Source of the DNA: Girardia tigrina
Lineage: Eukaryota
Assembly: GCA_001938485.1 (NCBI GenBank)
Contig: MQRK01226410.1
Coordinates: forward strand, 1-64,000
Reading direction: 5' to 3'
Length of the DNA stretch: 64,000 bases
The number at the start of each line of letters is the position of its first letter. Position 1 is the stretch's first letter. The position numbers were made by a program, and so were the translations under genes. The notes beneath the pieces were generated by a model. That model ran no database searches and was not told the origin of the DNA. It saw only the letters and a program-made list of their open reading frames with translations. Shown one piece after another: positions 1 through 64,000 of the stretch.

Positions 1-129
1 ACCATTCATGAATGTTAGGAATGGTTCTATGAGGGATTGATTTCTGAAAACCAAAAAGACATCATCCACATATCTCTTGTACAACACAGGTTTTTCATCA
101 GGGTATGCATTCATTTTATTCTCAAGAAT
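1..129 (-). pseudogene. Penelope-like retroelement reverse transcriptase fragment (runs off window edge)
   Basis: Minus-strand translation ILENKMNAYPDEKPVLYKRYVDDVFLVFRNQSLIEPFLTFMNG. The KPxLYKRYVDDxF...FL.FMN context is typical of PLE RTs. Confidence 0.75.
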
Positions 130-484
130 GAATGAATTTTTATCCAGAATGAATGCATATTATTGATTGTCATAGAGATGATCAATATTGTGAATGTAAT
201 AAATGTTCTGTCAAATGTGTGAGTTCTCTTAACCGTACGATAATTAAATCGATAAATAGAAAAAACGACGATAATTCCTCGCGAGTCTTAATTTTTTCAG
301 GGTAGTGTAAATCATTGCATAAGCAAATCGTTTATTAAAATTTGTCAATGGTAATCAATTGGAAAGATTATCTAAAAAATAATTTTCGTAAATTAATTTT
401 TATTCGCCCATTCGATCGGAATCGAGTCGATATAGATGATGATCGATATTTGTGTGATTATTACCGCATACCGATTATTATAAC

Positions 485-634
485 CAGTGAATACTCGTCA
501 TCGCAAAAGGAGCCTGCATCAATGATCGGGCTGCGCGATGATAACTCATATCCGAGTCCAGAGGTCCCAGATGAAGCCGGGCCGGAGTCAGGGCACCAAT
601 CGGACAATCCACTGGTGCTACAGAGGTTCCCCAT
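485..634 (-). CDS. Probable first coding exon of an unidentified host gene with N-myristoylation-like start (MGNLCS...)
   Basis: GC-rich island; ATG at 634; 50 open codons (MGNLCSTSGLSDWCPDSG...DDEYSL) ending at a GTTATA donor, similar to the GTTAAT donor used at 60672. Confidence 0.45.
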
Positions 635-692
635 TTGATTGTTATTTATGATACTAATTATTAATATTTTTACTATAATTAGTAATTATTTA

Positions 693-2357
693 TTAGTTTG
701 GTGCATAAGTTCGTGCGGTTTTATTTGTTGCAAAGAAAACACATCAACTTCTTGTTTTAACTGATTTGAGTTATATTCCATTCATCTAAATTATCTATTT
801 AAATAAGTTTAGACTAACTTTCACTTTCATTACCCTCGTTAAAATCGAATGTCAGGTAAATAAAATTGAATATTTCCGGTATCTACTCCTTTTCTTTTTG
901 AATCAACATTTAAACACTGCAGAAACCACCAGAATGATTTGTTGCGTTTATGGAGAAAAGGCTGTTAGTGAACGAACAGCACAAAAGTGGTTTTCAAAAT
1001 TTAACAGCGGGAATTTCGATTTGATCGATACACCTCAGTCCGGCCGACTTTTTGACTTTGTTGATGACTGTTTAAACCGATTGATTCATGTCGATCCGCG
1101 ACGATTGACACGAGCGCTTGAACAAGTCATAAATTGTGATCACACCACTATTTGTCGACATCTAGAGAAAATGGGAAAAGTTCAAAAGCTTGGATCATGG
1201 GTACCTCACCTTCTAAAAGAAAGTCAAAGATGAACGGGTTTCGATTTCTGCATCTTTACTCGTTCGCCATCAATCTACTGTGAAGAAAAATCAATCTTTC
1301 ATTTCCAGGATCGTAATAAGTGATGAGAAATGGTGTCTGTGTGTAAATTTGGAACACAAAAAAAGCTTGGGTTAGTCCTCAAAACCAACCACAACTACTT
1401 GCGAAATCCGAAGTTCACCAATGTAAAATCTTGTTGTGTGTTTGTTGTGACCATGTTGGTGTTATTTATTACGAAATTTTGCCAAGAAACCAAACAATAA
1501 ATTCCGAACTTTATTGTGACCAACTCAAGCGAGTAAATACTGCAATCAAAACGAAGAGAATCAATATGAAGCAGACAATATTTACAGCATGACAATGGTA
1601 GGTCTCATGTCTCTACAATGACAAAGTTGGCTATTGAAGAGCTTGGTTGGGAAGTTCCTCACCATCAACCGCATTCGCCCGATTTAGCCCCAACTGGTTT
1701 ACATCTTTTCCGCTTCATGTTCAACCATTTTTTTGGTCTCACCTTTTAAAACGAAGAACTTTTTGACCAAATATCATCAAACTTCTTCAAACGTGAAATT
1801 GAAAAAATGGGTATCACGACAAAACACCGTGGATAAAACGCCGCGGACAAAATAATTTGAAATGAATTAGGAATTTTAGGAATAAATGAAATAATTTGTT
1901 ATTAATTAGGAATTTTAGGAATTAAATGAAATAATTTGAAATGAATTATTAATAAATTGATAATATTAATGGTGATAGTAATTCAAAAAATAATAAATAA
2001 ATTAATAAATAATCAAAATAATAACAGTAAATCTAATTATAATAATAAAAAATAAAAATATAATAATGATAGTAATAATTATAAAATACAACAAATCATT
2101 TCATTTTATTCCTAAAATTCCTAATTCTTTTCAAATTATTTTGTTCGCGGCGTTTTGTCGTGGAACCGAAAAAATGCCAGACGGTGGAAGGAAGTGATCG
2201 ATTGTACCGAAGAATATCACATTGATTGAGACTGAGATATTTGTTTTTTTCTAATGATTCATTTTGTTATGTGGAATTTTTTGCGTGGTTTTTATTCTTG
2301 ATTAATATTGATTTTTCATAATTGTGAAAACCGCAAGAACTTAATGCACCAACCTAA
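693..2357 (+). mobile_element. Decayed mariner transposon with TIRs and TA TSD
   Basis: TIRs ttagtttggtgcataagttcgtgcggtttt / aaaaccgcaagaacttaatgcaccaacctaa flanked by TA. HTH region (SERTAQKWFSKF...WVPHLL) plus DEKW, HDN and HSPDLAP remnants, with stops and frameshifts. Confidence 0.9.
1810..2167. mobile_element. Mutator-like MITE inserted in the mariner
   Basis: Long imperfect TIRs (ggtatcacgacaaaac... / ...gttttgtcgtggaacc) and exact 9-bp TSD gaaaaaatg at 1801-1809 and 2168-2176. Confidence 0.8.
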
Positions 2358-2795
2358 TATGTTCATTATTGAATATCAAAATTTTCTATTTTCCCAGTTT
2401 TTTTATTAAGAAAAAATTCTCCACCATTTCTTTTCTCATTCTCACTTTTGTGGTCTAGTAGGAAATGTTCTGTTTTGCTAGTGAAGGACGAATGAGGAAC
2501 TTGACTTGGGTTTATCTTCGACGTTTTAAATTCACACCACTTTTCCTCTTCTATGATAATCTTACCATGAAATGGTTAGTTTTCTTGGCGAGCGCGGTGA
2601 TATCGATCAAAATGTCTGACACATGCACTGTCTTGTTTGTGTTTCTGACGTTCGTTAGGAAATATTTCCATTCATAATTTTCAACTTTAAGTTTCGGTTG
2701 TCGACTAAGCTCGTTTACAACATCAGCATGAAAAAGTTTGTTTAAATTACGAATATTCTGAGCTGACATTCAACTACTACGAAATGAAAAATTAA

Positions 2796-3021
2796 CTAGT
2801 AAATCCAAAAATTAAATTTTTTATATCCATTTTTATGCAGACAGAACTCTACTTTGTCAACAAAGTTTTTAAAATTTAAAAAATTTTAATTAAAAAACAA
2901 TAAAATTAATAAACTAACCATAATTTATAAGTAGATATTTTGCAATTAATGTTGTGCGGGAACTCCGAATTTTCCGTTTTTCCTATTTTGGGATCTTAAA
3001 AAGTATTTTCGATCAAATTTT
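2796..3021 (-). mobile_element. 3' part of a non-autonomous Helitron-like repeat
   Basis: Reverse-complement homolog of about 55996-56243; both copies end in CTAG. Confidence 0.55.
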
Positions 3022-3064
3022 TAATATATATTAATCAGAAATATTTTTCCATGGACTTTATTGA

Positions 3065-3459
3065 TTGCTTGAATATTTGATTTATACTTTACCAGTAACA
3101 ACAGCCACAGTGGAACGATCTTTTTCTACATTACACAGAATCAAGACTTACATACGAAACACAACATCAGAACAGAGATTGAATGGCTTAGCTATAATGA
3201 ACATTCACCAGGAATTATGTGCTTTTTTAGAGACACTCGCGAAGAACACCCGAATACTTATGCTTCTATAATTTTTCTATAAATGTATGTAATTTTATTT
3301 CTAATGAAAGTTTTTAATGCGGTATTTCGATGGTAATATAAATTTCATCATTTTAATAATAAATAATTTTAATTTTTCTAAATTTGAAAATAAAAAAAAA
3401 CACATTACATAATACCATATCCCCCCTCCCCCCGAAGTATTTTTCTGCGTACTCGCCTG
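3065..3459 (+). mobile_element. hAT transposon 3' end (C-terminal dimerisation domain plus right terminus)
   Basis: LPVTTATVERSFSTLHRIKTYIRNTTSEQRLNGLAIMNIH motif; terminus ...ctgcgtactcgcctg (CAG-starting TIR). Confidence 0.8.
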
Positions 3460-3691
3460 GTTCAGACTATTCCAGTTCTATTAAGTATTCTTCTTCGTAT
3501 TTTGTTGAACGCGTCTGAAATATGAATGACTTTTTACTATGAGTTTTATTTATCCTTAAATCCTTTTCCAACGAGTCAATGGAATCGTTAAGGATTATGG
3601 AACATTATCGTAATTAGACAAACAACTATCACAAATTCCTAAAAGTGATTGATTGGTTGGTTGAAAAATATTTCTTTACGGAACAAAATTA

Positions 3692-4658
3692 TTAAGTTGA
3701 GGAATAAGTTCCCGCAGTTTTTTGAATTTTTAATCAATTTAATATTTAAATCAAATTTTTTGATGTAATGTTATATGTTATTTGAAAGCTGTTGTTTTTT
3801 TTGCTCTAAAAATGGTGTATTTTGTTTTTTTATTCAAATTAATTTTTGTCGATTTTTAGACCATTGAAATGGAGTGTCAAGTCGACAAAAATTAGCATTT
3901 CCGACACCATCTATTGTTTGCGTAGTTTGGTTGGCTGAATTCTTCGAGTCAAGACCGTGCGATTTTTACCAAAGAGGCATTGAAAAACTCGTTGAACGTT
4001 ACTTTTATTCATACTTACCTGGTGTTTGCACTTACCTGGTATTTGATAAAAAGTGTAGAGTATTGCTGCTTCGGGACTTAGGTTCTGGAGACCTTGCTCT
4101 ACTTGGTCCCCAAGTCTTCAGTGACTCTGTTTCTGTTTGCTCTGGTGCTCCATTGGATCCATCCCTGTGGTTTTCGCCATGAATTTTTCTGGCGCTGTCA
4201 AGTTATTTTTGACCTTACTTTATGGGATCGCTTCAGTGAGTATCTGCGTCGACGGGACGTGACGAATTGACGGGCTTGGTAAATGAATCGAATTGGCTCC
4301 AGGTGTTCAACTTCCTCGTTGCCGACAGTCATCAGCTGCTGCTCTGCCGACCTCTACATCGGCCTTTGTGTGGGCGATTTTTGGCTGCTCTGAACTCCGG
4401 CTCTTCTGATGACTTGCATTCGTGGATCCCCCAGTGGTCATCAAGGTGGCGCAGGTGATTCTGAGGACAAACCAGCCGAATCAGACTAAAGTCCTGCTGT
4501 GCAGGCAATTGTAAAACCCTTTGTTTTGTAATAAATTTTTGTACAAAAAGTCGTGAACAATGGCGGAGATTATATTTGTGATTAATTTGTAGTAACTTTT
4601 TTGTTAAAAAAAAATTTTAATTTTTCAAAAAACGGCGGGAACTTATTCCTCAACCCAA
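3692..4658 (+). mobile_element. Internally deleted mariner carrying an insertion at about 4002-4541
   Basis: TIRs ttaagttgaggaataagttcccgc / gcgggaacttattcctcaacccaa with TA flanks. Transposase N-terminus is joined to the C-terminus FFESRPCDFYQRGIEKLVER, which resumes as QKVVNNGGDY after 4543. Confidence 0.85.
4002..4541 (+). repeat. GC-rich interspersed repeat, copy 1 (class unknown)
   Basis: Shares colinear conserved blocks with 42493-43110, including tcagactaaagtcctgctgtgcaggcaattgtaaaacc and tttgttttgtaataaatttttg. Confidence 0.75.
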
Positions 4659-5208
4659 TATCTTTTTATTCTATCTTTTATTTCTCTAATTTTTGAATTG
4701 ATATATAAACAATATTAATATAAATATTAACAATAATAATGATTAAAGAACCGTTTCAGATTGAGCAAGAATTAGTAGGGCGACTGTTGCCATGGCTTGT
4801 GCTTGTATCTCTCGAGTGCGTGCGTGCGTGACACATAAAATAAACTCTTAAATTGTTTAAAACTTCTTTCTTGCTCTGATAATATTAAAATAATAATGAT
4901 AATTATTATCATCATCAATATAATTGAGATGCGGTTATTGGTGTGTGTATTTATTGAATATTGTCGCCTCATTAAATACTGGTTTTTGTTTTGAATTTTT
5001 GTTATTGATAATTGCTTTTATTTATTTTTTGATTTTATTGGTTCACGCAAAATTTGACGCTTATCAATTTAGGAGATTTCAATTATCTTTTACGTTTGTC
5101 TCTGTTAAATATAATTGTACGATTTATTTGGACATTTCTGTAAAATAAGATGATTTTTTCGATTTACAAAAAACTTTATTATTCAAACAAATTACATGAT
5201 CCAATTAA

Positions 5209-6410
5209 TCACACTCTCCCATGATCTCCAGATCTAATCATATAATCGCCCAGATACTGAGGGGGTTTCCGTACCTGCATTGGTCGTTCAGAGGAATCTG
5301 TAGTTACCTCTTGCGTTGTCGGTTCACTCATTTCGTCTTCACTGTCTGAAATGCGATCATCGGAATCCGCTAACATCAGTTGTCGATTGTCCATGGCTCT
5401 CCTGATGTGGCATATATGTCTCGTGATTCCATCGTTGTCCAGCTCCACCCCAACTACAGACTTCAACGATGTAATGATATGCGGCCCCGCCCATGGTTCA
5501 TCGCATTTCCCGCCGACTCTCAAATAAACATTCTCACCAATGCTGAACGGGGTTTTCTCCGTAGCGTCATACTCATCATTCGAGATGCATTCCGAGATGA
5601 ATTTGCATTCAATCTGACGCTCATCTTGAATCATTGGCAGTCGAGACTTGGCATGGAACATCAATTCATAGAGCCCCCAATCCCGGTGACCCGTCGTACT
5701 GTTGTACCAAAACACACATTCTCTGATCGACTTTTCAGATCTCGCTGCCATTGTCTTAATGGTGCGGTGATTTCTCTCGCACATCCCATTCCCTTGATGC
5801 CGATAGGCTGCGGTGAACCCTTGCTCGATTCTCCATTTATCTAGCAACCGTCTCACTGGGACACTTCGGTAGACAGCCGCATTGTCGGAAAAGAAACGTT
5901 TCGGCGGTCCAAATTCAGAGCATACCCTATCTATATGCCAACCTATTTCCTCGGCGAGTTCATTGCGCAACTTTCTCCAAATAAAAAATCTTGTTGCTGA
6001 ATCCACTATGGTCACATACGCGATACCGTTGAAATAAGTAACATCGCTATGAAGTTGGTACCATACCTTGTCAGTTGACAATTTCCCATGTCGATACTCA
6101 ATTCGTGGGGCTGGACAGATCTTTTAACACTCAACATTTCCTTAACTTGATCCGAATTTATTGCATTAGACCCATATTGTTCACTCGTCCTGTCGACTCC
6201 AAAGTGACAGATATCATGAATTTTCTTGATCTCATCAACGCTTGGATACTGATTTACTTCAATGGCGTTCGCTTCCACTTTCCTGTTTAGCCCTGGTCAA
6301 ACAATCTGCCATATTCAATTGAGATTTCAACAATTCCAGTTTTTCTTGATCTTTCAATTCTGTCATGATATCGAGTCTTCGCCGTACCAATTGTTCAGAT
6401 AACGTGCGGG
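5209..6410 (-). mobile_element. Gypsy retrotransposon remnant: RNase H end, integrase, PPT/LTR start
   Basis: RRRLDIMTE...NMADCLTR, HDICHFG, integrase DVTY/FSDNA/GNGMCERNHRTIK; purine tract gggagag followed by TG near 5213. Confidence 0.85.
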
Positions 6411-6561
6411 TTCTTGGGTTGTGTGTATTCGATTTGGTTTCTAACCTATTCGATTTTTTTGGTTTGTATTCGAAAATTATATATTGGAAAGAGCTGCGCC
6501 CCCCCCTTGCAACAGTCTGGCGCCCCTCTGCAAGGTGCGCCCCACAGGTTGGAAACCACTG
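6411..6561 (-). mobile_element. hAT (Charlie/Buster-type) terminal fragment
   Basis: Minus strand begins cagtggtttccaacctgtggggcgcac...aggggcg, a typical hAT/Charlie terminus; inner boundary approximate. Confidence 0.55.
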
Positions 6562-7191
6562 GATTAACGGCAGGGGCTTATAGTGCCTGCCGAGACTGTT
6601 GATGATCTGGAAGTTTGAGGAAGTCCATGCCAAGCTTTATTTCTAGAAGAGAATTCGTTTCTCTCAACCTCCATCAATTATTTTTTTTAAAAGGACATTA
6701 ACAATCAAGATAAGCATTAAGAAATAAAATCAACTTAATAAAACTTAAAAAGTCTAGATATTTCAACCGGCCAATGCATATAATTCCAGAAATAATAGCA
6801 TCAGAAAATGGCTTGGGGTGCATAGCACCACAGTGCTCGGATAACCGTTAACCATTTAACGATTTTCAAATTGGTGAAGAACATAAAAGGCAGACCATTA
6901 AAAGCAACAAAAGCATTATTAATCGATATAGAGCGAACTATAAAGCATTACTATAACTATATAGATTTAGGAAAAAATTAAATATTGTTTTGTTTTACTT
7001 TTGTGTAATAAATAATAAATATTAATAATTGAAATTCAAAATTGAAATTAATAAATGAAAATTCAATATAAAAATTCAATTATTTCTTTTTTCTAATTTT
7101 ACCGGTTCTTTTTCAATTAAATACTGACTGTTAGGGGTTCTTTTTGGTGAACTGAAAATTTTTGATATTTTTAAATTAAAAATCATAATTA

Positions 7192-9226
7192 TTGGGTTGG
7201 CCAAAAAGTCATTGCGTTTTTTACTAAAATATTTATTATCAAAAAATGACATGGATGCACAAATATTTTTGCACAATATACTGTTCATTATTTTCAATCA
7301 CTTTCTTCCACCTTTCCGATAGCTTCATTATTCCTGATTCATAAAAACCTTTGCCTTTGTCAGCAAAAAAGCCGTCTAGGAACGATTTGATGTCATCATC
7401 ACTGGCGAATGTTTTTCTGTTTAAGGAATTCTGCAGTGTTCTAAATAAGTGAAAATCCGATGGTGCCAAGTCTGGAGAATACGGTGGGTGCGGCAAAACA
7501 TCCCAACCCAGTGATAAGAGTTTCTGGCGAGTGGTCAAACTTGTATGCGGTCTTGCGATATCATGCTGAATTACAACTCCTTTTCGATTTTCCAATTCAG
7601 GACGTTCCTGTTGAATTGAATGAGCCAATTTCTCCAGCTGACCACAATATCTGTCTGAATTGATGGTTTCATTCCTCGGAAGGAGTTCAAAAAACACAAT
7701 TCCTTTAAAATCCCACCAGACGGAAAGCATGACCTTCATTTGGTGAATTTCTGCTTTTGGGATCATTTTGGCAGGCTCACCACGTTTTGTCCATGATCGT
7801 CGGCGTTCCACATTGTTGTAAACAATCCATTTTTCGTCATCCGTAATCAAGAGCTTCAAAAATGGATCACTTTGTTCTCGCTTCAAAAGGGAATCGCAAA
7901 TGTCTATACGTTTCACCAAATGAATTTCTTTCAGTTCATGTGGTAACCACATATTGAGTNNNNNNNNNNNNNNNNNNNNNNNNNNNNNNNNNNNNNNNNN
8001 NNNNNNNNNATCAAGAGCTTCAAAAATGGATCACTTTGTTCTCGCTTCAAAAGGGAATCGCAAATGTCTATACGTTTCACCAAATGAATTTCTTTCAGTT
8101 CATGTGGTAACCACATATTGAGTTTACTCACAAATTCAAGTTTCTTTAAATGACTTCCAACACTTGATTTTGATATTTCCAGTCTCTGCAACTTCTCTTG
8201 TCGTCATATGTGGATTAGATTTGATCAGTGCTGTTATTTTGTCGCCATCAACTTCAACTGGTCGACCGGAGCGTGGTGCATCTTTCAGATGAAATTTTTC
8301 AGAACGAAATTTAGAAAACCAGTATTGACACTGTCGAAGTTTTAAGGAGTCACTATCATGTACAAAACATATCTTCTTATGAGCTTGCACAGCTGTTTTC
8401 CATTTGCAAAAATAAAGCAACAAAACATGATGAATATGCTCATTTTGATTTTTCATTTCGAATTGACGGTAAAGTAATAAATTAAAACAAAATCAATTAA
8501 TATTTTGTATAAACATAGTCTAAAAATTAAGGTTTCAGAATATATAATTGAATTTCAATTTTATCACATCGTTTTATATTTTCAAGCTTTTTATTAGGAC
8601 GTACTCAAAAACGCGATGACTTTTTGGACTGTAAGTAGTGTTTATGCCACTTTCATTATTATCACATTCTGAAGTCATAATTTAACACCACAAAAATTTA
8701 TTAATAACAACAATTCACATACTTAAACAAATTAATTCAATTATTTCGCCCAAAATTAATTTACAATTCTTTTCGATTAAATTCTGAAAATTCACGAAAA
8801 TTAAACCTTAAAAATAATTTTACATTTTTTGCATAAAATTTTTCAAAATCTTTACCTTAAAATAATTTTGCATTTTTTTTACAAAAAAATTTACAAAATT
8901 TAAAATGTAAAATACTTTTACATTCTTACGAAAATTTTTCATAAAACTAATTAATTTAAATTTACAATAAGCCCTTTTATTAAAAAAAATATTTCTAAAA
9001 ATATTAATCCGTTAATTATTTATTTTAAACTTTATTTAAACTTATTCCACTTATAAAATATATTAATTGTTATTAATGTAGACACATTTTAAATACGTAT
9101 TTATTTTATCATATTTTTACTCTGCATTTTAATTTTCTAATTTATTTCCTTTAAATTTTCAAAACTAAAAAAACAATAAACTATTTTGGCGAAAATTAAA
9201 ACTAACCCCACATATGGACAACCCAA
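7192..9226 (-). mobile_element. Mariner transposon inserted in the Gypsy 5' LTR
   Basis: TIR ttgggttggccaaaaagtcattgcgttttt with TA flanks. Transposase 8456-7239 has TDDEKW, HDIARPH and YSPDLAPSD motifs. The right TIR is split by a solo LTR. Confidence 0.92.
8630..9214 (+). mobile_element. Solo LTR inserted in the mariner TIR
   Basis: TG...TA termini, exact 5-bp TSD tggac (8625-8629, 9215-9219), AATAAA near the 3' end. Confidence 0.8.
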
Positions 9227-12200
9227 TATATTTGAGATAAATTAAAAAATAATATTTTTACTAATTAAAATGAAATAAGTTTTATAAAATAAGTTTTTAT
9301 TATGTTGTAATGATAATATTTTACTAATTAAATTGAAAGAACTTTTGAAAGAAATTGTATATAAAAAATTTAAGTTTATGGATAATGTTTTTACTATTTA
9401 AAATGAAATTAAGTTTGCAACTAATGACTTTGGATTTTAATCACGAACCCAATATGGCGACCAAAGCCAGCAACTCGGATCAGTTGATTGCGAGACTTCT
9501 ACCGGAAAAATACCGGAAAGAAGACAATATCGAAACATTTATAGCAGCATGCTCAAGGTATTTTAAGGTGGCTAAAACACCAGAAAATATACAAGAGATT
9601 TTGATAATTGGATTGCTTTCTCATGAACTTGTACCTGTTTACGAGAATGTATCGGTCGAGACAAAAGGATATGAAGCTCATTTACGAGAAGCTTTTCAAA
9701 AGAAAAGCTCTCTGATGGAGGATCTGATGGAGGCTGTAAATTTCGAAAGAGCGAATGAATTAGCGGAAGAATACTTTGCAAAGGCAAAGAAACTTGCTGC
9801 AAAATTAGCAAAACATAATTGGTCGGAAGTAGAAATTGAAAAGAATCTTCTAATTCATGGGTCGAAGTACATCGATGTGAAGAAAGAGATCAAGTTCAGA
9901 GAGGTAAAAGAAATAAAAGAAGTAAAAAATGTCATCAAAAAGTGGATGACGTCCGGGAAATGGAAAGGCCAGTACACGCGATGACAGCGTCATACAAGGA
10001 CGTGGTAAAAAAAGAATCAGCGACAGGAGGCATGTCGAAGAAAGAAGACACTTTCGTCAGACGACATCCAGGGCAAAACAATATATCATGCTGGAACTGC
10101 AAAGAAACAGAACATAGACGGAGCGAATGTAAACGAGAAAGTAAAATCACATGTCATGCATATGGCGAGGAAGGTCATGTCCGACGGGAAGGCAGGAAGG
10201 TAAGATGTGGAAGATGTAACAATCCAGGACGTAGAGCTGTGGAATGTTACACGAATTTGAATAAACGATATCAAGGAAGAAGGGATTATCAAAGGAGAAC
10301 CCAAGGAGATAGCCGACAATTCTCAGATGCACAAACGAAAAGCTCAGGAAACCGGAACTCAGACGACTACAGAAGAGGATTCGAAAGTTGAAGACAGATC
10401 GCGATAATGGAGACGGAAGAATACGGAGGAGAGCGAGAACATATAGAAAAAACGAATCGTGCCGAGACGACGAGGAACCGATCTTGTCATTGGAGTAAGT
10501 TTTCATGCGCATGAACCAGATCATATAAATTATATATATAGTAGAAGTAATATAAATAATATAAATAAAATAAATAATAAAGTTGATATCACTAATATAA
10601 ATGCTAAAATTAAAAAAAAATAATCAAAAAGAACAAAGTGAACCAAAACCCCATCAGGAACCCGAAGTAAGTCAGAAAGTCGTGCAATTTATAAAAAAAG
10701 GAATCATTTGGTGATAGTGAATTGCTAATAATTAATAATTGTGAAAATGTTCCTTTTAAATGAAAAATTAATGAAAAAATTAAATGAAAAATTACAGGGT
10801 CGAATTAGTGTAAAAGTTAGAATTGAAAACATAGAAATCGAATGTTTACAGGATACGGGTACAGCGTTGAACGTTATAACGGAAGGAATATTAAAAACTT
10901 AAATAAAATAACGATGGAACAGACAAATCAGAGATTGACCGCAGTAAATGGACTACAAATGGATGTCAGAGGAGAAATAGAAACGATAGTAAAGATTGGA
11001 AATAAAGCCGAAAAAACAAGATTTGTAATGGTGAAAAATTTGAGACCAGAGATGATCGGAGGAATACCATTGATGAAAGAGTTCGGAATAGAATTACAAT
11101 GGAAAGAGCCGAATTATCAGAAAACAGAGAGAACCAGCATATGTGAAATCGAAGCTAAATTTGGAAAAGAAATCACCAACGAGAATCGCGTTCAAGAGGC
11201 ATTAAAAGTGATAGACACAAAGAACGATAAAACACTAGAGAAAATAATTCACGAATATGGAGGAGTATCTATGGCAAACGATTGGAATATAGGCCGTAAA
11301 AACTTGCTACAACACTGAATAGAGACAACAGGGGACCCATAAACATAAAACCGAGAAGACAGCCGGTACATCTGGAAGACAAACTAGAAGAAGCTATAAA
11401 AAATTTGGAGAAAAACGGAATAATAAAACAATGTAATTCTGAATGGAACACACCAATAGTGTGCGTGTGGAAAAAGGACAAGAACGAAATCAGATTGTAT
11501 TTGGATTTCAGACAGTTAAATCGAATCACTAAGCGCCAAGTATTCCCCATGCCAAATATAGCTGAAATGATGGACAGATTACACGGCACCAAATATTTTA
11601 GTAAAATAGACTTAGGGAATGCATACTATCAAGTAGAATTAGACAATGAATCACAGGAAAAGACGGCGTTCTCCACCAAGACAGGACAGTTTTGTTTTAA
11701 ACGGATGCCTTTTGGCATAGCCGCAGCCCCAGGAACATTCCAACAATTAATGACAAAGGTGCTACAACCAATAAAGAAAGGGGCATCAGTTTATTTGGAT
11801 GACATACTAATAGCGACAAGTACAAAGGAATAACATTACAAGGTGAAGGAGAATTATTTGAGATGATCCAACAAACAGGACTAAGAATAAAACCAGCGAA
11901 ATGTAAGATGTTACGACCGGAAGTAAAATTTCTGGGACACATAATAAATGACCAAGGGATACAGACAGATCCAGAAAAGATTGCAGCGATAGAGAATTTC
12001 CAAAGGCCGAGATGTATTAAGAATTTGAGAAGCTTTTTGCGAATTTGCAACTATTATAGAAGGTTTATTAAAGGATATTCAAAGAAAGTCAAAGTATTAG
12101 AAGGAATGTCTGGTTTAAATTAAGAAAAGTTAATCTGGACGGATGCATGCGAAATAGCGATTAAAGACATGAAGGAAGCTTTGATAACGGCACCAATACT

Positions 12201-12588
12201 GAGCTTCCCAGATTTCAAAAAAACAATTTATTCTTGATACAGATGCCAGCTTTGATAACATTGGGGCGGTACTGTCACAGATAAGTGATTCGGGGAAAGA
12301 GCAAGTAATAGCATATGGATCGCATTCAATGTCAGCACATGGAAAAGGTTATTGCATAAGAAGGAAAGAACTTTTGGCATTTTTTTTATTTTTTCCAGCA
12401 TTTCAACCATTATCTATACGGGAAGAGATTTAAATTGAGAACGGATCATAAAGCTATAATGTTCATATTTCACACAAAGAAACCTTAACGGCTCAATTCC
12501 AAACGTGGATGAATTACTTAAGTAGTTTGGATATCGAAATAGAATATAAAAAGGGAGTGCTGCACGTAAACGCTGATATGTTATCAAG

Positions 12589-13586
12589 TGTTGGGTCTCT
12601 GGGGGACGATTATAAATTTCTCAAAGATCAGACAAACATTACTTTCCGCTGGTTCGACTGATCTAAGGGGTGTGCTTAGAACGGCAGGTCAAAATTTATA
12701 ATTTATAAACTCAATTATTTACTTTTTTAAATTCAAGGACAACAAATAAGACAATTATTGAATAAAATTTATTTATTTAATTACAATAGTTTACAAACGT
12801 ATATAGGTAAAAATAGCCTGACGAATTTTATATGTGTCTAATAAATTTTTGATTGAAGAGGTCACCCTTCAGTATCAAAAATTAATTTATTTGTAGGAGA
12901 TTTTGATGCAAATAAAATATAATTTCAAAAGAAACTTTTACTAAAATTTATTAAAATTATTACCAATTACTTTAAATGATTTATCAAAATTGAAATAAAT
13001 AATATAATATCAATATTAAGCTATTAATGTTTTGACTTCCTAATCGAACCCTGCAGCGATATTTTCCAAATTTAATCGAAACGGGATTTCTTGGTCCAAT
13101 TTAATTTCCAACGAGACTTCTTAATCCAAATGTTCACAATAACAATTCTCTACCCAATAATCCTTGATAAAATTTCAATTTTTTCTCTTCTGGTAACTTT
13201 AGCTTCAAAGCTTCTTGCGATTGATTTTCCTAATCGCATTTTAATTTATGCCTACACTTACCTAATCGAATTTTAATTTATGTCAACCGTCTACACTTTC
13301 AACGCTCAATATATAGCTCTCCAACTTAGCTGACCCCTGATCTGTACTTGGTCTTTGATTCTACATGAATCACTTTATTTATGTCTGATTTTGTCCTTTT
13401 GACGTCTAAGCCTTTCTTAATTTTTAAACTTTAAAATTATAAATAATATGATATTAATAATAATATTTTTGTACTATTTATTTTATAAATATAAATAAAA
13501 ATAATTAAATTTAAAAGTTTATCAAATAATTAAGAAAATAATAGTAATCTACTATTATTTGATAACATTTTATTATTTATCCAACA
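12589..13586. mobile_element. Solo LTR inserted in Gypsy pol
   Basis: tgttgg...ccaaca termini, 4-bp TSD caag; the pol reading NADMLS/RQNCDTC resumes across it. Confidence 0.85.
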
Positions 13587-15199
13587 CAAGACAGAATTGC
13601 GACACATGTACACAATGCTAAATGGAACACGAAGAAACGAAAAAAGGAAAAACAACAAGACGAGATTATTAGCAGTGACTACGAGTTGTCAAGCCAGAGC
13701 GGGTATGAAAGAATGGATACCGAAAGAAAAAAGGAGCGATCTCATTATACAAACACATAGATTATTGTGCCATGCGGGAGCCAAAAAAGTATACCAATAT
13801 CTGAGGGATAAGTTTGACATGGAAGAAGAAAACAAAACGGTAAAAGAGGTGGTAGGATCATGTATGGAGTGTCAACGAACAAAGACAATAACCACAAAGA
13901 CAAAGGAAGAACACATTAAAATAACAACGTCAGAAATATTTGAGAAAGTTTATATAGTAAAGAAAAGAAAGATACATCTTGGAAATAATTGACCATCTCA
14001 GTAAATACGTGAGCTTTACAGCAATTAGAAGACAAGATGAAGAGACAATAGTACAAATGATAGTACAAAAATGGATATTAAGATTTGGAGCACTAAAAGA
14101 GATCCACGTAGACTGCGGGAAATGTTTCGAAGCGAAAAAAGTAAAAGAAATGATGGAAGCAAAAGGTATCGAATTGATTTTCTCTAGCCCATATCACCAT
14201 AACACAAATGGGATAATTGAAAGGCAGTTTTGGACAATACAAGAATTCATACAGGCAAGTTTAAAAGAAAGAAATGCTACAAGTTGGGCAGACATATTAC
14301 CGGAAGTGGAATTTGCTATAAATGCAACGAAACAAAAGACGATAGGGTGCAGTCCAGCAGAAGTCGTATTTGGGAAGAAAATCGATAGACAAAAGTGGTA
14401 TGATAACAGCAAAATAAACCGGGGGATACCAGAATAAGACTAAAAGAAACAAAACAAGCCAGAGGAAAATGTAACGCGAAGAATTTATAAGGTTGGCGAA
14501 AAGGTCTGGATACAAAAGGAAAATAGAACGAAAGAAGAAAGAATCGAGGGCCCTTATAAAATTATAGAAAGAATTTTTGTAGATAATATTTTTACTAAAT
14601 AAAATGAAATAAAGTTTGCAAATAATGACTCTGGATTTTAATCAGGAACCCAATATTGACCAATATAAATGATAAACTGGTCAATTTTTTATTAATTACT
14701 GATCAAAAATAAATAATACTAATCAAATAATTAAAAAATACTGATCAAAGTATTAAAAATACTGATCATTTAATATATTGCGATTGTTTTCACATAAATT
14801 GTGATATTGCTAATAGTCACAAAGACTAATTAATCATTCACATTTTCAAATTGATTCATATGTTGTCATCGATATTACATTCTTGGCCAAATTTCAGTTC
14901 AAGTGTACCATAGTGAACACAAAAACTATAACAACTAAATTTGAAAAATTAAGAAACAATTGCCGCATTTTTATTAATTTCCGTAAATATATTTTACTTT
15001 ACAACATACAAAAATAACAATCGCTAATTTCTGAGGTCGACAGGAAAACAAACCGAGCGTGATGATCGCGTCATGTGACAATTGTTTGAATCAATCGATT
15101 CGACCTTGAGGATTCGATAAACGATTTGAATTCGATGGATCGACGGTGCTCATTTGGTGACGGCGGATCGCGGCGACCGTGGTGACTGTGGTGGCGCGC

Positions 15200-15324
15200 A
15201 TGGACGACCTGGCGAGCGTGTATGAGCGCCTCATCGACATGGGCTTCTCTGGCGACAGTGTGGACCGCGCCATCCGCAAGGGGCTCTATCGATTTGAGGG
15301 GATCTTCGAGGACCTCGTTGACGC
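15200..15324 (+). CDS. Exon 1 of UBA-UBX-UBX-LRR gene: UBA domain
   Basis: MDDLASVYERLIDMGFSGDSVDRAIRKGLYRFEGIFEDLVDA with the UBA MGF motif; GTGAGA donor, phase 2. Not in the supplied ORF track. Confidence 0.75.
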
Positions 15325-16553
15325 GTGAGACACTTCGCATACATATTTATTAATTGGATATAATAAGATAAACAGGAATTCACATTTTCTATATTTGAAA
15401 AATTAATTAATTATTAATCATAAATTAATTAATAAATAATCAAAAATTATTAATAAATATTAATTAATTAATTCATTTAAAATAAATTAAATAACTTAAA
15501 ATAAAATAAATTATAAATTAAAATAAATTATAAATTAAATAAATTTAATTAATTAATAAAAAATTAAAAGTTTTTAATAAATATTCATAAATTATTTGTA
15601 AAATTAAAAAACCTAATAATAAATATACACAAATTAAGTAATTTATTAATATTTACAAATTAATTAATAAATAATCAAAAATTAATTTATAAATATTCAT
15701 AAATTAATAAATAATTATATATATATNNNNNNNNNNNNNNNNNNNNNNNNNNNNNNNNNNNNNNNNNNNNNNNNNNNNNNNNNNNNNNNNNNNNNNNNNN
15801 NNNNNNNNNNNNNNNNNNNNNNNNNNNNNNNNNNNNNNNNNNNNNNNNNNNNNNNNNNNNNNNNNNNNNNNNNNNNNNNNNNNNNNNNNNNNNNNNNNNN
15901 NNNNNNNNNNNNNNNNNNNNNNNNNNNNNNNNNNNNNNNNNNNNNNNNNNNNNNNNNNNNNNNNNNNNNNNNNNNNNNNNNNNNNNNNNNNNNNNNNNNN
16001 NNNNNNNNNNNNNNNNNNNNNNNNNNNNNNNNNNNNNNNNNNNNNNNNNNNNNNNNNNNNNNNNNNNNNNNNNNNNNNNNNNNNNNNNNNNNNNNNNNNN
16101 NNNNNNNNNNNNNNNNNNNNNNNNNNNNNNNNNNNNNNNNNNNNNNNNNNNNNNNNNNNNNNNNNNNNNNNNNNNNNNNNNNNNNNNNNNNNNNNNNNNN
16201 NNNNNNNNNNNNNNNNNNNNNNNNNNNNNNNNNNNNNNNNNNNNNNNNNNNNNNNNNNNNNNNNNNNNNNNNNNNNNNNNNNNNNNNNNNNNNNNNNNNN
16301 NNNNNNNNNNNNNNNNNNNNNNNNNNNNNNNNNNNNNNNNNNNNNNNNNNNNNNNNNNNNNNNNNNNNNNNNNNNNNNNNNNNNNNNNNNNNNNNNNNNN
16401 NNNNNNNNNNNNNNNNNNNNNNNNNNNNNNNNNNNNNNNNNNNNNNNNNNNNNNNNNNNNNNNNNNNNNNNNNNNNNNNNNNNNNNNNNNNNNNNNNNNN
16501 NNNNNNNNNNNNNNNNNNNNNNNNNNNNNNNNNNNNNNNNNNNNNNNNNNNNN

Positions 16554-16903
16554 AAAAATATTTTTATTTATAAATAAATATTTAATATTTTTGTTTTCTT
16601 GACATTTTTAATTTTAAGATATTTAATAGATACATTAAAAGATATTTTTTTTTATTTTTAAATAGATATTTTATTTTTTATGATTTTTTTTATTATATCA
16701 TTTTTAATTTTTTTAAAATATTTAAAAACAAATTAAAAATATTTTATTTTTAAAAACGTTTTTGATTTTTTAATAGAATTTTATTATATCATTTTTAATT
16801 TAAAAATATTGAATAAGCATATTAACATAAAAATATTTTACCTTTTAAATTAAAAAATAATAAATTATTCAGGCGAGATAAAAATTTAAATTAACCCCTC
16901 ATA
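16554..16903 (-). mobile_element. 3' LTR of the minus-strand Gypsy remnant (runs into gap)
   Basis: Follows PPT aagaaggggga; reverse-complement match to solo LTR 51290-51759. Confidence 0.8.
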
Positions 16904-18843
16904 TCCCCCTTCTTTAAGAATTTTCTCAATTTTTCCACGTTTCGATCTAAACTTCTTCCATCTTCATTTATTAGTTTATACCCTCTATCGTGTGTTTTCT
17001 CTACCACTTTATACGGTCCTTCATATTTATCTTTACTCTTTATCCCCGTTTCCACCTTGACTAGTACTTCATCTCCAATTTCGAAATTTCATCTGGTTGT
17101 TTGTGTCTTCTTTTTCTTGCTGTACCTTTATGTCTTGACTATGCCATCTTTCTCTGTATATTTTCTTACCGAATATAATTTCTTCTGAGCTCTTCCCTAT
17201 TGTTTTCTGAAAAGTTGCGTTTAATGTGAATTCTATTTCCGGTAGTAGTTCCTCCCAGTCTGATCCTTTCTTTGTATGTAACGATGCGTTTAAATATTCT
17301 CTAATCGTCCGAAATTGTCTTTCTACTATTCCATTCGTGTTATGATGGTACGGACTCGAGTAACACATTTTTATATTCATTGATTCTGCCATGTCTTTGA
17401 ATACCTTCGATTCGAATGTCTTCCCACAATCTGCATGTATTTCCATCGGCGCTCCAAATCTCAAGATCCATTTGGTCATTATGGTGTCTTTTATGGTTAT
17501 TTCATCCTGCTTGTTAATGGCTGTCGAAGATATGTACCTACTAAACTGATCTATGATTACAACAATATACTTTTTTCTTCTCCAAGTCTCCTTTAGTAGT
17601 CCGCATATGTCTATGTACACTTTCTCAAATGGTTCATTTGCGACCAATGTCACCCGTTTTTCCTTCATAGCGGTCGTTAATGTTTTACTTTTTTGGCATG
17701 CTTCATATTGTCCAATTACTTCTTTTATTATTTCATTCCGATTGATCATGTCATAATTTTCAGAGATGTATTTCGTTACTTTCTCTGCNNNNNNNNNNNN
17801 NNNNNNNNNNNNNNNNNNNNNNNNNNNNNNNNNNNNNNNNNNNNNNNNNNNNNNNNNNNNNNNNNNNNNNNNNNNNNNNNNNNNNNNNNNNNNNNNNNNN
17901 NNNNNNNNNNNNNNNNNNNNNNNNNNNNNNNNNNNNNNNNNNNNNNNNNNNNNNNNNNNNNNNNNNNNNNNNNNNNNNNNNNNNNNNNNNNNNNNNNNNN
18001 NNNNNNNNNNNNNNNNNNNNNNNNNNNNNNNTGTGTACATGTATCACATGTATTCCGAGACAACATATCCGCGTTGGAATGATCTGTTTCTTTTCTGTAT
18101 TCTAAGTGTATGTCAAGACTTGATAAATAATTAATCCATGTCTGAAATTGCGCCGTTATCGTTTTTTTTGTTTTAACCATAAACGTAATTACCTTATGAT
18201 CCGTTCTCAAAGTGAATCGCTTCCCGTATAAATAATAATTAAAATGTTGACAAAAGTAATACATTGCCAACAGCTCCTTCCTCATAATGCAGTATCCTTT
18301 TTCATGATTATTCATAGAGTGTGAACCATATGCAATAACTCTCTCACGTCCGTCGTTGTCTCTTTGGGATAATACTGCTCCAATCGTGTCGAAACTGGCA
18401 TCAGTGTCCAGTATAAATTCTTTCTTGAAGTCTGGGAATCCTAGAATCGGTGGTGTTGTTAAAGCCTCTTTCATNNNNNNNNNNNNNNNNNNNNNNNNNN
18501 NNNNNNNNNNNNNNTTCTTCTTGTTCAATCCACACAGTTGTTCCAATGTCTTGGCCTTTGTTGCGTAGTCCTTAATAAATCGTCTGTAATAATTGCAAAT
18601 TCCAAGGAAACTTCTTAGATTCTTTACACATTTTGGTTTTTCGAATGTCTTTATGGCTTCTAATTTAGATGGGTCCGTCTGTATACCTTTATCATTAATT
18701 ACATGTCCCAAAAATTTAACTTCCGTTTTTAAGATATAACACTTTTCCGGATTAATTCTTAAGCCTGCTTTCCCGATTTGGTCCAATACTTTATTCAAAG
18801 TTTCATAATGTTGTTCCAACGATTTTGAAAATATAAGAATGCT
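16904..18843 (-). mobile_element. Gypsy pol remnant (RT C-terminus, RNase H, integrase) in intron 1 of the UBX gene
   Basis: KFLGHVI, LRSFLGICNYYRRFI, FILDTDAS, RKELLA, IDQFSR, HADCG, TNGIVERQFRTI. Confidence 0.9.
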
Positions 18844-20475
18844 TTTGGTTGTCAAACGATGCGAGATTATGTATTGAAATATATGAGAACAGATGTATTG
18901 CTGTTGGCAGATTTTTTCGAGAATTTCCGGAAAATGTGTATGGATTATTATCAAATAGATCCTTGTTATTGTTACTCAACTCCTGGTTTGACTTGGCAAG
19001 CTGGAATGAAATTTACCAAACAAAAACTATAATATTTCAAAGAAGATTGATATGATAAATTATTATTTTATGAAGCTGGAATTCGAGGTGGAGTTGCAAC
19101 TGTTTTTGGAAATCGTTATATTCGTTCGCATAATCGATATACAGAAGAAGATATTGGTAAAAAGATTGTGATAAATGAATATGAATTTGATTTGATGATG
19201 GAAGATTTTGAACGATCAAAAGACAAAGCAAATTATGATTTTCATAAATATTTTAGAGAAAGTTATGTATTGTATTACGATGCCAACTCATTGTATTCAT
19301 CATCAATAACCAGATATTTACCTACTAGTGAAATGGAATGGTCTGAAGACGAGGAATTGTCATACGAGGAGTCAGATGAGGAATCTGAACATGGATTCGT
19401 TTATAAAGTCGATTTGCGATATCCTGATTCGATTAAACGAAAATCATTTTATTATCCATTTTGTCCGGAAAAACTGGTACCAAAAACACCGGAGGAAGAA
19501 TTATCGGAATATGAACGTTCGGTTTATCCAGAACGAGCAGATAAAACGGAAAAATTGGTACAGACATTTCTCGACAAACGAAAATATATTGTCGAAGGAA
19601 GGACATTGGATTTCTATTTGAAACAGGAAATGGAATTGGAAAAAATCTATCGGAAATTAGTATACAAGAAATCTCCTTGGTTGCGTCCATTTATTGAATT
19701 CAATATCCAGAAATGAAGGGAAGCAGGAAAACATTTATTTGGAGATTTCTTTTTCAAATTGATGAACAATTCGTTTTATGATAAAACGCTGGAAAATGTT
19801 CGAAATCATTCTAATATTAAAATTGTCAATAATCGAAAAATGTTTGAAAAGCTGGCTGGTAAACCAGAATACAAATCTTTGACTCTGTTCAATCGGAAAC
19901 TTTGTGCAGTTGAAATGCGAAAAACTTCAGTATAATATAAGTTCAATTATATTGGATTAACTGTTTTGAAGCTGTCAAAACTTTTAATGTTTCGATTTGC
20001 TTACGAAGGATTACATACAATTTGGAACTTTGAATCGGGAAATGTATTATTACATTATACCGATACCGATTCTTTTTTTGTACAAATTTACGATAGTTTA
20101 GATAATATTAGTTATAAGTTGAAAGATTGGTTACATAATTCCGATTTGGGAAAATTCAAAGATGGAATGGAAGGTGTGAAAATTATTGAAGAAATGGTTG
20201 ATATAAAATCAAAAGATTATATTTTTTAACATATTTTATTGGCAAAAAATCAGAAAGGAGAAACTTGTAAAAATAAAGAAGTAAAGGATGTAACTTTTGA
20301 AAATAGAATTAATATTTTATTTGATAATGAAAAAATAATGAAAGAAGAGAAAAATATTATATCGAAATTACATGAAATTAATATTGTATCAAAAACAAAA
20401 CAGGCATCTTCTGGATACGATAATAAAAAACGATATCCATTTAATCATATAACATTTTTTTCCTATAGGTTTTAA
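18844..20475 (+). pseudogene. Polinton/Maverick (adintovirus-like) family B DNA polymerase remnant
   Basis: RTDVLLLADFFENFRKMC..YQIDPCYCYSTPGLTW, GIRGG, YYDANSLY, KLMNNSFY(D)KTLEN, HYTDTDS, LGKFKD; contains stops and frameshifts. Confidence 0.88.
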
Positions 20476-21547
20476 TAAAAATGAATTGATGGGAAAATAT
20501 ATTTTATTTTAATTTTTATTAGTAATTTAGAATTAAATGATTTTTGAAATTTACAAAAAAAGTTAAAAAATCGCCTGATTTTTAACATTATTTTTGAAAG
20601 CATCTATTAATGCAACCTATAATCATATTACTCCCGGGCGGATCGAACATTAGCTGTTATGAAAAAACTCACACATTGATTATAATTTTCATTACATATG
20701 AATTGAGGATCATACTTTCTGACAATCCATAGTTGAACTTTCATTTTTTGACATTCTTATACAAAATTAATAATTTTTATCCGATTATCTGAACCAATTT
20801 GGAAAAAGAAAGCTCTTTAACAATATTTTCTACATATTTCATTGGTTAAAATAAAAATAAATAATTACTATAAAAATTATTTTAAAATATTAATTTGCTT
20901 TAAATGTTTAAAATATTAATATAAATTTTATCGAATTATTTAAAATTTTGCAATCACATTAAATTAAAATAATTTCAAATATTGATAATATTAATTATTA
21001 ATTTTTATCCGATTATCTGAACCAATATTAATTTGCTTTAAATTTTTTAAAAATTAATATAAATTTTTTCAAATTATTTAAAACTTAACAATGACATTAC
21101 AATTAAAATGGCATTGTAAATTAAAACCATGTATAATATTACATGTCAATTTAAATCAAATTTGTTTCAGATTAAAAGAAGTAAAATTAAATAAATTAAT
21201 CAGTCATCCAGATATCAGAGACAATCCAAAATCAATACACAAAGTTCAAACACAAAACATCAAACATTATGAATATTTCTCAGACTGTCAATGTGTATAA
21301 ATAAAATGACTGATAGATTAATATTCTGAGAATTCATTGTGGTCTTTTGTTTATGTTATTATACTGAATATCACCAGTTTCAAACCTTTTTTTCATTTCA
21401 TTAATGATCTAGAGAATGTACAAATACAAACATTAACTAGACGACAATTTTACTGCACTGTACTTAGATAAGATTGTGTTAAATAATAATTAATAATTAA
21501 AATCACTGAATGATCTGAGTGTTTTATTAATTCTAATTATCGTTCAG

Positions 21548-21718
21548 GGAGGAGTCTGAAAAGTCTCAGCAAAAATCAACTGATCATACTGCTACTGCCG
21601 GACAGAGCTCACAACAGGGACAACAAGGACCAAGGCTCAGGTGGAATCCATCGAGTCTCATTGACTCTATCTCGACGCAAGAGAACACGGGGATGGACGA
21701 TGAATACCGCTTGGACAG
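21548..21718 (+). CDS. Exon 2 of UBA-UBX-UBX-LRR gene (low-complexity linker)
   Basis: ttcag acceptor; open frame EESEKSQQ...DEYRLD; phase 2/2, compatible with exons 1 and 3. Confidence 0.65.
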
Positions 21719-22984
21719 GTCGTTATTGTTGTTAAAATCGAAAGATATGTTTCTGTATTAATATTCTGTCGTAATATATTTCGTATTAAAAAGGGTACCA
21801 TTGTTGGGTATTTGAATTAAAACTCGGTTTTCTCCTTGTTATTATTAAATTTCTAATCTGACTCCAAAACGACCAAAAAGTTTCTTCCAACAATAATATA
21901 TGAAGAATAAACACAAATCCTTTTAATATACTTTATTTGCAAATAACAACTTGAGCACAAAATTAAATCGAAACTTTAACAGTAAATCAATATTTTGAAG
22001 CACACTCAACCAGCACAAACCAATATCAATTTAGAACGAGCAATATCTGAAAATTATGATTAAATTTTTCTCCTTGGCAGGATACTAAATTTGTTAAGTA
22101 AACCAAAATTAAATGAAGAAAGATTACCGTAAATCATAATAAAGTTTAAAGATTTAATGGGATCCGTAAGTATAATTTTGTCCGTAATTTTTGTTGTGAA
22201 TATGACTGAAATAATTATTGTTTATATACTAGTTTCTAAATAACCTTGAAAATTAGTTTGCTAAAACAATTCTAAAAATATTTACAAATATTCTAAAAAT
22301 TTTATTAAAATAAGTATTATGATAATCAAAAAATTATTAATTTTAACCAGAGAATTATTTTTAATTTTTCTATTAGGTTTTAAAATTTTAATTTATATTT
22401 TTCGGAACCCCGACACCATTATAAAATGGTAACAGTTTTCCAAATGAATTGTTTCCTTGACACAGGTGATAGCATTTTCTGGTTTTAGCATTATGAAGGA
22501 CATATGTGTATATATGTAGTTATATATATATATATNNNNNNNNNNNNNNNNNNNNNNNNNNNNNNNNNNNNNNNNNNNNNNNNNNNNNNNNNNNNNNNNN
22601 NNNNNNNNNNNNNNNNNNNNNNNNNNNNNNNNNNNNNNNNNNNNNNNNNNNNNNNNNNNNNNNNNNNNNNNNNNNNNNNNNNNNNNNNNNNNNNNNNNNN
22701 NNNNNNNNNNNNNNNNNNNNNNNNNNNNNNNNNNNNNNNNNNNNNNNNNNNNNNNNNNNNNNNNNNNNNNNNNNNNNNNNNNNNNNNNNNNNNNNNNNNN
22801 NNNNNNNNNNNNNNNNNNNNNNNNNNNNNNNNNNNNNNNNNNNNNNNNNNNNNNNNNNNNNNNNNNNNNNNNNNNNNNNNNNNNNNNNNNNNNNNNNNNN
22901 NNNNNNNNNNNNNNNNNNNNNNNNNNNNNNNNNNNNNNNNNNNNNNNNNNNATATATATATATGATCACTTTTTATATTGGATT

Positions 22985-24320
22985 TAAAAGGTTGTCGGTG
23001 AAAACGGAGTTTTCTATCAGTCGATTCTATGCATACATTGAGTGGAAAAATGGAACGACTGCAGCTGAAACCTATAGAAAGTTGTTCAATGCCTTCCCTG
23101 ATGATTGCCCAACGGAACGCACAATAAGAAACTGGTTCTCTGATTTTACCTCAGGTAAGCGGCTATCGTTGGACGATCACCCACGAAGTGGACGTCCTTC
23201 AGCAACAACAACTGATGATTTGATTGAAAAAGTTAGGAAAATACCGTAATTTCCGCACTATAAGCCGCACATTGCCTGCTTTTCCCAAAAAAACATTATA
23301 AGCTATGACATTATATAAAAAAACATTATAAACATTATAAAACAAATAAAAACATTATAAAAACGTATAAGCCGCAACTCTTAAATTATGACTCATTTCA
23401 GGTTTTTTAGTGCGGCTTATAGTCCGGAATTTACGGTAATTAGCAGGATGAAAGAATGTCTTTAAGACACATAAGTGAAATGCTTGGTGTCAACAAAGAA
23501 TTAATAAGGACAATCCTCCATGAAAATTTGAACAGGAAAGAGATTTTGAACATCTGGGTGCCTTATCAACTGACTGATGATCACAAACGACAACGTATTG
23601 AATCCTCAAGAAATATTTTGCAACTTGTGCAACAATATGGGAAAGAATATTTGATGAAACGATGGATAACAGTTGATGAAACGTGGATATTATTTTCCCC
23701 TACATTATGGAGATCCGACTTACGAGTATGGGCAAGTGGAGATGATCCTCGACCACGTGCTGTTCAAAACATAAAATTTGGACGAAGAGCAATGCTTATT
23801 TTGACATTCACAGTTGATGGTAAGTTTCACATCGAAGTAACAAAATCTGGTGAGGCTATCAATTTTGAAAGATATACAGAATTCATTCAAAATAGTCTTA
23901 CGAAGTTTAGTAAAGACAGACGACAAGTGAATATGCGAGAAATTCTTTGGGAGCATGATAATGCTCGACCACATTCATCCAAGTTTACCACGGAGTTTTT
24001 TCAGAAAAAAACATATTGAATTTATTAAACAAACTCCATATTCGCCTGATTTAAATCAGTGTGACAAATGGCTATTCAAATTTTTAAAAGAATCACTAAG
24101 AACAACATCATTTGCAAGTGAGGAAGAGGTCTTACAAGCGGTCAGGGATATCATGAGGAATCTCATGAGGAAAACTTTCACATGAATTTGATAAACTTTT
24201 TACACATGCTGAAAATGTTATTTGTTGTAATGGTGAATATACTGTTGTGTAGAAATATATATTTGTTTTATTTAGAAATTAGAAATACAGAGGAGTAACG
24301 AAAAAAACTTTTTTGCCATA
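22985..24320 (+). mobile_element. Decayed mariner transposase (DD34D)
   Basis: PTERTIRNWF, PRSGRP, WVPYQLT, TVDETW, HDNARPH, YSPDLNQCD; ends approximate. Confidence 0.88.
23244..23436. mobile_element. pogo/Tc2-type MITE inserted in the mariner
   Basis: TIRs ccgtaatttccgcactataagccgcac / gtgcggcttatagtccggaatttacgg, TA TSD. Confidence 0.85.
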
Positions 24321-24358
<38 letters not shown>

Positions 24359-24599
24359 GCTCGCAATTGCGAAGTAAAGGTATTTCAAACACCAAAGTAG
24401 TTTCGAAAAATTTTATAAAATGTTTTTTTTAGTATATTAGTGAAAAAAATCAATAGGTATGGCTAGAAATTTTTGAGGAAAAATAAAAAAGATCATTTTG
24501 CCTTTAGAAATTGAGTGAAAGAAATCGATGAAACGCTATTTCTTGAAGGGTGCGGTACCGAATGGTGGCGAATAAATTTACAGATCTTGTTCATTATTA

Positions 24600-24927
24600 C
24601 CATCACATATTATTACGTTCACATGTATCTTGCGATGGGCATATTCACCATAAGCTTCTTGGAGTAATCGGTATGATTCAGCAGCAGTTTTATTTGATGG
24701 TAACAAAAAATTAGTACCGTCCGCGAATGCTCCCTGCTTGGCATAAATTTGGACATCTAAAACACAGAAATACAACAATTATTAAAACGCTTTATCAATT
24801 TATGAGTTACGTATGAGACACTACATAATTACTCAATATTATGACATCATTGCCTAACCATTGACCTACTTTTTGCATTGTGCACAATCCGTTTTCTGAA
24901 ATCCGCATTTCATACTTGTACACCTAA
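24600..24927 (-). mobile_element. Mariner 5' fragment
   Basis: TIR ttaggtgtacaagtatgaaatgcgg and KTAAESYRLLQEAYGEYA motif. Confidence 0.7.
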
Positions 24928-24974
24928 TATATGAAAAATGATATTATCAATATAATGCAACATCATTTATACAG

Positions 24975-25083
24975 ACTCGGTAACGGGAACAGCAACAAAG
25001 TACCGTCGTCCACAGTTTCTTCCTCGCTCATCGCCAGCAGCACTCTCTCTGATTCCACTAACCGGAAAATGACGAAGATTCAG
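24975..25083 (+). CDS. Exon 3 of UBA-UBX-UBX-LRR gene
   Basis: tacag acceptor; (R)LGNGNSNK...KMTKIQ; GTAAAA donor in phase 0. The TKIQ|IM join supplies the first UBX strand. Confidence 0.7.
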
Positions 25084-25658
25084 GTAAAAGACTTAATCTT
25101 AATAATTTCAATAAATTTTATTTCATCTGAATTATCGATATCATAAATTATTTATAATAATAATTATAATAAATAATTTTGAACGAAAGTTTTTTTTAAG
25201 TGTAAACAGACGTCCAATGTTATTTTATGTTTTATCAAGAGAAAATGAAGTTGTTTCTTCTATTCTTCCTTTTACAATAGCCGTTTGAAGAAGAAAGTGG
25301 TAACATTGAATCTCTACTTGCAGTGCAATATGACATAGACTACCAGACTCACGAATAAGAAGTTATTATTTTAATTTGACCAAAACCATCTTACGCTTAC
25401 TTGTAAAGATTGGATATAAGAGAATATTCAAAACCGACGGGATATTTTAAAAACTTATAAAAATGGCAATCACTTTAGCTTTGGTATCCTCTGAAGTTAT
25501 AAATCAAGGGTTGATCGATATTTCTCGACGAGAGCCGCAAATCAAAAATATCAGATTTTTGAGAGCCGCATAAGAAAAATGTCATATATTACACAATATA
25601 TAACAATAAATATAAAGTCAAGGTTTAAAAATTTTTTTCATTACAAATGAATTTTCTT

Positions 25659-25697
<39 letters not shown>

Positions 25698-25700
<3 letters not shown>

Positions 25701-25726
25701 GGATAAAAACAAGACGACGCGTTTCG
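25698..25726 (-). repeat. End of another copy of the hammerhead-bearing repeat, between (TA)n and a gap
   Basis: tagggataaaaacaagacgacgcgtttcg differs by one base from 47471-47499. Confidence 0.75.
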
Positions 25727-26301
25727 NNNNNNNNNNNNNNNNNNNNNNNNNNNNNNNNNNNNNNNNNNNNNNNNNNNNNNNNNNNNNNNNNNNNNNNNNN
25801 NNNNNNNNNNNNNNNNNNNNNNNNNNNNNNNNNNNNNNNNNNNNNNNNNNNNNNNNNNNNNNNNNNNNNNNNNNNNNNNNNNNNNNNNNNNNNNNNNNNN
25901 NNNNNNNNNNNNNNNNNNNNNNNNNNNNNNNNNNNNNNNNNNNNNNNNNNNNNNNNNNNNNNNNNNNNNNNNNNNNNNNNNNNNNNNNNNNNNNNNNNNN
26001 NNNNNNNNNNNNNNNNNNNNNNNNNNNNNNNNNNNNNNNNNNNNNNNNNNNNNNNNNNNNNNNNNNNNNNNNNNNNNNNNNNNNNNNNNNNNNNNNNNNN
26101 NNNNNNNNNNNNNNNNNNNNNNNNNNNNNNNNNNNNNNNNNNNNNNNNNNNNNNNNNNNNNNNNNNNNNNNNNNNNNNNNNNNNNNNNNNNNNNNNNNNN
26201 NNNNNNNNNNNNNNNNNNNNNNNNNNNNNNNNNNNNNNNNNNNNNNNNNNNNNNNNNNNNNNNNNNNNNNNNNNNNNNNNNNNNNNNNNNNNNNNNNNNN
26301 N

Positions 26302-26341
<40 letters not shown>

Positions 26342-27495
26342 CAGTCCACCCTCGGTTTTGGGGCAAAAAATATTAAATATTTCCCCAAAACCAAAAAAAC
26401 ACCCAAAAAATTAATAAAAACATCGAAAAACTAAATAAAATTTATTCCAATTTTTTAAAATAATCAGTTATTGTTTTCCCAAATTTAAATTCCCTCCTTA
26501 AAAAATTATTAAATTGCATTCTAAACTTTATGTATTCTTTTTGAACATCAAAAGGTATATATTCAATAACATCTTCCAATTCTTTAAGTTTTTCCCATCC
26601 CAGCTTTAGTTTATCATAACGAACTTTTTCACAAATTTCAGCTGTTCCGGTCTCCTTCTCCAGCGGTTCTGATAAATTTTCTTCATAAACCTCAACAATA
26701 ACGTCCTCTATATCTTCCTCAAACATATGAATTTTCATATTTTGGTTGGTTTCTTCTTTTTTGGAAAATGCCTTTTTGAAACAATTAATAATCGATTCTT
26801 TGGATATTAACTCCCAGGTAATAGAAGTAAAAACAATAGCATTTTTAATATTAATGTTTTTAAATCATCTTCTTCAGTTGCCAAAAAATCCACAAGAGAA
26901 TTATTGTAATGATCCTTGAATGCCTTTATCAAACCCATATCCAATGGCTGTGTTATGGAAGTTATTTTTTTGTCTTGTGTTTCCAAACTTAATGCTTTTT
27001 CTTTATAAATTACCACACACATTCAATAACAATCCGATAATAAAATTCGGCCCCCTTTGTCTTTAGTTATTTTCAAATTAACTTTTTGAATAAATTTCTT
27101 ATCACCAAGTTAGAAATATTTTTGTAATAATATTCAATTAATAACGATTTGAACTTCTGTTAGTTGGCATAATGTTTAAAGAAAGCACAAGTTAAAAAAA
27201 ATAAACAGTTAATTAATAGAATATTAAAAGTTTATTCATTATTTTTTAAAAAAAGGCTTGTAATATTTTAAATTTTGGGAAATTTTGATACCTATTTCAG
27301 ACCAAGATTAAATATTATTTTTAGGTTAAAAAATATGCCCCTAAAAACGAAACACAATTGTACTTTTGGAATAAAAACACAATATAAATAATATGTAATA
27401 GTGTGATTATCTTAAAACCTGCCCCAAAAACCAAAATTTCCCCAGAAATCAAGGTGCCCCACCATAAAGAATGCCCCGGAAACGAGGGTGGACTG
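26342..27495 (-). mobile_element. pogo/Tigger transposon, internally deleted
   Basis: TIRs cagtccaccctcg / cgagggtggactg with TA flanks; TSITQPLDMGLIKAFKDHY motif. Confidence 0.85.
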
Positions 27496-27614
27496 TATAT
27501 ATGTGTGTTATTTTATTCAATTTTGCATAAATCATATTTTGTTTTTGTTTTATTAATTTTTACAATGATTAATGGAAATATAAATTTAGATCTTTAAAAA
27601 TATTTTAATGGACA

Positions 27615-28362
27615 TGTTAGGGTTTTGAAAATATATGCGAACATTTTTGATAAAGTTTTATATAGGAAATTTTTAAATAATTCTTTTAGTAAAATTATTA
27701 ATTTCAAACAAAATAATATTTAGTTTAACAAAACTTGGAATTAAAAATTATAAATGTTTGTTTTACTTCATCAAAAATTATAAATATTTTAGTCTTTGTT
27801 TTATTTCATCAATTTTCAAGGCTGATGAAAATTACTATATAAACAGTAGCAAATTTAGTTTTAGTTTGCCCAAAAATATTTTCAAGAAATTTACTTAAAG
27901 AAGAAGTCTCTGAAACAAGTAACGTTAGTGCAAAAGCTTACTTCATTTTAATTTTATTCTTTTTAAAATATTCTTTTAATTTTAAAACCAAAAGTATCCC
28001 GTATGGGAGAACAAGGTTTAAACTAAAAGATTACAATATCTTTCGTTTTGGGAGATTCACAGCTTTTACTGTAATCTGTTAACTCACACGAAATATTGAT
28101 TTGTGTTTGTATTCTGTCATCAAGAGTTGAATTATTATTATTAGTATTTTTGACTTGTTAATTTTTGTTATTTGAAATAAAATTTAATAAAAGAATTTGT
28201 GTTCATTATTCATATATTTATGTTGGAAGTCCTTTCTGATTAATTGGAGTCAGATCAAAGATTAAATATTTCAGATTTCAGATTATTGATTATAGATCAA
28301 AGAATAAAGTTTTGTGTTTTGAAACGTAAATATTAAAATCAAAGATAATTTAATACCCAACA
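27615..28362 (+). mobile_element. Solo LTR
   Basis: tgttag...ccaaca termini, 4-bp TSD gaca, AATAAA near the 3' end. Confidence 0.7.
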
Positions 28363-28639
28363 GACATGTCCTGTAAAAATTCAATTCCTAAATAATTTTT
28401 TCTTTAATTTTAAATCATTCAATTATAAATTATTTTTAAAAAGACTTTCCATGGACAATTAACTTCAATAAAACATTATGATTTTTATTTTAGAACTTGA
28501 TTTTAAAATATTCAATAAATTATTTTTTTAATAAAACTTTTCCGTTGACAATTAAATTCAATAAGCATTATGATTTTTATTTTAAATAGTGTTACAAGAT
28601 ATATCAAAATCTTCTTTACAATATTCTTTAACTCCGAAG

Positions 28640-28967
28640 CTGTTATTTTAATTGTGATTTTTTAAAACCTAATTTTTATAAAAAGTTTTTCTAATTTAAT
28701 TAGTAAAATATTATCATTGCACTATAATTTTTTATAAAAACTTATTTCATTTTAATTAGTAAAATACTATCTGCGAACTATAATTTTTATAAAAAGTTAT
28801 TTCAATTTAATTAGTAAAAATATTATCTATAAACTTAAAACTTTTTTTATAAAAGTTATTTCATTTTAATTATTAGAACATTATTTTTTAATTTAGCTCA
28901 AATATAAATATGATTTTTAATTTTAAAATATCAAAAATTTACAGTTCACCAAAAAGAACCCCTAACA
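28640..28967 (-). mobile_element. Partial LTR of the 7129-14655 Gypsy family
   Basis: Reverse complement of 7129-7190 joined to 9229 onward; internal tandem units of about 60 bp; left limit approximate. Confidence 0.75.
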
Positions 28968-29079
28968 CACTACAACACTTAATTAATAATAAAACATTAC
29001 TTGGACTTATAAATAACCAATCTTCTTTGATATCGATTGATTTTAATAAAGCATTTAATTCTTTTATCAATTTATTTAG

Positions 29080-31356
29080 ATCATGGATTTGTTGGATCCA
29101 TCCATTGAACCCTTAACATATAACCATCCATTTTTATCAACCATTTGTACTATCCGTGACCTGATTTGTTGGTTTCATAAATGTCGTAACTCTATTGGTC
29201 GTATATCTCTTCCTATTGATACAAGTTCGTGTCGTCTTGCATTATCCCCAGATACAAGTCTGCATGTCTTAATTGATATGTTTCAACAGTTAAAGTGGCA
29301 TTTGGTGATGCCATCGGGGGCCCAATCTAAACGTATTTACGGAAGCGATAATCTGGATAAGACACTAGAATGTCTTGATTTATATCCCAGTGCTCATCTT
29401 CTCGCTATCATCAGCTGCCCGTTAGAATTACAAAAGGAAATCAAACCGAAACATACAAAGTTACTCCAGATGTCTTCAAACCTAAATAATTTTATTGATC
29501 CTAACGCAATTACAAATAAAGATTCCAATAATTGTTGCGTTAATATTAGGATGATCAACTATCGTAACAACCCTCTTTATCTGCAAGGCAATGCTTCGTA
29601 TTCTCATAACTACGATCCCAAGAAAACAACTCTTCAGAGAATCGCTGTCGACTTTTCTTGCTTCTGTCAAATGAATCTAGCATCCTTTACTCTCTTACAA
29701 ATGCAACCGAGGAAAAGATTCTCTTATCCTGATGATTATTTACGCACGTTATCTGATCTTGGTCTTGGTGGTGATGTGACTCTTTACTGTCATTCTATTT
29801 TACCGGTGGCTACAGAATCCAATGACAACAACAGTGTCTCAAACAATAGCAACGAAGTCATAATGCCAAATATTGATCTATTCAATCCAAGGACTGACAT
29901 CGCTGCTGTGACTGTTCATAGTCGAACTGAAACCGGAGTTTTACCGTTCTCTGGAGTCGGTGTATCTCTTCCAGGATCTTATACAAGTAAAACAGTCGCT
30001 GAGATTTGGACTAATAAACAACTGAGTCTTCCTGGTGCTCGAGTGGTTTCATTCGATCAAAGTACGATTAAAAACGTACCGAAGTCATTATACTATTTGT
30101 GTTTCCAAGAAATTTATCATTCTTTAAAGTTGTATAATTCTCTTGTTTGTCAATCGGTAAAAAAGTTACCCAATAACATTCAACAAACCCTTATTAAACA
30201 TCTGATTGATGAGCAACTATTAACGCCAAGTATCATTAAATTTTTCTGCTCTCCTGGGACGTGTCTTACCACTCTAGATCTTTCTTATACGATCTTGGCA
30301 ACAAACGAAATTCTCAAGTGCGTGAGCAGGTGTCTGTCATTGTTGGAGCTTGTACTCGACAATGAGGAACACGTATTTAGCAATGAGGGTTTATGGCACT
30401 TGCGGAATTGTTCCAATTTGAGACGTCTTAGTTTGAACTATTGTAGCAAAATTAACGACTGGGGGATTCAGGTTGTTGGCGTGTTGCCCGCTCTTTCCGT
30501 GCTTGCTATCAAATATACATCAGTAACTAACGTCGGTCTAAAGCACATCTTTCTCCATCTCAACACAGAAAATGAATCCACTTCAATACCAGTATTAAAA
30601 TCTCTGGATTTATCAGGTTTATCGATTAGTGATGAGTGTTTGTCTTCCATTGCGATCTTCCGACGACTGGAATTGTTGAATCTTTCTTCGACCAATCTAA
30701 CAAATCCGTCTCTCTTTCCTCATTTGGCCGAATTGCGTCACATTGACATCAGTAACTGCCAATCCCTGGTCTGGGAGAAACAAGCCCACATAAAATCTTT
30801 GAGTGAATCGTTTCCAAAATTATCTTCAATTAATGTACGAGGAGTATCGAATTCCAATCTAGTGCACGTAACCATGGCAATATCTCATTGTAAAAATCTC
30901 AGTCAAATAGACGGTATCTTCTGTCATTCTCAAATGACTGCCAGTCTGGCAGCAAGTTTGTCTCATTTGCCCCTTGAAACCATTATTCTGACAAATTGTC
31001 GACACGTTACTGATTTGTGGTTACCTGTGCTCGCTCGGTTCTCCGAAACTCTGACGCATCTTGTGATCAGTTCTTGTCCTTCGATCACTGGTCAAAACAA
31101 CTCGCTTGTAAATAACTTGAGTAGATTAAGGAATCTATCTTGGCTTGACCTGACCCATCTCGAGAACGTCAGTGGCCTTCAAATCTGTCAGCTTATTCTT
31201 GGACAGTATTTCCCCAAACTGCAGGTTGTTTGGATATCTCTCACCGAGGCTGAGGAAATTCAGTTTAGGACTGCCTCCAAAAACCTTCATTTTAAAGTAA
31301 ATGTTTCAAAGAGTTTTGTAAATTCACTCGAGTCAGATCTAGCGGCAAATATTTAA
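29080..31356 (+). CDS. Terminal exon of UBA-UBX-UBX-LRR gene: two UBX-like domains, SHP box, BC/Cul2 box, leucine-rich repeats
   Basis: tttag acceptor; 758 sense codons. Motifs DKTLECLDLYPSAHL, QPRKRF..DDYLRTLSDLGL, FSGVGVSL, SLYYLCFQEI, LPNNIQQTL, then many LxxLxLxxC/T repeats. Confidence 0.88.
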   Translation: MMDLLDPSIEPLTYNHPFLSTICTIRDLICWFHKCRNSIGRISLPIDTSSCRLALSPDTSLHVLIDMFQQLKWHLVMPSGAQSKRIYGSDNLDKTLECLDLYPSAHLLAIISCPLELQKEIKPKHTKLLQMSSNLNNFIDPNAITNKDSNNCCVNIRMINYRNNPLYLQGNASYSHNYDPKKTTLQRIAVDFSCFCQMNLASFTLLQMQPRKRFSYPDDYLRTLSDLGLGGDVTLYCHSILPVATESNDNNSVSNNSNEVIMPNIDLFNPRTDIAAVTVHSRTETGVLPFSGVGVSLPGSYTSKTVAEIWTNKQLSLPGARVVSFDQSTIKNVPKSLYYLCFQEIYHSLKLYNSLVCQSVKKLPNNIQQTLIKHLIDEQLLTPSIIKFFCSPGTCLTTLDLSYTILATNEILKCVSRCLSLLELVLDNEEHVFSNEGLWHLRNCSNLRRLSLNYCSKINDWGIQVVGVLPALSVLAIKYTSVTNVGLKHIFLHLNTENESTSIPVLKSLDLSGLSISDECLSSIAIFRRLELLNLSSTNLTNPSLFPHLAELRHIDISNCQSLVWEKQAHIKSLSESFPKLSSINVRGVSNSNLVHVTMAISHCKNLSQIDGIFCHSQMTASLAASLSHLPLETIILTNCRHVTDLWLPVLARFSETLTHLVISSCPSITGQNNSLVNNLSRLRNLSWLDLTHLENVSGLQICQLILGQYFPKLQVVWISLTEAEEIQFRTASKNLHFKVNVSKSFVNSLESDLAANI

Positions 31357-32042
31357 TAAAAGACTTGGGTTGTCTCAGGGATTCATCCTATTATCATTAT
31401 CGCAATGATTATTATTATTATTATCATATATTATTTATATTATCATTATTATTATTGTAGGATCATCGATGGATATTTTTGCATTTTTGTTCTTTATTTT
31501 TGTTTTAAATAAAATGTTCAATTTGTTCGATAATGTTATTTCTACTATTTATGGTCTGCGGAGTCCTGCGCTAGGAATGTGTTGCGTCGCCTTCCCGATA
31601 AGAACTTTACAATTCATAAAATAGAAATTATTTACGATAGAAAGAAGTAAAATCGTAATGACGAAAAGAAAAACATCACATCCTGTGCTTGCAATGCGAG
31701 AAAGTGTTTGGTGAAAGTAACATTTTATATTAAACAAAATGGAAAAGTTGAAATGTATAAATATATACAACTGTAGTATTACATAAATATGAAAAAAAAG
31801 TTTAAAAATATTTTTAAAAATGAAATTTAAGCAGATAGAGAACATTTTAAAAAATATCGACAAACACTACTGTGAGGAATATTTTGAATGTTTGATGTTT
31901 TGTGTTTGAATGTGTATGTTGATTTGAAGATGTATCTCTGCTACCCAGATGGATGATTAATATTTGAATTCTTATTATCTAAAAATATGTTATGTTTAAA
32001 TTTATTTTTAATTTCAAATAATTTTACAATTTTAAATAAGTT

Positions 32043-35000
32043 TGTGAAGGACAGCTTCACTCTTAAAATTTTTGAAACAATTAATTTTTATAAAGAATTT
32101 CTAAAATAAGGAAATATGTAAAATCAAAAGTTTTTTTAAGTAATTATAATTAAAAAATATATTTAATTAATTTTAAAAAGTTATTTTCGGAAATAATCAA
32201 ATTTTAATTGTAGAGTAAAAAAACTTCATCTGAAATAGTGAAATTAATTGGGAAATAATGGATTTTTAAATAATTGATTTAAAAGAAATATATAAAGACA
32301 ATGATAATAATAATATGAATTATAAAATTAATAAAAATAAGTCATTATTCATGAGCGAGCCGAACTTCTATAAGGTACCAGAAACAAGTCACAAAGTGGT
32401 AAAATTTATAAAAAAGGTCACGTTTAATGAAAGAGAATTGTTGATAATAACTAATTATGAAAATGTACCATTTTTTTACAGTAGATTAGAGGGTCGACCA
32501 AGTATCAGAGTCATGATTGAGGACACAGAAATTGAATGCCTATTAGATACGGGGGCAGCCTTAAATGTGATGACAGAAGAAATACTTAAGAAATTAAAGA
32601 GCACACAAATGGAACAAACAAATCAGAAATTGACAGCAGCAAATGGATTACAAATGGATGTTAGAGGAGAAATAGACACTGATCGAAATTGGGAAGAAAT
32701 AAGAGAAAATAAGATTTATAATAGTAAAGAATTTAAGACCAGACATGATTGGGGGCATGCCCTTAATGAAAGAATTCGGAATAGAGCTACAATGGAAAGA
32801 AGATAAACAACAGGGTACGAGTAAAATCAACATATGCGAAATCGAGGCAAAGTTTGGGAAAGGAATCACAGACGAAGAACGAGAAAAGGAAGCATTGAAA
32901 ATGATCGATACACGAAACGATAAAGCCATAGAGGAAATAATTCACCAATATCAAGGCATATTCATGGCAAACGACTGGTATGTTGGCTGTACGAACTTGT
33001 TACGACATAGAATAGAAACAACAGGTGGACCTATAAACACAAAACCGAGAAGACAGCCAGTACACTTAGAGGACAAACTTGAGGAAGCAATCAAAAATCT
33101 AGAAGAAAATGGAATAATAAAGCCATGCAATTCAAAATGGAACACACCAATAGCATGCGTTTGGAAAAAAGACAAGGACAAAATCAGACTGTGTCCAGAT
33201 TTCAGACAGTTAAACCTAATTACAAAGAAACAGGCATTCCCCATGCCAAATATAGCGGAAATGATGGAAAGGCTATATGGAACCAAATATTTCAGCACAA
33301 TAGACTTAGGAAACGCGTACTATCAGGTAGAATTGGACAAGGAATCACAGGAAAAAACGGCGTTTTCCACTAAATCAGGACAATTCTGTTTTAAACGGAT
33401 GCTTTTCGGGATAGCAGCAGCCCCAGGAACGTTTCAAGAACTAATGAACAAAGTATTAAAACCGATAAAGAAGGGAGCATCAGTTTATCTTCATGGCATA
33501 ATAATAGCAACAAGCACAAAGGACGAACATTATAACGTAGTCAAAGAAGTATTTGGAAGAATAAAGGAGACAGGATTAAGAATCAAACCATCGAAATGTA
33601 AAATATTATGACAAGAAGTAAAATTTTTAGGACATGTTATAAATGATAAAGAGATACAGGCAAACCCAGAAAAAATAGCAGAAATAGAGAATTTTCAAAG
33701 ACCCTCATGTATCAAAAATTTAAGAAGTTTTCTAGGAATTTGCAATTACTACATAAGGTTTATAAATGGATATGCGAAGAAAGCTTTAATATTGGAAGGA
33801 ATGTGTGGCTCGAATAAAGAAAAAATAATTTGGACAGATGCATGTGAAATAGCTTCTCAGGACATGAAGAAAGCATTGATAACGGCACCAATATTGAGTT
33901 TTCCAAATTTCAAAAATCAGTTTATTTTAGATATAGACACTGGTTTTGACAGCATAGGGGCGGTACTATCGCAGATAGTTGAATCAGGCAAGGAACAAGT
34001 AATAGCAAATGGATCACATTCTATGTCAGCACACGAAAAAGGATATTGCATAACAAGAAAAGAACTTTTGGCAATTTTTTACTTCTGCCAACAATTCAAT
34101 CATTACTTATACGGGAAAAAATTTAAGCTGAGAACGGACCATAAAGCTATAACGTTCATGTTTCATACAAAGAAACCATTAACAGCTCAATTCCAAACGT
34201 GGATGAATTACTTGAGCAGTTTAGATATAGAAATAGAATACAGGAAAGGAGAACTACACAACAACGCGGATATGCTATCCAGACGAAATTGCGACACGTG
34301 TACTCAGTGTCAAATGAAACATGAAGAAGCTGAAAAGGGTAAGAATAAGACTAGATTGTTAGCAGTGACTACAAAGAGCCAAGCGAGGGCAGGTCAGAAA
34401 GAATGGATACAAAAAGAAAAACGGAACGATTTAATAATACAGGCACAGATTATTGTGTCATGCAGGAGCAGAAAAAGTATATGAATTTCTAAGGGACAAG
34501 TTTGATATGGAGGAAGAAAAGAAAACAGTAAAGGAGGTAGTCGGAACATGTATAGAGTGCCAACAAACAAAGGCAATGACCACGAAGACAAAGGAAGAAC
34601 ACGTTAAAATAACAGTGTCGGAAATATTTGAAAAGTTTTATATAGATATATATTGACCGTGGCATCTGACAGTAAGAAGAGAAAGATACATTCTCGGAAT
34701 GATAGATCACTTTAGCAAGTACATCAGCTTGACGGTAATCAAGAGACAGGACGAAGAAACAATTGTACAAACAATATTACAAAAATGGATATTAACATTT
34801 GGTGCACCAAAGGAGATACATGTTGATTGTGGTAAGAGTTTCGAGGCAAAAAAAGTTAGAAAAATGTTGGAGAAAAAAGGCGTTAAAATAATTTTCTCTA
34901 GTCCATACCACCAAAATACAAATGGAATAATCGAAAGACAATTCAGGACCATTCGAGAATTCATTCAAGCTAGTTTAAAAGAAAGGAATGCCATGAGTTG

Positions 35001-35800
35001 GGCAGATATATTACCAGAAGTGGAATTCTCATTAAATGCAACAAAACAAAAAACAATAGGGTGTAGTCCAGTGGAAGTAGTGTTTGGTAAGAAAATAGAC
35101 AGACAACAGTGGTACAATGGAAGTAAAATAGATCAAGATGACACAAGACAAAGAATAAAAGAAAAGAACATCCTGGAAGGAATTGAGACCAAAAGAGTAT
35201 ACAAAGTGGGAGATATGGTCTGGATACAGAAGGAAATAAGAACGAAAGGCGAAGAAAGATTTGAGGGACCATATGAAATCATAGAAAGATTCATGATAGC
35301 AGCTATAGACTGAAGGATACAAATGATAAACAAATAATACGGAATGTTGAAAATTTCAAAAATTTGAAAAAAAACAGGGGGAATGTGAAGGACAGGTCCA
35401 TTCTTTAAATTTTTGAAATAATTAATTTTTATAAATAATCTCTAAAATAAGGAAATATTTAAAATCAAAAGTTTTCTAAAACAATTATAACTAAAAAATA
35501 TCTTAATTAATTTTAACCCTTGAATGCATCTTGTATCAAAAATGATACAACAAACGTTTGAAAGTGCCATGCATCCAGTTTGTGTAAATAATTGCTGTCC
35601 TTTGTAAATAAATTATCTTTGTACATTTTTGTCTATGACGATTATAACAAAACATGTCAAAACTCCCGCCAATATTGATATAAACGTCAAAATAATATAA
35701 ACAGAAAAAAATATTTCATGAAAAAATAAAAAATCATGCATTTAAGGGTTAAAAAAGTTATTTTCATAAATAATTGAATTTTTATTGTATTGTTTTAATT
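32043..35800 (+). mobile_element. Decayed Ty3/Gypsy element lacking gag (LTR starts at 32043 and 35384; pol 32315-35380)
   Basis: Matching LTR starts tgtgaaggacag; PPT cagggggaa; protease LLDTGA, RT (YLDD mutated to YLHG), RNase H, integrase. Closely related to pol at 10700-14560. Right end approximate. Confidence 0.9.
35517..35748. mobile_element. piggyBac-type MITE in the 3' LTR
   Basis: TTAA flanks; TIRs cccttgaatgcat / atgcatttaaggg. Confidence 0.85.
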
Positions 35801-36289
35801 GTTTTGTATTTATTTTAAAAGTTATTCGGAAGAATAACTTTATGAAATTTTTGTTTTCAGAGATGTAATAAAAAAAGATAATTTAAATTTAAAACCCAAT
35901 TGGAAATTCTGCCAATTAAAATTCCATAAATAATTAATAAAAATATATATAGAAACTGCCATTAAAAATTTTATAATTAATGAATCGCTATTAAATAATA
36001 ATAAACTTAAATATTGCTTAAATTAAATATTTTGTATTTTAAATCTGTAAATTGTATTTTAAAATCGTAAATTGTATATCAAATACTAAAAATTGTATTT
36101 TAAATTTGTGAACTGTATTTTGAATTCGTAAATTGTATTTTTTAAATTTAAATATTGATAATAAATAAAACGTTAAACTCTTTTTTTGTTAATTTGGGTT
36201 AAAATAAATTTTGCTGATTTTAAATCAAATTTTATCAAATAATAGAATGTTTAATTTATAAAATTAAAGAAAAAATTTTAATTTTTAAA

Positions 36290-37452
36290 AATCTCGTTTT
36301 AATAAATAACATCAGTATTTATAATTCCATATTTTTATGTCAAAAGAAAACGAAAGTTCCTCAAGAAAAATTATTTAAATAACATTGTTATTTGTGTTAT
36401 TAATAAAGTCTTGGTGTTAATGAATTATAATCTTGATCAAAAGCCCAACAAACTTCTTTCTTTTCAGGGTTTCTACAAGGCTCTTTGAGATGATGGGGCA
36501 AAGTAATCCGGCTCTATTTGGCATGATGCTCCTGAATCTCTTAGGTTCGTGATGTCTCTGTTTCAGATGGGGCCTATTTAAACGCACTGGGGAATAGTCG
36601 AGTAAGACTGTTCCCCTACCTTTGTTAAACAAATGGAAAACCCTTTCGTAACAATTGCATGTCTTACAGGCACAGAAGATGGCAAAGTGTGTGTACCGGT
36701 ATGAAACTGGCAGAAATTCCGGACGATGAAGTTGGCGTTTCGAAAGCTGGTTGGTTTAAAAACCTTCCATTACTTTCACTTCAAACCCAGGTGAAGTGGA
36801 CATCCAAGAACATTCTGACTCGCCAGTGCACAGAGTTCGAATGAGCAATGTTGAAAATCTGGATGACGATAAAGCAGATGAAATTATTCCAGGTGGAATG
36901 TCCTATGAACGACGAGAGAATCTTTTTGAGAAGATAAGACAGTTCTGCTCTGCAGAAACAAAAGAATTCTTTGTCCAAACCCGGTACAATTAGCTGCAGA
37001 TAATATTATAGTTTCAAGTGAACAGTGTGAACCATCGACCAGTGCTGCTCCTGTTAATATTAGAGAATCAGGCGAAGACTGTACACTTCGGGTCGAAAAA
37101 GACCTGAGGGACGGATGAAGGTTAAAATATATCTAAAATAATAAAAAAATCATTTTGGTTAATTTAGTAAAAATATGACTACAATAAATTATGTAAGTTT
37201 TTTCATTTAAATTAAGTTGCATAAAATAGTGGAATGTAAATTTTTAAAATAGAAAATAAAAAAGTTTTAATTTAAAAATAGCTTATCAGTATTTATAGTT
37301 CCATGTGTTATATAAAAAATCTGGTCAAAAAAGAAAACGAAGAAAAGTTCCTCGACGAAAATTGTTATTAAAAATTGTTTGAATAATTGTTAATTGTGTT
37401 ATAAATAAAACTTTGGTGTTAATGAGTCTTAATCTCGATCAAGAACCCAACA
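36290..37452 (+). repeat. Two related LTR 3' ends (about 36290-36449 and 37270-37452) bracketing a transposase-like remnant
   Basis: Both end aataaa..ttggtgttaatga...cccaaca. Between them: GTEDGKVCVPV.NWQKF and IIPGGMSYERRENLFEKIRQFC, which resemble the C-terminus of Sola/DUF7869-type transposases (from recall). Confidence 0.45.
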
Positions 37453-37728
37453 AAGTTAATTAGTTTTTACAATTTTTAATAAATAAATCAAATTAATATT
37501 TTTTAAATAATTACTAATCATTTTAATTTCTATCCAATAAGTTTTTAGTAAATATTTTATTAAAATATTTATTTCCCCATTTGCTAAAAATTAATATTAT
37601 ATATTATTAGTTTTAAATAAATATTAGTTTAGAATGCAATCGTACGAAAGCTTTGACAAAGATTGTCTTAGGGAAATCAAAATTGTTGTTTAAATAAAAA
37701 TATGAAAAGTCAAATTGGTGTTCTTAAT

Positions 37729-38118
37729 ATGGCGACACACGACCACGTGACTCCGAATATCAAAGGTCCAGAAACATTCGACGGATCTGAGACAAAAGTG
37801 GAAGCATTTATAAAGAATTTCAACAGATACGCAAAGATAATGGAATTTTCGGAGGAAAGGAAAGTCCTTTTAGTCACGCCATACATGACACCGGAGGCAA
37901 TAATCAAGTATGAAACAGCACCCGGTGAAACATGTGAAGAAAAGTTAAGAGCAGCGTTCTCCAAGGAAAAAACCGTACTAGATTTAATGAACGAAATGTT
38001 AGATTTGAGAATTGGCTCCAGCGATCCCACAATAATATTTAGAAAGGCAGACGAACTAATAGAGAAATTGGTAGAGAAAAATTTGGATAAGAAAGAACTA
38101 TCGAATTTAGTATATGCT
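37729..38118 (+). mobile_element. Gypsy gag 5' fragment downstream of an LTR end and PBS
   Basis: ...cttaatA|TGGCGAC; MATHDHVTPNIKGPETFDG...VEAFIKNFNRY, similar in pattern to the gag at 9454. Confidence 0.7.
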
Positions 38119-39198
38119 AACTCTTCTCCTTTCAAAGAGTTTATCCTCCCTCGCAGGGGCCGTTCATTAAGGGGGCAAGCCTGTGTCGGTTAGAAAAAGC
38201 CGTTAAAGGCTTGGAAAATAATTAATTTATTATTATAATCATTATTATTTTTATTACTAATCATTATTATTTATTAATATTATTATTTTATTATTATTAT
38301 TATAATTATGTTTAAAATTATTATATTATACTATTTTTATTATTATAACATTATTATTATTAACATTATTTCATTATTATTATATTAGTATTACTTAAAT
38401 ATTATTATCATATTATTATTTAAATTAATATTATTATTATTAAATTATTATTATATAAAAAAATATTATAAAAAAATTTAACTCACTTAAAAATAAAAAT
38501 AAAAATGGAAATGAGTTGAGCTGATTTGCTCACTCATTTTGTGAAAATAAATTGGCGATAGCGCTCATCGTCAATTCATCATTCAAAATCAGTAGGCAAA
38601 TAAGCCTAAATAAATAAATATAACAAAAATAATCGATGGTCAAATAAGCACAAATAAATATAACAAAATAATCAGGGCAATTAAGCCCAAATGTAAACAA
38701 TAAATTTTTTAATTAATTAAATTTTTATTTTTAATTTTTATATTAATAATAATAATTAAAATGGGTATAAATACCCCAAATTTTTAAATATAAAACTAAA
38801 AATATAAAACATAAAACATTAAACATTAAACAAAATATTTAACTTAAGAATCCTTATATTAACAATATAATTAATATTTTGGAATCCTCCATCGTTTATT
38901 ATACATTGTACAATTCCGAAAGATCTTTGTGAATCAATTGAATAAAGTTTTGAATTAGAATTCCTTTGAGTTTTTACTATTGATAATATTTTGAAACTAA
39001 TCTCCGACGAGATTTATTTGGATTGAAACCTCAAGAGAGGGTTAATCAAATTATTATATTCATTATAAAGTTGGAAGAACCATTTGAAAAGGAGTCAGAC
39101 ATTTATATTTGAAGGCTTGTTTAAAGTTATTAGCGAAAAATTCTTTCGAGTACTCAACAAATTCTTCTGTACAGGCATGATATACTATAGAATGTATA

Positions 39199-39690
39199 TA
39201 TTAAAGGTTCTAGGGACATCGTCGGAATTATTACTATGAGATATTTCTGACATCAAAACTTTTATTATACCACAAAAAATGTTTAAATCTAATATTTAAA
39301 CAAAACTTATTACTTTTTTTTGAGAAACAATTTGTTTTATAAATCTTAAACCGATATAAATAAAAATACTTATAAATATTCATATTTGATTTTTTCATTA
39401 CTTTTATAAATCAATTTTAAATTACGATAACATTTTAAAATATTTAATCGTTTCATTTAATTTTATTATTTTTTTTAAATCGTTCCACATAAAAATTATA
39501 CATCTTACTTTTTATATTATATTAAAAACTCTCAAAATCTTTTTTATTATTAGCAATTTAATTGATCTTCTTAATTTTAGTAATTTTATTTTTTCAAACG
39601 TTACATATTTAATTATATAAAAATTTTAATTTGTACATATACAATATAATCTTCTTTCAAAAATTTTCATAGCATTTTTAATTCCTAACA
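39199..39690 (-). mobile_element. Solo LTR (family of the 57108 element)
   Basis: Exact 5-bp TSD gtata; homologous to 57108-57631 and 62611-63092. Confidence 0.9.
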
Positions 39691-40258
39691 GTATATATCT
39701 ACAAAGGTTGATATTTACAGTAATAAGTGTTAAAAAGTAATAATAAACAAACAATAATTTGTACTAGGTTTCAACAAAAAATCATAAAAGTATAAATACA
39801 GTAATAAAGATAAATAAAATTAGTCATTTATTCAATTAATTCACTTCACATTTTTAATGAGCAGCTCAGACATTATAAGGACTGAGTAATTAATGTTTGC
39901 TTCCCTCTAGCAGAGGCAGATTCCTCGACAAAGTTTAGAAGTACACGAGCAATGTTCACTTGATCTGTCGTTGTATCACCTGACTGGAGAACGAATCTGT
40001 GAAGTTTTCTGGCTGCCAGCAGCGCTTCTTTTTACGATTCATTGGGATCTATGTCATCATTATTGCTGATGCTTCCATCATCACTAACTGAAAGCAGTAA
40101 CTTCTGATGCTTAGAAACTTGCTTCAGTATATCGCCATCACTGATTTCCTCTGTCACTTGAACGTCATCATTAACAGAGAGGAACTGCTCAGAACCATCA
40201 TTTACAGGAATGCTTAATAGATTACGCAGTCGAGTGAAAATGTTGTTGAAGTTATTAT

Positions 40259-41000
40259 TGTAAAAACTAAGGACTAGTCGATTTAATTAATCCTTTATTT
40301 TTACTATAAAAAATTATATTCTAATAACACTCAAATAACACCAGGGAACGATAAACAAAGATTTGTAAACGTCTGATCACAAAAGAAATAATCAGTACAG
40401 ATAAAATAAAATATCAAATACTTTTGAATTATTCTGAACCGAATTGTCCGCGCAGACGTCTTAATTTCTTTAATTCACAATAAAAGGAAAGCGTTAAATA
40501 GATTTGGAGGATATTTCTTTTTCGGTTCGATAATAGTAATTTCTCGGAATTAAATCGGGTTATATCTGGGATTTGATAGAAAATCGGAATGTAGTTTGTC
40601 TCCGTATTAAATATAGGAATCAAAGGACCAAATANNNNNNNNNNNNNNNNNNNNNNNNNNNNNNNNNNNNNNNNNNNNNNNNNNNNNNNNNNNNNNNNNN
40701 NNNNNNNNNNNNNNNNNNNNNNNNNNNNNNNNNTTAGTATCTCCGGTATGTCGTTAGGGTTTTTAAATTTCTTATTGACTTTTTAATTATTTGTGATTGA
40801 TTTTTTTTTCTTAAATCATTTCAATTATTCTGTCGTCAGTTGCAATCTCGCCAATGCATTGTTTGCTAAATTGTTTGTTACCCCAATCTGACTCCAACAA
40901 AAAAAAACAAATAAATAAATAAATCACAAGGTACAAAAACAAATTAAAAAAAAACATGCATACCTAAAAAAAATATACAGGGCATAAGTAGGGCACTACA
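40259..41000. mobile_element. Solo LTR inside the Tigger transposase (contains a gap)
   Basis: TG...CA termini with exact 5-bp TSD attat. Confidence 0.7.
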
Positions 41001-42492
41001 ATTATTGTCTTTATAAGGTTCAGGATCACGTTCCTCTCTATCAGTGAAGCCAGCCTCACGAAAACAGTTGGTGATGGTGCTCGATTTCACCAAGTCCCAT
41101 GATTCTCGGAGAAGTATTATTGCATCCAGAAGGTTGAAACAGAAGTCAATATTCTCATCATGTGATCTGAGGCGCTTTAAAGCAAGTTTGCTGCGGTAAA
41201 TGGGTTAGACGTTCTTGATAATGCCGCAGTCCATCGGCTGAGTGCGTGCTATTGTACTTTCAGGGAGGAAGTGAAGCTCGATGTGTTTCAAATCCCTGAT
41301 GTGAGAGTGACCGGGACAATTGTCAACGATTAGTGTTACTTGTCTTGTCAAGATGTTGTCCCATCGTTGAAGCCATTCTCGGAAGATTGTGTCAGTCATC
41401 CAGGCTTTCGAATTAGATTGCCGGGATTAGACGCAGATGGCTAAATTTACCAATAACAAGAAGTATGAGTTTCTCCTCTGTCATTGATGTGCCTACAAGT
41501 ATGATCAATAGCTTCTTGGATTTTTTTCTTCTGTGACTCTTTTCTTTTTTGTAAGCGAGTGTCTAATCTGGTAGAAGTTTCCAGAATAAGGCGCTTTCAT
41601 CTGCATTGTAGATGTCCTCAGCCCTGTACTTACGTAGAATATCTTGCAGACGGTTCTCTTTCCAATCCAAGACCATTTCATTGTTTATAGATCTTGCATC
41701 ATCTGACATGACCTTGAACAGAATGCGATGCCGACTTTTCCAACTGTTGATCCAGGAAAATGTTATTCCATTCTCGTCCATTTTTAAGGCCCAGCATTGT
41801 TGCAAATTCAGTGCCCTTAGTACGCAGTATATCGCGATTCTAATACAGACCAGCGTCACGTTTCTGCTTGAACCACATTAGCAGAGCGACGTCTACATCT
41901 TCGTAGTTCGAAGGACGACTTCTCTTCTTCTTTAGTGTCGAGTTCCTGTTCTGATATTCTTCGATGATTTTTTCTTTATTACTCAGGTAAGTTGACAATG
42001 TAGACTGCTTTAATCCGAATTTGGAACACACATCATTTTGTTTCCTGGTAGGATTGAAGATGACGAATTGAACAATCTCATGCTTTTCTGCAATGGTTTT
42101 GCTGCTGCACGGTCTGTTAAAGCTACTTGATTTTTATGCCATTACTGTCAGTGTTAGGAGCAGGGATATTTTAAACTAAAAGTGAATTAATTATTGTATT
42201 GTTATATTTATTGTAATAACGATTGTTCGAGATAAAATCGAAATCTTTAGTTTTTAAACAAACTTAAAATAAAACAATTACATTTTTATAGAAAATGGCC
42301 CTTTTATTTAACAAAGACAGATTTTCAAATTTCAAAAAGTTTGATGTATACAAATTTACAATTTTAAACATTTAAACGAATTGTAATTTTTTAATTTCAC
42401 AACATATTACATGTAAATATTAAAATATTAAAATTACATATTAAATATGCATGTATTTTTTAACATTTAATAAATTCACATAAAAAATCAAA

Positions 42493-43110
42493 ACTTACTT
42501 AGTGTTTAGACATTGCACTCTAGACATTGCAGTCTAGACTTTTGCCTTGTAGGTGACAGCTAGTATCTATACTGCCTGGCGGTATAGGAGTAGTGGTTTT
42601 TTCTTTAGATAGAACGCTGCTGCTCAATTAGCTGGCCAAGATGTCCTGCTGACCTTGCTCCTGTGAAGCGGCCCGAGAGTATTGTCGAGCAATGAAAAAC
42701 CGTCTTTTGGCGGCTTAGACTAGTTGCTTGACCTTACTTTTGGGGATCGCGTCTATTCAGTATTGTGTCGCTGGGACGCTGATTCTTGGTAATGAATCGA
42801 ATTGGCTCCAGAAACATCGGCGAACTCCTCGGCTCCGAAGACTGCTGCTGCTGCTCTGCCACCTTCCCCGGCTTTCATGAGTGTATGCTGCTGCTATGTA
42901 TTCCGGCTCTACTCGAGGACTTGCTGCGTGCTGATAGATCCCCCAGTAATCAACCAATGGCGCGGATGATTCTGAGGAAAAACAATTTCGACGAGTGACG
43001 AAAAGCCGGCGACGGGATGATTACTTGCTTGTTCTTATGTAGTTGCTGATCAGACTAAAGTCCTGCTGTGCAGGCAATTGTAAAACCTTTTGTTTTGTAA
43101 TAAATTTTTG
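42493..43110 (+). repeat. GC-rich interspersed repeat, copy 2
   Basis: Colinear conserved blocks shared with 4002-4541; true boundaries uncertain. Confidence 0.7.
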
Positions 43111-43729
43111 TTATTTCTCAACTGGCCCTGCTTTTTCTGTTTCATTTTGAATATCGAGTTATGTAAATATTTATACAGTAGGGATTCACAGATTGTATCG
43201 AGCTATCTAGTGTTACTGCAACGTAATAGTATGTACTCTCAGTCGGACAACCACAACATATCGAGTAAACCGGATTATCGAGTATCCAAAATCGAGTTAT
43301 CCGGAGTCGACTGTATTAACATATACAGATTTTAATTTGTGAATAATTCGGAATTTTAAGTTTTTATATAAAATTGGAAAGTTATGTTTTTTTAAGATTT
43401 TATCTTAAATACAATTTTTTATTAATACTTTTTCAACAAATTTACAAAATTTTCGTTTGTTTTATATTTTAAAATTTCATTATTTGAATTTTAATTTACT
43501 CATCCATTTTAATTTATTGGTAACATAATTCTTGATTTTTGAAAACTTTCGTTAAAAAGTAATTCTTGATTTTAAACTTAGCTTTAATAATTAATTTTTG
43601 ATTTTGTTAAAAAAACTTAACTTTAATTATTTATTACAATTTAATGAAAGACACTGGTTTTTAATTAGATACTTGAGTTTAAATATTTTAGATGTTAAAA
43701 AATTAAATATTCAAAAATTTCAAATTGGC

Positions 43730-43945
43730 CAGAAATCCAAACAACCAATATTTTCGAAGACGATGCAAAGGCACCGTTGCAAAGAAATTCTAAGATCTCT
43801 ACACTTCCACAACAATGAGAACCATACTGTAAATCGATTGATGAAAGTGAAACCCGTGTTTGACAACCTTTGCAAAAGGTTTCCTAACTTCATTGTACCA
43901 TTTCAAAATTTATGCATCGATATTTCGTTTGGAAATGACGGTTGA
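43730..43945 (+). pseudogene. piggyBac (PGBD4-like) transposase fragment
   Basis: PIFSKTMQRHRCKEILRSLHF...RLMKVKPVFD...PFQNLCID. Confidence 0.8.
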
Positions 43946-44493
43946 CTAACCAAAATTAAAAATTTTATTAAATTTTAAATCTTTCCAACTGTGTTGTAGT
44001 TACATTTGTCTTATAATCGATTCCTAATTATAAGGTTTTAGTTCAATTTATAGAGTACCGGATATGCAAAATACATTGGGACCCTCTCGAGAAAGCAAGT
44101 TTGTTTTTCATTGAAACAAAAAATTTGTATATTTTACCTTTAAATTTTTTAAATTAATAATACAATCTCATTAAAACAAGTAGATAATTAAATTAAAAGT
44201 GCAAGATTATGTTTGATGAAATCATTCACTGAAACAATATTTTATTGTTTGAAGAATTTAAGACGATTATTAAGTCTGTTTTTGATCAAGACTTGCTTTT
44301 ACCGAACAGGAAATACAGGTCTTCTTTGGTTCAGGAGAACATTAATAGGATCTTTGACCTGTTAAAGAAAGATTATAATACATGTGTTAGGAGAAAATAC
44401 AATGAAAATAATTATACAAATAAAAAGATTTTACATTTTATTTAAAATATTTATAATAAGGCTTTGCACACTTTAGAAAGGATGATTCCCGTT

Positions 44494-44964
44494 TCAGAGA
44501 AACTGGAAGAGCTGACCATCGGTTTTAGCATTGAGGTTGAGGTCAAGATCGATTATCTCTCGCTCTTGCTTCTGACCCTCCTGTTTGGCATTGAGCATGT
44601 TCATCAATTCCTGACTGATTTTCGGGAAATTGGGATTCATCATAGAATTTCTGTTGTTCTTATCTCTGAATGGCAGATTGATTGCAGACAGTCGATTATC
44701 AGCGAGATTTGCCCGGCCATTATCTGTGAGGGATTTGTCTGTGGATTTGTGACTGATTGGGATATGTGGCGAATTGATGGGCAACGTTACTGACTTTCTG
44801 CTCGGTTTGTTAAATGGGAAAAATGTGCTTGTCTCTTCTGAATTCAGCTTGAATATTCCTGCTGGTGGAGGACTGATGACTGAGTGACAGGGACAAAATG
44901 TTTGTTGCATATTTGTCTTCCTGAGGCGCACAGGTTCCAGCATACAATCTGACTTGATGTCTCG
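44494..44964 (-). CDS. Probable terminal exon (cytoplasmic tail) of the PAP2/PLPPR-like gene
   Basis: ttacag acceptor in phase 0; open frame RDIKSDCMLEP...LFQFL*; phase matches the donor at 51109. Linkage is inferred. Confidence 0.55.
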   Translation of the reverse strand, partial: RDIKSDCMLEPVRLRKTNMQQTFCPCHSVISPPPAGIFKLNSEETSTFFPFNKPSRKSVTLPINSPHIPISHKSTDKSLTDNGRANLADNRLSAINLPFRDKNNRNSMMNPNFPKISQELMNMLNAKQEGQKQEREIIDLDLNLNAKTDGQLFQFL

Positions 44965-45817
44965 CTGTAATATAAAGATTCTAGCATTATCTGTACGCGG
45001 GAGTTGCAATATTATCAAATCAAATTTGATTTGAGAAAGAAAAGATCATTTAGTGTTATAAAAAATCAAATTAAAGATTAATTTTGTCTACCGACGTTCT
45101 GCGATATTCAGACGGTCAATATGAAATCTAGCTTCAGTTCTTCTGGGAGAGACTTGTTTCAAAAAGTGCAAATAGTGTCAAACTTAGATTAAAATCTGCT
45201 ATCTCAAATTATGTTTCGGCGGTAACTTATGAAAGATTTAGAGAATTCTAATTAAATATGATTTACTAATTTTTTTGTCTCTCGCATATGATAATTTGTC
45301 ACAAAATTGCGTTTGTAAAAAGGATTAAATTTATTTTTATAATGTAGAATAATTTCCTTCCATGAAACTTTAGTTATAAGGTTCAACTTCAATGACCAGG
45401 TTTTGGTCTTTTCTGGTCCTGTCTTATTATAGACCAACTTATGGGTATTTTATATATCCAAGGACTTAGTTACAATTTCAACTTGCCTAATAACTTAATT
45501 AGAAAATTCAAATTTAATATTATTATTAAAACTATATATAAATTTTATAAGAAAAATAGCAATTTTAAATTACAAAAATAAAACATGTTAATTCAATATC
45601 TCTAAAAGTATATATCAAAATTTAGAAAAGGAGTTAATTTAAAACCCTAGAAAAATGAAATAAGTTAATTGAAAATTTTCATAAACGTAAAAAATATAAG
45701 AAAGATACTTTAAAATCATTAAAAATGATTAATACAAAAATTCAAAACGTTAAATAAATGTTTATTAATAGAAATCAAAAATATAAAATAAATATAAACA
45801 TAATTTGAAATATTTAA

Positions 45818-46040
45818 CCCTTTCCTGGCTGAATTAAAAATCCTTAAATCACTTTCTGCAACTTTCAAATGATAAAAATAAAAGGACGGTTGACAAAATA
45901 CGTGTTAAAATAATTTTTCTTTAAAAGAAAAATCTTCCTTATTCATCAGGATAAAAATTTTATTCATATTTTTTCCATAGATGCCTATAAAATATTAAAA
46001 TGAAACATGATTCCATATGACATCAATAGTCAGGAAAGGG
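45818..46040. mobile_element. piggyBac-type MITE
   Basis: TTAA flanks; TIRs ccctttcctg(g/a)ct. Confidence 0.85.
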
Positions 46041-46503
46041 TTAATTTAAAATAATAACTTATTTTGAAATAAAATAATTTAATTAAAAAACAATTAATAC
46101 AATATAAAAATTTAAAAGAAGAAAAAATGATTAAGTAAATAAATTAATCGACTTTTTAACAAAAAAGGAAAAAGGAAAATGACAAAAGTTAAAAAAAAGG
46201 AAATGAAAATCTGCTTAAATTTATATGTAAAATAATTTACAAAATTAATAATTATGAAGTTTCATTCAAATTTGGAAAACGGTATAAACGCAACTAACAA
46301 TTAATTACAAATAATAAAGTTAAATAATTATTTATTATAAAAATAAAAAAAACATTTCTTCCTTATAATATTAACATAACGAAGGGTTTGAAGTATTTGA
46401 TAACAAATAAAACTGTTTGTCAAAGTAATGAATCAATCTACCGAGTGGCAACATAAGTTAGTTGCTAACAAAGGTGTTGTTTTACCCTCTCAAAGGAAGA
46501 AAC

Positions 46504-47110
46504 TGTAAAAGAGCTAACTGAAAACGTGTTTCAGTGAACTCCTTTAACTTAAAAAAATAAAGATAAATATTAGGTTGGTCGAAAAATAATGGCGGTTTTG
46601 GGACACAAACTTCAAAGACGTGCAAATTCACAGAAAAAAAGTTTATTAATCAAAGTATGAACCGTTGGCATCAATACATTTTTGCCTATACATATTTGAT
46701 TTTTCATTTCAATATTTTCTATTTTCTTGAGAAGCGAATGAAAAAGGTGAAAATTTAAATTCTTTTCTGCGTCGTTGTATATATTCTCGTTAAACGGAAT
46801 TTGGTTTTCAGGTACACTGATAGGTACGTGTTTGTGGAATTGTGGTGTATGAGGGTTGGTGAAGTTGATGTTTAAATGGTTAATATGATTTGATATTTTG
46901 TTTGTTTGTGTTTTGACAGGGTTTGTAATTGTGAGATTAAATTTGGGTTTGTATAAAGACATAATTTTTTTAAAAAAATTTGTTGTGTTTGTAGTGATTG
47001 TAATTGTATGTAAATGTCTGTGTTTCGTTTGTTTCTGACACCAGTGTAAAGAGCTAACTGAAAACGTGTTTCAGTGAACTTCTTTAACGTAAAAAAATAA
47101 AGATAAATAT
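46504..47110 (+). repeat. About 66-bp direct repeats (46504-46570, 47045-47110) flanking a mariner-end fragment
   Basis: tgtaaa(a)gagctaactgaaaacgtgtttcagtgaact...aataaagataaatat occurs twice; mariner-like TIR ttaggttggtcgaaaa at 46570. Confidence 0.8.
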
Positions 47111-47483
47111 GTATAGAACTTTTATTTTTACACTATAAAAATAAACATATATAACGAAAAAATCACATACGAGAGAGAGTGAACGGCATGGATAAATCTC
47201 GATATCGATAAGTGTTTATTGTTCATTGTTGTAATAATGTCGATGGAAACATCAGAGAATCATTTGGTTGCACAATGAGATTTTGAGGAAATAGATTATA
47301 TGGAGAGGAGCACTTTCAGGGAGAATTCTGATAAATTGGTTTGCAGAAAACTCCTTTACGAACCGATTTTACAGGAAAACGCACCGCAGGCAATATAGTG
47401 TAATTGTAAACAGTAATTTTAATGATTGTTTATATATATATATATACAATGTAAGGTAAAATCTATAGAATAGGGATAAAAAT

Positions 47484-47528
47484 AAGACGACGCGTTTCGA
47501 GATAATAAAAATCCCATCATCAGGTCAC
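47484..47528 (-). ncRNA. Minimal type I hammerhead ribozyme (Penelope-type), minus-strand copy
   Basis: gac-CUGAUGA-u-gggau-loop-aucuc-GAAAC-gc-GUC-guc. Confidence 0.8.
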
Positions 47529-47870
47529 AAAATGTACCAACCAGGTACACTATATGGAAACATGCCGAAAATAAAAAATATTTATCCAATAAATTATTGG
47601 ATGAAAATAACTTTATTTCACTTTTCCTTAAAATTAAGAGAGATGCACTAAATGCAAAGTATTTTCATCCAATAATTTATTGGATAAATATTTTTTATTT
47701 TCGGCATGTTTCCATATAGTGTACCTGCTTGGTACATTTTGTGACCTGATGATGGGATTTTTATTATCTCGAAACGCGNNNNNNNNNNNNNNNNNNNNNN
47801 NNNNNNNNNNNNNNNNNNNNNNNNNNNNTTTCGGCATGTTTCCATATAGTGTACCTGCTTGGTACATTTT

Positions 47871-47915
47871 GTGACCTGATGATGGGATTTTTATTATCTC
47901 GAAACGCGTCGTCTT
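47871..47915 (+). ncRNA. Minimal type I hammerhead ribozyme, plus-strand copy (another gap-truncated copy at 47741-47778)
   Basis: CTGATGA at 47876-47882; stem II gggat/atctc; GAAACGCGTC at 47901-47910; stem I gac/gtc. Confidence 0.82.
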
Positions 47916-49121
47916 ATTTTTATCCCTAATATATATATATATATATAATTTTATATATAATTTACTATATATAATTTATATATAATGATTGACTGGATCA
48001 CTACAGAAACAATGAATATTTGCCAAAAAAGACCGATTTAACAAACTTCACTTTATTTTGTTTATTAAAACCTTAGTAAAAGTTATTTTAATAGAAATTT
48101 ATCATTTAAAAAAGCCATGATTGTTTGAAAAATAAAATAATTATTAAAGATCCAACTAAACAAGAAACATTGCAGTGATTATAACGCAGAGAATATGTCC
48201 ACATTGCCATCACGATCTGGACAACCTAACGTTTATCTAGTTTGGATATTTTATAAAATTAATGTTGTTGTTTCAGATAATCAATACCATTTATTTTAAA
48301 TTGATAATCACTTAATATTTTGATACTCGAAAACAAAAATAGGTATATACAAAACCGATTAACGACCAGTATTACTTGCTATTCAGATCGAATACGTTAT
48401 ATCTTGTTACGGGTTAGAACAAAATACTACATGTAACAATTTATTAGTAACAAACGTCACAGAAAAATGTTTTACAACACACTTTTGCAAACCACCATTT
48501 ATGGTTGGGAAGTTCAATGTGTTTCTACTTAGTAAATAAAATTTTGTCAAACTTAAATTTAAATTTTGTTTCCTTGTGACATTTTTTTGATCTAACTCTA
48601 AAATATCTTTTTCAAGATATTAGGTCGTCAAATATGAAATTTTATTACCACGTTTTACTTAACTTGCTTTGGGTTCTGTCTGTCTTTCTGTTTGTTTGTG
48701 ATGTTTCACTTTTCACACGCTTTTTTAGACCACTTCCACTCATCCGATCTATCTGAAATTTTTTATGTAGGCTTCTTCTGCCTGACATTTTGAGATTTTA
48801 GCATCTCTGCATCTCAAAAATGCTCTAATAAATTCAAATTAATTAATTTTATATGGACTAAATTAAAATATAAAATTTATAAATTATAAAATTAAATCTT
48901 GGTATACTACTTATAATAATAAGTAGTATAATAATACTACTAAAAAATAAGAACATAATAATAAATAAAAAAGTTTTAAAATAATTTAGAAATAATCGAT
49001 TGTTACTAAAAAGCAGTAAAGAGGAAATAGCAGTTACTAATAGCAGTAATTCAGAAATCCGCCCCACGTTTTTGGTTAGGTATAAAATTTCTCACATGTC
49101 TAGAAAAAAATTATTTTCCTC

Positions 49122-49530
49122 TTCTTAGTCCATATGAAAACGTGGTTTTTAAAACTTTTTTATTTATTATTATTTTCTTATTTAGAACTGAAGTCAAAGT
49201 TAATGACAAATATTTGGCATTCATCAAAGTATGTACCGATATTATCGACAAACTTTCATCCTTTGAGTGGAAGCTTGCTAAGGCTCTTTGAATAAAATTT
49301 TTGTGGGCGAGAATTTGTAAATTCTTGGAAGGCCATTTTTCAATTCTTCAGAATTGATTTTTTCCTATCAAAAGGCTGTTCGCATTGAGGAAGAAATTGT
49401 AGTGAGTAGGGGCTTTGGTGAGTATGGAAGATGATGCAAAAGTTTCAAGTCAAGTTCCTGTAGTTTTGACACGATTTTAAGTGCAGTATGTTGTTTTGCT
49501 TTGTCGTGGAGCAAGATGGTGCTGTTTTTC
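49122..49530 (-). mobile_element. Degenerate mariner C-terminal fragment
   Basis: ILLHDKAKQH...SKLQELDLKLLHHLPYSP motif. Confidence 0.65.
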
Positions 49531-51109
49531 TTTGAGTTTTTGAGTGTTTCGCCTTACGTCCTCCTTATTTCTCTGATTTTGTGATGCAAGAATTTCACGG
49601 GTTAGGGTTATGGTTAGTGATAAAACCAAGTAGATTTGAAAGAAAAGCTCCAGGAATGTACGGCTCAGTGGACGCACATTTCTCTCGACAGAGGTGTTAA
49701 AAATTTACCAAAACCGTTGGTAAAATGTTGTGGAATGTATCAGAGAATATAAAATGAACAATAATCTTTTTGATATTAGGTTTCGACTTTGTTTTTTTAA
49801 AACACTTCACGTGCTCATATTATAAGATAAAATATTAGAAATGGAAGTCTATAGATCCATCCATCGAATCACCTATTGTCAAGAATTTCTTAATATATTT
49901 ATCCTTACTTTCGCTGAAGATTAATATTTGAAAATACCAGTAATGCATCTGTAATGGGTACTTTACATCAACCTTTCGAGGCAACCCTACGGTTAACCCT
50001 TGAGAGTTAAATTATATAAGAGATGTGCAAATTTAATAACCGAAGGACCGAGAAGTATCGCCCTTACGGTGATTTTTGGAACAACGAAATAAATTTGGTT
50101 TTACTAATTTAATAAATGCTGTTAAGACGGAAGTTTTTATGCACTAGTAAAGATATTAACAAATGAGCAGCAAATGTTAACGACGACGTGAGAAGCCGAA
50201 AACCAAATGAAAACATTATCTTCAGACACACACCGGAGTTTCGAGTTCAAGTTTCTTGTTTAAGTACTCAGGTAATTATCACATTTAATAAAAAAAATTA
50301 AAGACAAATATGCCTTCAATGAAACATGTATAAAATGAACCACCCGAAGATATAATTATATAGTTGAACACATCTGTCCACCTAGATCTTGTTATATCTA
50401 CTTTAAGATGATCGTAACTGATCGATCTTCTATTATTCTTTTCATGTTAATATATATAAACAAGTTACCAATATCATCCAAGTCCGACTACAACTGAATA
50501 TTGCCAGTGAATATTAACAGTGAAACTTCGTTTGTATCACCAAATGGACATCCTCCCTGACCGAACCTTTGATCCGATCAAAGATCGTATCATATGATAT
50601 AGATGGACGATCTGAACATCCTTTATTTGTTAATAAAACCACATAGGTATATATATCGCATGAATCATGTCATAAGGAAACTCAACGAAATTTCTTAAGA
50701 AACGCAAAACCATAAATAAATAAATAATTTTTCGGTACCAAGAAGTAATTATAATACGAATATAATGTCCTAGTAAAATATAAAATATAATCTTCCAATT
50801 TACCAAAAATGGTAGACTACAACACAGATATCGCTCGACTTGTTAAACCATTAAGTAGTTTGGCAATTAAAATATTCAGCAAATGGTATTATATAATGAA
50901 GGCTAAGACAATACGAGGAGTAAAAACACAACAAAAATAGACAACGAAAATAGCTGTCACTTATGACCTTACCTTTCCAGAACAAGTCTCTGACCAAAAA
51001 GACATTAATAAAATCGAAAGATACGACGCTGAATAAATAAATATAATTCTCGATATATCTTTATAAAAATAATAAGAATAAGTAATTGGAAATTTATTAC
51101 TAAACTTAC

Positions 51110-51220
51110 TTCTTTGGTGTCTTTGTTTCTGCTTCCGCTCTGCAGAAGAGCGATTTGGCGAAGGATTCGTCTGTTAGAGACTGATTCTTGAAAGTGAAAC
51201 TGCCGCAAAACAACACTGCT
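51110..51220 (-). CDS. PAP2/PLPPR-like gene, exon after TM6
   Basis: tttcag acceptor; SSVVLRQFHF...KDTKE; GTAAGT donor; phase 0/0. Confidence 0.75.
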
Positions 51221-51289
51221 CTGAAAAATAATATTTTCAATGAAAAAAACATAAAATAATGATAACGGTATTTAATTCTGAATTGCGAT

Positions 51290-51759
51290 TATGAAGGGTT
51301 AATTTAAATTTTTATCTCGCCTGAATAATTTATTATTTTTTTATTTTAAAGGGTAAAATATTTTAATGTTAATATGTTTATTCAATATTTTAAAATTAAA
51401 AATGATATAATAAAACAACTATTAAAAAATCAAAAACGTTTTTAAAAATAAAATATTTTTTAATGTTTTTAAATATTTAAAAAAAAATTAAAAATGATAT
51501 AATAAAAGAAAATCATAAAAAATAAAATATCTATTTAAAAATAAAAAATATCTTTTAATGTATCTATTAAATATCTTAAAATNNNNNNNNNNNNNNNNNN
51601 NNNNNNNNNNNNNNNNNNNNNNNNNNNNNNNNAGATTAATCTGTGGCGAGATAATTAAATTAACAGGAAAATTTGTTTTAAATATGTGAATTGTTATAGA
51701 AATAAATTTTGGTGTTAAAAAAATGAACTCGAATATCGACGTTGCAACCACATCTCACA
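51290..51759 (+). mobile_element. Solo LTR (family of the 16554-16903 LTR)
   Basis: Exact 5-bp TSD gcgat; tatga...ctcaca termini. Confidence 0.85.
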
Positions 51760-52619
51760 GCGATAATTAACGAAATTGACTTTAACTGTATACAGACTCA
51801 ATGATATATCACCAAGACTTTAATAACCAGTTTATGTACATGATTTGATACAAAACTAAAATAGTTGATTTAACACAAAATATAAATAATAGATTAATAC
51901 TGAGTTGGCAGTGTTTCTTCGTTTGTTATATAACCATATGGATTTATATATAATTTACGAAGGCATAATTTTTTTTCTTCATACGGTTGGAAACTCTGAT
52001 AGAAAGAAAATTGTTAATTTTTAGTTAATAATGTTTACAAATAGGTAATGAATTATGATGACATTCATTATTATAACATTTTTCACGTTTAGTTTCAATA
52101 TTTACTTTAAATTGTTTTGTGAAAATTTATAATTCCTCCAAATTTGTTCTTTCAAGCCTTTTTAACAGTTATTTAGATAATTTTGAAATTCTATTTTTAA
52201 TTTTTCTTTGTACAGTATTAAACTTGTTATATAGAATATTATTAACAAACATTTTTTCAAAGTATCTCATAAAAAAGATTTGATTCGGAATCTTTAATAA
52301 CACTGCAACTACAACTATCCATCTGTTGTTTTACAAAATGACTATAATAATAAAAAGAAAAAAAGAACTAAAGAGAAAAACAGGATGAATTTGTTTTACC
52401 ATTGATTAAACAGCAAGTGGAGAAGATTAATCATTATGGTTGTAAAAAAGAATGAAATATCTAATAACAGAAACATCTAACATCATGAAGTACAATTCCA
52501 CGTTTTCTGAAAAAAAATAATATTCAATAATAACAAAGTACAAAAGGAAATTATATTAACTTCTCAACATAAGTTTTAAAAAGTTACCACCTGCAAACAC
52601 TGATTTGGTCCTATTTTAG

Positions 52620-52900
52620 AAATGTGGTCAAAATCCGTGGATTAAAATGTCAAACTAGTGATGGGGGAATCGTGATTTGGGGTATTGCTCTTCCTTGTGG
52701 TGAAATATTAATTAAAATAATGTATGACAAACAAAATTCTGCAACATATAGAGTTATTATCCAACTTTACATCTCTGCCTCTCTTAAAATTAAAACTTTG
52801 GGATGAATTCATATTCCAATTGAGCAATTGGCCTATTCATGTTTCTCATTTGATGATAAATCTTTTTCAAAGAAATAATATTGATGTTCATTAAAATAGC
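52620..52900 (+). pseudogene. Tc1-like transposase fragment
   Basis: GGIVIWG...KQNSATY remnant; highly degraded. Confidence 0.45.
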
Positions 52901-53338
52901 CGGAGTTCATTAAAATTCGGAGTCAATAATACGACTTGACTAGCAAACCAGCGGCATTCACACAGCAAATTTATTATAGCCGATTGTAATTATGTTTATT
53001 TTTGTTTCAGCGTATCGTAAAATATTTTATAATAACCGATTTTTTATTATAACCATTTTTATATGAACCAATTAAAAATACAAGCATTTCTGCACTCAGC
53101 TGCTGCTACCACGAAATAATTTTACAGTATCTGATATTTATTATATCTGGCTTTCTTATATCCGGAAGATTGTATATTAAAATCGAAATCTCCAGTTTCT
53201 TTAGATATTAATATATCCCGAAAATCGGGTTCAGCTTCCATAGATATAATAAAATAGTTGCATGAAGACTTCATCGGCCGAGAAACATATCCTCACTTTT
53301 TATATTATTCATAAAATATAAAAGTATATAAAATCTAC

Positions 53339-53518
53339 CAAATAGAGGGCCACAGAAGATCCCAAGATGTATCCAATGATGACATCGACCCACCAATTCT
53401 CTCCTTGTCCAACGAGAGTGATACCGCACAATAGAGACATGAGCACCAAAGACATGTTAACAAAAGGTATGAATAGATATTTACAGTGGTGAATTTCGCC
53501 GATTCCGTGAAGATAAAC
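53339..53518 (-). CDS. PAP2/PLPPR-like gene, exon encoding TM5-C3-TM6
   Basis: VYLHG...LLCGITLVGQGENWWVDVIIGYILGSSVALYL aligns to PAP2 C3 (SRxxxxxHxxxDVxxG); AG/GT boundaries, phase 0/0. Confidence 0.85.
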
Positions 53519-54171
53519 CTGTAACAAATGCTAGTTAAGCTTTGATCTGAAAATTTATTTCTTATTTTATGATTAAAAATACCAATTGTCTTGAAGAACA
53601 AAGAGAAGTTATTTTTTAAAATTACCCATGTAGTTTTAATTTTTTTATTATGCTTAATTTGATGCAGTGCCTCTCCCCATAGCAGAGTGTATCACCCGGT
53701 CATAAATGTTATAATGATAATCTTTCGGTTGTTAACAACTATGAATTATTATTGGATAGTCACAAAAGTATTGATCCCCTGAAATCAAACTCATAAGTAA
53801 GACGGAGTCACATACCTCAGGTAGTCTAAGTCGTTTTGTGATATTCATGGCGTCAATCGAAAGCTCACATTTACTGGTAGTAAATGTACAATAACTATTG
53901 GAATTCATTTATTCAGATTTATTTTCCAAAAACAACTGTATCAATTTTGACTAACAAGGATAAAATATTTTTTCGACCACCCTATGTACTCTTTTGCTAT
54001 AAGACTCTCTGAAATACATAAATAGTACGCATACATAAATATTTTTCATAAATAAATTAATTAAATCATTGTTGAAAATATTATTAAGGGACACGCACTT
54101 GTTTTGATGCTTTCTTACATCACAATCATCAGTAATTTTAATTTTTTAAATATAAATTAAAATAAAAGATA

Positions 54172-55346
54172 TTAGGTTGCCCTAAAGGTTCCCAGTCAAT
54201 AATGAAAATACAATTTTCTTTCAAATTTCTTTTTGGCATTATTCATTTGATATTGATAAATATCGGTTCATTATATGGACTACATGATTAAAAAGCTTGA
54301 AATCCGTGTGTTGCTGCGTCACTATTGGAAGTAAGGCTTGACAACAGATGCTGCCAAGACAATTTGCAAAATTGAAGGTACACAAACAATCGGAAAAAGT
54401 ACGGCAATTAATTGGTTCAAGCGTTTCAATAAAGGCAACTTTGACTTGAATGACAGTCCTCGTTCTGAACGACCAACAAAATTGGATAACGATGACTTAC
54501 AAACAGAGTTGGACATGAAGCCTTCGTCAAGCACTTGCGATTTTGCATTTAAGCATGGAGTTGGCAAGTCAACCATACATTGAAATTTTAAACATCTCGA
54601 CATTGTGCACAAGAAACCGCGTCCAGATCCACATGAACTCACCAAAGCACAGGCCGATAAAAGAGTTCAAATTTGCGGACAACTGCTACAGAATCCACGA
54701 TATGACCGCTTTTGGAAGCGAATTGTGACGTCGGACGAGAAGTAGGTCTACTTGGTCAACCACAACCGAGATAAGCGATGGGTCAAGCAACACCGTCAGT
54801 TCCAAAACAAGATCGATTTGGCTTGAAAATCATGTTGTGCATCTGGTGGAACTTTGAGGGAGTCATACACTTTGAGTTGGTTCAGAACGGCCAGGCCATC
54901 AATGCAAAGCTCTATTGTCAATAGCTGGACCGTGTCTACGAGAAGCTCAAGGAGAAGTACCCTGCCTTAATCAACCAAAAACGTGCACTGCTTCAGTAAG
55001 ACAATGCCAATCCACATACCGCCAAGAAGACCACGGGAAGGTTCCAAGAGTTGGATGGAGTCGAAATCCTGCCGCATCCTGCTTACGCCCTGATTACGCT
55101 CCATCCGACTATGGCCTCTTCCGATCCATGCAACACTTCTCGAAAGGCCGTCGATTCGAAGCATTCCATGAGGTTGAACAAACATCTCAAGAGTTCTTCG
55201 ATTCGAAGCAGCTGGAATGGTACTTTGAGCAGATCCGAAAGCTTGCAGACCTTTGGCAGAAAGTAGTCAAAAACGTTGGACTGTACTTTTCTTGTGCAAA
55301 AAATTGTATTTTTCATTCTTGACCGGGAACTTTTAGGACAACCTAA
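54172..55346 (+). mobile_element. Full-length decayed mariner
   Basis: TIRs ttaggttgcctaaaggttcccagtcaataatgaaa / tttcattcttgaccgggaacttttaggacaacctaa with TA flanks; VTSDEK, DNANPH, DYAPSDYGLF. Confidence 0.9.
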
Positions 55347-55841
55347 TAAAAAGGATAATATGATATTCAAAAATTTTTCTGTAATAAAAATTTTTAAGTA
55401 TTAAGGTGGCCTTACCATACCAATTTAGAATGGTAAATAATGAATATTGTAGTGTCTTGAAATTTACTAAAATATCACTCGAAATGTGAATTGAAACTTT
55501 TATTGAACAGGAAACTCATCTGTTTAAATGGATGATGTTTTATTCTCGCAATGTATTCAGAAATAAAGAACCTCTCTCCAACAACTCGATTGTGAATAGT
55601 TATTAATTAATATCTATAAAACTTCAAACTTCACAAAAATGACTTTTTCTTTGAAAAGGACTGAGTATTCAATTGTATATTAAAGACTTTTAGGATTGAA
55701 GCGGTGTTAAGTTATCGATTTTGAGTATTAATTCATTTAGTTCTTTAGTTAGAAATTGTTTTACCATTATTATCAAATAAAATCTTAATTATTTTTATTT
55801 TGAAATTATTTCCTTTTTTCCATTCTTTTTATTAACTTACT

Positions 55842-55842
<1 letters not shown>

Positions 55843-55889
<47 letters not shown>

Positions 55890-56243
55890 ATTAATGGAAT
55901 TTAGAAACCTGTTTTTGAAGGTTTTTTACTCAATCGATTTTCTTCAAACTTTGTACACTTACTCAATTTTGATGACAATAAATGATTATGTACAAATTTG
56001 ATCGAAAAAAACTTTTTAGGATCCCAAAATGGAGAAAAAACGGAAAATTCGGAGTTCCAGAACAATATTAATTGCAAGATATCTATTTATAAATTATAAT
56101 TAGTTTATATTAATTTTTAATGTGATTTTTAAATTAAAATGTTTTAAATCTTAAATTTTTAAATTTTAAAAACTTTGTTGGCAAAGTACAGTTTTGTCTG
56201 GAAAAAGAATGGATATAAAAATTTTAATTTTGTGAGTTACTAG
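55843..56243 (+). mobile_element. Non-autonomous Helitron-like element
   Basis: 5' TC followed by (TA)n, core cgattttcttcaaactttg, 3' CTAG; second partial copy at 2796-3021. Confidence 0.6.
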
Positions 56244-56791
56244 TTACTATTCAATTAATTTCTATAAAATTAAAATGATCGATGATGATGATGATCGAAA
56301 ACTCATCGCTGCATGAATTTCCTGTGATCATATTATCAAATAAGATTTAATAAACATATTTATGATTATATTTCCTTCATGCTTAACCAAAATTAACAAT
56401 ATTTTGAGTATTCCTTAGTGTATTTCTTTCTAATTTTGGTGACTACCTTAACGAATAGCTTGCTTTAGGAATATTATCAAGAGATCAACGATCATTTGAT
56501 GGAATTTAGTCTTGCATGTTCGCACTGTTCTCCGTTGTTTTCCTATCGTCAATGTGAGGAATATTTTAAATTTAGTATGTTGAAATTGGTATGTTGAATT
56601 TTGGTTGTTGAGTTTAGTATTTGAAAATGTTTTTCTCCAACCCAGATGGAAAATTGTATTTTGGATGTTCGCGATGAATAGTTATTTGAGCATAGTTTGC
56701 ATTTTAAATTACAGCATAAGATATTTAAAAACTTTTAAAATATTAAATCGTTTCAAATTTTAATATCAAAAATTTAAATAAATAATAAAAA

Positions 56792-57075
56792 CCAAGTGCG
56801 GAGATGACGGTTTGTTTCTCCAATGTACAAGGCTTGGCACTAGTAACATGTAAATTGGTAAATTAGGTTGGCCTTAATTCCTAATGGAGTTTCGGATTTG
56901 TTCGTAAAATATCTGGAAGCTTTGTTTGTTGTGAAAATAATTCTTGCTTTAAATCCACGAGGGATGTTCTTTAATAATACTTTTTAAATTCCTAAGACCC
57001 CTCTAAGTACTGAAGTTTCAAAGTTAACGGGACCAGCTCGGAGATTTCTGAGTTTCTTTCATTGTTGCGGATATT
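56792..57075 (-). pseudogene. Penelope-like GIY-YIG endonuclease remnant
   Basis: IFTTNKASRYFTNKSETPLGIKANLIYQFTCY*CQALYIGETNRHLRT. Confidence 0.85.
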
Positions 57076-57107
57076 ATCTCTCGATTTCAAATAAATTGAA
57101 TTAATGG

Positions 57108-60100
57108 TCTTAGGAATTAAAAATGCTATCAAAATATATAAATATATAAATATATAAAATATAAAATGCTATTTTTGAAAGAATGTTATATTAAATATGT
57201 ACATTAAATATATGTACATTTATATAATTAAATATGTAACGTTTGAAAAAATAAAATTACTAAAATTAAGAAGATCAATTAAATTGCTAATAATAAAAAT
57301 TTTTTGAGTTTTTAATATAATATAAAAAGTAAAATGTATAATTTTTATGTGGAACGACTTTAATAAAAATTAATAAAATTAAAGAAACGATTAAATATTT
57401 TAAAATGTTATTGTAATTTAAAATTGATTTATAAAAGTAATGAAAAAATCCAATATTTATAAGTATTTGTATTTATATCGGTTTAAGATTTATAAAAAAA
57501 TTTTTTCTCAAAAAAAGTAATAAGTTAGTTTAAATATTAGATTTAAACATTTTTGTGTGGTATAATAAAAGTTTTGATGTCAGAAATATTTCAGAGTAAT
57601 AATTCCGACGATGTCCCTAAAACCTCTAATATGACGGCCTTTGCCACAAACTCCAAACTTTGCCAATTAATCTCCAGATTGATTCTGGAGCATTTTAAAC
57701 GGGATGACAATGTCGAAGTATTTATTACGATATGTAATATATATTTAAAAGCAGCAGGAGTACCCGATAATTTAAGAGACATTGGTGGTGACTTTGCTTT
57801 CGCGGTAGTTAATCCCGGTATACGAAAACACGAGATCTTCAGAAAGAGGTTTTGAGAACAGGTTACGAGAAGCGTTTCAAAAAAAGATCCCAAATGGATG
57901 TTCTAAGAGAAGCCGTAGAATTTCAAAGAACAACGGAGACGACAGCAGAATGTTTTGCTAAAGCAAGGAAGATGGCTGAAGCGATTGTATCCTTCCAATC
58001 GACAGTCGAAGAATTGTAATAACGATAACGAAACAAAGAAAGAAATACAAATGAGGGATATCCAAGAAAAAGAAAAAGATAAAGAATTTGAGAAGTTTTC
58101 TGGGAATATGTAACTACTATAGGCGATTCATAAATGGGTACTCCAAAAAGGCCAAGGCGTTAGAAGGGTTATGCGGATCGAATAAAGATAAATTAATATG
58201 GACGGACTCATGTGAACTAGCTTTTAACGATATGAAGAAATCCCTCATAACAGCCCCAATTTTAGCATTCCCGGACTTCAATAAAGAGTTTATTTTAGAT
58301 ATGGATGCCAGTTTTTGATAGTATAGGAGCAGTATTGTCACAAGTTGACGAATCGGGAAGGGAACATGTAATAGCTTATGGCTCGCATTCGATGGGATCT
58401 CATAATAAAGGATACTGTATAACTAGGAAAGAACTTTTGATCATTTATTATTTCTGTCAACATTTCAATCATTATTTATATTGGAAAAGATTTAAACTAA
58501 GGACAGATCATAAAGCCGTCACTTTTGTGTTACATACAAAAAAACCTATAACAGCCCAGTTCCAGACATGGATCAATTATCTCAGTAGTTTGGATATAGA
58601 AATCGTATACAGAAAAGGTGAATTACATGGAAATTCAGATATTCTGTCTCGAAGCAAATGTGACACATGTACCCAGTGTCAAATGCAACATGAAGACGCA
58701 AAATCAGACAGACTTAAAACGCGATTATTAGTGGTTACAACAAGAAGTCAGGTAAAAGAAGCACACAGAGAATGGATACCCAAACAGAAAAGAAATGAAT
58801 TAATCACACAGGTACACAGATTGCTATGTCATGCAGGAGCGGAAAAAGTTTACCATTATTTAAAGGATAAAATTGATATGGAAGAGGAACGCAAAACAGT
58901 GAAAGAAGTAGTTTAAACTTGTATAGAATGTCAACAAACAAAAACAGATACGTCGAAGACTAAAGAAGAGATAATCAAGATAACATCATCTGAACCGTTT
59001 GAGAAAGTATATATCGATATATGTGGCCCATGGAGAGAAACAATAATAAAAGAAAAATATATAATGGCCATGATTGATCATTTTAGCAAATATATCATTT
59101 TAACAGCCATTACACGACAAGATGAACAGACGATTATACAAACGATTTTGACAAAATGGATATTAAAATTTGGTGCTCCTAAGTAAATACATGTGGAATG
59201 TGGGAAAAGTTTTGAATCACAGAAGGTACAAGAATTAATGATAAAACAAGGTATTCAGTTAGTGTTCTCTAGTCCGTATCACCATAACACCAATGGTATT
59301 GTGGAAAGACTATTCCGAACGATACGAGAGTATATCAAAGTAAGTTTAAAAGAAAGAAAAGAGACGAGTTGGGCTGATATGCTCCCAGAGGTGGAATTCA
59401 CATTAAATGCAACACGCCAGAAAACAATTGGAAGAAGTTCGGCTGAAGTAATTTTAAATAGAAAAATAGATAGGCTTATTAAAAAAATCACAATTTGAAT
59501 GTAAACATTTATTGACAACACAAACAGATTCTTCACAACAATTCTCAGTGGTCATCTTTCTTTGATTGCTATAGTTTTTGTTTTAGTATTCAGATCTAAA
59601 AAAAACAATGAATGGGAAAGTTATTAATATTAATTTTTAATTTCTTAAATTTAATTGATGAAAAGGCATTACGTAATTTTTGAAATGAACATTAATTTTG
59701 AAAATATATTAAATTTAATAAGTTAAAGTCGTTTATTAAAAATATTATTAAAATTCATAATTATAAAAATTTAATTTATTATTAATTGAAATTAATATCA
59801 TTAGATTCAAATAATAAATCAATAAACATATCAATCCCATCTAAGTAGGAGAGTCACAAATCAAAACAGCATACAAACAACAAACTTACAACATTCCTTA
59901 CAACATCCAAATTATCCCTCACAAGGCTGAAGTGGTACAGAAATAAAATGAACACGTCAGACGAAAATATCAAGTATCCAGACGGAAAAACACGACGAAA
60001 TTTCAATATCGGAGATCAGGTGTTGGTAAAAAAAGAGATAAGAAATAAAGATGATGACAGATATGAGGGACCATACACCATCATAGACAAAATTCGTGAG

Positions 60101-60260
60101 AGGAGTTATAAACTGGAGGGTAAAGAGGAAAAGCAAATAGTAAGAAATGTCGAAAAGTTCAAAAATTTTAAAGAAAAGGGGGAATGTTACGAATTAAAAA
60201 TGCTATGAAAATTTGGTAAGGAGAATCATATATTTTTTAAAAAATTATTAAAAAATTTTT
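57108..60260 (+). mobile_element. Internally deleted Gypsy element (5' LTR 57108-57631, gag from 57631, RNase H/integrase, truncated 3' LTR from 60185) in a PLPPR intron
   Basis: LTR homology with 39199 and 62611; gag resembles that at 9454; LRSFLGICNYY, RKELL, TNGIVER; PPT gaaaagggggaa followed by tgttacgaatt. Confidence 0.9.
59477..59923 (-). mobile_element. Solo LTR inside the integrase
   Basis: Exact 5-bp TSD aggct; minus strand reads tgtgagggata...ttaata. Similar starts (tgtgaggaatatttt) at 31871 and 56553. Confidence 0.8.
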
Positions 60261-60300
60261 AATATCGAAGAATTAAAAAGAGGAAATGAAATCCCATTAC

Positions 60301-60358
60301 CATCACATAAACTGCAGCGTACATACTGATTGCCGATCTCATGGAGGGACATGATGTT
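60301..60358 (-). CDS. PAP2/PLPPR-like gene, C2 exon
   Basis: (R)TSCPSMRSAISMYAAVYVM, equivalent to RxSFPSGHS; phase 2/0. Confidence 0.85.
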
Positions 60359-60406
60359 CTATAGAATTATTAAGATAATTAGACACTGTGTCACATTATA
60401 TCTTAC

Positions 60407-60623
60407 CTTGACTTTCTAATAATATTGGGGTCCCTCTCTTGACACAGACTATAATCTGAGGATTTGTAGATTCTAGTAGACTCAGGAGATAAAGAAAAAT
60501 TGGTTGTGTTTGTTGGGAGCTTTGGACGACAAAGAGACAAAAAGTTTGGTCTGAATTCACCGATAGATATTTTGAGAACATCAATGATGACCATAAGGCA
60601 CAAAATACCAAAAAGAAAGGATA
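60407..60623 (-). CDS. PAP2/PLPPR-like gene, TM3-C1 exon
   Basis: SFLFGILCLMVIIDVLKISIGEFRPNFLSLCRP...CQERDPNIIRKS with KxxxxxxRP; GTAAGA donor. Confidence 0.9.
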
Positions 60624-60672
60624 CTAAAAGACATAATTATAATATTTTTAATTATTAATATGTAAGATTAAC

Positions 60673-60793
60673 GTGAGAATCGATAGAGACGTCGAATGGT
60701 GTGAGGAATATGGAGGGGAGAACATATTCCTGTTGGAAGAAGCTTGGCGGTCTGGTTGGCCATGCAAAACAAGACTAACTCCCCAATTATAAC
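60673..60793 (-). CDS. PAP2/PLPPR-like gene, TM2-loop exon (upstream exons not found)
   Basis: ttcag acceptor; VIIGELVLFCM...IRRLYRFS; phase 0/1; 49-nt intron to the next exon. Confidence 0.8.
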
Positions 60794-61689
60794 CTGAATT
60801 ACAATAAAAAAATCTTACTAAAACATAATTTTAGATTCTTTGCCAATAAAATATTTAATTTTGTTTACATCTTTCAAAAGTACAAATCTATAACCACTAA
60901 GATGTTCCTTCTGTACGTATGTCAATAAGAATCACCAATGTACACTATACTACATTTCCCGGGCGCCCTAAAAATTCTTTGCAGATGATAGTGGGTGATA
61001 CAATTACATTTTTTATATTATCAAGAGATCAAATGTTTGCGATTTAGTTCTCCCTGAACACCATTCAGTACGAATTTATGAATGGATATTGCGTGTCCTT
61101 CTACCTATCTATTGCTGATTCCTATTTGATGAACACACTAAATTGCAAGAAATATAAGATAAAAAAGATACCAAGGAAGACGATAAAGAATATAATGGGA
61201 TCATAGATACATTGATATAGAGTAAAAGAATAGTTTGATCATCACTAAGTTTAGCTGCTGTTTTCCTTGCGTACAAGATAGATCAAAGGAAATCTTCATT
61301 TCTTCCTGAATGAGATCCATGTACACCTTATAGTTTTTATTTAATGGGGCTCATTCAAATGAAAGGATGTTTCGATCAGTAAATCTTTTTAGAGTTCCTC
61401 AGATAAATAACACATTGTTCAGCATCACCCAAATATAATCGGACTTGTTAGACAAATTAAAGAAAAAAATCCGAGTCATGGAAACTTGTTAGACACAAAT
61501 GATCCTCACGAATCGAAGATTCTCTTCATAAAAATTATCCCGGGATTCATAATTTCATACTGATTATATGTGACCATATATTATTAAACATTCAATTAAA
61601 AAATTCAATAACATTTAACAATTAACATTCAATTTTCAAATTTTAACCCGTGCAAAAGCATGTGAACGATTCATAGAATTCATTATTTA

Positions 61690-63620
61690 CAATGAGTTAA
61701 AAAAGTATGGAAACATGAGATTATTATTTTTTATTTCGTTTATTATTTTTCTCTGAAAGTGGTATGAATCTTTCCTTGTGTGCTTTCTGGTACAGTTTTA
61801 TGTGAGCTTTCCAACGGTATAATCGGCGAAACCCTCCGAGGGGTTCATACACCTTTTTACTAAATTTAATGAAAATTTCCCCAAATTTTTAGTCAAATAA
61901 GTATGGAAACATTATTTGAAATTAAATTTGAATATTCATGGTTTTCTTTTATTGCATCAATTAATGCATACTTTTCTGCAATTTTCCACGATAATTTATA
62001 AGCAGTGTCACACATTTGTCATTTCATTTTTATTTTGAACGATTTTCCTTTACAACACAGCAGTATCATGCCTACGAGAAAGTATATTTCGAGCGATTTT
62101 CGAAAATGAAAGGTGAACCTCTTTATGAATGGTGAAATGAAGAAAATTGACATTGCAAAGGCTTTTGGAGTGCAATGCAGTACTGTTACTAAAGTAAATA
62201 AAAAGTACCAAAGCTGTGGAAGCGTTGAAGATGCCAAAAAATGTGAGCGTCCTCGCAAAACAGGTGAACGCATGGATCGAACTATTCTTAAAGAAGCCAA
62301 AAGAGCCCATTCTTAACTGCCGAAGTCATTCAAGACAGTTTGAACTTTCACCATTTGAGTAAACAAACTATTCGTAACCGTCTCAAGAGTGTTGGAACTA
62401 ATGCACTCCAAATGGCCAAAAAGCCCTATGTTTCTGTTAAGAATCGCCGGCAAAGAATGGTCTTCGCAAAAGAGCATATTGGCAGGACTACATAGCAATG
62501 GTGTACTGATGGTTTGTAATGTACAATCTGGTCTGATGAATAATAAGTATTTAAGATGTCCTGTCGGTTTTGATTAAAAATCTCAATTGCCTACGGTAAA
62601 ACATGGAGGGTATTAGAGGTTCTTGGAAGATCCTCGGAGTTACTATTAAGATTTACTTCAGACATCCAAACTTTATTATACAACAAAAATTGTTTAAATC
62701 TAATATTTAAACAAACTTATTTTTTTGAGAAACAATTTGTTTTATAAATCTTAAACCAATATAAATATAAATACTTATAAATATTCATATTTGATTTTTT
62801 ATATTAACTTTATAAATCAATTTTAAATTACGATAATATTTAAAAATATTTAATCGTTTCGTTTAATTTTATTAATTTTTAAAAATCGTTACACATAAAA
62901 ATTATACATTTTAATTTTTATATTATATTAAAAACTCTCGAAAATTTTTAATTATTAACAATTTAATTAGATCTTCATTTTAGTAATTTATGTTTTTAAA
63001 CGTTACATATTTAATTATATAAAAATTTTAATTTGTAAATATTTCATTTAACCTTCTTTCAAAAATTTCCCTAACATTTGTAATTCCTAACAAAGGGCAT
63101 AATGGATCAATCTATGTCAAGGATATCATCGATACTAAAATGTTACCTTTAGCAAAAAAATACAACGAAGTTGGGTTTTTCAACGGAATTTTGTCAAAGC
63201 CAATAAATGTTACCTAAAAACAAATGCTAAAATGTTACCTTTAGCAAAAAAATACAACGAATTTAGGTATTTCAACAGGATTTTGTCAAAGCCAATAAAA
63301 TTCATATTTTGAAGTGGCCATCGTAAAGTCAGGACTTAAATCCTATTGAGCCTATTTGGGAACACATTGATAGTCATTTGAAATGCAATAAGCCCAAAAA
63401 TATGAATGAGCTCTAAGAAAAAAATTCAAGATATTTACAGCAGCATTCCTTTGGGTGTGATTAATAAATTAGTCGACTCAATGTCTAGTAGTTGTAAAGG
63501 AGTTTCAGTTTCGAAAGGTTATGCTATAAAATATTATTAAAATTTACAATTTATATCAATTCTTGTCGAAAATTTTTGTTTTTTAAATAAATTTTCAATT
63601 TTCCACAGACTTTTGCACGG
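61690..63620 (+). mobile_element. Decayed Tc1 (DD34E) transposon
   Basis: Repeated aagtatggaaaca TIR motif; IAKAFGVQCSTV, RPRKT, WSDE, TVKHGG, WPS*SQDLNPIE. Confidence 0.85.
62611..63092 (-). mobile_element. Solo LTR inside Tc1 (family of the 57108 element)
   Basis: Homologous to 39199-39690; TSD gaggg/aaggg. Confidence 0.85.
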
Positions 63621-63710
63621 TTTGAAATTTGAAAATTGATTATTCGTCATAAAAAAATATGAAAAAAATTAAAAAAGATTTTTTTTTACCATTTAAAGCT
63701 TATAAAAATT

Positions 63711-64000
63711 GGTTCCACGTCAAAATGTCGCTGACAGAAATGTTGCGGTGATAATGTCGCAAACAAAAATATCGCGTAGTCAAAATGTCGCGAACAAAAA
63801 TATTACGGATATATAATTTTTTAAAAACTTAATAAAAATTAGTATTGTTACTTAAAATAAATTAAAAGTAATATATGAATTATAAAAACATATTATAAAA
63901 AGCAAATAATAATAAATAAAAACTGTTTGCATTCAATATTCAAAACAAAAACATATTTTATAAATCCATTTTAATTTACCAAAGAACGTTTAATGCTTCA
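63711..64000. mobile_element. Left end of a Mutator-like MITE related to 1810-2167
   Basis: ggttccacgtcaaaa terminus plus repeated caaaatgtcgc subterminal motifs. Confidence 0.6.

Follow-up and report, generated by a model that had tools for sequence, protein, structure and literature searches.

A Girardia tigrina gene from a UBA-UBX-LRR family predicted to combine an Elongin C-cullin substrate receptor with a p97/Cdc48 adaptor

A 64-kb stretch of Girardia tigrina DNA (contig MQRK01226410.1; the window) contains an open frame of four exons in which a UBA-like domain, UBX-type segments, an SHP-type motif, a BC-box/cullin-box-like region and leucine-rich repeats (LRRs) follow one another on a single chain. 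Sequence profiles place the gene, as a divergent member, in an existing, uncharacterized UBA-UBX-LRR family. The protein is predicted to combine two roles, substrate receptor for an Elongin C-cullin ligase and p97/Cdc48 adaptor, a reading to which we give even chances.

Gene structure and family membership

The first-pass annotation had proposed four phase-compatible exons encoding 893 amino acids, and the DNA confirmed this structure as predicted splicing: joined in silico, the exons total 2682 nt with a single stop at the end, and all three introns have GT..AG ends (Table 1). The sequence motifs it had listed (MGF in exon 1, FSGVGVSL, SLYYLCFQEI and LPNNIQQTL) were all found at their assigned positions. 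The GC contents of exons 1, 2 and 3 (61, 50 and 50%) contrast with 29% in the 64-kb window, which supports these small exons, and of the four GC islands between positions 15100 and 29080, defined as 100-bp windows with at least 48% GC, three fall on them. The introns contain five N gaps of 40-827 nt, where further exons may hide. A search of sequencing runs for exon-4 words listed 21 runs, 13 of which (from 6 studies) carry at least half the words; eight of the 13 are guessed to be RNA, and the sole run recorded as RNA stands at 0.05. These runs therefore give no evidence for expression or habitat.

Table 1. Predicted exons and protein features, in window coordinates
Feature	Position	Strand	Description
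Exon 1	15200..15324	+	Start codon and UBA-like domain; MGF loop
Exon 2	21548..21718	+	S/Q/G low-complexity linker; AG/GT ends, phase-compatible, GC island; no Pfam family
Exon 3	24975..25083	+	S/T-rich linker; AG/GT ends, phase-compatible, GC island; no Pfam family
Exon 4	29080..31356	+	Open frame, 758 codons to stop; UBX1 through LRRs
UBX1-like segment	29203..29409	+	aa 177-245; degenerate, without beta-1 Arg, without FPR
UBX2	29527..29799	+	aa 285-375; Arg292 in beta-1 kept; QPR loop (aa 344-346) replaces FPR
SHP-box motif FSGVGVSL	29947..29970	+	aa 425-432; linker predicted disordered, pLDDT <50
BC-box-like helix SLYYLCFQEI	30085..30114	+	aa 471-480; model helix 17-30
Cullin-box-like motif LPNNIQQTL	30166..30192	+	aa 498-506; model helix 45-57
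LRR solenoid	30262..31284	+	About 12-13 repeats, FBXL/Rad7-like; model strands

Direct searches with exon 4 returned one ortholog, P0001, with 59% identity to exon 4 over 99%; it was the only one among 8000 candidates, and the only one among 2012 when residues 140-440 were used. Because P0001 is called from the Met corresponding to aa 137, it offers no confirmation of the UBA exon. A search of 1.84 billion proteins gave 4941 matches, the best 150 of which are nearly all generic LRR proteins. In the box region, P0072 and P0113 alone matched at E<1e-4, and P0113, which has no alignment at the box, was dropped as a family member. The two top clusters for exon 4 were si:ch73-173p19.1 (Chordata) and a UBX-LRR cluster from Mucoromycota labelled "UBX domain-containing protein", with scores of 0.89 and 0.88, and a frog member (P0166) matched these two clusters with scores of 0.99/0.98/0.96. 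The family therefore occurs in both Chordata and Mucoromycota Atlas clusters, with reptiles and frogs among its members.

A vertebrate set of 16 proteins from 14 genes (frog, alligator and squamates, the last contributing 14 of the 16) was gathered with a profile that included the G. tigrina box-LRR region; outside P0001, the SHP and box conservation counts given below cover tetrapod members. Profiles made from vertebrate sequences only (14 rows; 10 for the UBA) matched exon 1, both UBX segments and the box-first-LRR region in the family order. The guess that the protein belonged to a wider family that was not new was thus borne out by profiles and clusters, and a literature search, which left subscription papers largely outside its reach, found no paper on the family.

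The UBA, UBX and SHP-type elements

Exon 1 matched Pfam UBA with an E value of 0.037, under the curated cut-off. With the vertebrate-only UBA profile it ranked top (11 bits, E 0.053) of 2640 segments, comprising 2638 six-frame segments of the window together with P0001 and P0113, and alignment to the family alignment A3 by hhalign gave E 0.0014, with the helix-3 LV of exon 1 in register with LL of the family. UBX2 scored 20.5 bits against Pfam UBX (E 0.00054; cut-off 21). With the family UBX profile it reached 18.6 bits, versus at most 1.9 in 180 non-family proteins; its model has a strand-strand-helix-strand-strand order with pLDDT of about 80-90. The UBX1-like segment had no match in Pfam, scored 8.3 bits against the family profile with an hhalign probability of 3.5% over 66 columns, and showed no confident fold (pLDDT <50). 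It is kept in P0001 and is likely a lineage-specific duplicate. The domain search proposed with the first-pass annotation recovered UBX2 and, tentatively, the UBA, both below the Pfam cut-offs, but not UBX1; of the two UBX-like segments described there, UBX2 is supported and UBX1 is weak. Two UBX domains are ruled out as the family plan, given that vertebrate members carry one. Those members also have a coiled-coil before the UBX, conserved in A3, which was not seen in the 893-aa model; an N gap could hold one.

The p97-binding consensus of the UBX S3/S4 loop is Phe-Pro-Arg (PMC10641518, partial text). The loop reads QPR in the G. tigrina protein, DSR in P0001 and FP[KRS] in 13 of the 16 vertebrate proteins, so the Phe-Pro-Arg loop of UBX cofactors was found in neither the G. 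tigrina protein nor P0001; the altered loop had been correctly noted for UBX2, along with the lack of FPR in UBX1. The beta-1 Arg (R292 in UBX2), another mark of UBX-type p97 cofactors, is present in all 18 family rows. Because variant loops, GMPP and GFPP, exist in other UBX domains (PMC7403338, partial text), QPR lowers confidence in UBX membership but does not exclude function.

FSGVGVSL satisfies the full SHP consensus, h(x)1-2 F/W (x)0-1 GxGx2L, as quoted by PMC7403338 (partial text). When the 91-aa linker was shuffled 20,000 times, the core of this motif appeared in 0.1% of trials; shuffling the whole of exon 4 produced it in 0.8%. Of the 16 vertebrate members, 11 carry an SHP core between UBX and box, versus 5 of 180 unrelated LRR proteins, although the leading hydrophobic residue, present in the G. 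tigrina protein, occurs in none of the 16. A second motif, aromatic-x3-G-x2-L, is found in 13/16 vertebrate members in register with FSGVGVSL and lies 49-69 residues upstream of the box, versus 45 for the G. tigrina motif. An SHP-type motif between UBX and box is a positional trait of the family in vertebrates, which is a new observation. In the alignment of P0001 with exon 4, the whole segment containing the motif is missing. The SHP box claimed earlier thus held for its consensus and vertebrate position but not in the nearest ortholog. The ortholog alignment had been suggested as a check in which poorly conserved boxes would count against the claim, and it did so in part, with P0001 lacking the SHP and having DSR for FPR. 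The p97 arm looks weakened in the G. tigrina lineage, as suggested by the QPR loop and the loss of both SHP and loop in P0001, and the receptor arm appears well kept.

The box region and the leucine-rich repeats

The BC-box consensus is (S,T,P)LXXX(C,S,A)XXX-hydrophobic (PMC4878042), and published spacers between BC box and Cul2 box span 8-23 aa. The G. tigrina protein fits the BC-box and Cul2-box consensus with a spacer of 17 residues, and when the 110 aa preceding the LRRs were shuffled, the joint pattern came up in 0.55% of trials. P0001 has a strict Cul2 box and the same spacer of 17, with D at BC-box position 1, so it fails the BC-box consensus there. Leu2, Leu5 and C/S/A6 of the BC box are found in 17/17 family rows. 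The full BC-box consensus holds in 10 of 15 vertebrate rows, in each solely via Ala at the final position, and a strict Cul2 box in 4/15, the proline not being retained in the other 11. A relaxed hydrophobic version of the box pattern was unspecific, as one misaligned row passed it too. With a box + LRR0 profile, the G. tigrina protein scored 22.4 bits and P0001 16.5, and none of the 180 non-family proteins exceeded 5.7; with a vertebrate profile of the box only (without LRR), neither protein was in the top 8. The annotated VHL box was upheld in its consensus and spacer, its fold as a VHL box being tentative, but the vertebrate boxes are loose.

The box-LRR model (mean pLDDT 86.9) has three helices capping the LRRs. 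By spacing, the EloC-binding ZYG11B residues L18, L19, I21, C22 and L23 correspond to L472, Y473, L475, C476 and F477, and L26, F50, P51, V54 and L58 to I480, L498, P499, I502 and L506. In fold comparisons, the box model matched ZYG11B residues 13-162 at rank 9 (Z 7.8, rmsd 4.6, 132 residues), behind FBXL2 (Z 9.7), KDM2B (8.9) and Rad7 (8.6), a Z range that the fold-search tool labels unspecific for repeats. The ZYG11B match begins at model residue 12, i.e., at the ZYG11B VHL box, whereas the FBXL2, KDM2B and Skp2 matches cover internal stretches of those chains and the Rad7 match (model 43-147) takes in the LRRs and at most the final box helix. Foldseek with the box model returned nothing at E<=0.001. 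The LRR fold resembled FBXL2, FBXL17 and Rad7 (VIA Z 27.6, 25.4 and 23.4), and the LRRs are the best-conserved portion of the family; searches with the whole model were dominated by LRR proteins and were uninformative on the UBX or the box. A weak alignment (13 bits, iE 0.7) linked the cullin-box stretch to the N-terminal stretch of FBXL17. Pfam found no F-box in the G. tigrina protein (exon 4 and box region included), in P0001 or in the four vertebrate members scanned, and identity as an F-box protein was rejected, there being no such domain before the LRRs.

Cul2 is reported to be animal-specific and fungi are reported to lack it. The assignment of the first-pass annotation to "Cullin-2" is therefore not secure, and Cul2 as a fixed property of the family, which occurs in Mucoromycota too, was rejected.

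Alternatives, proposed mechanism and known systems

The three helices could instead be an LRR N-terminal cap or an F-box-like Skp1 site, making the protein a p97 adaptor that selects substrates directly through its LRRs and forms no Elongin C ligase. The top fold matches are to F-box/LRR proteins, the cullin-box stretch has its weak alignment to FBXL17, and the vertebrate boxes fit loosely under a relaxed pattern that is unspecific; nevertheless, the missing Pfam F-box, the internal position of the FBXL2/KDM2B/Skp2 matches next to a ZYG11B match from the VHL box, and the 0.55% chance of the joint motif make this reading unlikely. Another possibility would keep Elongin C and p97 binding but no productive receptor function, the LRRs serving as a scaffold. 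Such a tether or regulator would use the BC box to bring p97 to Elongin C complexes, or to compete for them, in parallel to UBXN7, which uses a NEDD8-binding UIM on CRLs. The UBA plus UBX is indeed the layout of UBXN7/FAF1-type cofactors (PMC11048390, partial text), the BC-box leucines are invariant while the cullin-box proline is absent in 11/15 vertebrate rows, and the family occurs across lineages with differing cullin sets. We consider it improbable, given the strict Cul2 box in the G. tigrina protein and P0001, the LRRs as the most conserved region, and a box followed directly by LRRs, an arrangement more common among CUL2 receptors than any other (PMC13015453, partial text).

Doubt could also fall on the p97 side, with a plain BC-box/LRR receptor, perhaps starting from the Met at 29083, next to a vestigial or unjoined p97 arm in which FSGVGVSL is a leftover or chance occurrence. 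P0001, with no SHP, with DSR and with its start at the equivalent Met, is what this would lead one to expect, as are the missing vertebrate coiled-coil and UBA/UBX Pfam scores that all lie under the cut-offs. It has a small probability in our estimate, because no other segment of the window matches UBA as well as exon 1, the exons are clean, GC-distinct and in phase, FSGVGVSL sits at the site of the vertebrate SHP-type motifs with a chance of about 0.1%, and the UBX beta-1 Arg is retained.

In the preferred reading of a receptor with a built-in adaptor, the BC-box helix would bind Elongin C and the next helices would touch a cullin, which would be Cul2 in an animal host and probably Cul3 in fungal members, by comparison with yeast Elc1 complexes. 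The LRR solenoid would then capture a substrate for ubiquitination; the UBA would grip the ubiquitin chain, and at the same time UBX2 would act with the SHP motif in contacting p97 N domains, in the way that the SHP and UBX of p37 bind adjacent N domains. Finally, p97 would extract the substrate. Extended to the family, this becomes a tentative proposal, held at somewhat below even chances: an ancient animal-and-fungal "tag-and-extract" protein in which an Elongin C-cullin LRR receptor is hard-wired to a UBA-UBX-SHP p97 adaptor, with a switch of cullin between animals and the fungi, which are reported to have no Cul2, and with an LRR substrate that needs removal from a complex once ubiquitinated.

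The G. tigrina protein shares with the si:ch73-173p19.1-like family the order predicted UBA, linker, UBX, SHP-type linker, box and LRR. It differs from the vertebrate members (about 25% identity) in an added degenerate UBX, no coiled-coil before the UBX, QPR in place of FP[KR]R, fewer LRRs, one F-type SHP rather than a W-type SHP plus a second degenerate motif, and a stricter BC/Cul2 box. The succession of BC box, spacer, cullin box and LRRs is the same in ZYG11B/ZER1, LRR1 and PRAME, LRR receptors of CRL2 with a VHL box. ZYG11B is described with VHL box, LRR and ARM alone, whereas the G. tigrina protein has its box in mid-protein and no ARM; we know of no UBA, UBX or SHP in LRR1, ZER1 or PRAME. 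Yeast Rad7 has a similar LRR fold, and the title of PDB entry 5zb2 describes a complex with Elc1, making it a possible model for fungal members without Cul2. Rad7 uses Cul3 and, to our knowledge, has no p97 modules.

With UBXN7 and FAF1 the protein would share a UBA for ubiquitin chains and a UBX for the p97 N domain. UBXN7 is a bridge between cullin ligase, substrate and p97 (PMC11048390, partial text), docking through its UIM on cullin NEDD8 with no substrate choice, whereas the G. tigrina protein would have a BC-box link and a substrate-binding LRR on the same chain. p47, p37 and ASPL likewise have UBX and SHP on a single chain, although the G. tigrina protein is without a SEP domain. Ligase and p97-binding site also share a chain in HRD1, UBE4B and CHIP, and none of the adaptors described in the available part of PMC10641518 is a cullin substrate receptor.

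Where the process has been studied, for CRL2-LRR1 at the replisome and for CRL2-VHL, substrate choice and p97 recruitment are done by separate proteins, with UBXN7/FAF1 bridging receptor and p97. If the proposal is correct, the natural fusion would be evidence that the hand-off from ligase to p97 can be hard-wired, would offer a one-gene tool for such channelling in frog or fish, and would point to a substrate conserved from fungi to vertebrates. In this respect the family matters more than the G. tigrina gene, which is divergent and whose p97 arm is partly eroded. Databases label the family members "uncharacterised", "UBX" or "F-box/LRR-like"; CUL2 receptors share no common signature domain (PMC13015453, partial text), which may explain these vague labels.

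Gene structure and family membership

The four exons proposed in the first-pass annotation (15200–15324, 21548–21718, 24975–25083 and 29080–31356) join through GT-AG introns into a predicted 2682-nt frame of 893 aa, and all of the motifs it had named lie where it placed them. GC content is 50–61% in exons 1–3 vs. 29% for the window. The interval 15100–29080 has four GC islands, and three of them coincide with these exons; the five N gaps in the introns are possible hiding places for exons. Within 15100–31356, GC3 along the gene drops steeply from 5' to 3' (0.83, 0.50, 0.67, and 0.37 for exons 1–4), and exon 1 with 100 bp upstream forms a CpG-rich island within AT-rich DNA. An AATAAA at 31354–31360 overlaps the stop codon, which suggests that the gene may have a very short 3' UTR.

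Direct searches with the window protein returned a single ortholog, P0001 (731 aa, 59% identical); P0072, a garter-snake fragment, matches the box region. A profile made from three rows and spanning the box with the first LRRs then retrieved 50 proteins, 16 of which are from reptiles or frogs (14 genes; 15 of the 16 have a precomputed UBX domain) and are mostly annotated as uncharacterised. Their alignment runs UBA, coiled-coil, one UBX, long linker, helical box, and LRRs. Profiles built from the vertebrate rows alone matched the window in this module order: exon 1 was the best of 2640 segments for the UBA (E 0.053), UBX2 and UBX1 scored 18.6 and 8.3 bits, and the box with the first LRR scored 22.4 bits; the top scores among 180 non-family proteins were 1.9 (UBX) and 5.7 (box). 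The UBA and UBX matches are independent of the route by which the family was discovered, the box match not wholly so. In Atlas, a protein cluster resource, the frog member belongs to the si:ch73-173p19.1 clusters of Chordata (0.99 and 0.98) and to a UBX-LRR cluster from Mucoromycota (0.96). Exon 4 itself has the same clusters as its best leads, with scores below 0.9. Profile matches in family order and the Atlas clusters together place the gene, as judged from sequence, in an uncharacterised UBA-UBX-LRR family that already exists and of which it is a divergent member, bearing out the earlier suspicion that the family was not new. The two UBX domains of the first-pass annotation do not extend to vertebrate members, which carry one; UBX1 is weak, and the double UBX is likely a peculiarity of this gene's lineage.

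The next Atlas feature neighbours were plant LRR proteins of ~580 aa and AMN1-like proteins, and P0113, a box-region match, has a similar SLxxLC...LP pattern ahead of its LRRs. The box-LRR half may therefore have relatives lacking UBA-UBX.

The predicted Elongin C-cullin box

SLYYLCFQEI and LPNNIQQTL, separated by a 17-residue spacer, fit the BC-box and Cul2-box consensus of PMC4878042 and PMC3355856; shuffling produced both boxes together in 0.55% of cases. Conservation of the boxes was borne out for the BC core, with Leu2, Leu5, and C/S/A6 invariant across 17 family rows, but not for the strict Cul2 box, found in 4 of 15 vertebrate rows. The full BC consensus occurs in 10 of the 15, every one through its final Ala. 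Neither the window nor P0001 ranked among the eight best hits of a vertebrate profile of the box alone. ZYG11B contacts Elongin C through 10 residues (PMC13201589); by spacing, their counterparts in the window protein's box are its Cys, its Pro, and otherwise hydrophobic residues.

AlphaFold2 modeled 147 residues as three helices and three LRRs (mean pLDDT 86.9). When this model was compared with 48,161 chains, ZYG11B aligned from its own VHL box (model 12–147 to chain 13–162; Z 7.8, rmsd 4.6), at rank 9 after FBXL2, KDM2B, and Rad7 and in a Z range unspecific for repeats. Foldseek with the box model returned nothing at E≤0.001, and the Pfam scan found no F-box. Collectively, these results give fair, though not decisive, support to an Elongin C-cullin box. 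PMC2785787 and PMC12816148 call Cul2 and Cul5 animal-specific, ascribe Cul1, Cul3, and Cul4 to fungi, and describe a yeast Elongin C-Cul3 complex. Yet the family, by its Atlas label, has Mucoromycota members, and Cul2 is no more than a candidate for the partner cullin.

The predicted p97 arm and competing explanations

According to PMC10641518, UBX contacts p97 via a β-1 Arg and a Phe-Pro-Arg loop. UBX2 retains the Arg, present in 18/18 family rows; its loop is altered to QPR, as originally reported, and reads DSR in P0001, while 13 of 16 vertebrate proteins have FP with K, R, or S as the third residue. FSGVGVSL, in a linker predicted to be disordered, fits the full SHP consensus quoted in PMC7403338, and the SHP core arises in ~0.1% of linker shuffles. 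Of the 16 vertebrate proteins, 11 have an SHP core in the stretch from UBX to box (vs. 5/180 other proteins; W-type, lacking the leading hydrophobic residue), but the expected conservation failed in P0001, where the segment is deleted and neither SHP-type motif occurs. Thirteen of the 16 carry the second motif, aromatic-x3-G-x2-L, 49–69 residues ahead of their box; the window SHP motif is in its register, 45 residues ahead. At least one of the two is carried by 15 of the 16, rows so closely related that they equal three lineages in effect. This spread, with the loss in P0001, suggests that the p97 arm is characteristic of the family and apparently undergoing erosion in the lineage of this gene. 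The vertebrate isoform models P0153, P0156, P0161, and P0165 lack the first SHP-type motif, which may be annotation error or hints at alternative splicing of the predicted p97-binding segment.

Motifs, conservation, and pathway knowledge make it the likeliest reading, though at even odds, that the window protein is an Elongin C-cullin receptor with a built-in p97 adaptor. Elongin C would bind the BC box and a cullin the adjoining helices; the LRRs would present substrate, the UBA would hold the growing ubiquitin chain, and UBX2 with SHP would recruit p97 for substrate extraction. That such a single-chain receptor with a UBA-UBX-SHP adaptor defines an ancient animal and fungal family is slightly less probable. 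A plain LRR cap that does not bind Elongin C is improbable. A p97 tether on Elongin C with no receptor activity is equally so. A p97 arm vestigial or unjoined in this gene's lineage is similarly unlikely.

For the receptor-adaptor reading, ZYG11B/LRR1/PRAME and Rad7 are close precedents for the C-terminal half, as are p47/p37/ASPL and UBXN7/FAF1 (PMC11048390) for the N-terminal half. Single-chain E3s with p97 motifs exist, according to PMC10641518. The literature search found no paper on the UBA-UBX-LRR family or on the fusion; the conservation test of SHP-type motifs and their erosion in the nearest ortholog are new.

Transposons and other features around the gene

The host DNA is AT-rich and eukaryotic, with long introns filled with transposons, and by Pfam scan the window outside the gene is mostly transposon remnants. 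The LTR-retrotransposon copies are presumably Gypsy; one is antisense within intron 1, and plus-strand copies lie on both sides of the gene. Intron 2 holds one Mariner/Mos1-type fragment. The DDE fragments we take to be piggyBac-like and pogo-like.

Transposon remnants and other features of the window
Feature	Position	Strand	Basis
Broken LTR-retrotransposon copy	5212–6123	-	Pfam RT, RNase H, integrase, protease
Broken LTR-retrotransposon copy	9349–14434	+	as above
Broken LTR-retrotransposon copy	17072–18975	-	as above
Broken LTR-retrotransposon copy	32270–35310	+	as above
Broken LTR-retrotransposon copy	57547–60205	+	as above
Mariner/Mos1-type transposase fragment	790–1230		Pfam HTH_48, Transposase_1
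Mariner/Mos1-type transposase fragment	7242–8492	-	as above
Mariner/Mos1-type transposase fragment	22953–24016		as above
Mariner/Mos1-type transposase fragment	54335–55400		as above
DDE_Tnp_1_7 fragment	43595–43942	+	Pfam
DDE_1 fragment	41208–41426	-	Pfam
Broken ORF run in intron 1	19051–20472	+	one frame ends in YDANS
PAP2-superfamily weak match	60406–60636	-	E 0.00015, under cut-off; GC island

YDANS resembles a motif in the family-B DNA polymerases of Polinton-like elements, a candidate label; no Pfam polymerase match was found in this ORF run at E≤1. The PAP2-like segment may represent an exon from another host gene.

Follow-up and report, generated by a model that had tools for sequence, protein, structure and literature searches.

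Penelope-like elements (PLEs), with minimal hammerhead ribozymes in their pseudo-LTRs (pLTRs), are the closest described relatives of the locus reported here, and hammerheads in opposite orientations have already been described among them. Pairs of minimal hammerheads lying 100-700 bp apart on opposite strands were reported in S. mansoni by Cervera and De la Pena (2014, PMC4209133), and the same source describes a 5'-truncated Cotesia bracovirus PLE with its second motif on the opposite strand. In the passages that treat inverted copies, Arkhipova 2013 (PMC3846280) describes head-to-head inverted pLTRs, of which the inverted copy is the shorter and one may bear a tail, together with palindromes at the junctions and self-priming on an antisense template, and Craig 2021 (PMC8557442) describes an inverted 5'-truncated copy, tailed at one end, and (TA)n targets that show no clear target site duplication (TSD). 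The tail is defined in Frangieh 2024 (PMC11167929) by two start sites of reverse transcription, and Neptune, Hydra and Naiad are described as targeting (TA)n (PMC3846280; PMC8557442). The formation of inverted pLTRs is treated in these reports as an unresolved step of PLE transposition (PMC8557442; PMC3846280). The non-LTR retrozymes, in the sections of the literature devoted to them, consist of head-to-tail tandem repeats of 150-450 bp, carry mostly canonical hammerheads and are processed to circles (PMC7229834; bioRxiv 10.64898/2026.07.22.740005).

We report the analysis of a short palindromic element, with a hammerhead motif in each of its arms, found in a window of 64,000 nucleotides (by the window we mean the whole stretch of DNA analysed). 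The element is very probably a recent, dead-on-arrival insertion of an endonuclease-bearing PLE, truncated at its 5' end and accompanied by an inverted second copy. The arrangement is ordinary, opposite-strand minimal hammerhead pairs having been reported since 2014 (PMC4209133), and as read the locus matters little: it adds a PLE family unmatched in the published tables compared, in an AT-rich animal-type genome and with a known insertion pattern. It is also a compact, near-pristine record of inverted pLTR formation, with a longer first copy, a microhomology junction and a candidate tail on one side, and a small natural construct for asking whether an intronic PLE hammerhead does anything. 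The features of the locus, and the end of a second copy elsewhere in the window, are as follows.

25698-25726, minus strand: end of a second family copy, 28/29 identical, abutting a 36-nt TA tract (sequence comparison)
44965-51109, minus strand: putative last intron, 6.1 kb, of a PAP2-superfamily host gene, containing the element (hand-built gene model)
47431-47446, no strand: (TA)8 tract, presumed to be the left part of a microsatellite target (sequence)
47447-47470, minus strand: 24-nt extension of the left arm only, a candidate PLE tail presumed to belong to the element (arm identity ends at 47471)
47471-47609, minus strand (sense): left arm, 139 bp, 3' part of the pLTR (arm alignment)
47483-47529, minus strand: minimal type-I hammerhead with C3 at 47523, cut predicted between 47489 and 47488 (descriptor)
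47584-47602, no strand: nearly perfect local palindrome of 19 nt close to the left arm's inner end, with its mirror at 47667-47685 (sequence and fold)
47610-47659, minus strand: 50-bp spacer, additional 5' sequence of the longer left copy (colinear with the predicted protein P0004 in the minus reading)
47660-47778, plus strand: right arm, inner 119 bp, to the end of the left contig (arm alignment)
47779-47828, no strand: 50-N gap, most likely standing in for an overlap left unmerged (gap comparison)
47829-47908, plus strand: exact reprint of 47699-47778, a probable assembly duplication (repeat comparison)
47870-47916, plus strand: minimal type-I hammerhead with C3 at 47876, cut predicted after 47910 (descriptor)
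47909-47928, plus strand: right arm, outer 20 bp, up to the family terminus CCCTA (arm alignment)
47929-47946, no strand: (AT)9 tract, presumed to be the right part of the target (sequence)

When the 80-nt overlap at the gap is counted only once, the element consists of two 139-bp arms facing outward, with the 50-bp spacer between them. The left arm, 47471-47609, is the reverse complement of 47660-47778 joined to 47909-47928 at 138 of 139 positions, with a lone mismatch at 47541/47728, and the stability of the resulting hairpin has a z-score of -27, none of 100 shuffles being equally stable. The 24-nt extension precedes the TA tract on the left arm and the right arm has no such extension.

Both arms carry, in the same order, the GAC of helix I, CUGAUGA, an extra U, helix II, GAA, the palindrome ACGCGU, C17 and the GUC of helix I. 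Helix II (GGGAU/AUCUC) comprises 5 bp, opens with a G-C pair, includes a G-U pair and has a 7-nt loop, helix III is the 6-nt palindrome, and all of the pairs modelled in the dimer (22/22) are standard. The predicted cleavage site lies 18 nt from the terminus of the element. The core CUGANGA ... GAAA ... UH, the additional base between A9 and position 10.1 and the G10.1-C11.1 pair that distinguish the PLE minimal hammerheads are all present, and the motif agrees with every field of the >80% consensus of these ribozymes in Fig. S3 of Cervera and De la Pena (PMC4209133). Further likenesses to the rows of that figure are the U-rich flank, the 3-bp helix I, the palindromic helix III and the AU-rich 3' flank, and in the type of its 6-nt palindrome the element resembles the rows for D. 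virilis Penelope and Adineta vaga(1). It differs from the PLE rows in its 5-bp helix II with a G-U pair and in that no ORF is attached here; its exact motif sequence is absent among the rows of Fig. S3 that were compared (PMC4209133). The canonical type-I hammerhead has a 6-bp helix I, a 4-bp helix II and loop contacts, whereas the 3-bp helix I found here is that of the minimal type.

A descriptor built from the published features, though composed after the motif had been seen, finds these two sites only in the window and none in 300 dinucleotide shuffles. It places plus-strand cleavage at the site that an earlier note on this DNA had predicted, after 47910; that note had also described near-perfect inverted arms, each with a hammerhead, had assigned the motif to the PLE minimal type and had taken the element for a non-coding, inverted-repeat derivative of a PLE, all of which finds support. 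The search with hammerhead models that it had proposed as a check speaks against the motif: no Rfam hammerhead family reaches the gathering score in the whole window, nor is there any hammerhead match at E<=10 over 47300-48100 or 47829-47930, while matches to Rfam miRNA families fall far under their gathering scores and reflect a generic hairpin. The hammerhead-core pattern has no match across 185,579 prokaryotic genomes, with no sign of a bacterial source. In the supplement of Craig 2021 the 3' core of the motif has no match and its 5' part has two unrelated ones. We also considered a type-III reading, in which CGGCAUGUUUC upstream can pair with the GAAAC...GUCG strand; helix I is then left with two core mismatches and the fold would be inactive.

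The element resembles the inverted truncated PLEs (PMC3846280, PMC8557442) in its head-to-head pLTRs, the shorter inverted copy, the extension at one end, the palindrome near the junction, the (TA)n flanks and the lack of a readable TSD. It departs from them in its extreme truncation, which leaves no coding body, and in the length of the extension, 24 nt rather than 30-40.

Two further members of the family were found, one in the window and one as a predicted protein. The copy at 25698 lies in a region (25662-26337) in which the first TA tract is followed by the copy end, then by a 575-N gap into which the rest of the copy disappears and then by a further 36-nt TA tract at 26302-26337. The second member came from the minus frame of the element, which is open through spacer, arm and extension (P ~0.03, 5000 shuffles) and whose sole relative among 1.84 billion representatives is P0004 (E=2.7e-21), a protein with no Pfam match that is not an RT copy. 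P0004 matches 49 of the 62 codons in 47655-47472, covering spacer and arm in one frame and in a single run, and turns, precisely at the terminus shared with the element, to a Y/I repeat, which is how a TA tract translates; the 43 residues upstream of this run have no match in the inverted arm or elsewhere in the window. This colinearity implies that the spacer is family sequence and part of the longer left copy and that the junction lies near 47659/47660, while the upstream part, being unlike the inverted arm, implies that at least one family copy is not this palindrome. All three copies seen (the element, the copy at 25698 and P0004) terminate in a TA tract, from which one end of the present element is separated by the extension. 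The palindrome looks locus-specific, as far as can be judged from P0004, which like the protein P0002 discussed below is known as a predicted protein alone and not as DNA. A coding role for the minus frame was rejected, P0004 being its sole relative and lacking any Pfam match; the ORF is probably spurious, or at most the start of a PLE ORF. The hammerhead core contains ATG ATG, with the frame open on through the extension, and since the PLE ORF of Frangieh 2024 (PMC11167929) starts inside the hammerhead, this likeness lends slight support to the course of insertion proposed below.

The following course of events would account for the element. A GIY-YIG enzyme would nick the (TA)n tract and target-primed reverse transcription would begin there, copying only the final ~213 nt of the RNA, that is the tail, the end of the pLTR with its hammerhead and 50 further nt. 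The 3' end of the new strand would then fold back on a 4-nt microhomology, or the RT would switch template at this point, and the arm would be recopied with a 1-nt slip to the shorter of two termini and joined across the TA tract, with the hammerheads as passengers of the pLTR. What is observed is a pair of head-to-head 139-bp arms, the spacer of a longer copy and an extension at one end only; the 5' truncation with an adjacent, head-to-head inverted copy is present if the sense of the element is taken from the hammerhead strand. Fold-back of the cDNA is the probable origin of the inverted copy, and the course outlined agrees with the descriptions in Arkhipova 2013, Craig 2021 and Frangieh 2024. 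At the junction, 47656-47659 and 47611-47614 share a microhomology of 4 nt, whose shuffle P of about 0.02-0.025 is post hoc, and as single-stranded DNA this weak primer has an equilibrium pairing probability of <=0.004, such that the enzyme would have to hold it. The 24-nt extension is a candidate PLE tail but could be host DNA: it has no further match within the window and is absent from both of the other copies (P0004 and that at 25698), which, together with its length of 24 nt against the 30-40 nt described, counts against the tail reading.

PLE relics are present in the window. An RT fragment of PLE type with the motif RYVDD occupies 1-159 on the minus strand, running off the start of the window, and a decayed PLE-type GIY-YIG endonuclease (EN) relic lies at 56795-57052, also on the minus strand. 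The protein P0002, 94% identical to the EN relic, matches Pfam GIY-YIG weakly (E=0.0027), and the clusters near which P0003 falls are eukaryotic, one of them with GIY-YIG in 18% of its members. Read from P0003, the EN relic has a CCHH pattern without the upstream Cys linker, whereas the (TA)n targeting described belongs to Neptune, Hydra and Naiad; the relic is not linked to the element. Indeed, comparison across the window finds no DNA common to the element and either relic, so that the parentage is unlinked, and this counts against a PLE origin. No autonomous PLE carrying the pLTR of the element was found, the search with the arm frame giving one match, the non-RT P0004. At its start P0002 carries part of its own EN region in antisense, residues 5-26 matching 56792-56857 on the plus strand, and a 4-nt word is common to the homologous junction positions 56843 and 57027. 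It is an apparent second case of head-to-head inversion, possibly a library artefact.

MITE and foldback DNA elements are short and non-coding, with long inverted arms and a TA-rich target. The near-perfect arms and TA flanks of the present element would also suit a fixed palindromic, non-autonomous family of that sort, moving as a unit either by means of a PLE in trans or through a TA-targeting DNA transposase with the arms as its terminal inverted repeats, and we regard this as unlikely. The copy at 25698 has the same orientation at its start and is flanked by two TA tracts, the remainder of such a palindrome could lie in its 575-N gap, mariner-like elements are common in the window, and pLTRs alone are described as able to mobilise cargo in trans (PMC3846280). 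However, P0004 has spacer and arm without the inverted arm, the ends of the element are unequal in that one bears the 24-nt extension, and a DNA-transposon MITE would leave a full PLE hammerhead unexplained; it is these unequal ends, the hammerhead and a related copy without the inversion that separate the element from MITE and foldback elements. The contigs, moreover, behave as if the junction were unique: the left contig ends 119 nt beyond 47659/47660 and the right contig begins 118 nt short of the end of the AT tract, a spacing from which we infer that the inversion junction and the right TA tract may each have served as a unique anchor. A literature search over titles and the starts of abstracts, with most subscription papers and Repbase outside its scope, found no fixed palindromic hammerhead family, which is not proof of absence.

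The truncated and inverted PLE insertion thus remains the preferred reading. As to the host gene, which the earlier note had called PLPPR-like, a minus-strand exon gives a weak PAP2 match (E=0.0012, below the curated cut-off), and in a model built by hand GT/AG sites permit phase-0 joins from 53339 to 51220 and from 51110 to 44964. The element would accordingly lie in a phase-0 intron, 51109-44965, with the minus-strand motif in the pre-mRNA, as the earlier note had proposed. The penalty for a hammerhead-compatible fold, one in which helices I and II form while the core stays free, is 80 kcal/mol for the whole element, 11-13 kcal/mol for a single arm and 6.4 kcal/mol for the bare core, by nearest-neighbour energies that ignore tertiary contacts of the core and help from protein. 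On the minus strand, the presumed sense of the pre-mRNA, the emerging left arm is predicted to be 97-98% paired to the antisense arm before and during the appearance of the core. Transcription of the antisense arm would come first in read-through RNA and in host pre-mRNA alike, this arm would zip up the sense arm, and the ribozyme could not fold. A double hammerhead with a 6-bp helix III is sterically valid, at -16.5 kcal/mol against -23.2 kcal/mol for the best free dimer fold, but as the motifs are on opposite strands no single transcript carries both copies for such a dimer and the partner must come from another transcript.

On these models the ribozymes would most likely be silent at the locus, cleavage being unlikely, and the likely RNA product would be a 139-bp intronic hairpin, with dsRNA or siRNA likelier than cleavage. 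The hairpin may be edited, or diced to siRNAs against the family; in transgenic Drosophila, inverted Penelope copies coincide with sources of siRNA (PMC3681739). Of the described ribozymes, the S. mansoni minimal motif showed no cleavage as a monomer and weak cleavage as a dimer or trimer (PMC4209133); the Anolis PLE hammerhead depended on protein, and insertion in vitro did not require the motif (PMC11167929). The earlier note had expected such a motif to cleave as a dimer, which this literature supports, and had allowed that a transcript could fold into long dsRNA, which the stability of the hairpin makes credible. Its implication that ribozymes would act from both strands is not supported, since the hairpin is favoured by ~80 kcal/mol, would form before the motif is transcribed and excludes the ribozyme. 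A viroid-like or circular-RNA reading was likewise set aside, there being one cleavage site per strand, and for genome scans a caution follows: an inverted repeat with a hammerhead on each strand need not mean a viroid-like replicon of two polarities.

It is very unlikely, in our view, that the head-to-head layout is itself functional, with divergent pLTR promoters yielding identical sense RNAs that cleave in trans as a double hammerhead through the 6-nt palindrome, while read-through RNA is masked and feeds siRNA. Were this true, the palindrome would serve as a ribozyme cassette that can be switched on or off and might spread as a non-autonomous family in its own right, and inverted pLTRs would gain a purpose in the PLE cycle; P0004 speaks against the palindrome as a fixed cassette family.

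The earlier note had run the right arm from 47660 to 47928 and had called the element retrozyme-like. The inverted arm is real, but as assembled it measures 269 nt, and the extra length is the 80-nt overlap by which 47699-47778 is reprinted exactly at 47829-47908, across the 50-N gap. An exact overlap flanks two of the three fifty-N gaps in the window (80 nt and 114 nt) and the third has none. At 7846-8123, inside a mariner-like ORF, a 114-nt exact duplication, an assembly overlap, spans the gap 7960-8009, and as a control its collapse gives a single continuous mariner-like frame, from which it follows that the gap at 47779-47828 most likely hides no sequence. It would be a placeholder for an unmerged overlap, and the true length of the element would be 328 bp, or 352 bp with the left extension. 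It is highly improbable that the gap instead conceals a real partial tandem, retrozyme-like or a true pLTR tandem, with two sense hammerheads on the plus strand able to form a double hammerhead. Two plus-strand cores are indeed present as assembled, at 47746 (broken off at the gap) and 47876, the double hammerhead is valid at the energy given above and partial tandems are typical of PLEs (PMC8557442, PMC8969392); against this, the repeat begins and ends exactly at the contig ends with 80/80 identity, the like pattern at 7960-8009 collapses to one open frame, and the antisense arm would still bind one of the copies. The element does resemble the non-LTR retrozymes in being short and non-coding, with a type-I hammerhead and a likely derivation from PLEs. 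Retrozymes, however, need head-to-tail tandem units, whereas here there is a single head-to-head pair with one minimal motif per strand, no route to the excision of a monomer and an apparent tandem that is the gap overlap, and the description as retrozyme-like is not sustained.

Amplification with phi29 typically yields inverted chimeras with short microhomology, and the assembly is gappy and of short-read type (nine N-gaps within the 64-kb window), with microhomology at the junction and the outer end of the right arm in another contig, but there is only a very slender chance that the inversion is an artefact of assembly or whole-genome amplification, since one contig holds the left arm, the spacer and 119 bp of the right arm, the arms differ by one base, the right arm ends at the family terminus and is followed by a different flank with no mirror of the left one, and the gap is flanked on both sides by exons, compatible in phase, of one putative gene.

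Several other observations concern the window at large. It is AT-rich, 2-kb windows being mostly 25-35% GC, and from a reading of the ORF list it is full of mariner-like and gypsy-like fragments. The gaps at 15727-16553 and 22536-22951 begin or end in TA runs and could hide TA-targeting insertions. An older, imperfect palindrome of ~330 bp at 1832-2159, with arms 71% identical and an AT-rich centre, is possibly a decayed MITE, with no hammerhead match in it. Broken ORFs at 19051-20229 on the plus strand have no Pfam match and, by eye, resemble the family-B DNA polymerase of a Polinton/Maverick-type element. An intronless 758-aa ORF at 29080-31356 on the plus strand shows a weak UBX match and has a single relative (59%), with leucine-rich-repeat Pfam numbers. 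The intron that contains the element also holds a 63-bp direct repeat (46508-46570 and 47048-47110, 97%, 540 bp apart) surrounding strand-skewed sequence, the two repeats being possibly the LTRs of a tiny element, and a MITE-like 37-bp inverted repeat (48945-48981 and 49147-49183, 97%, 165 bp apart).
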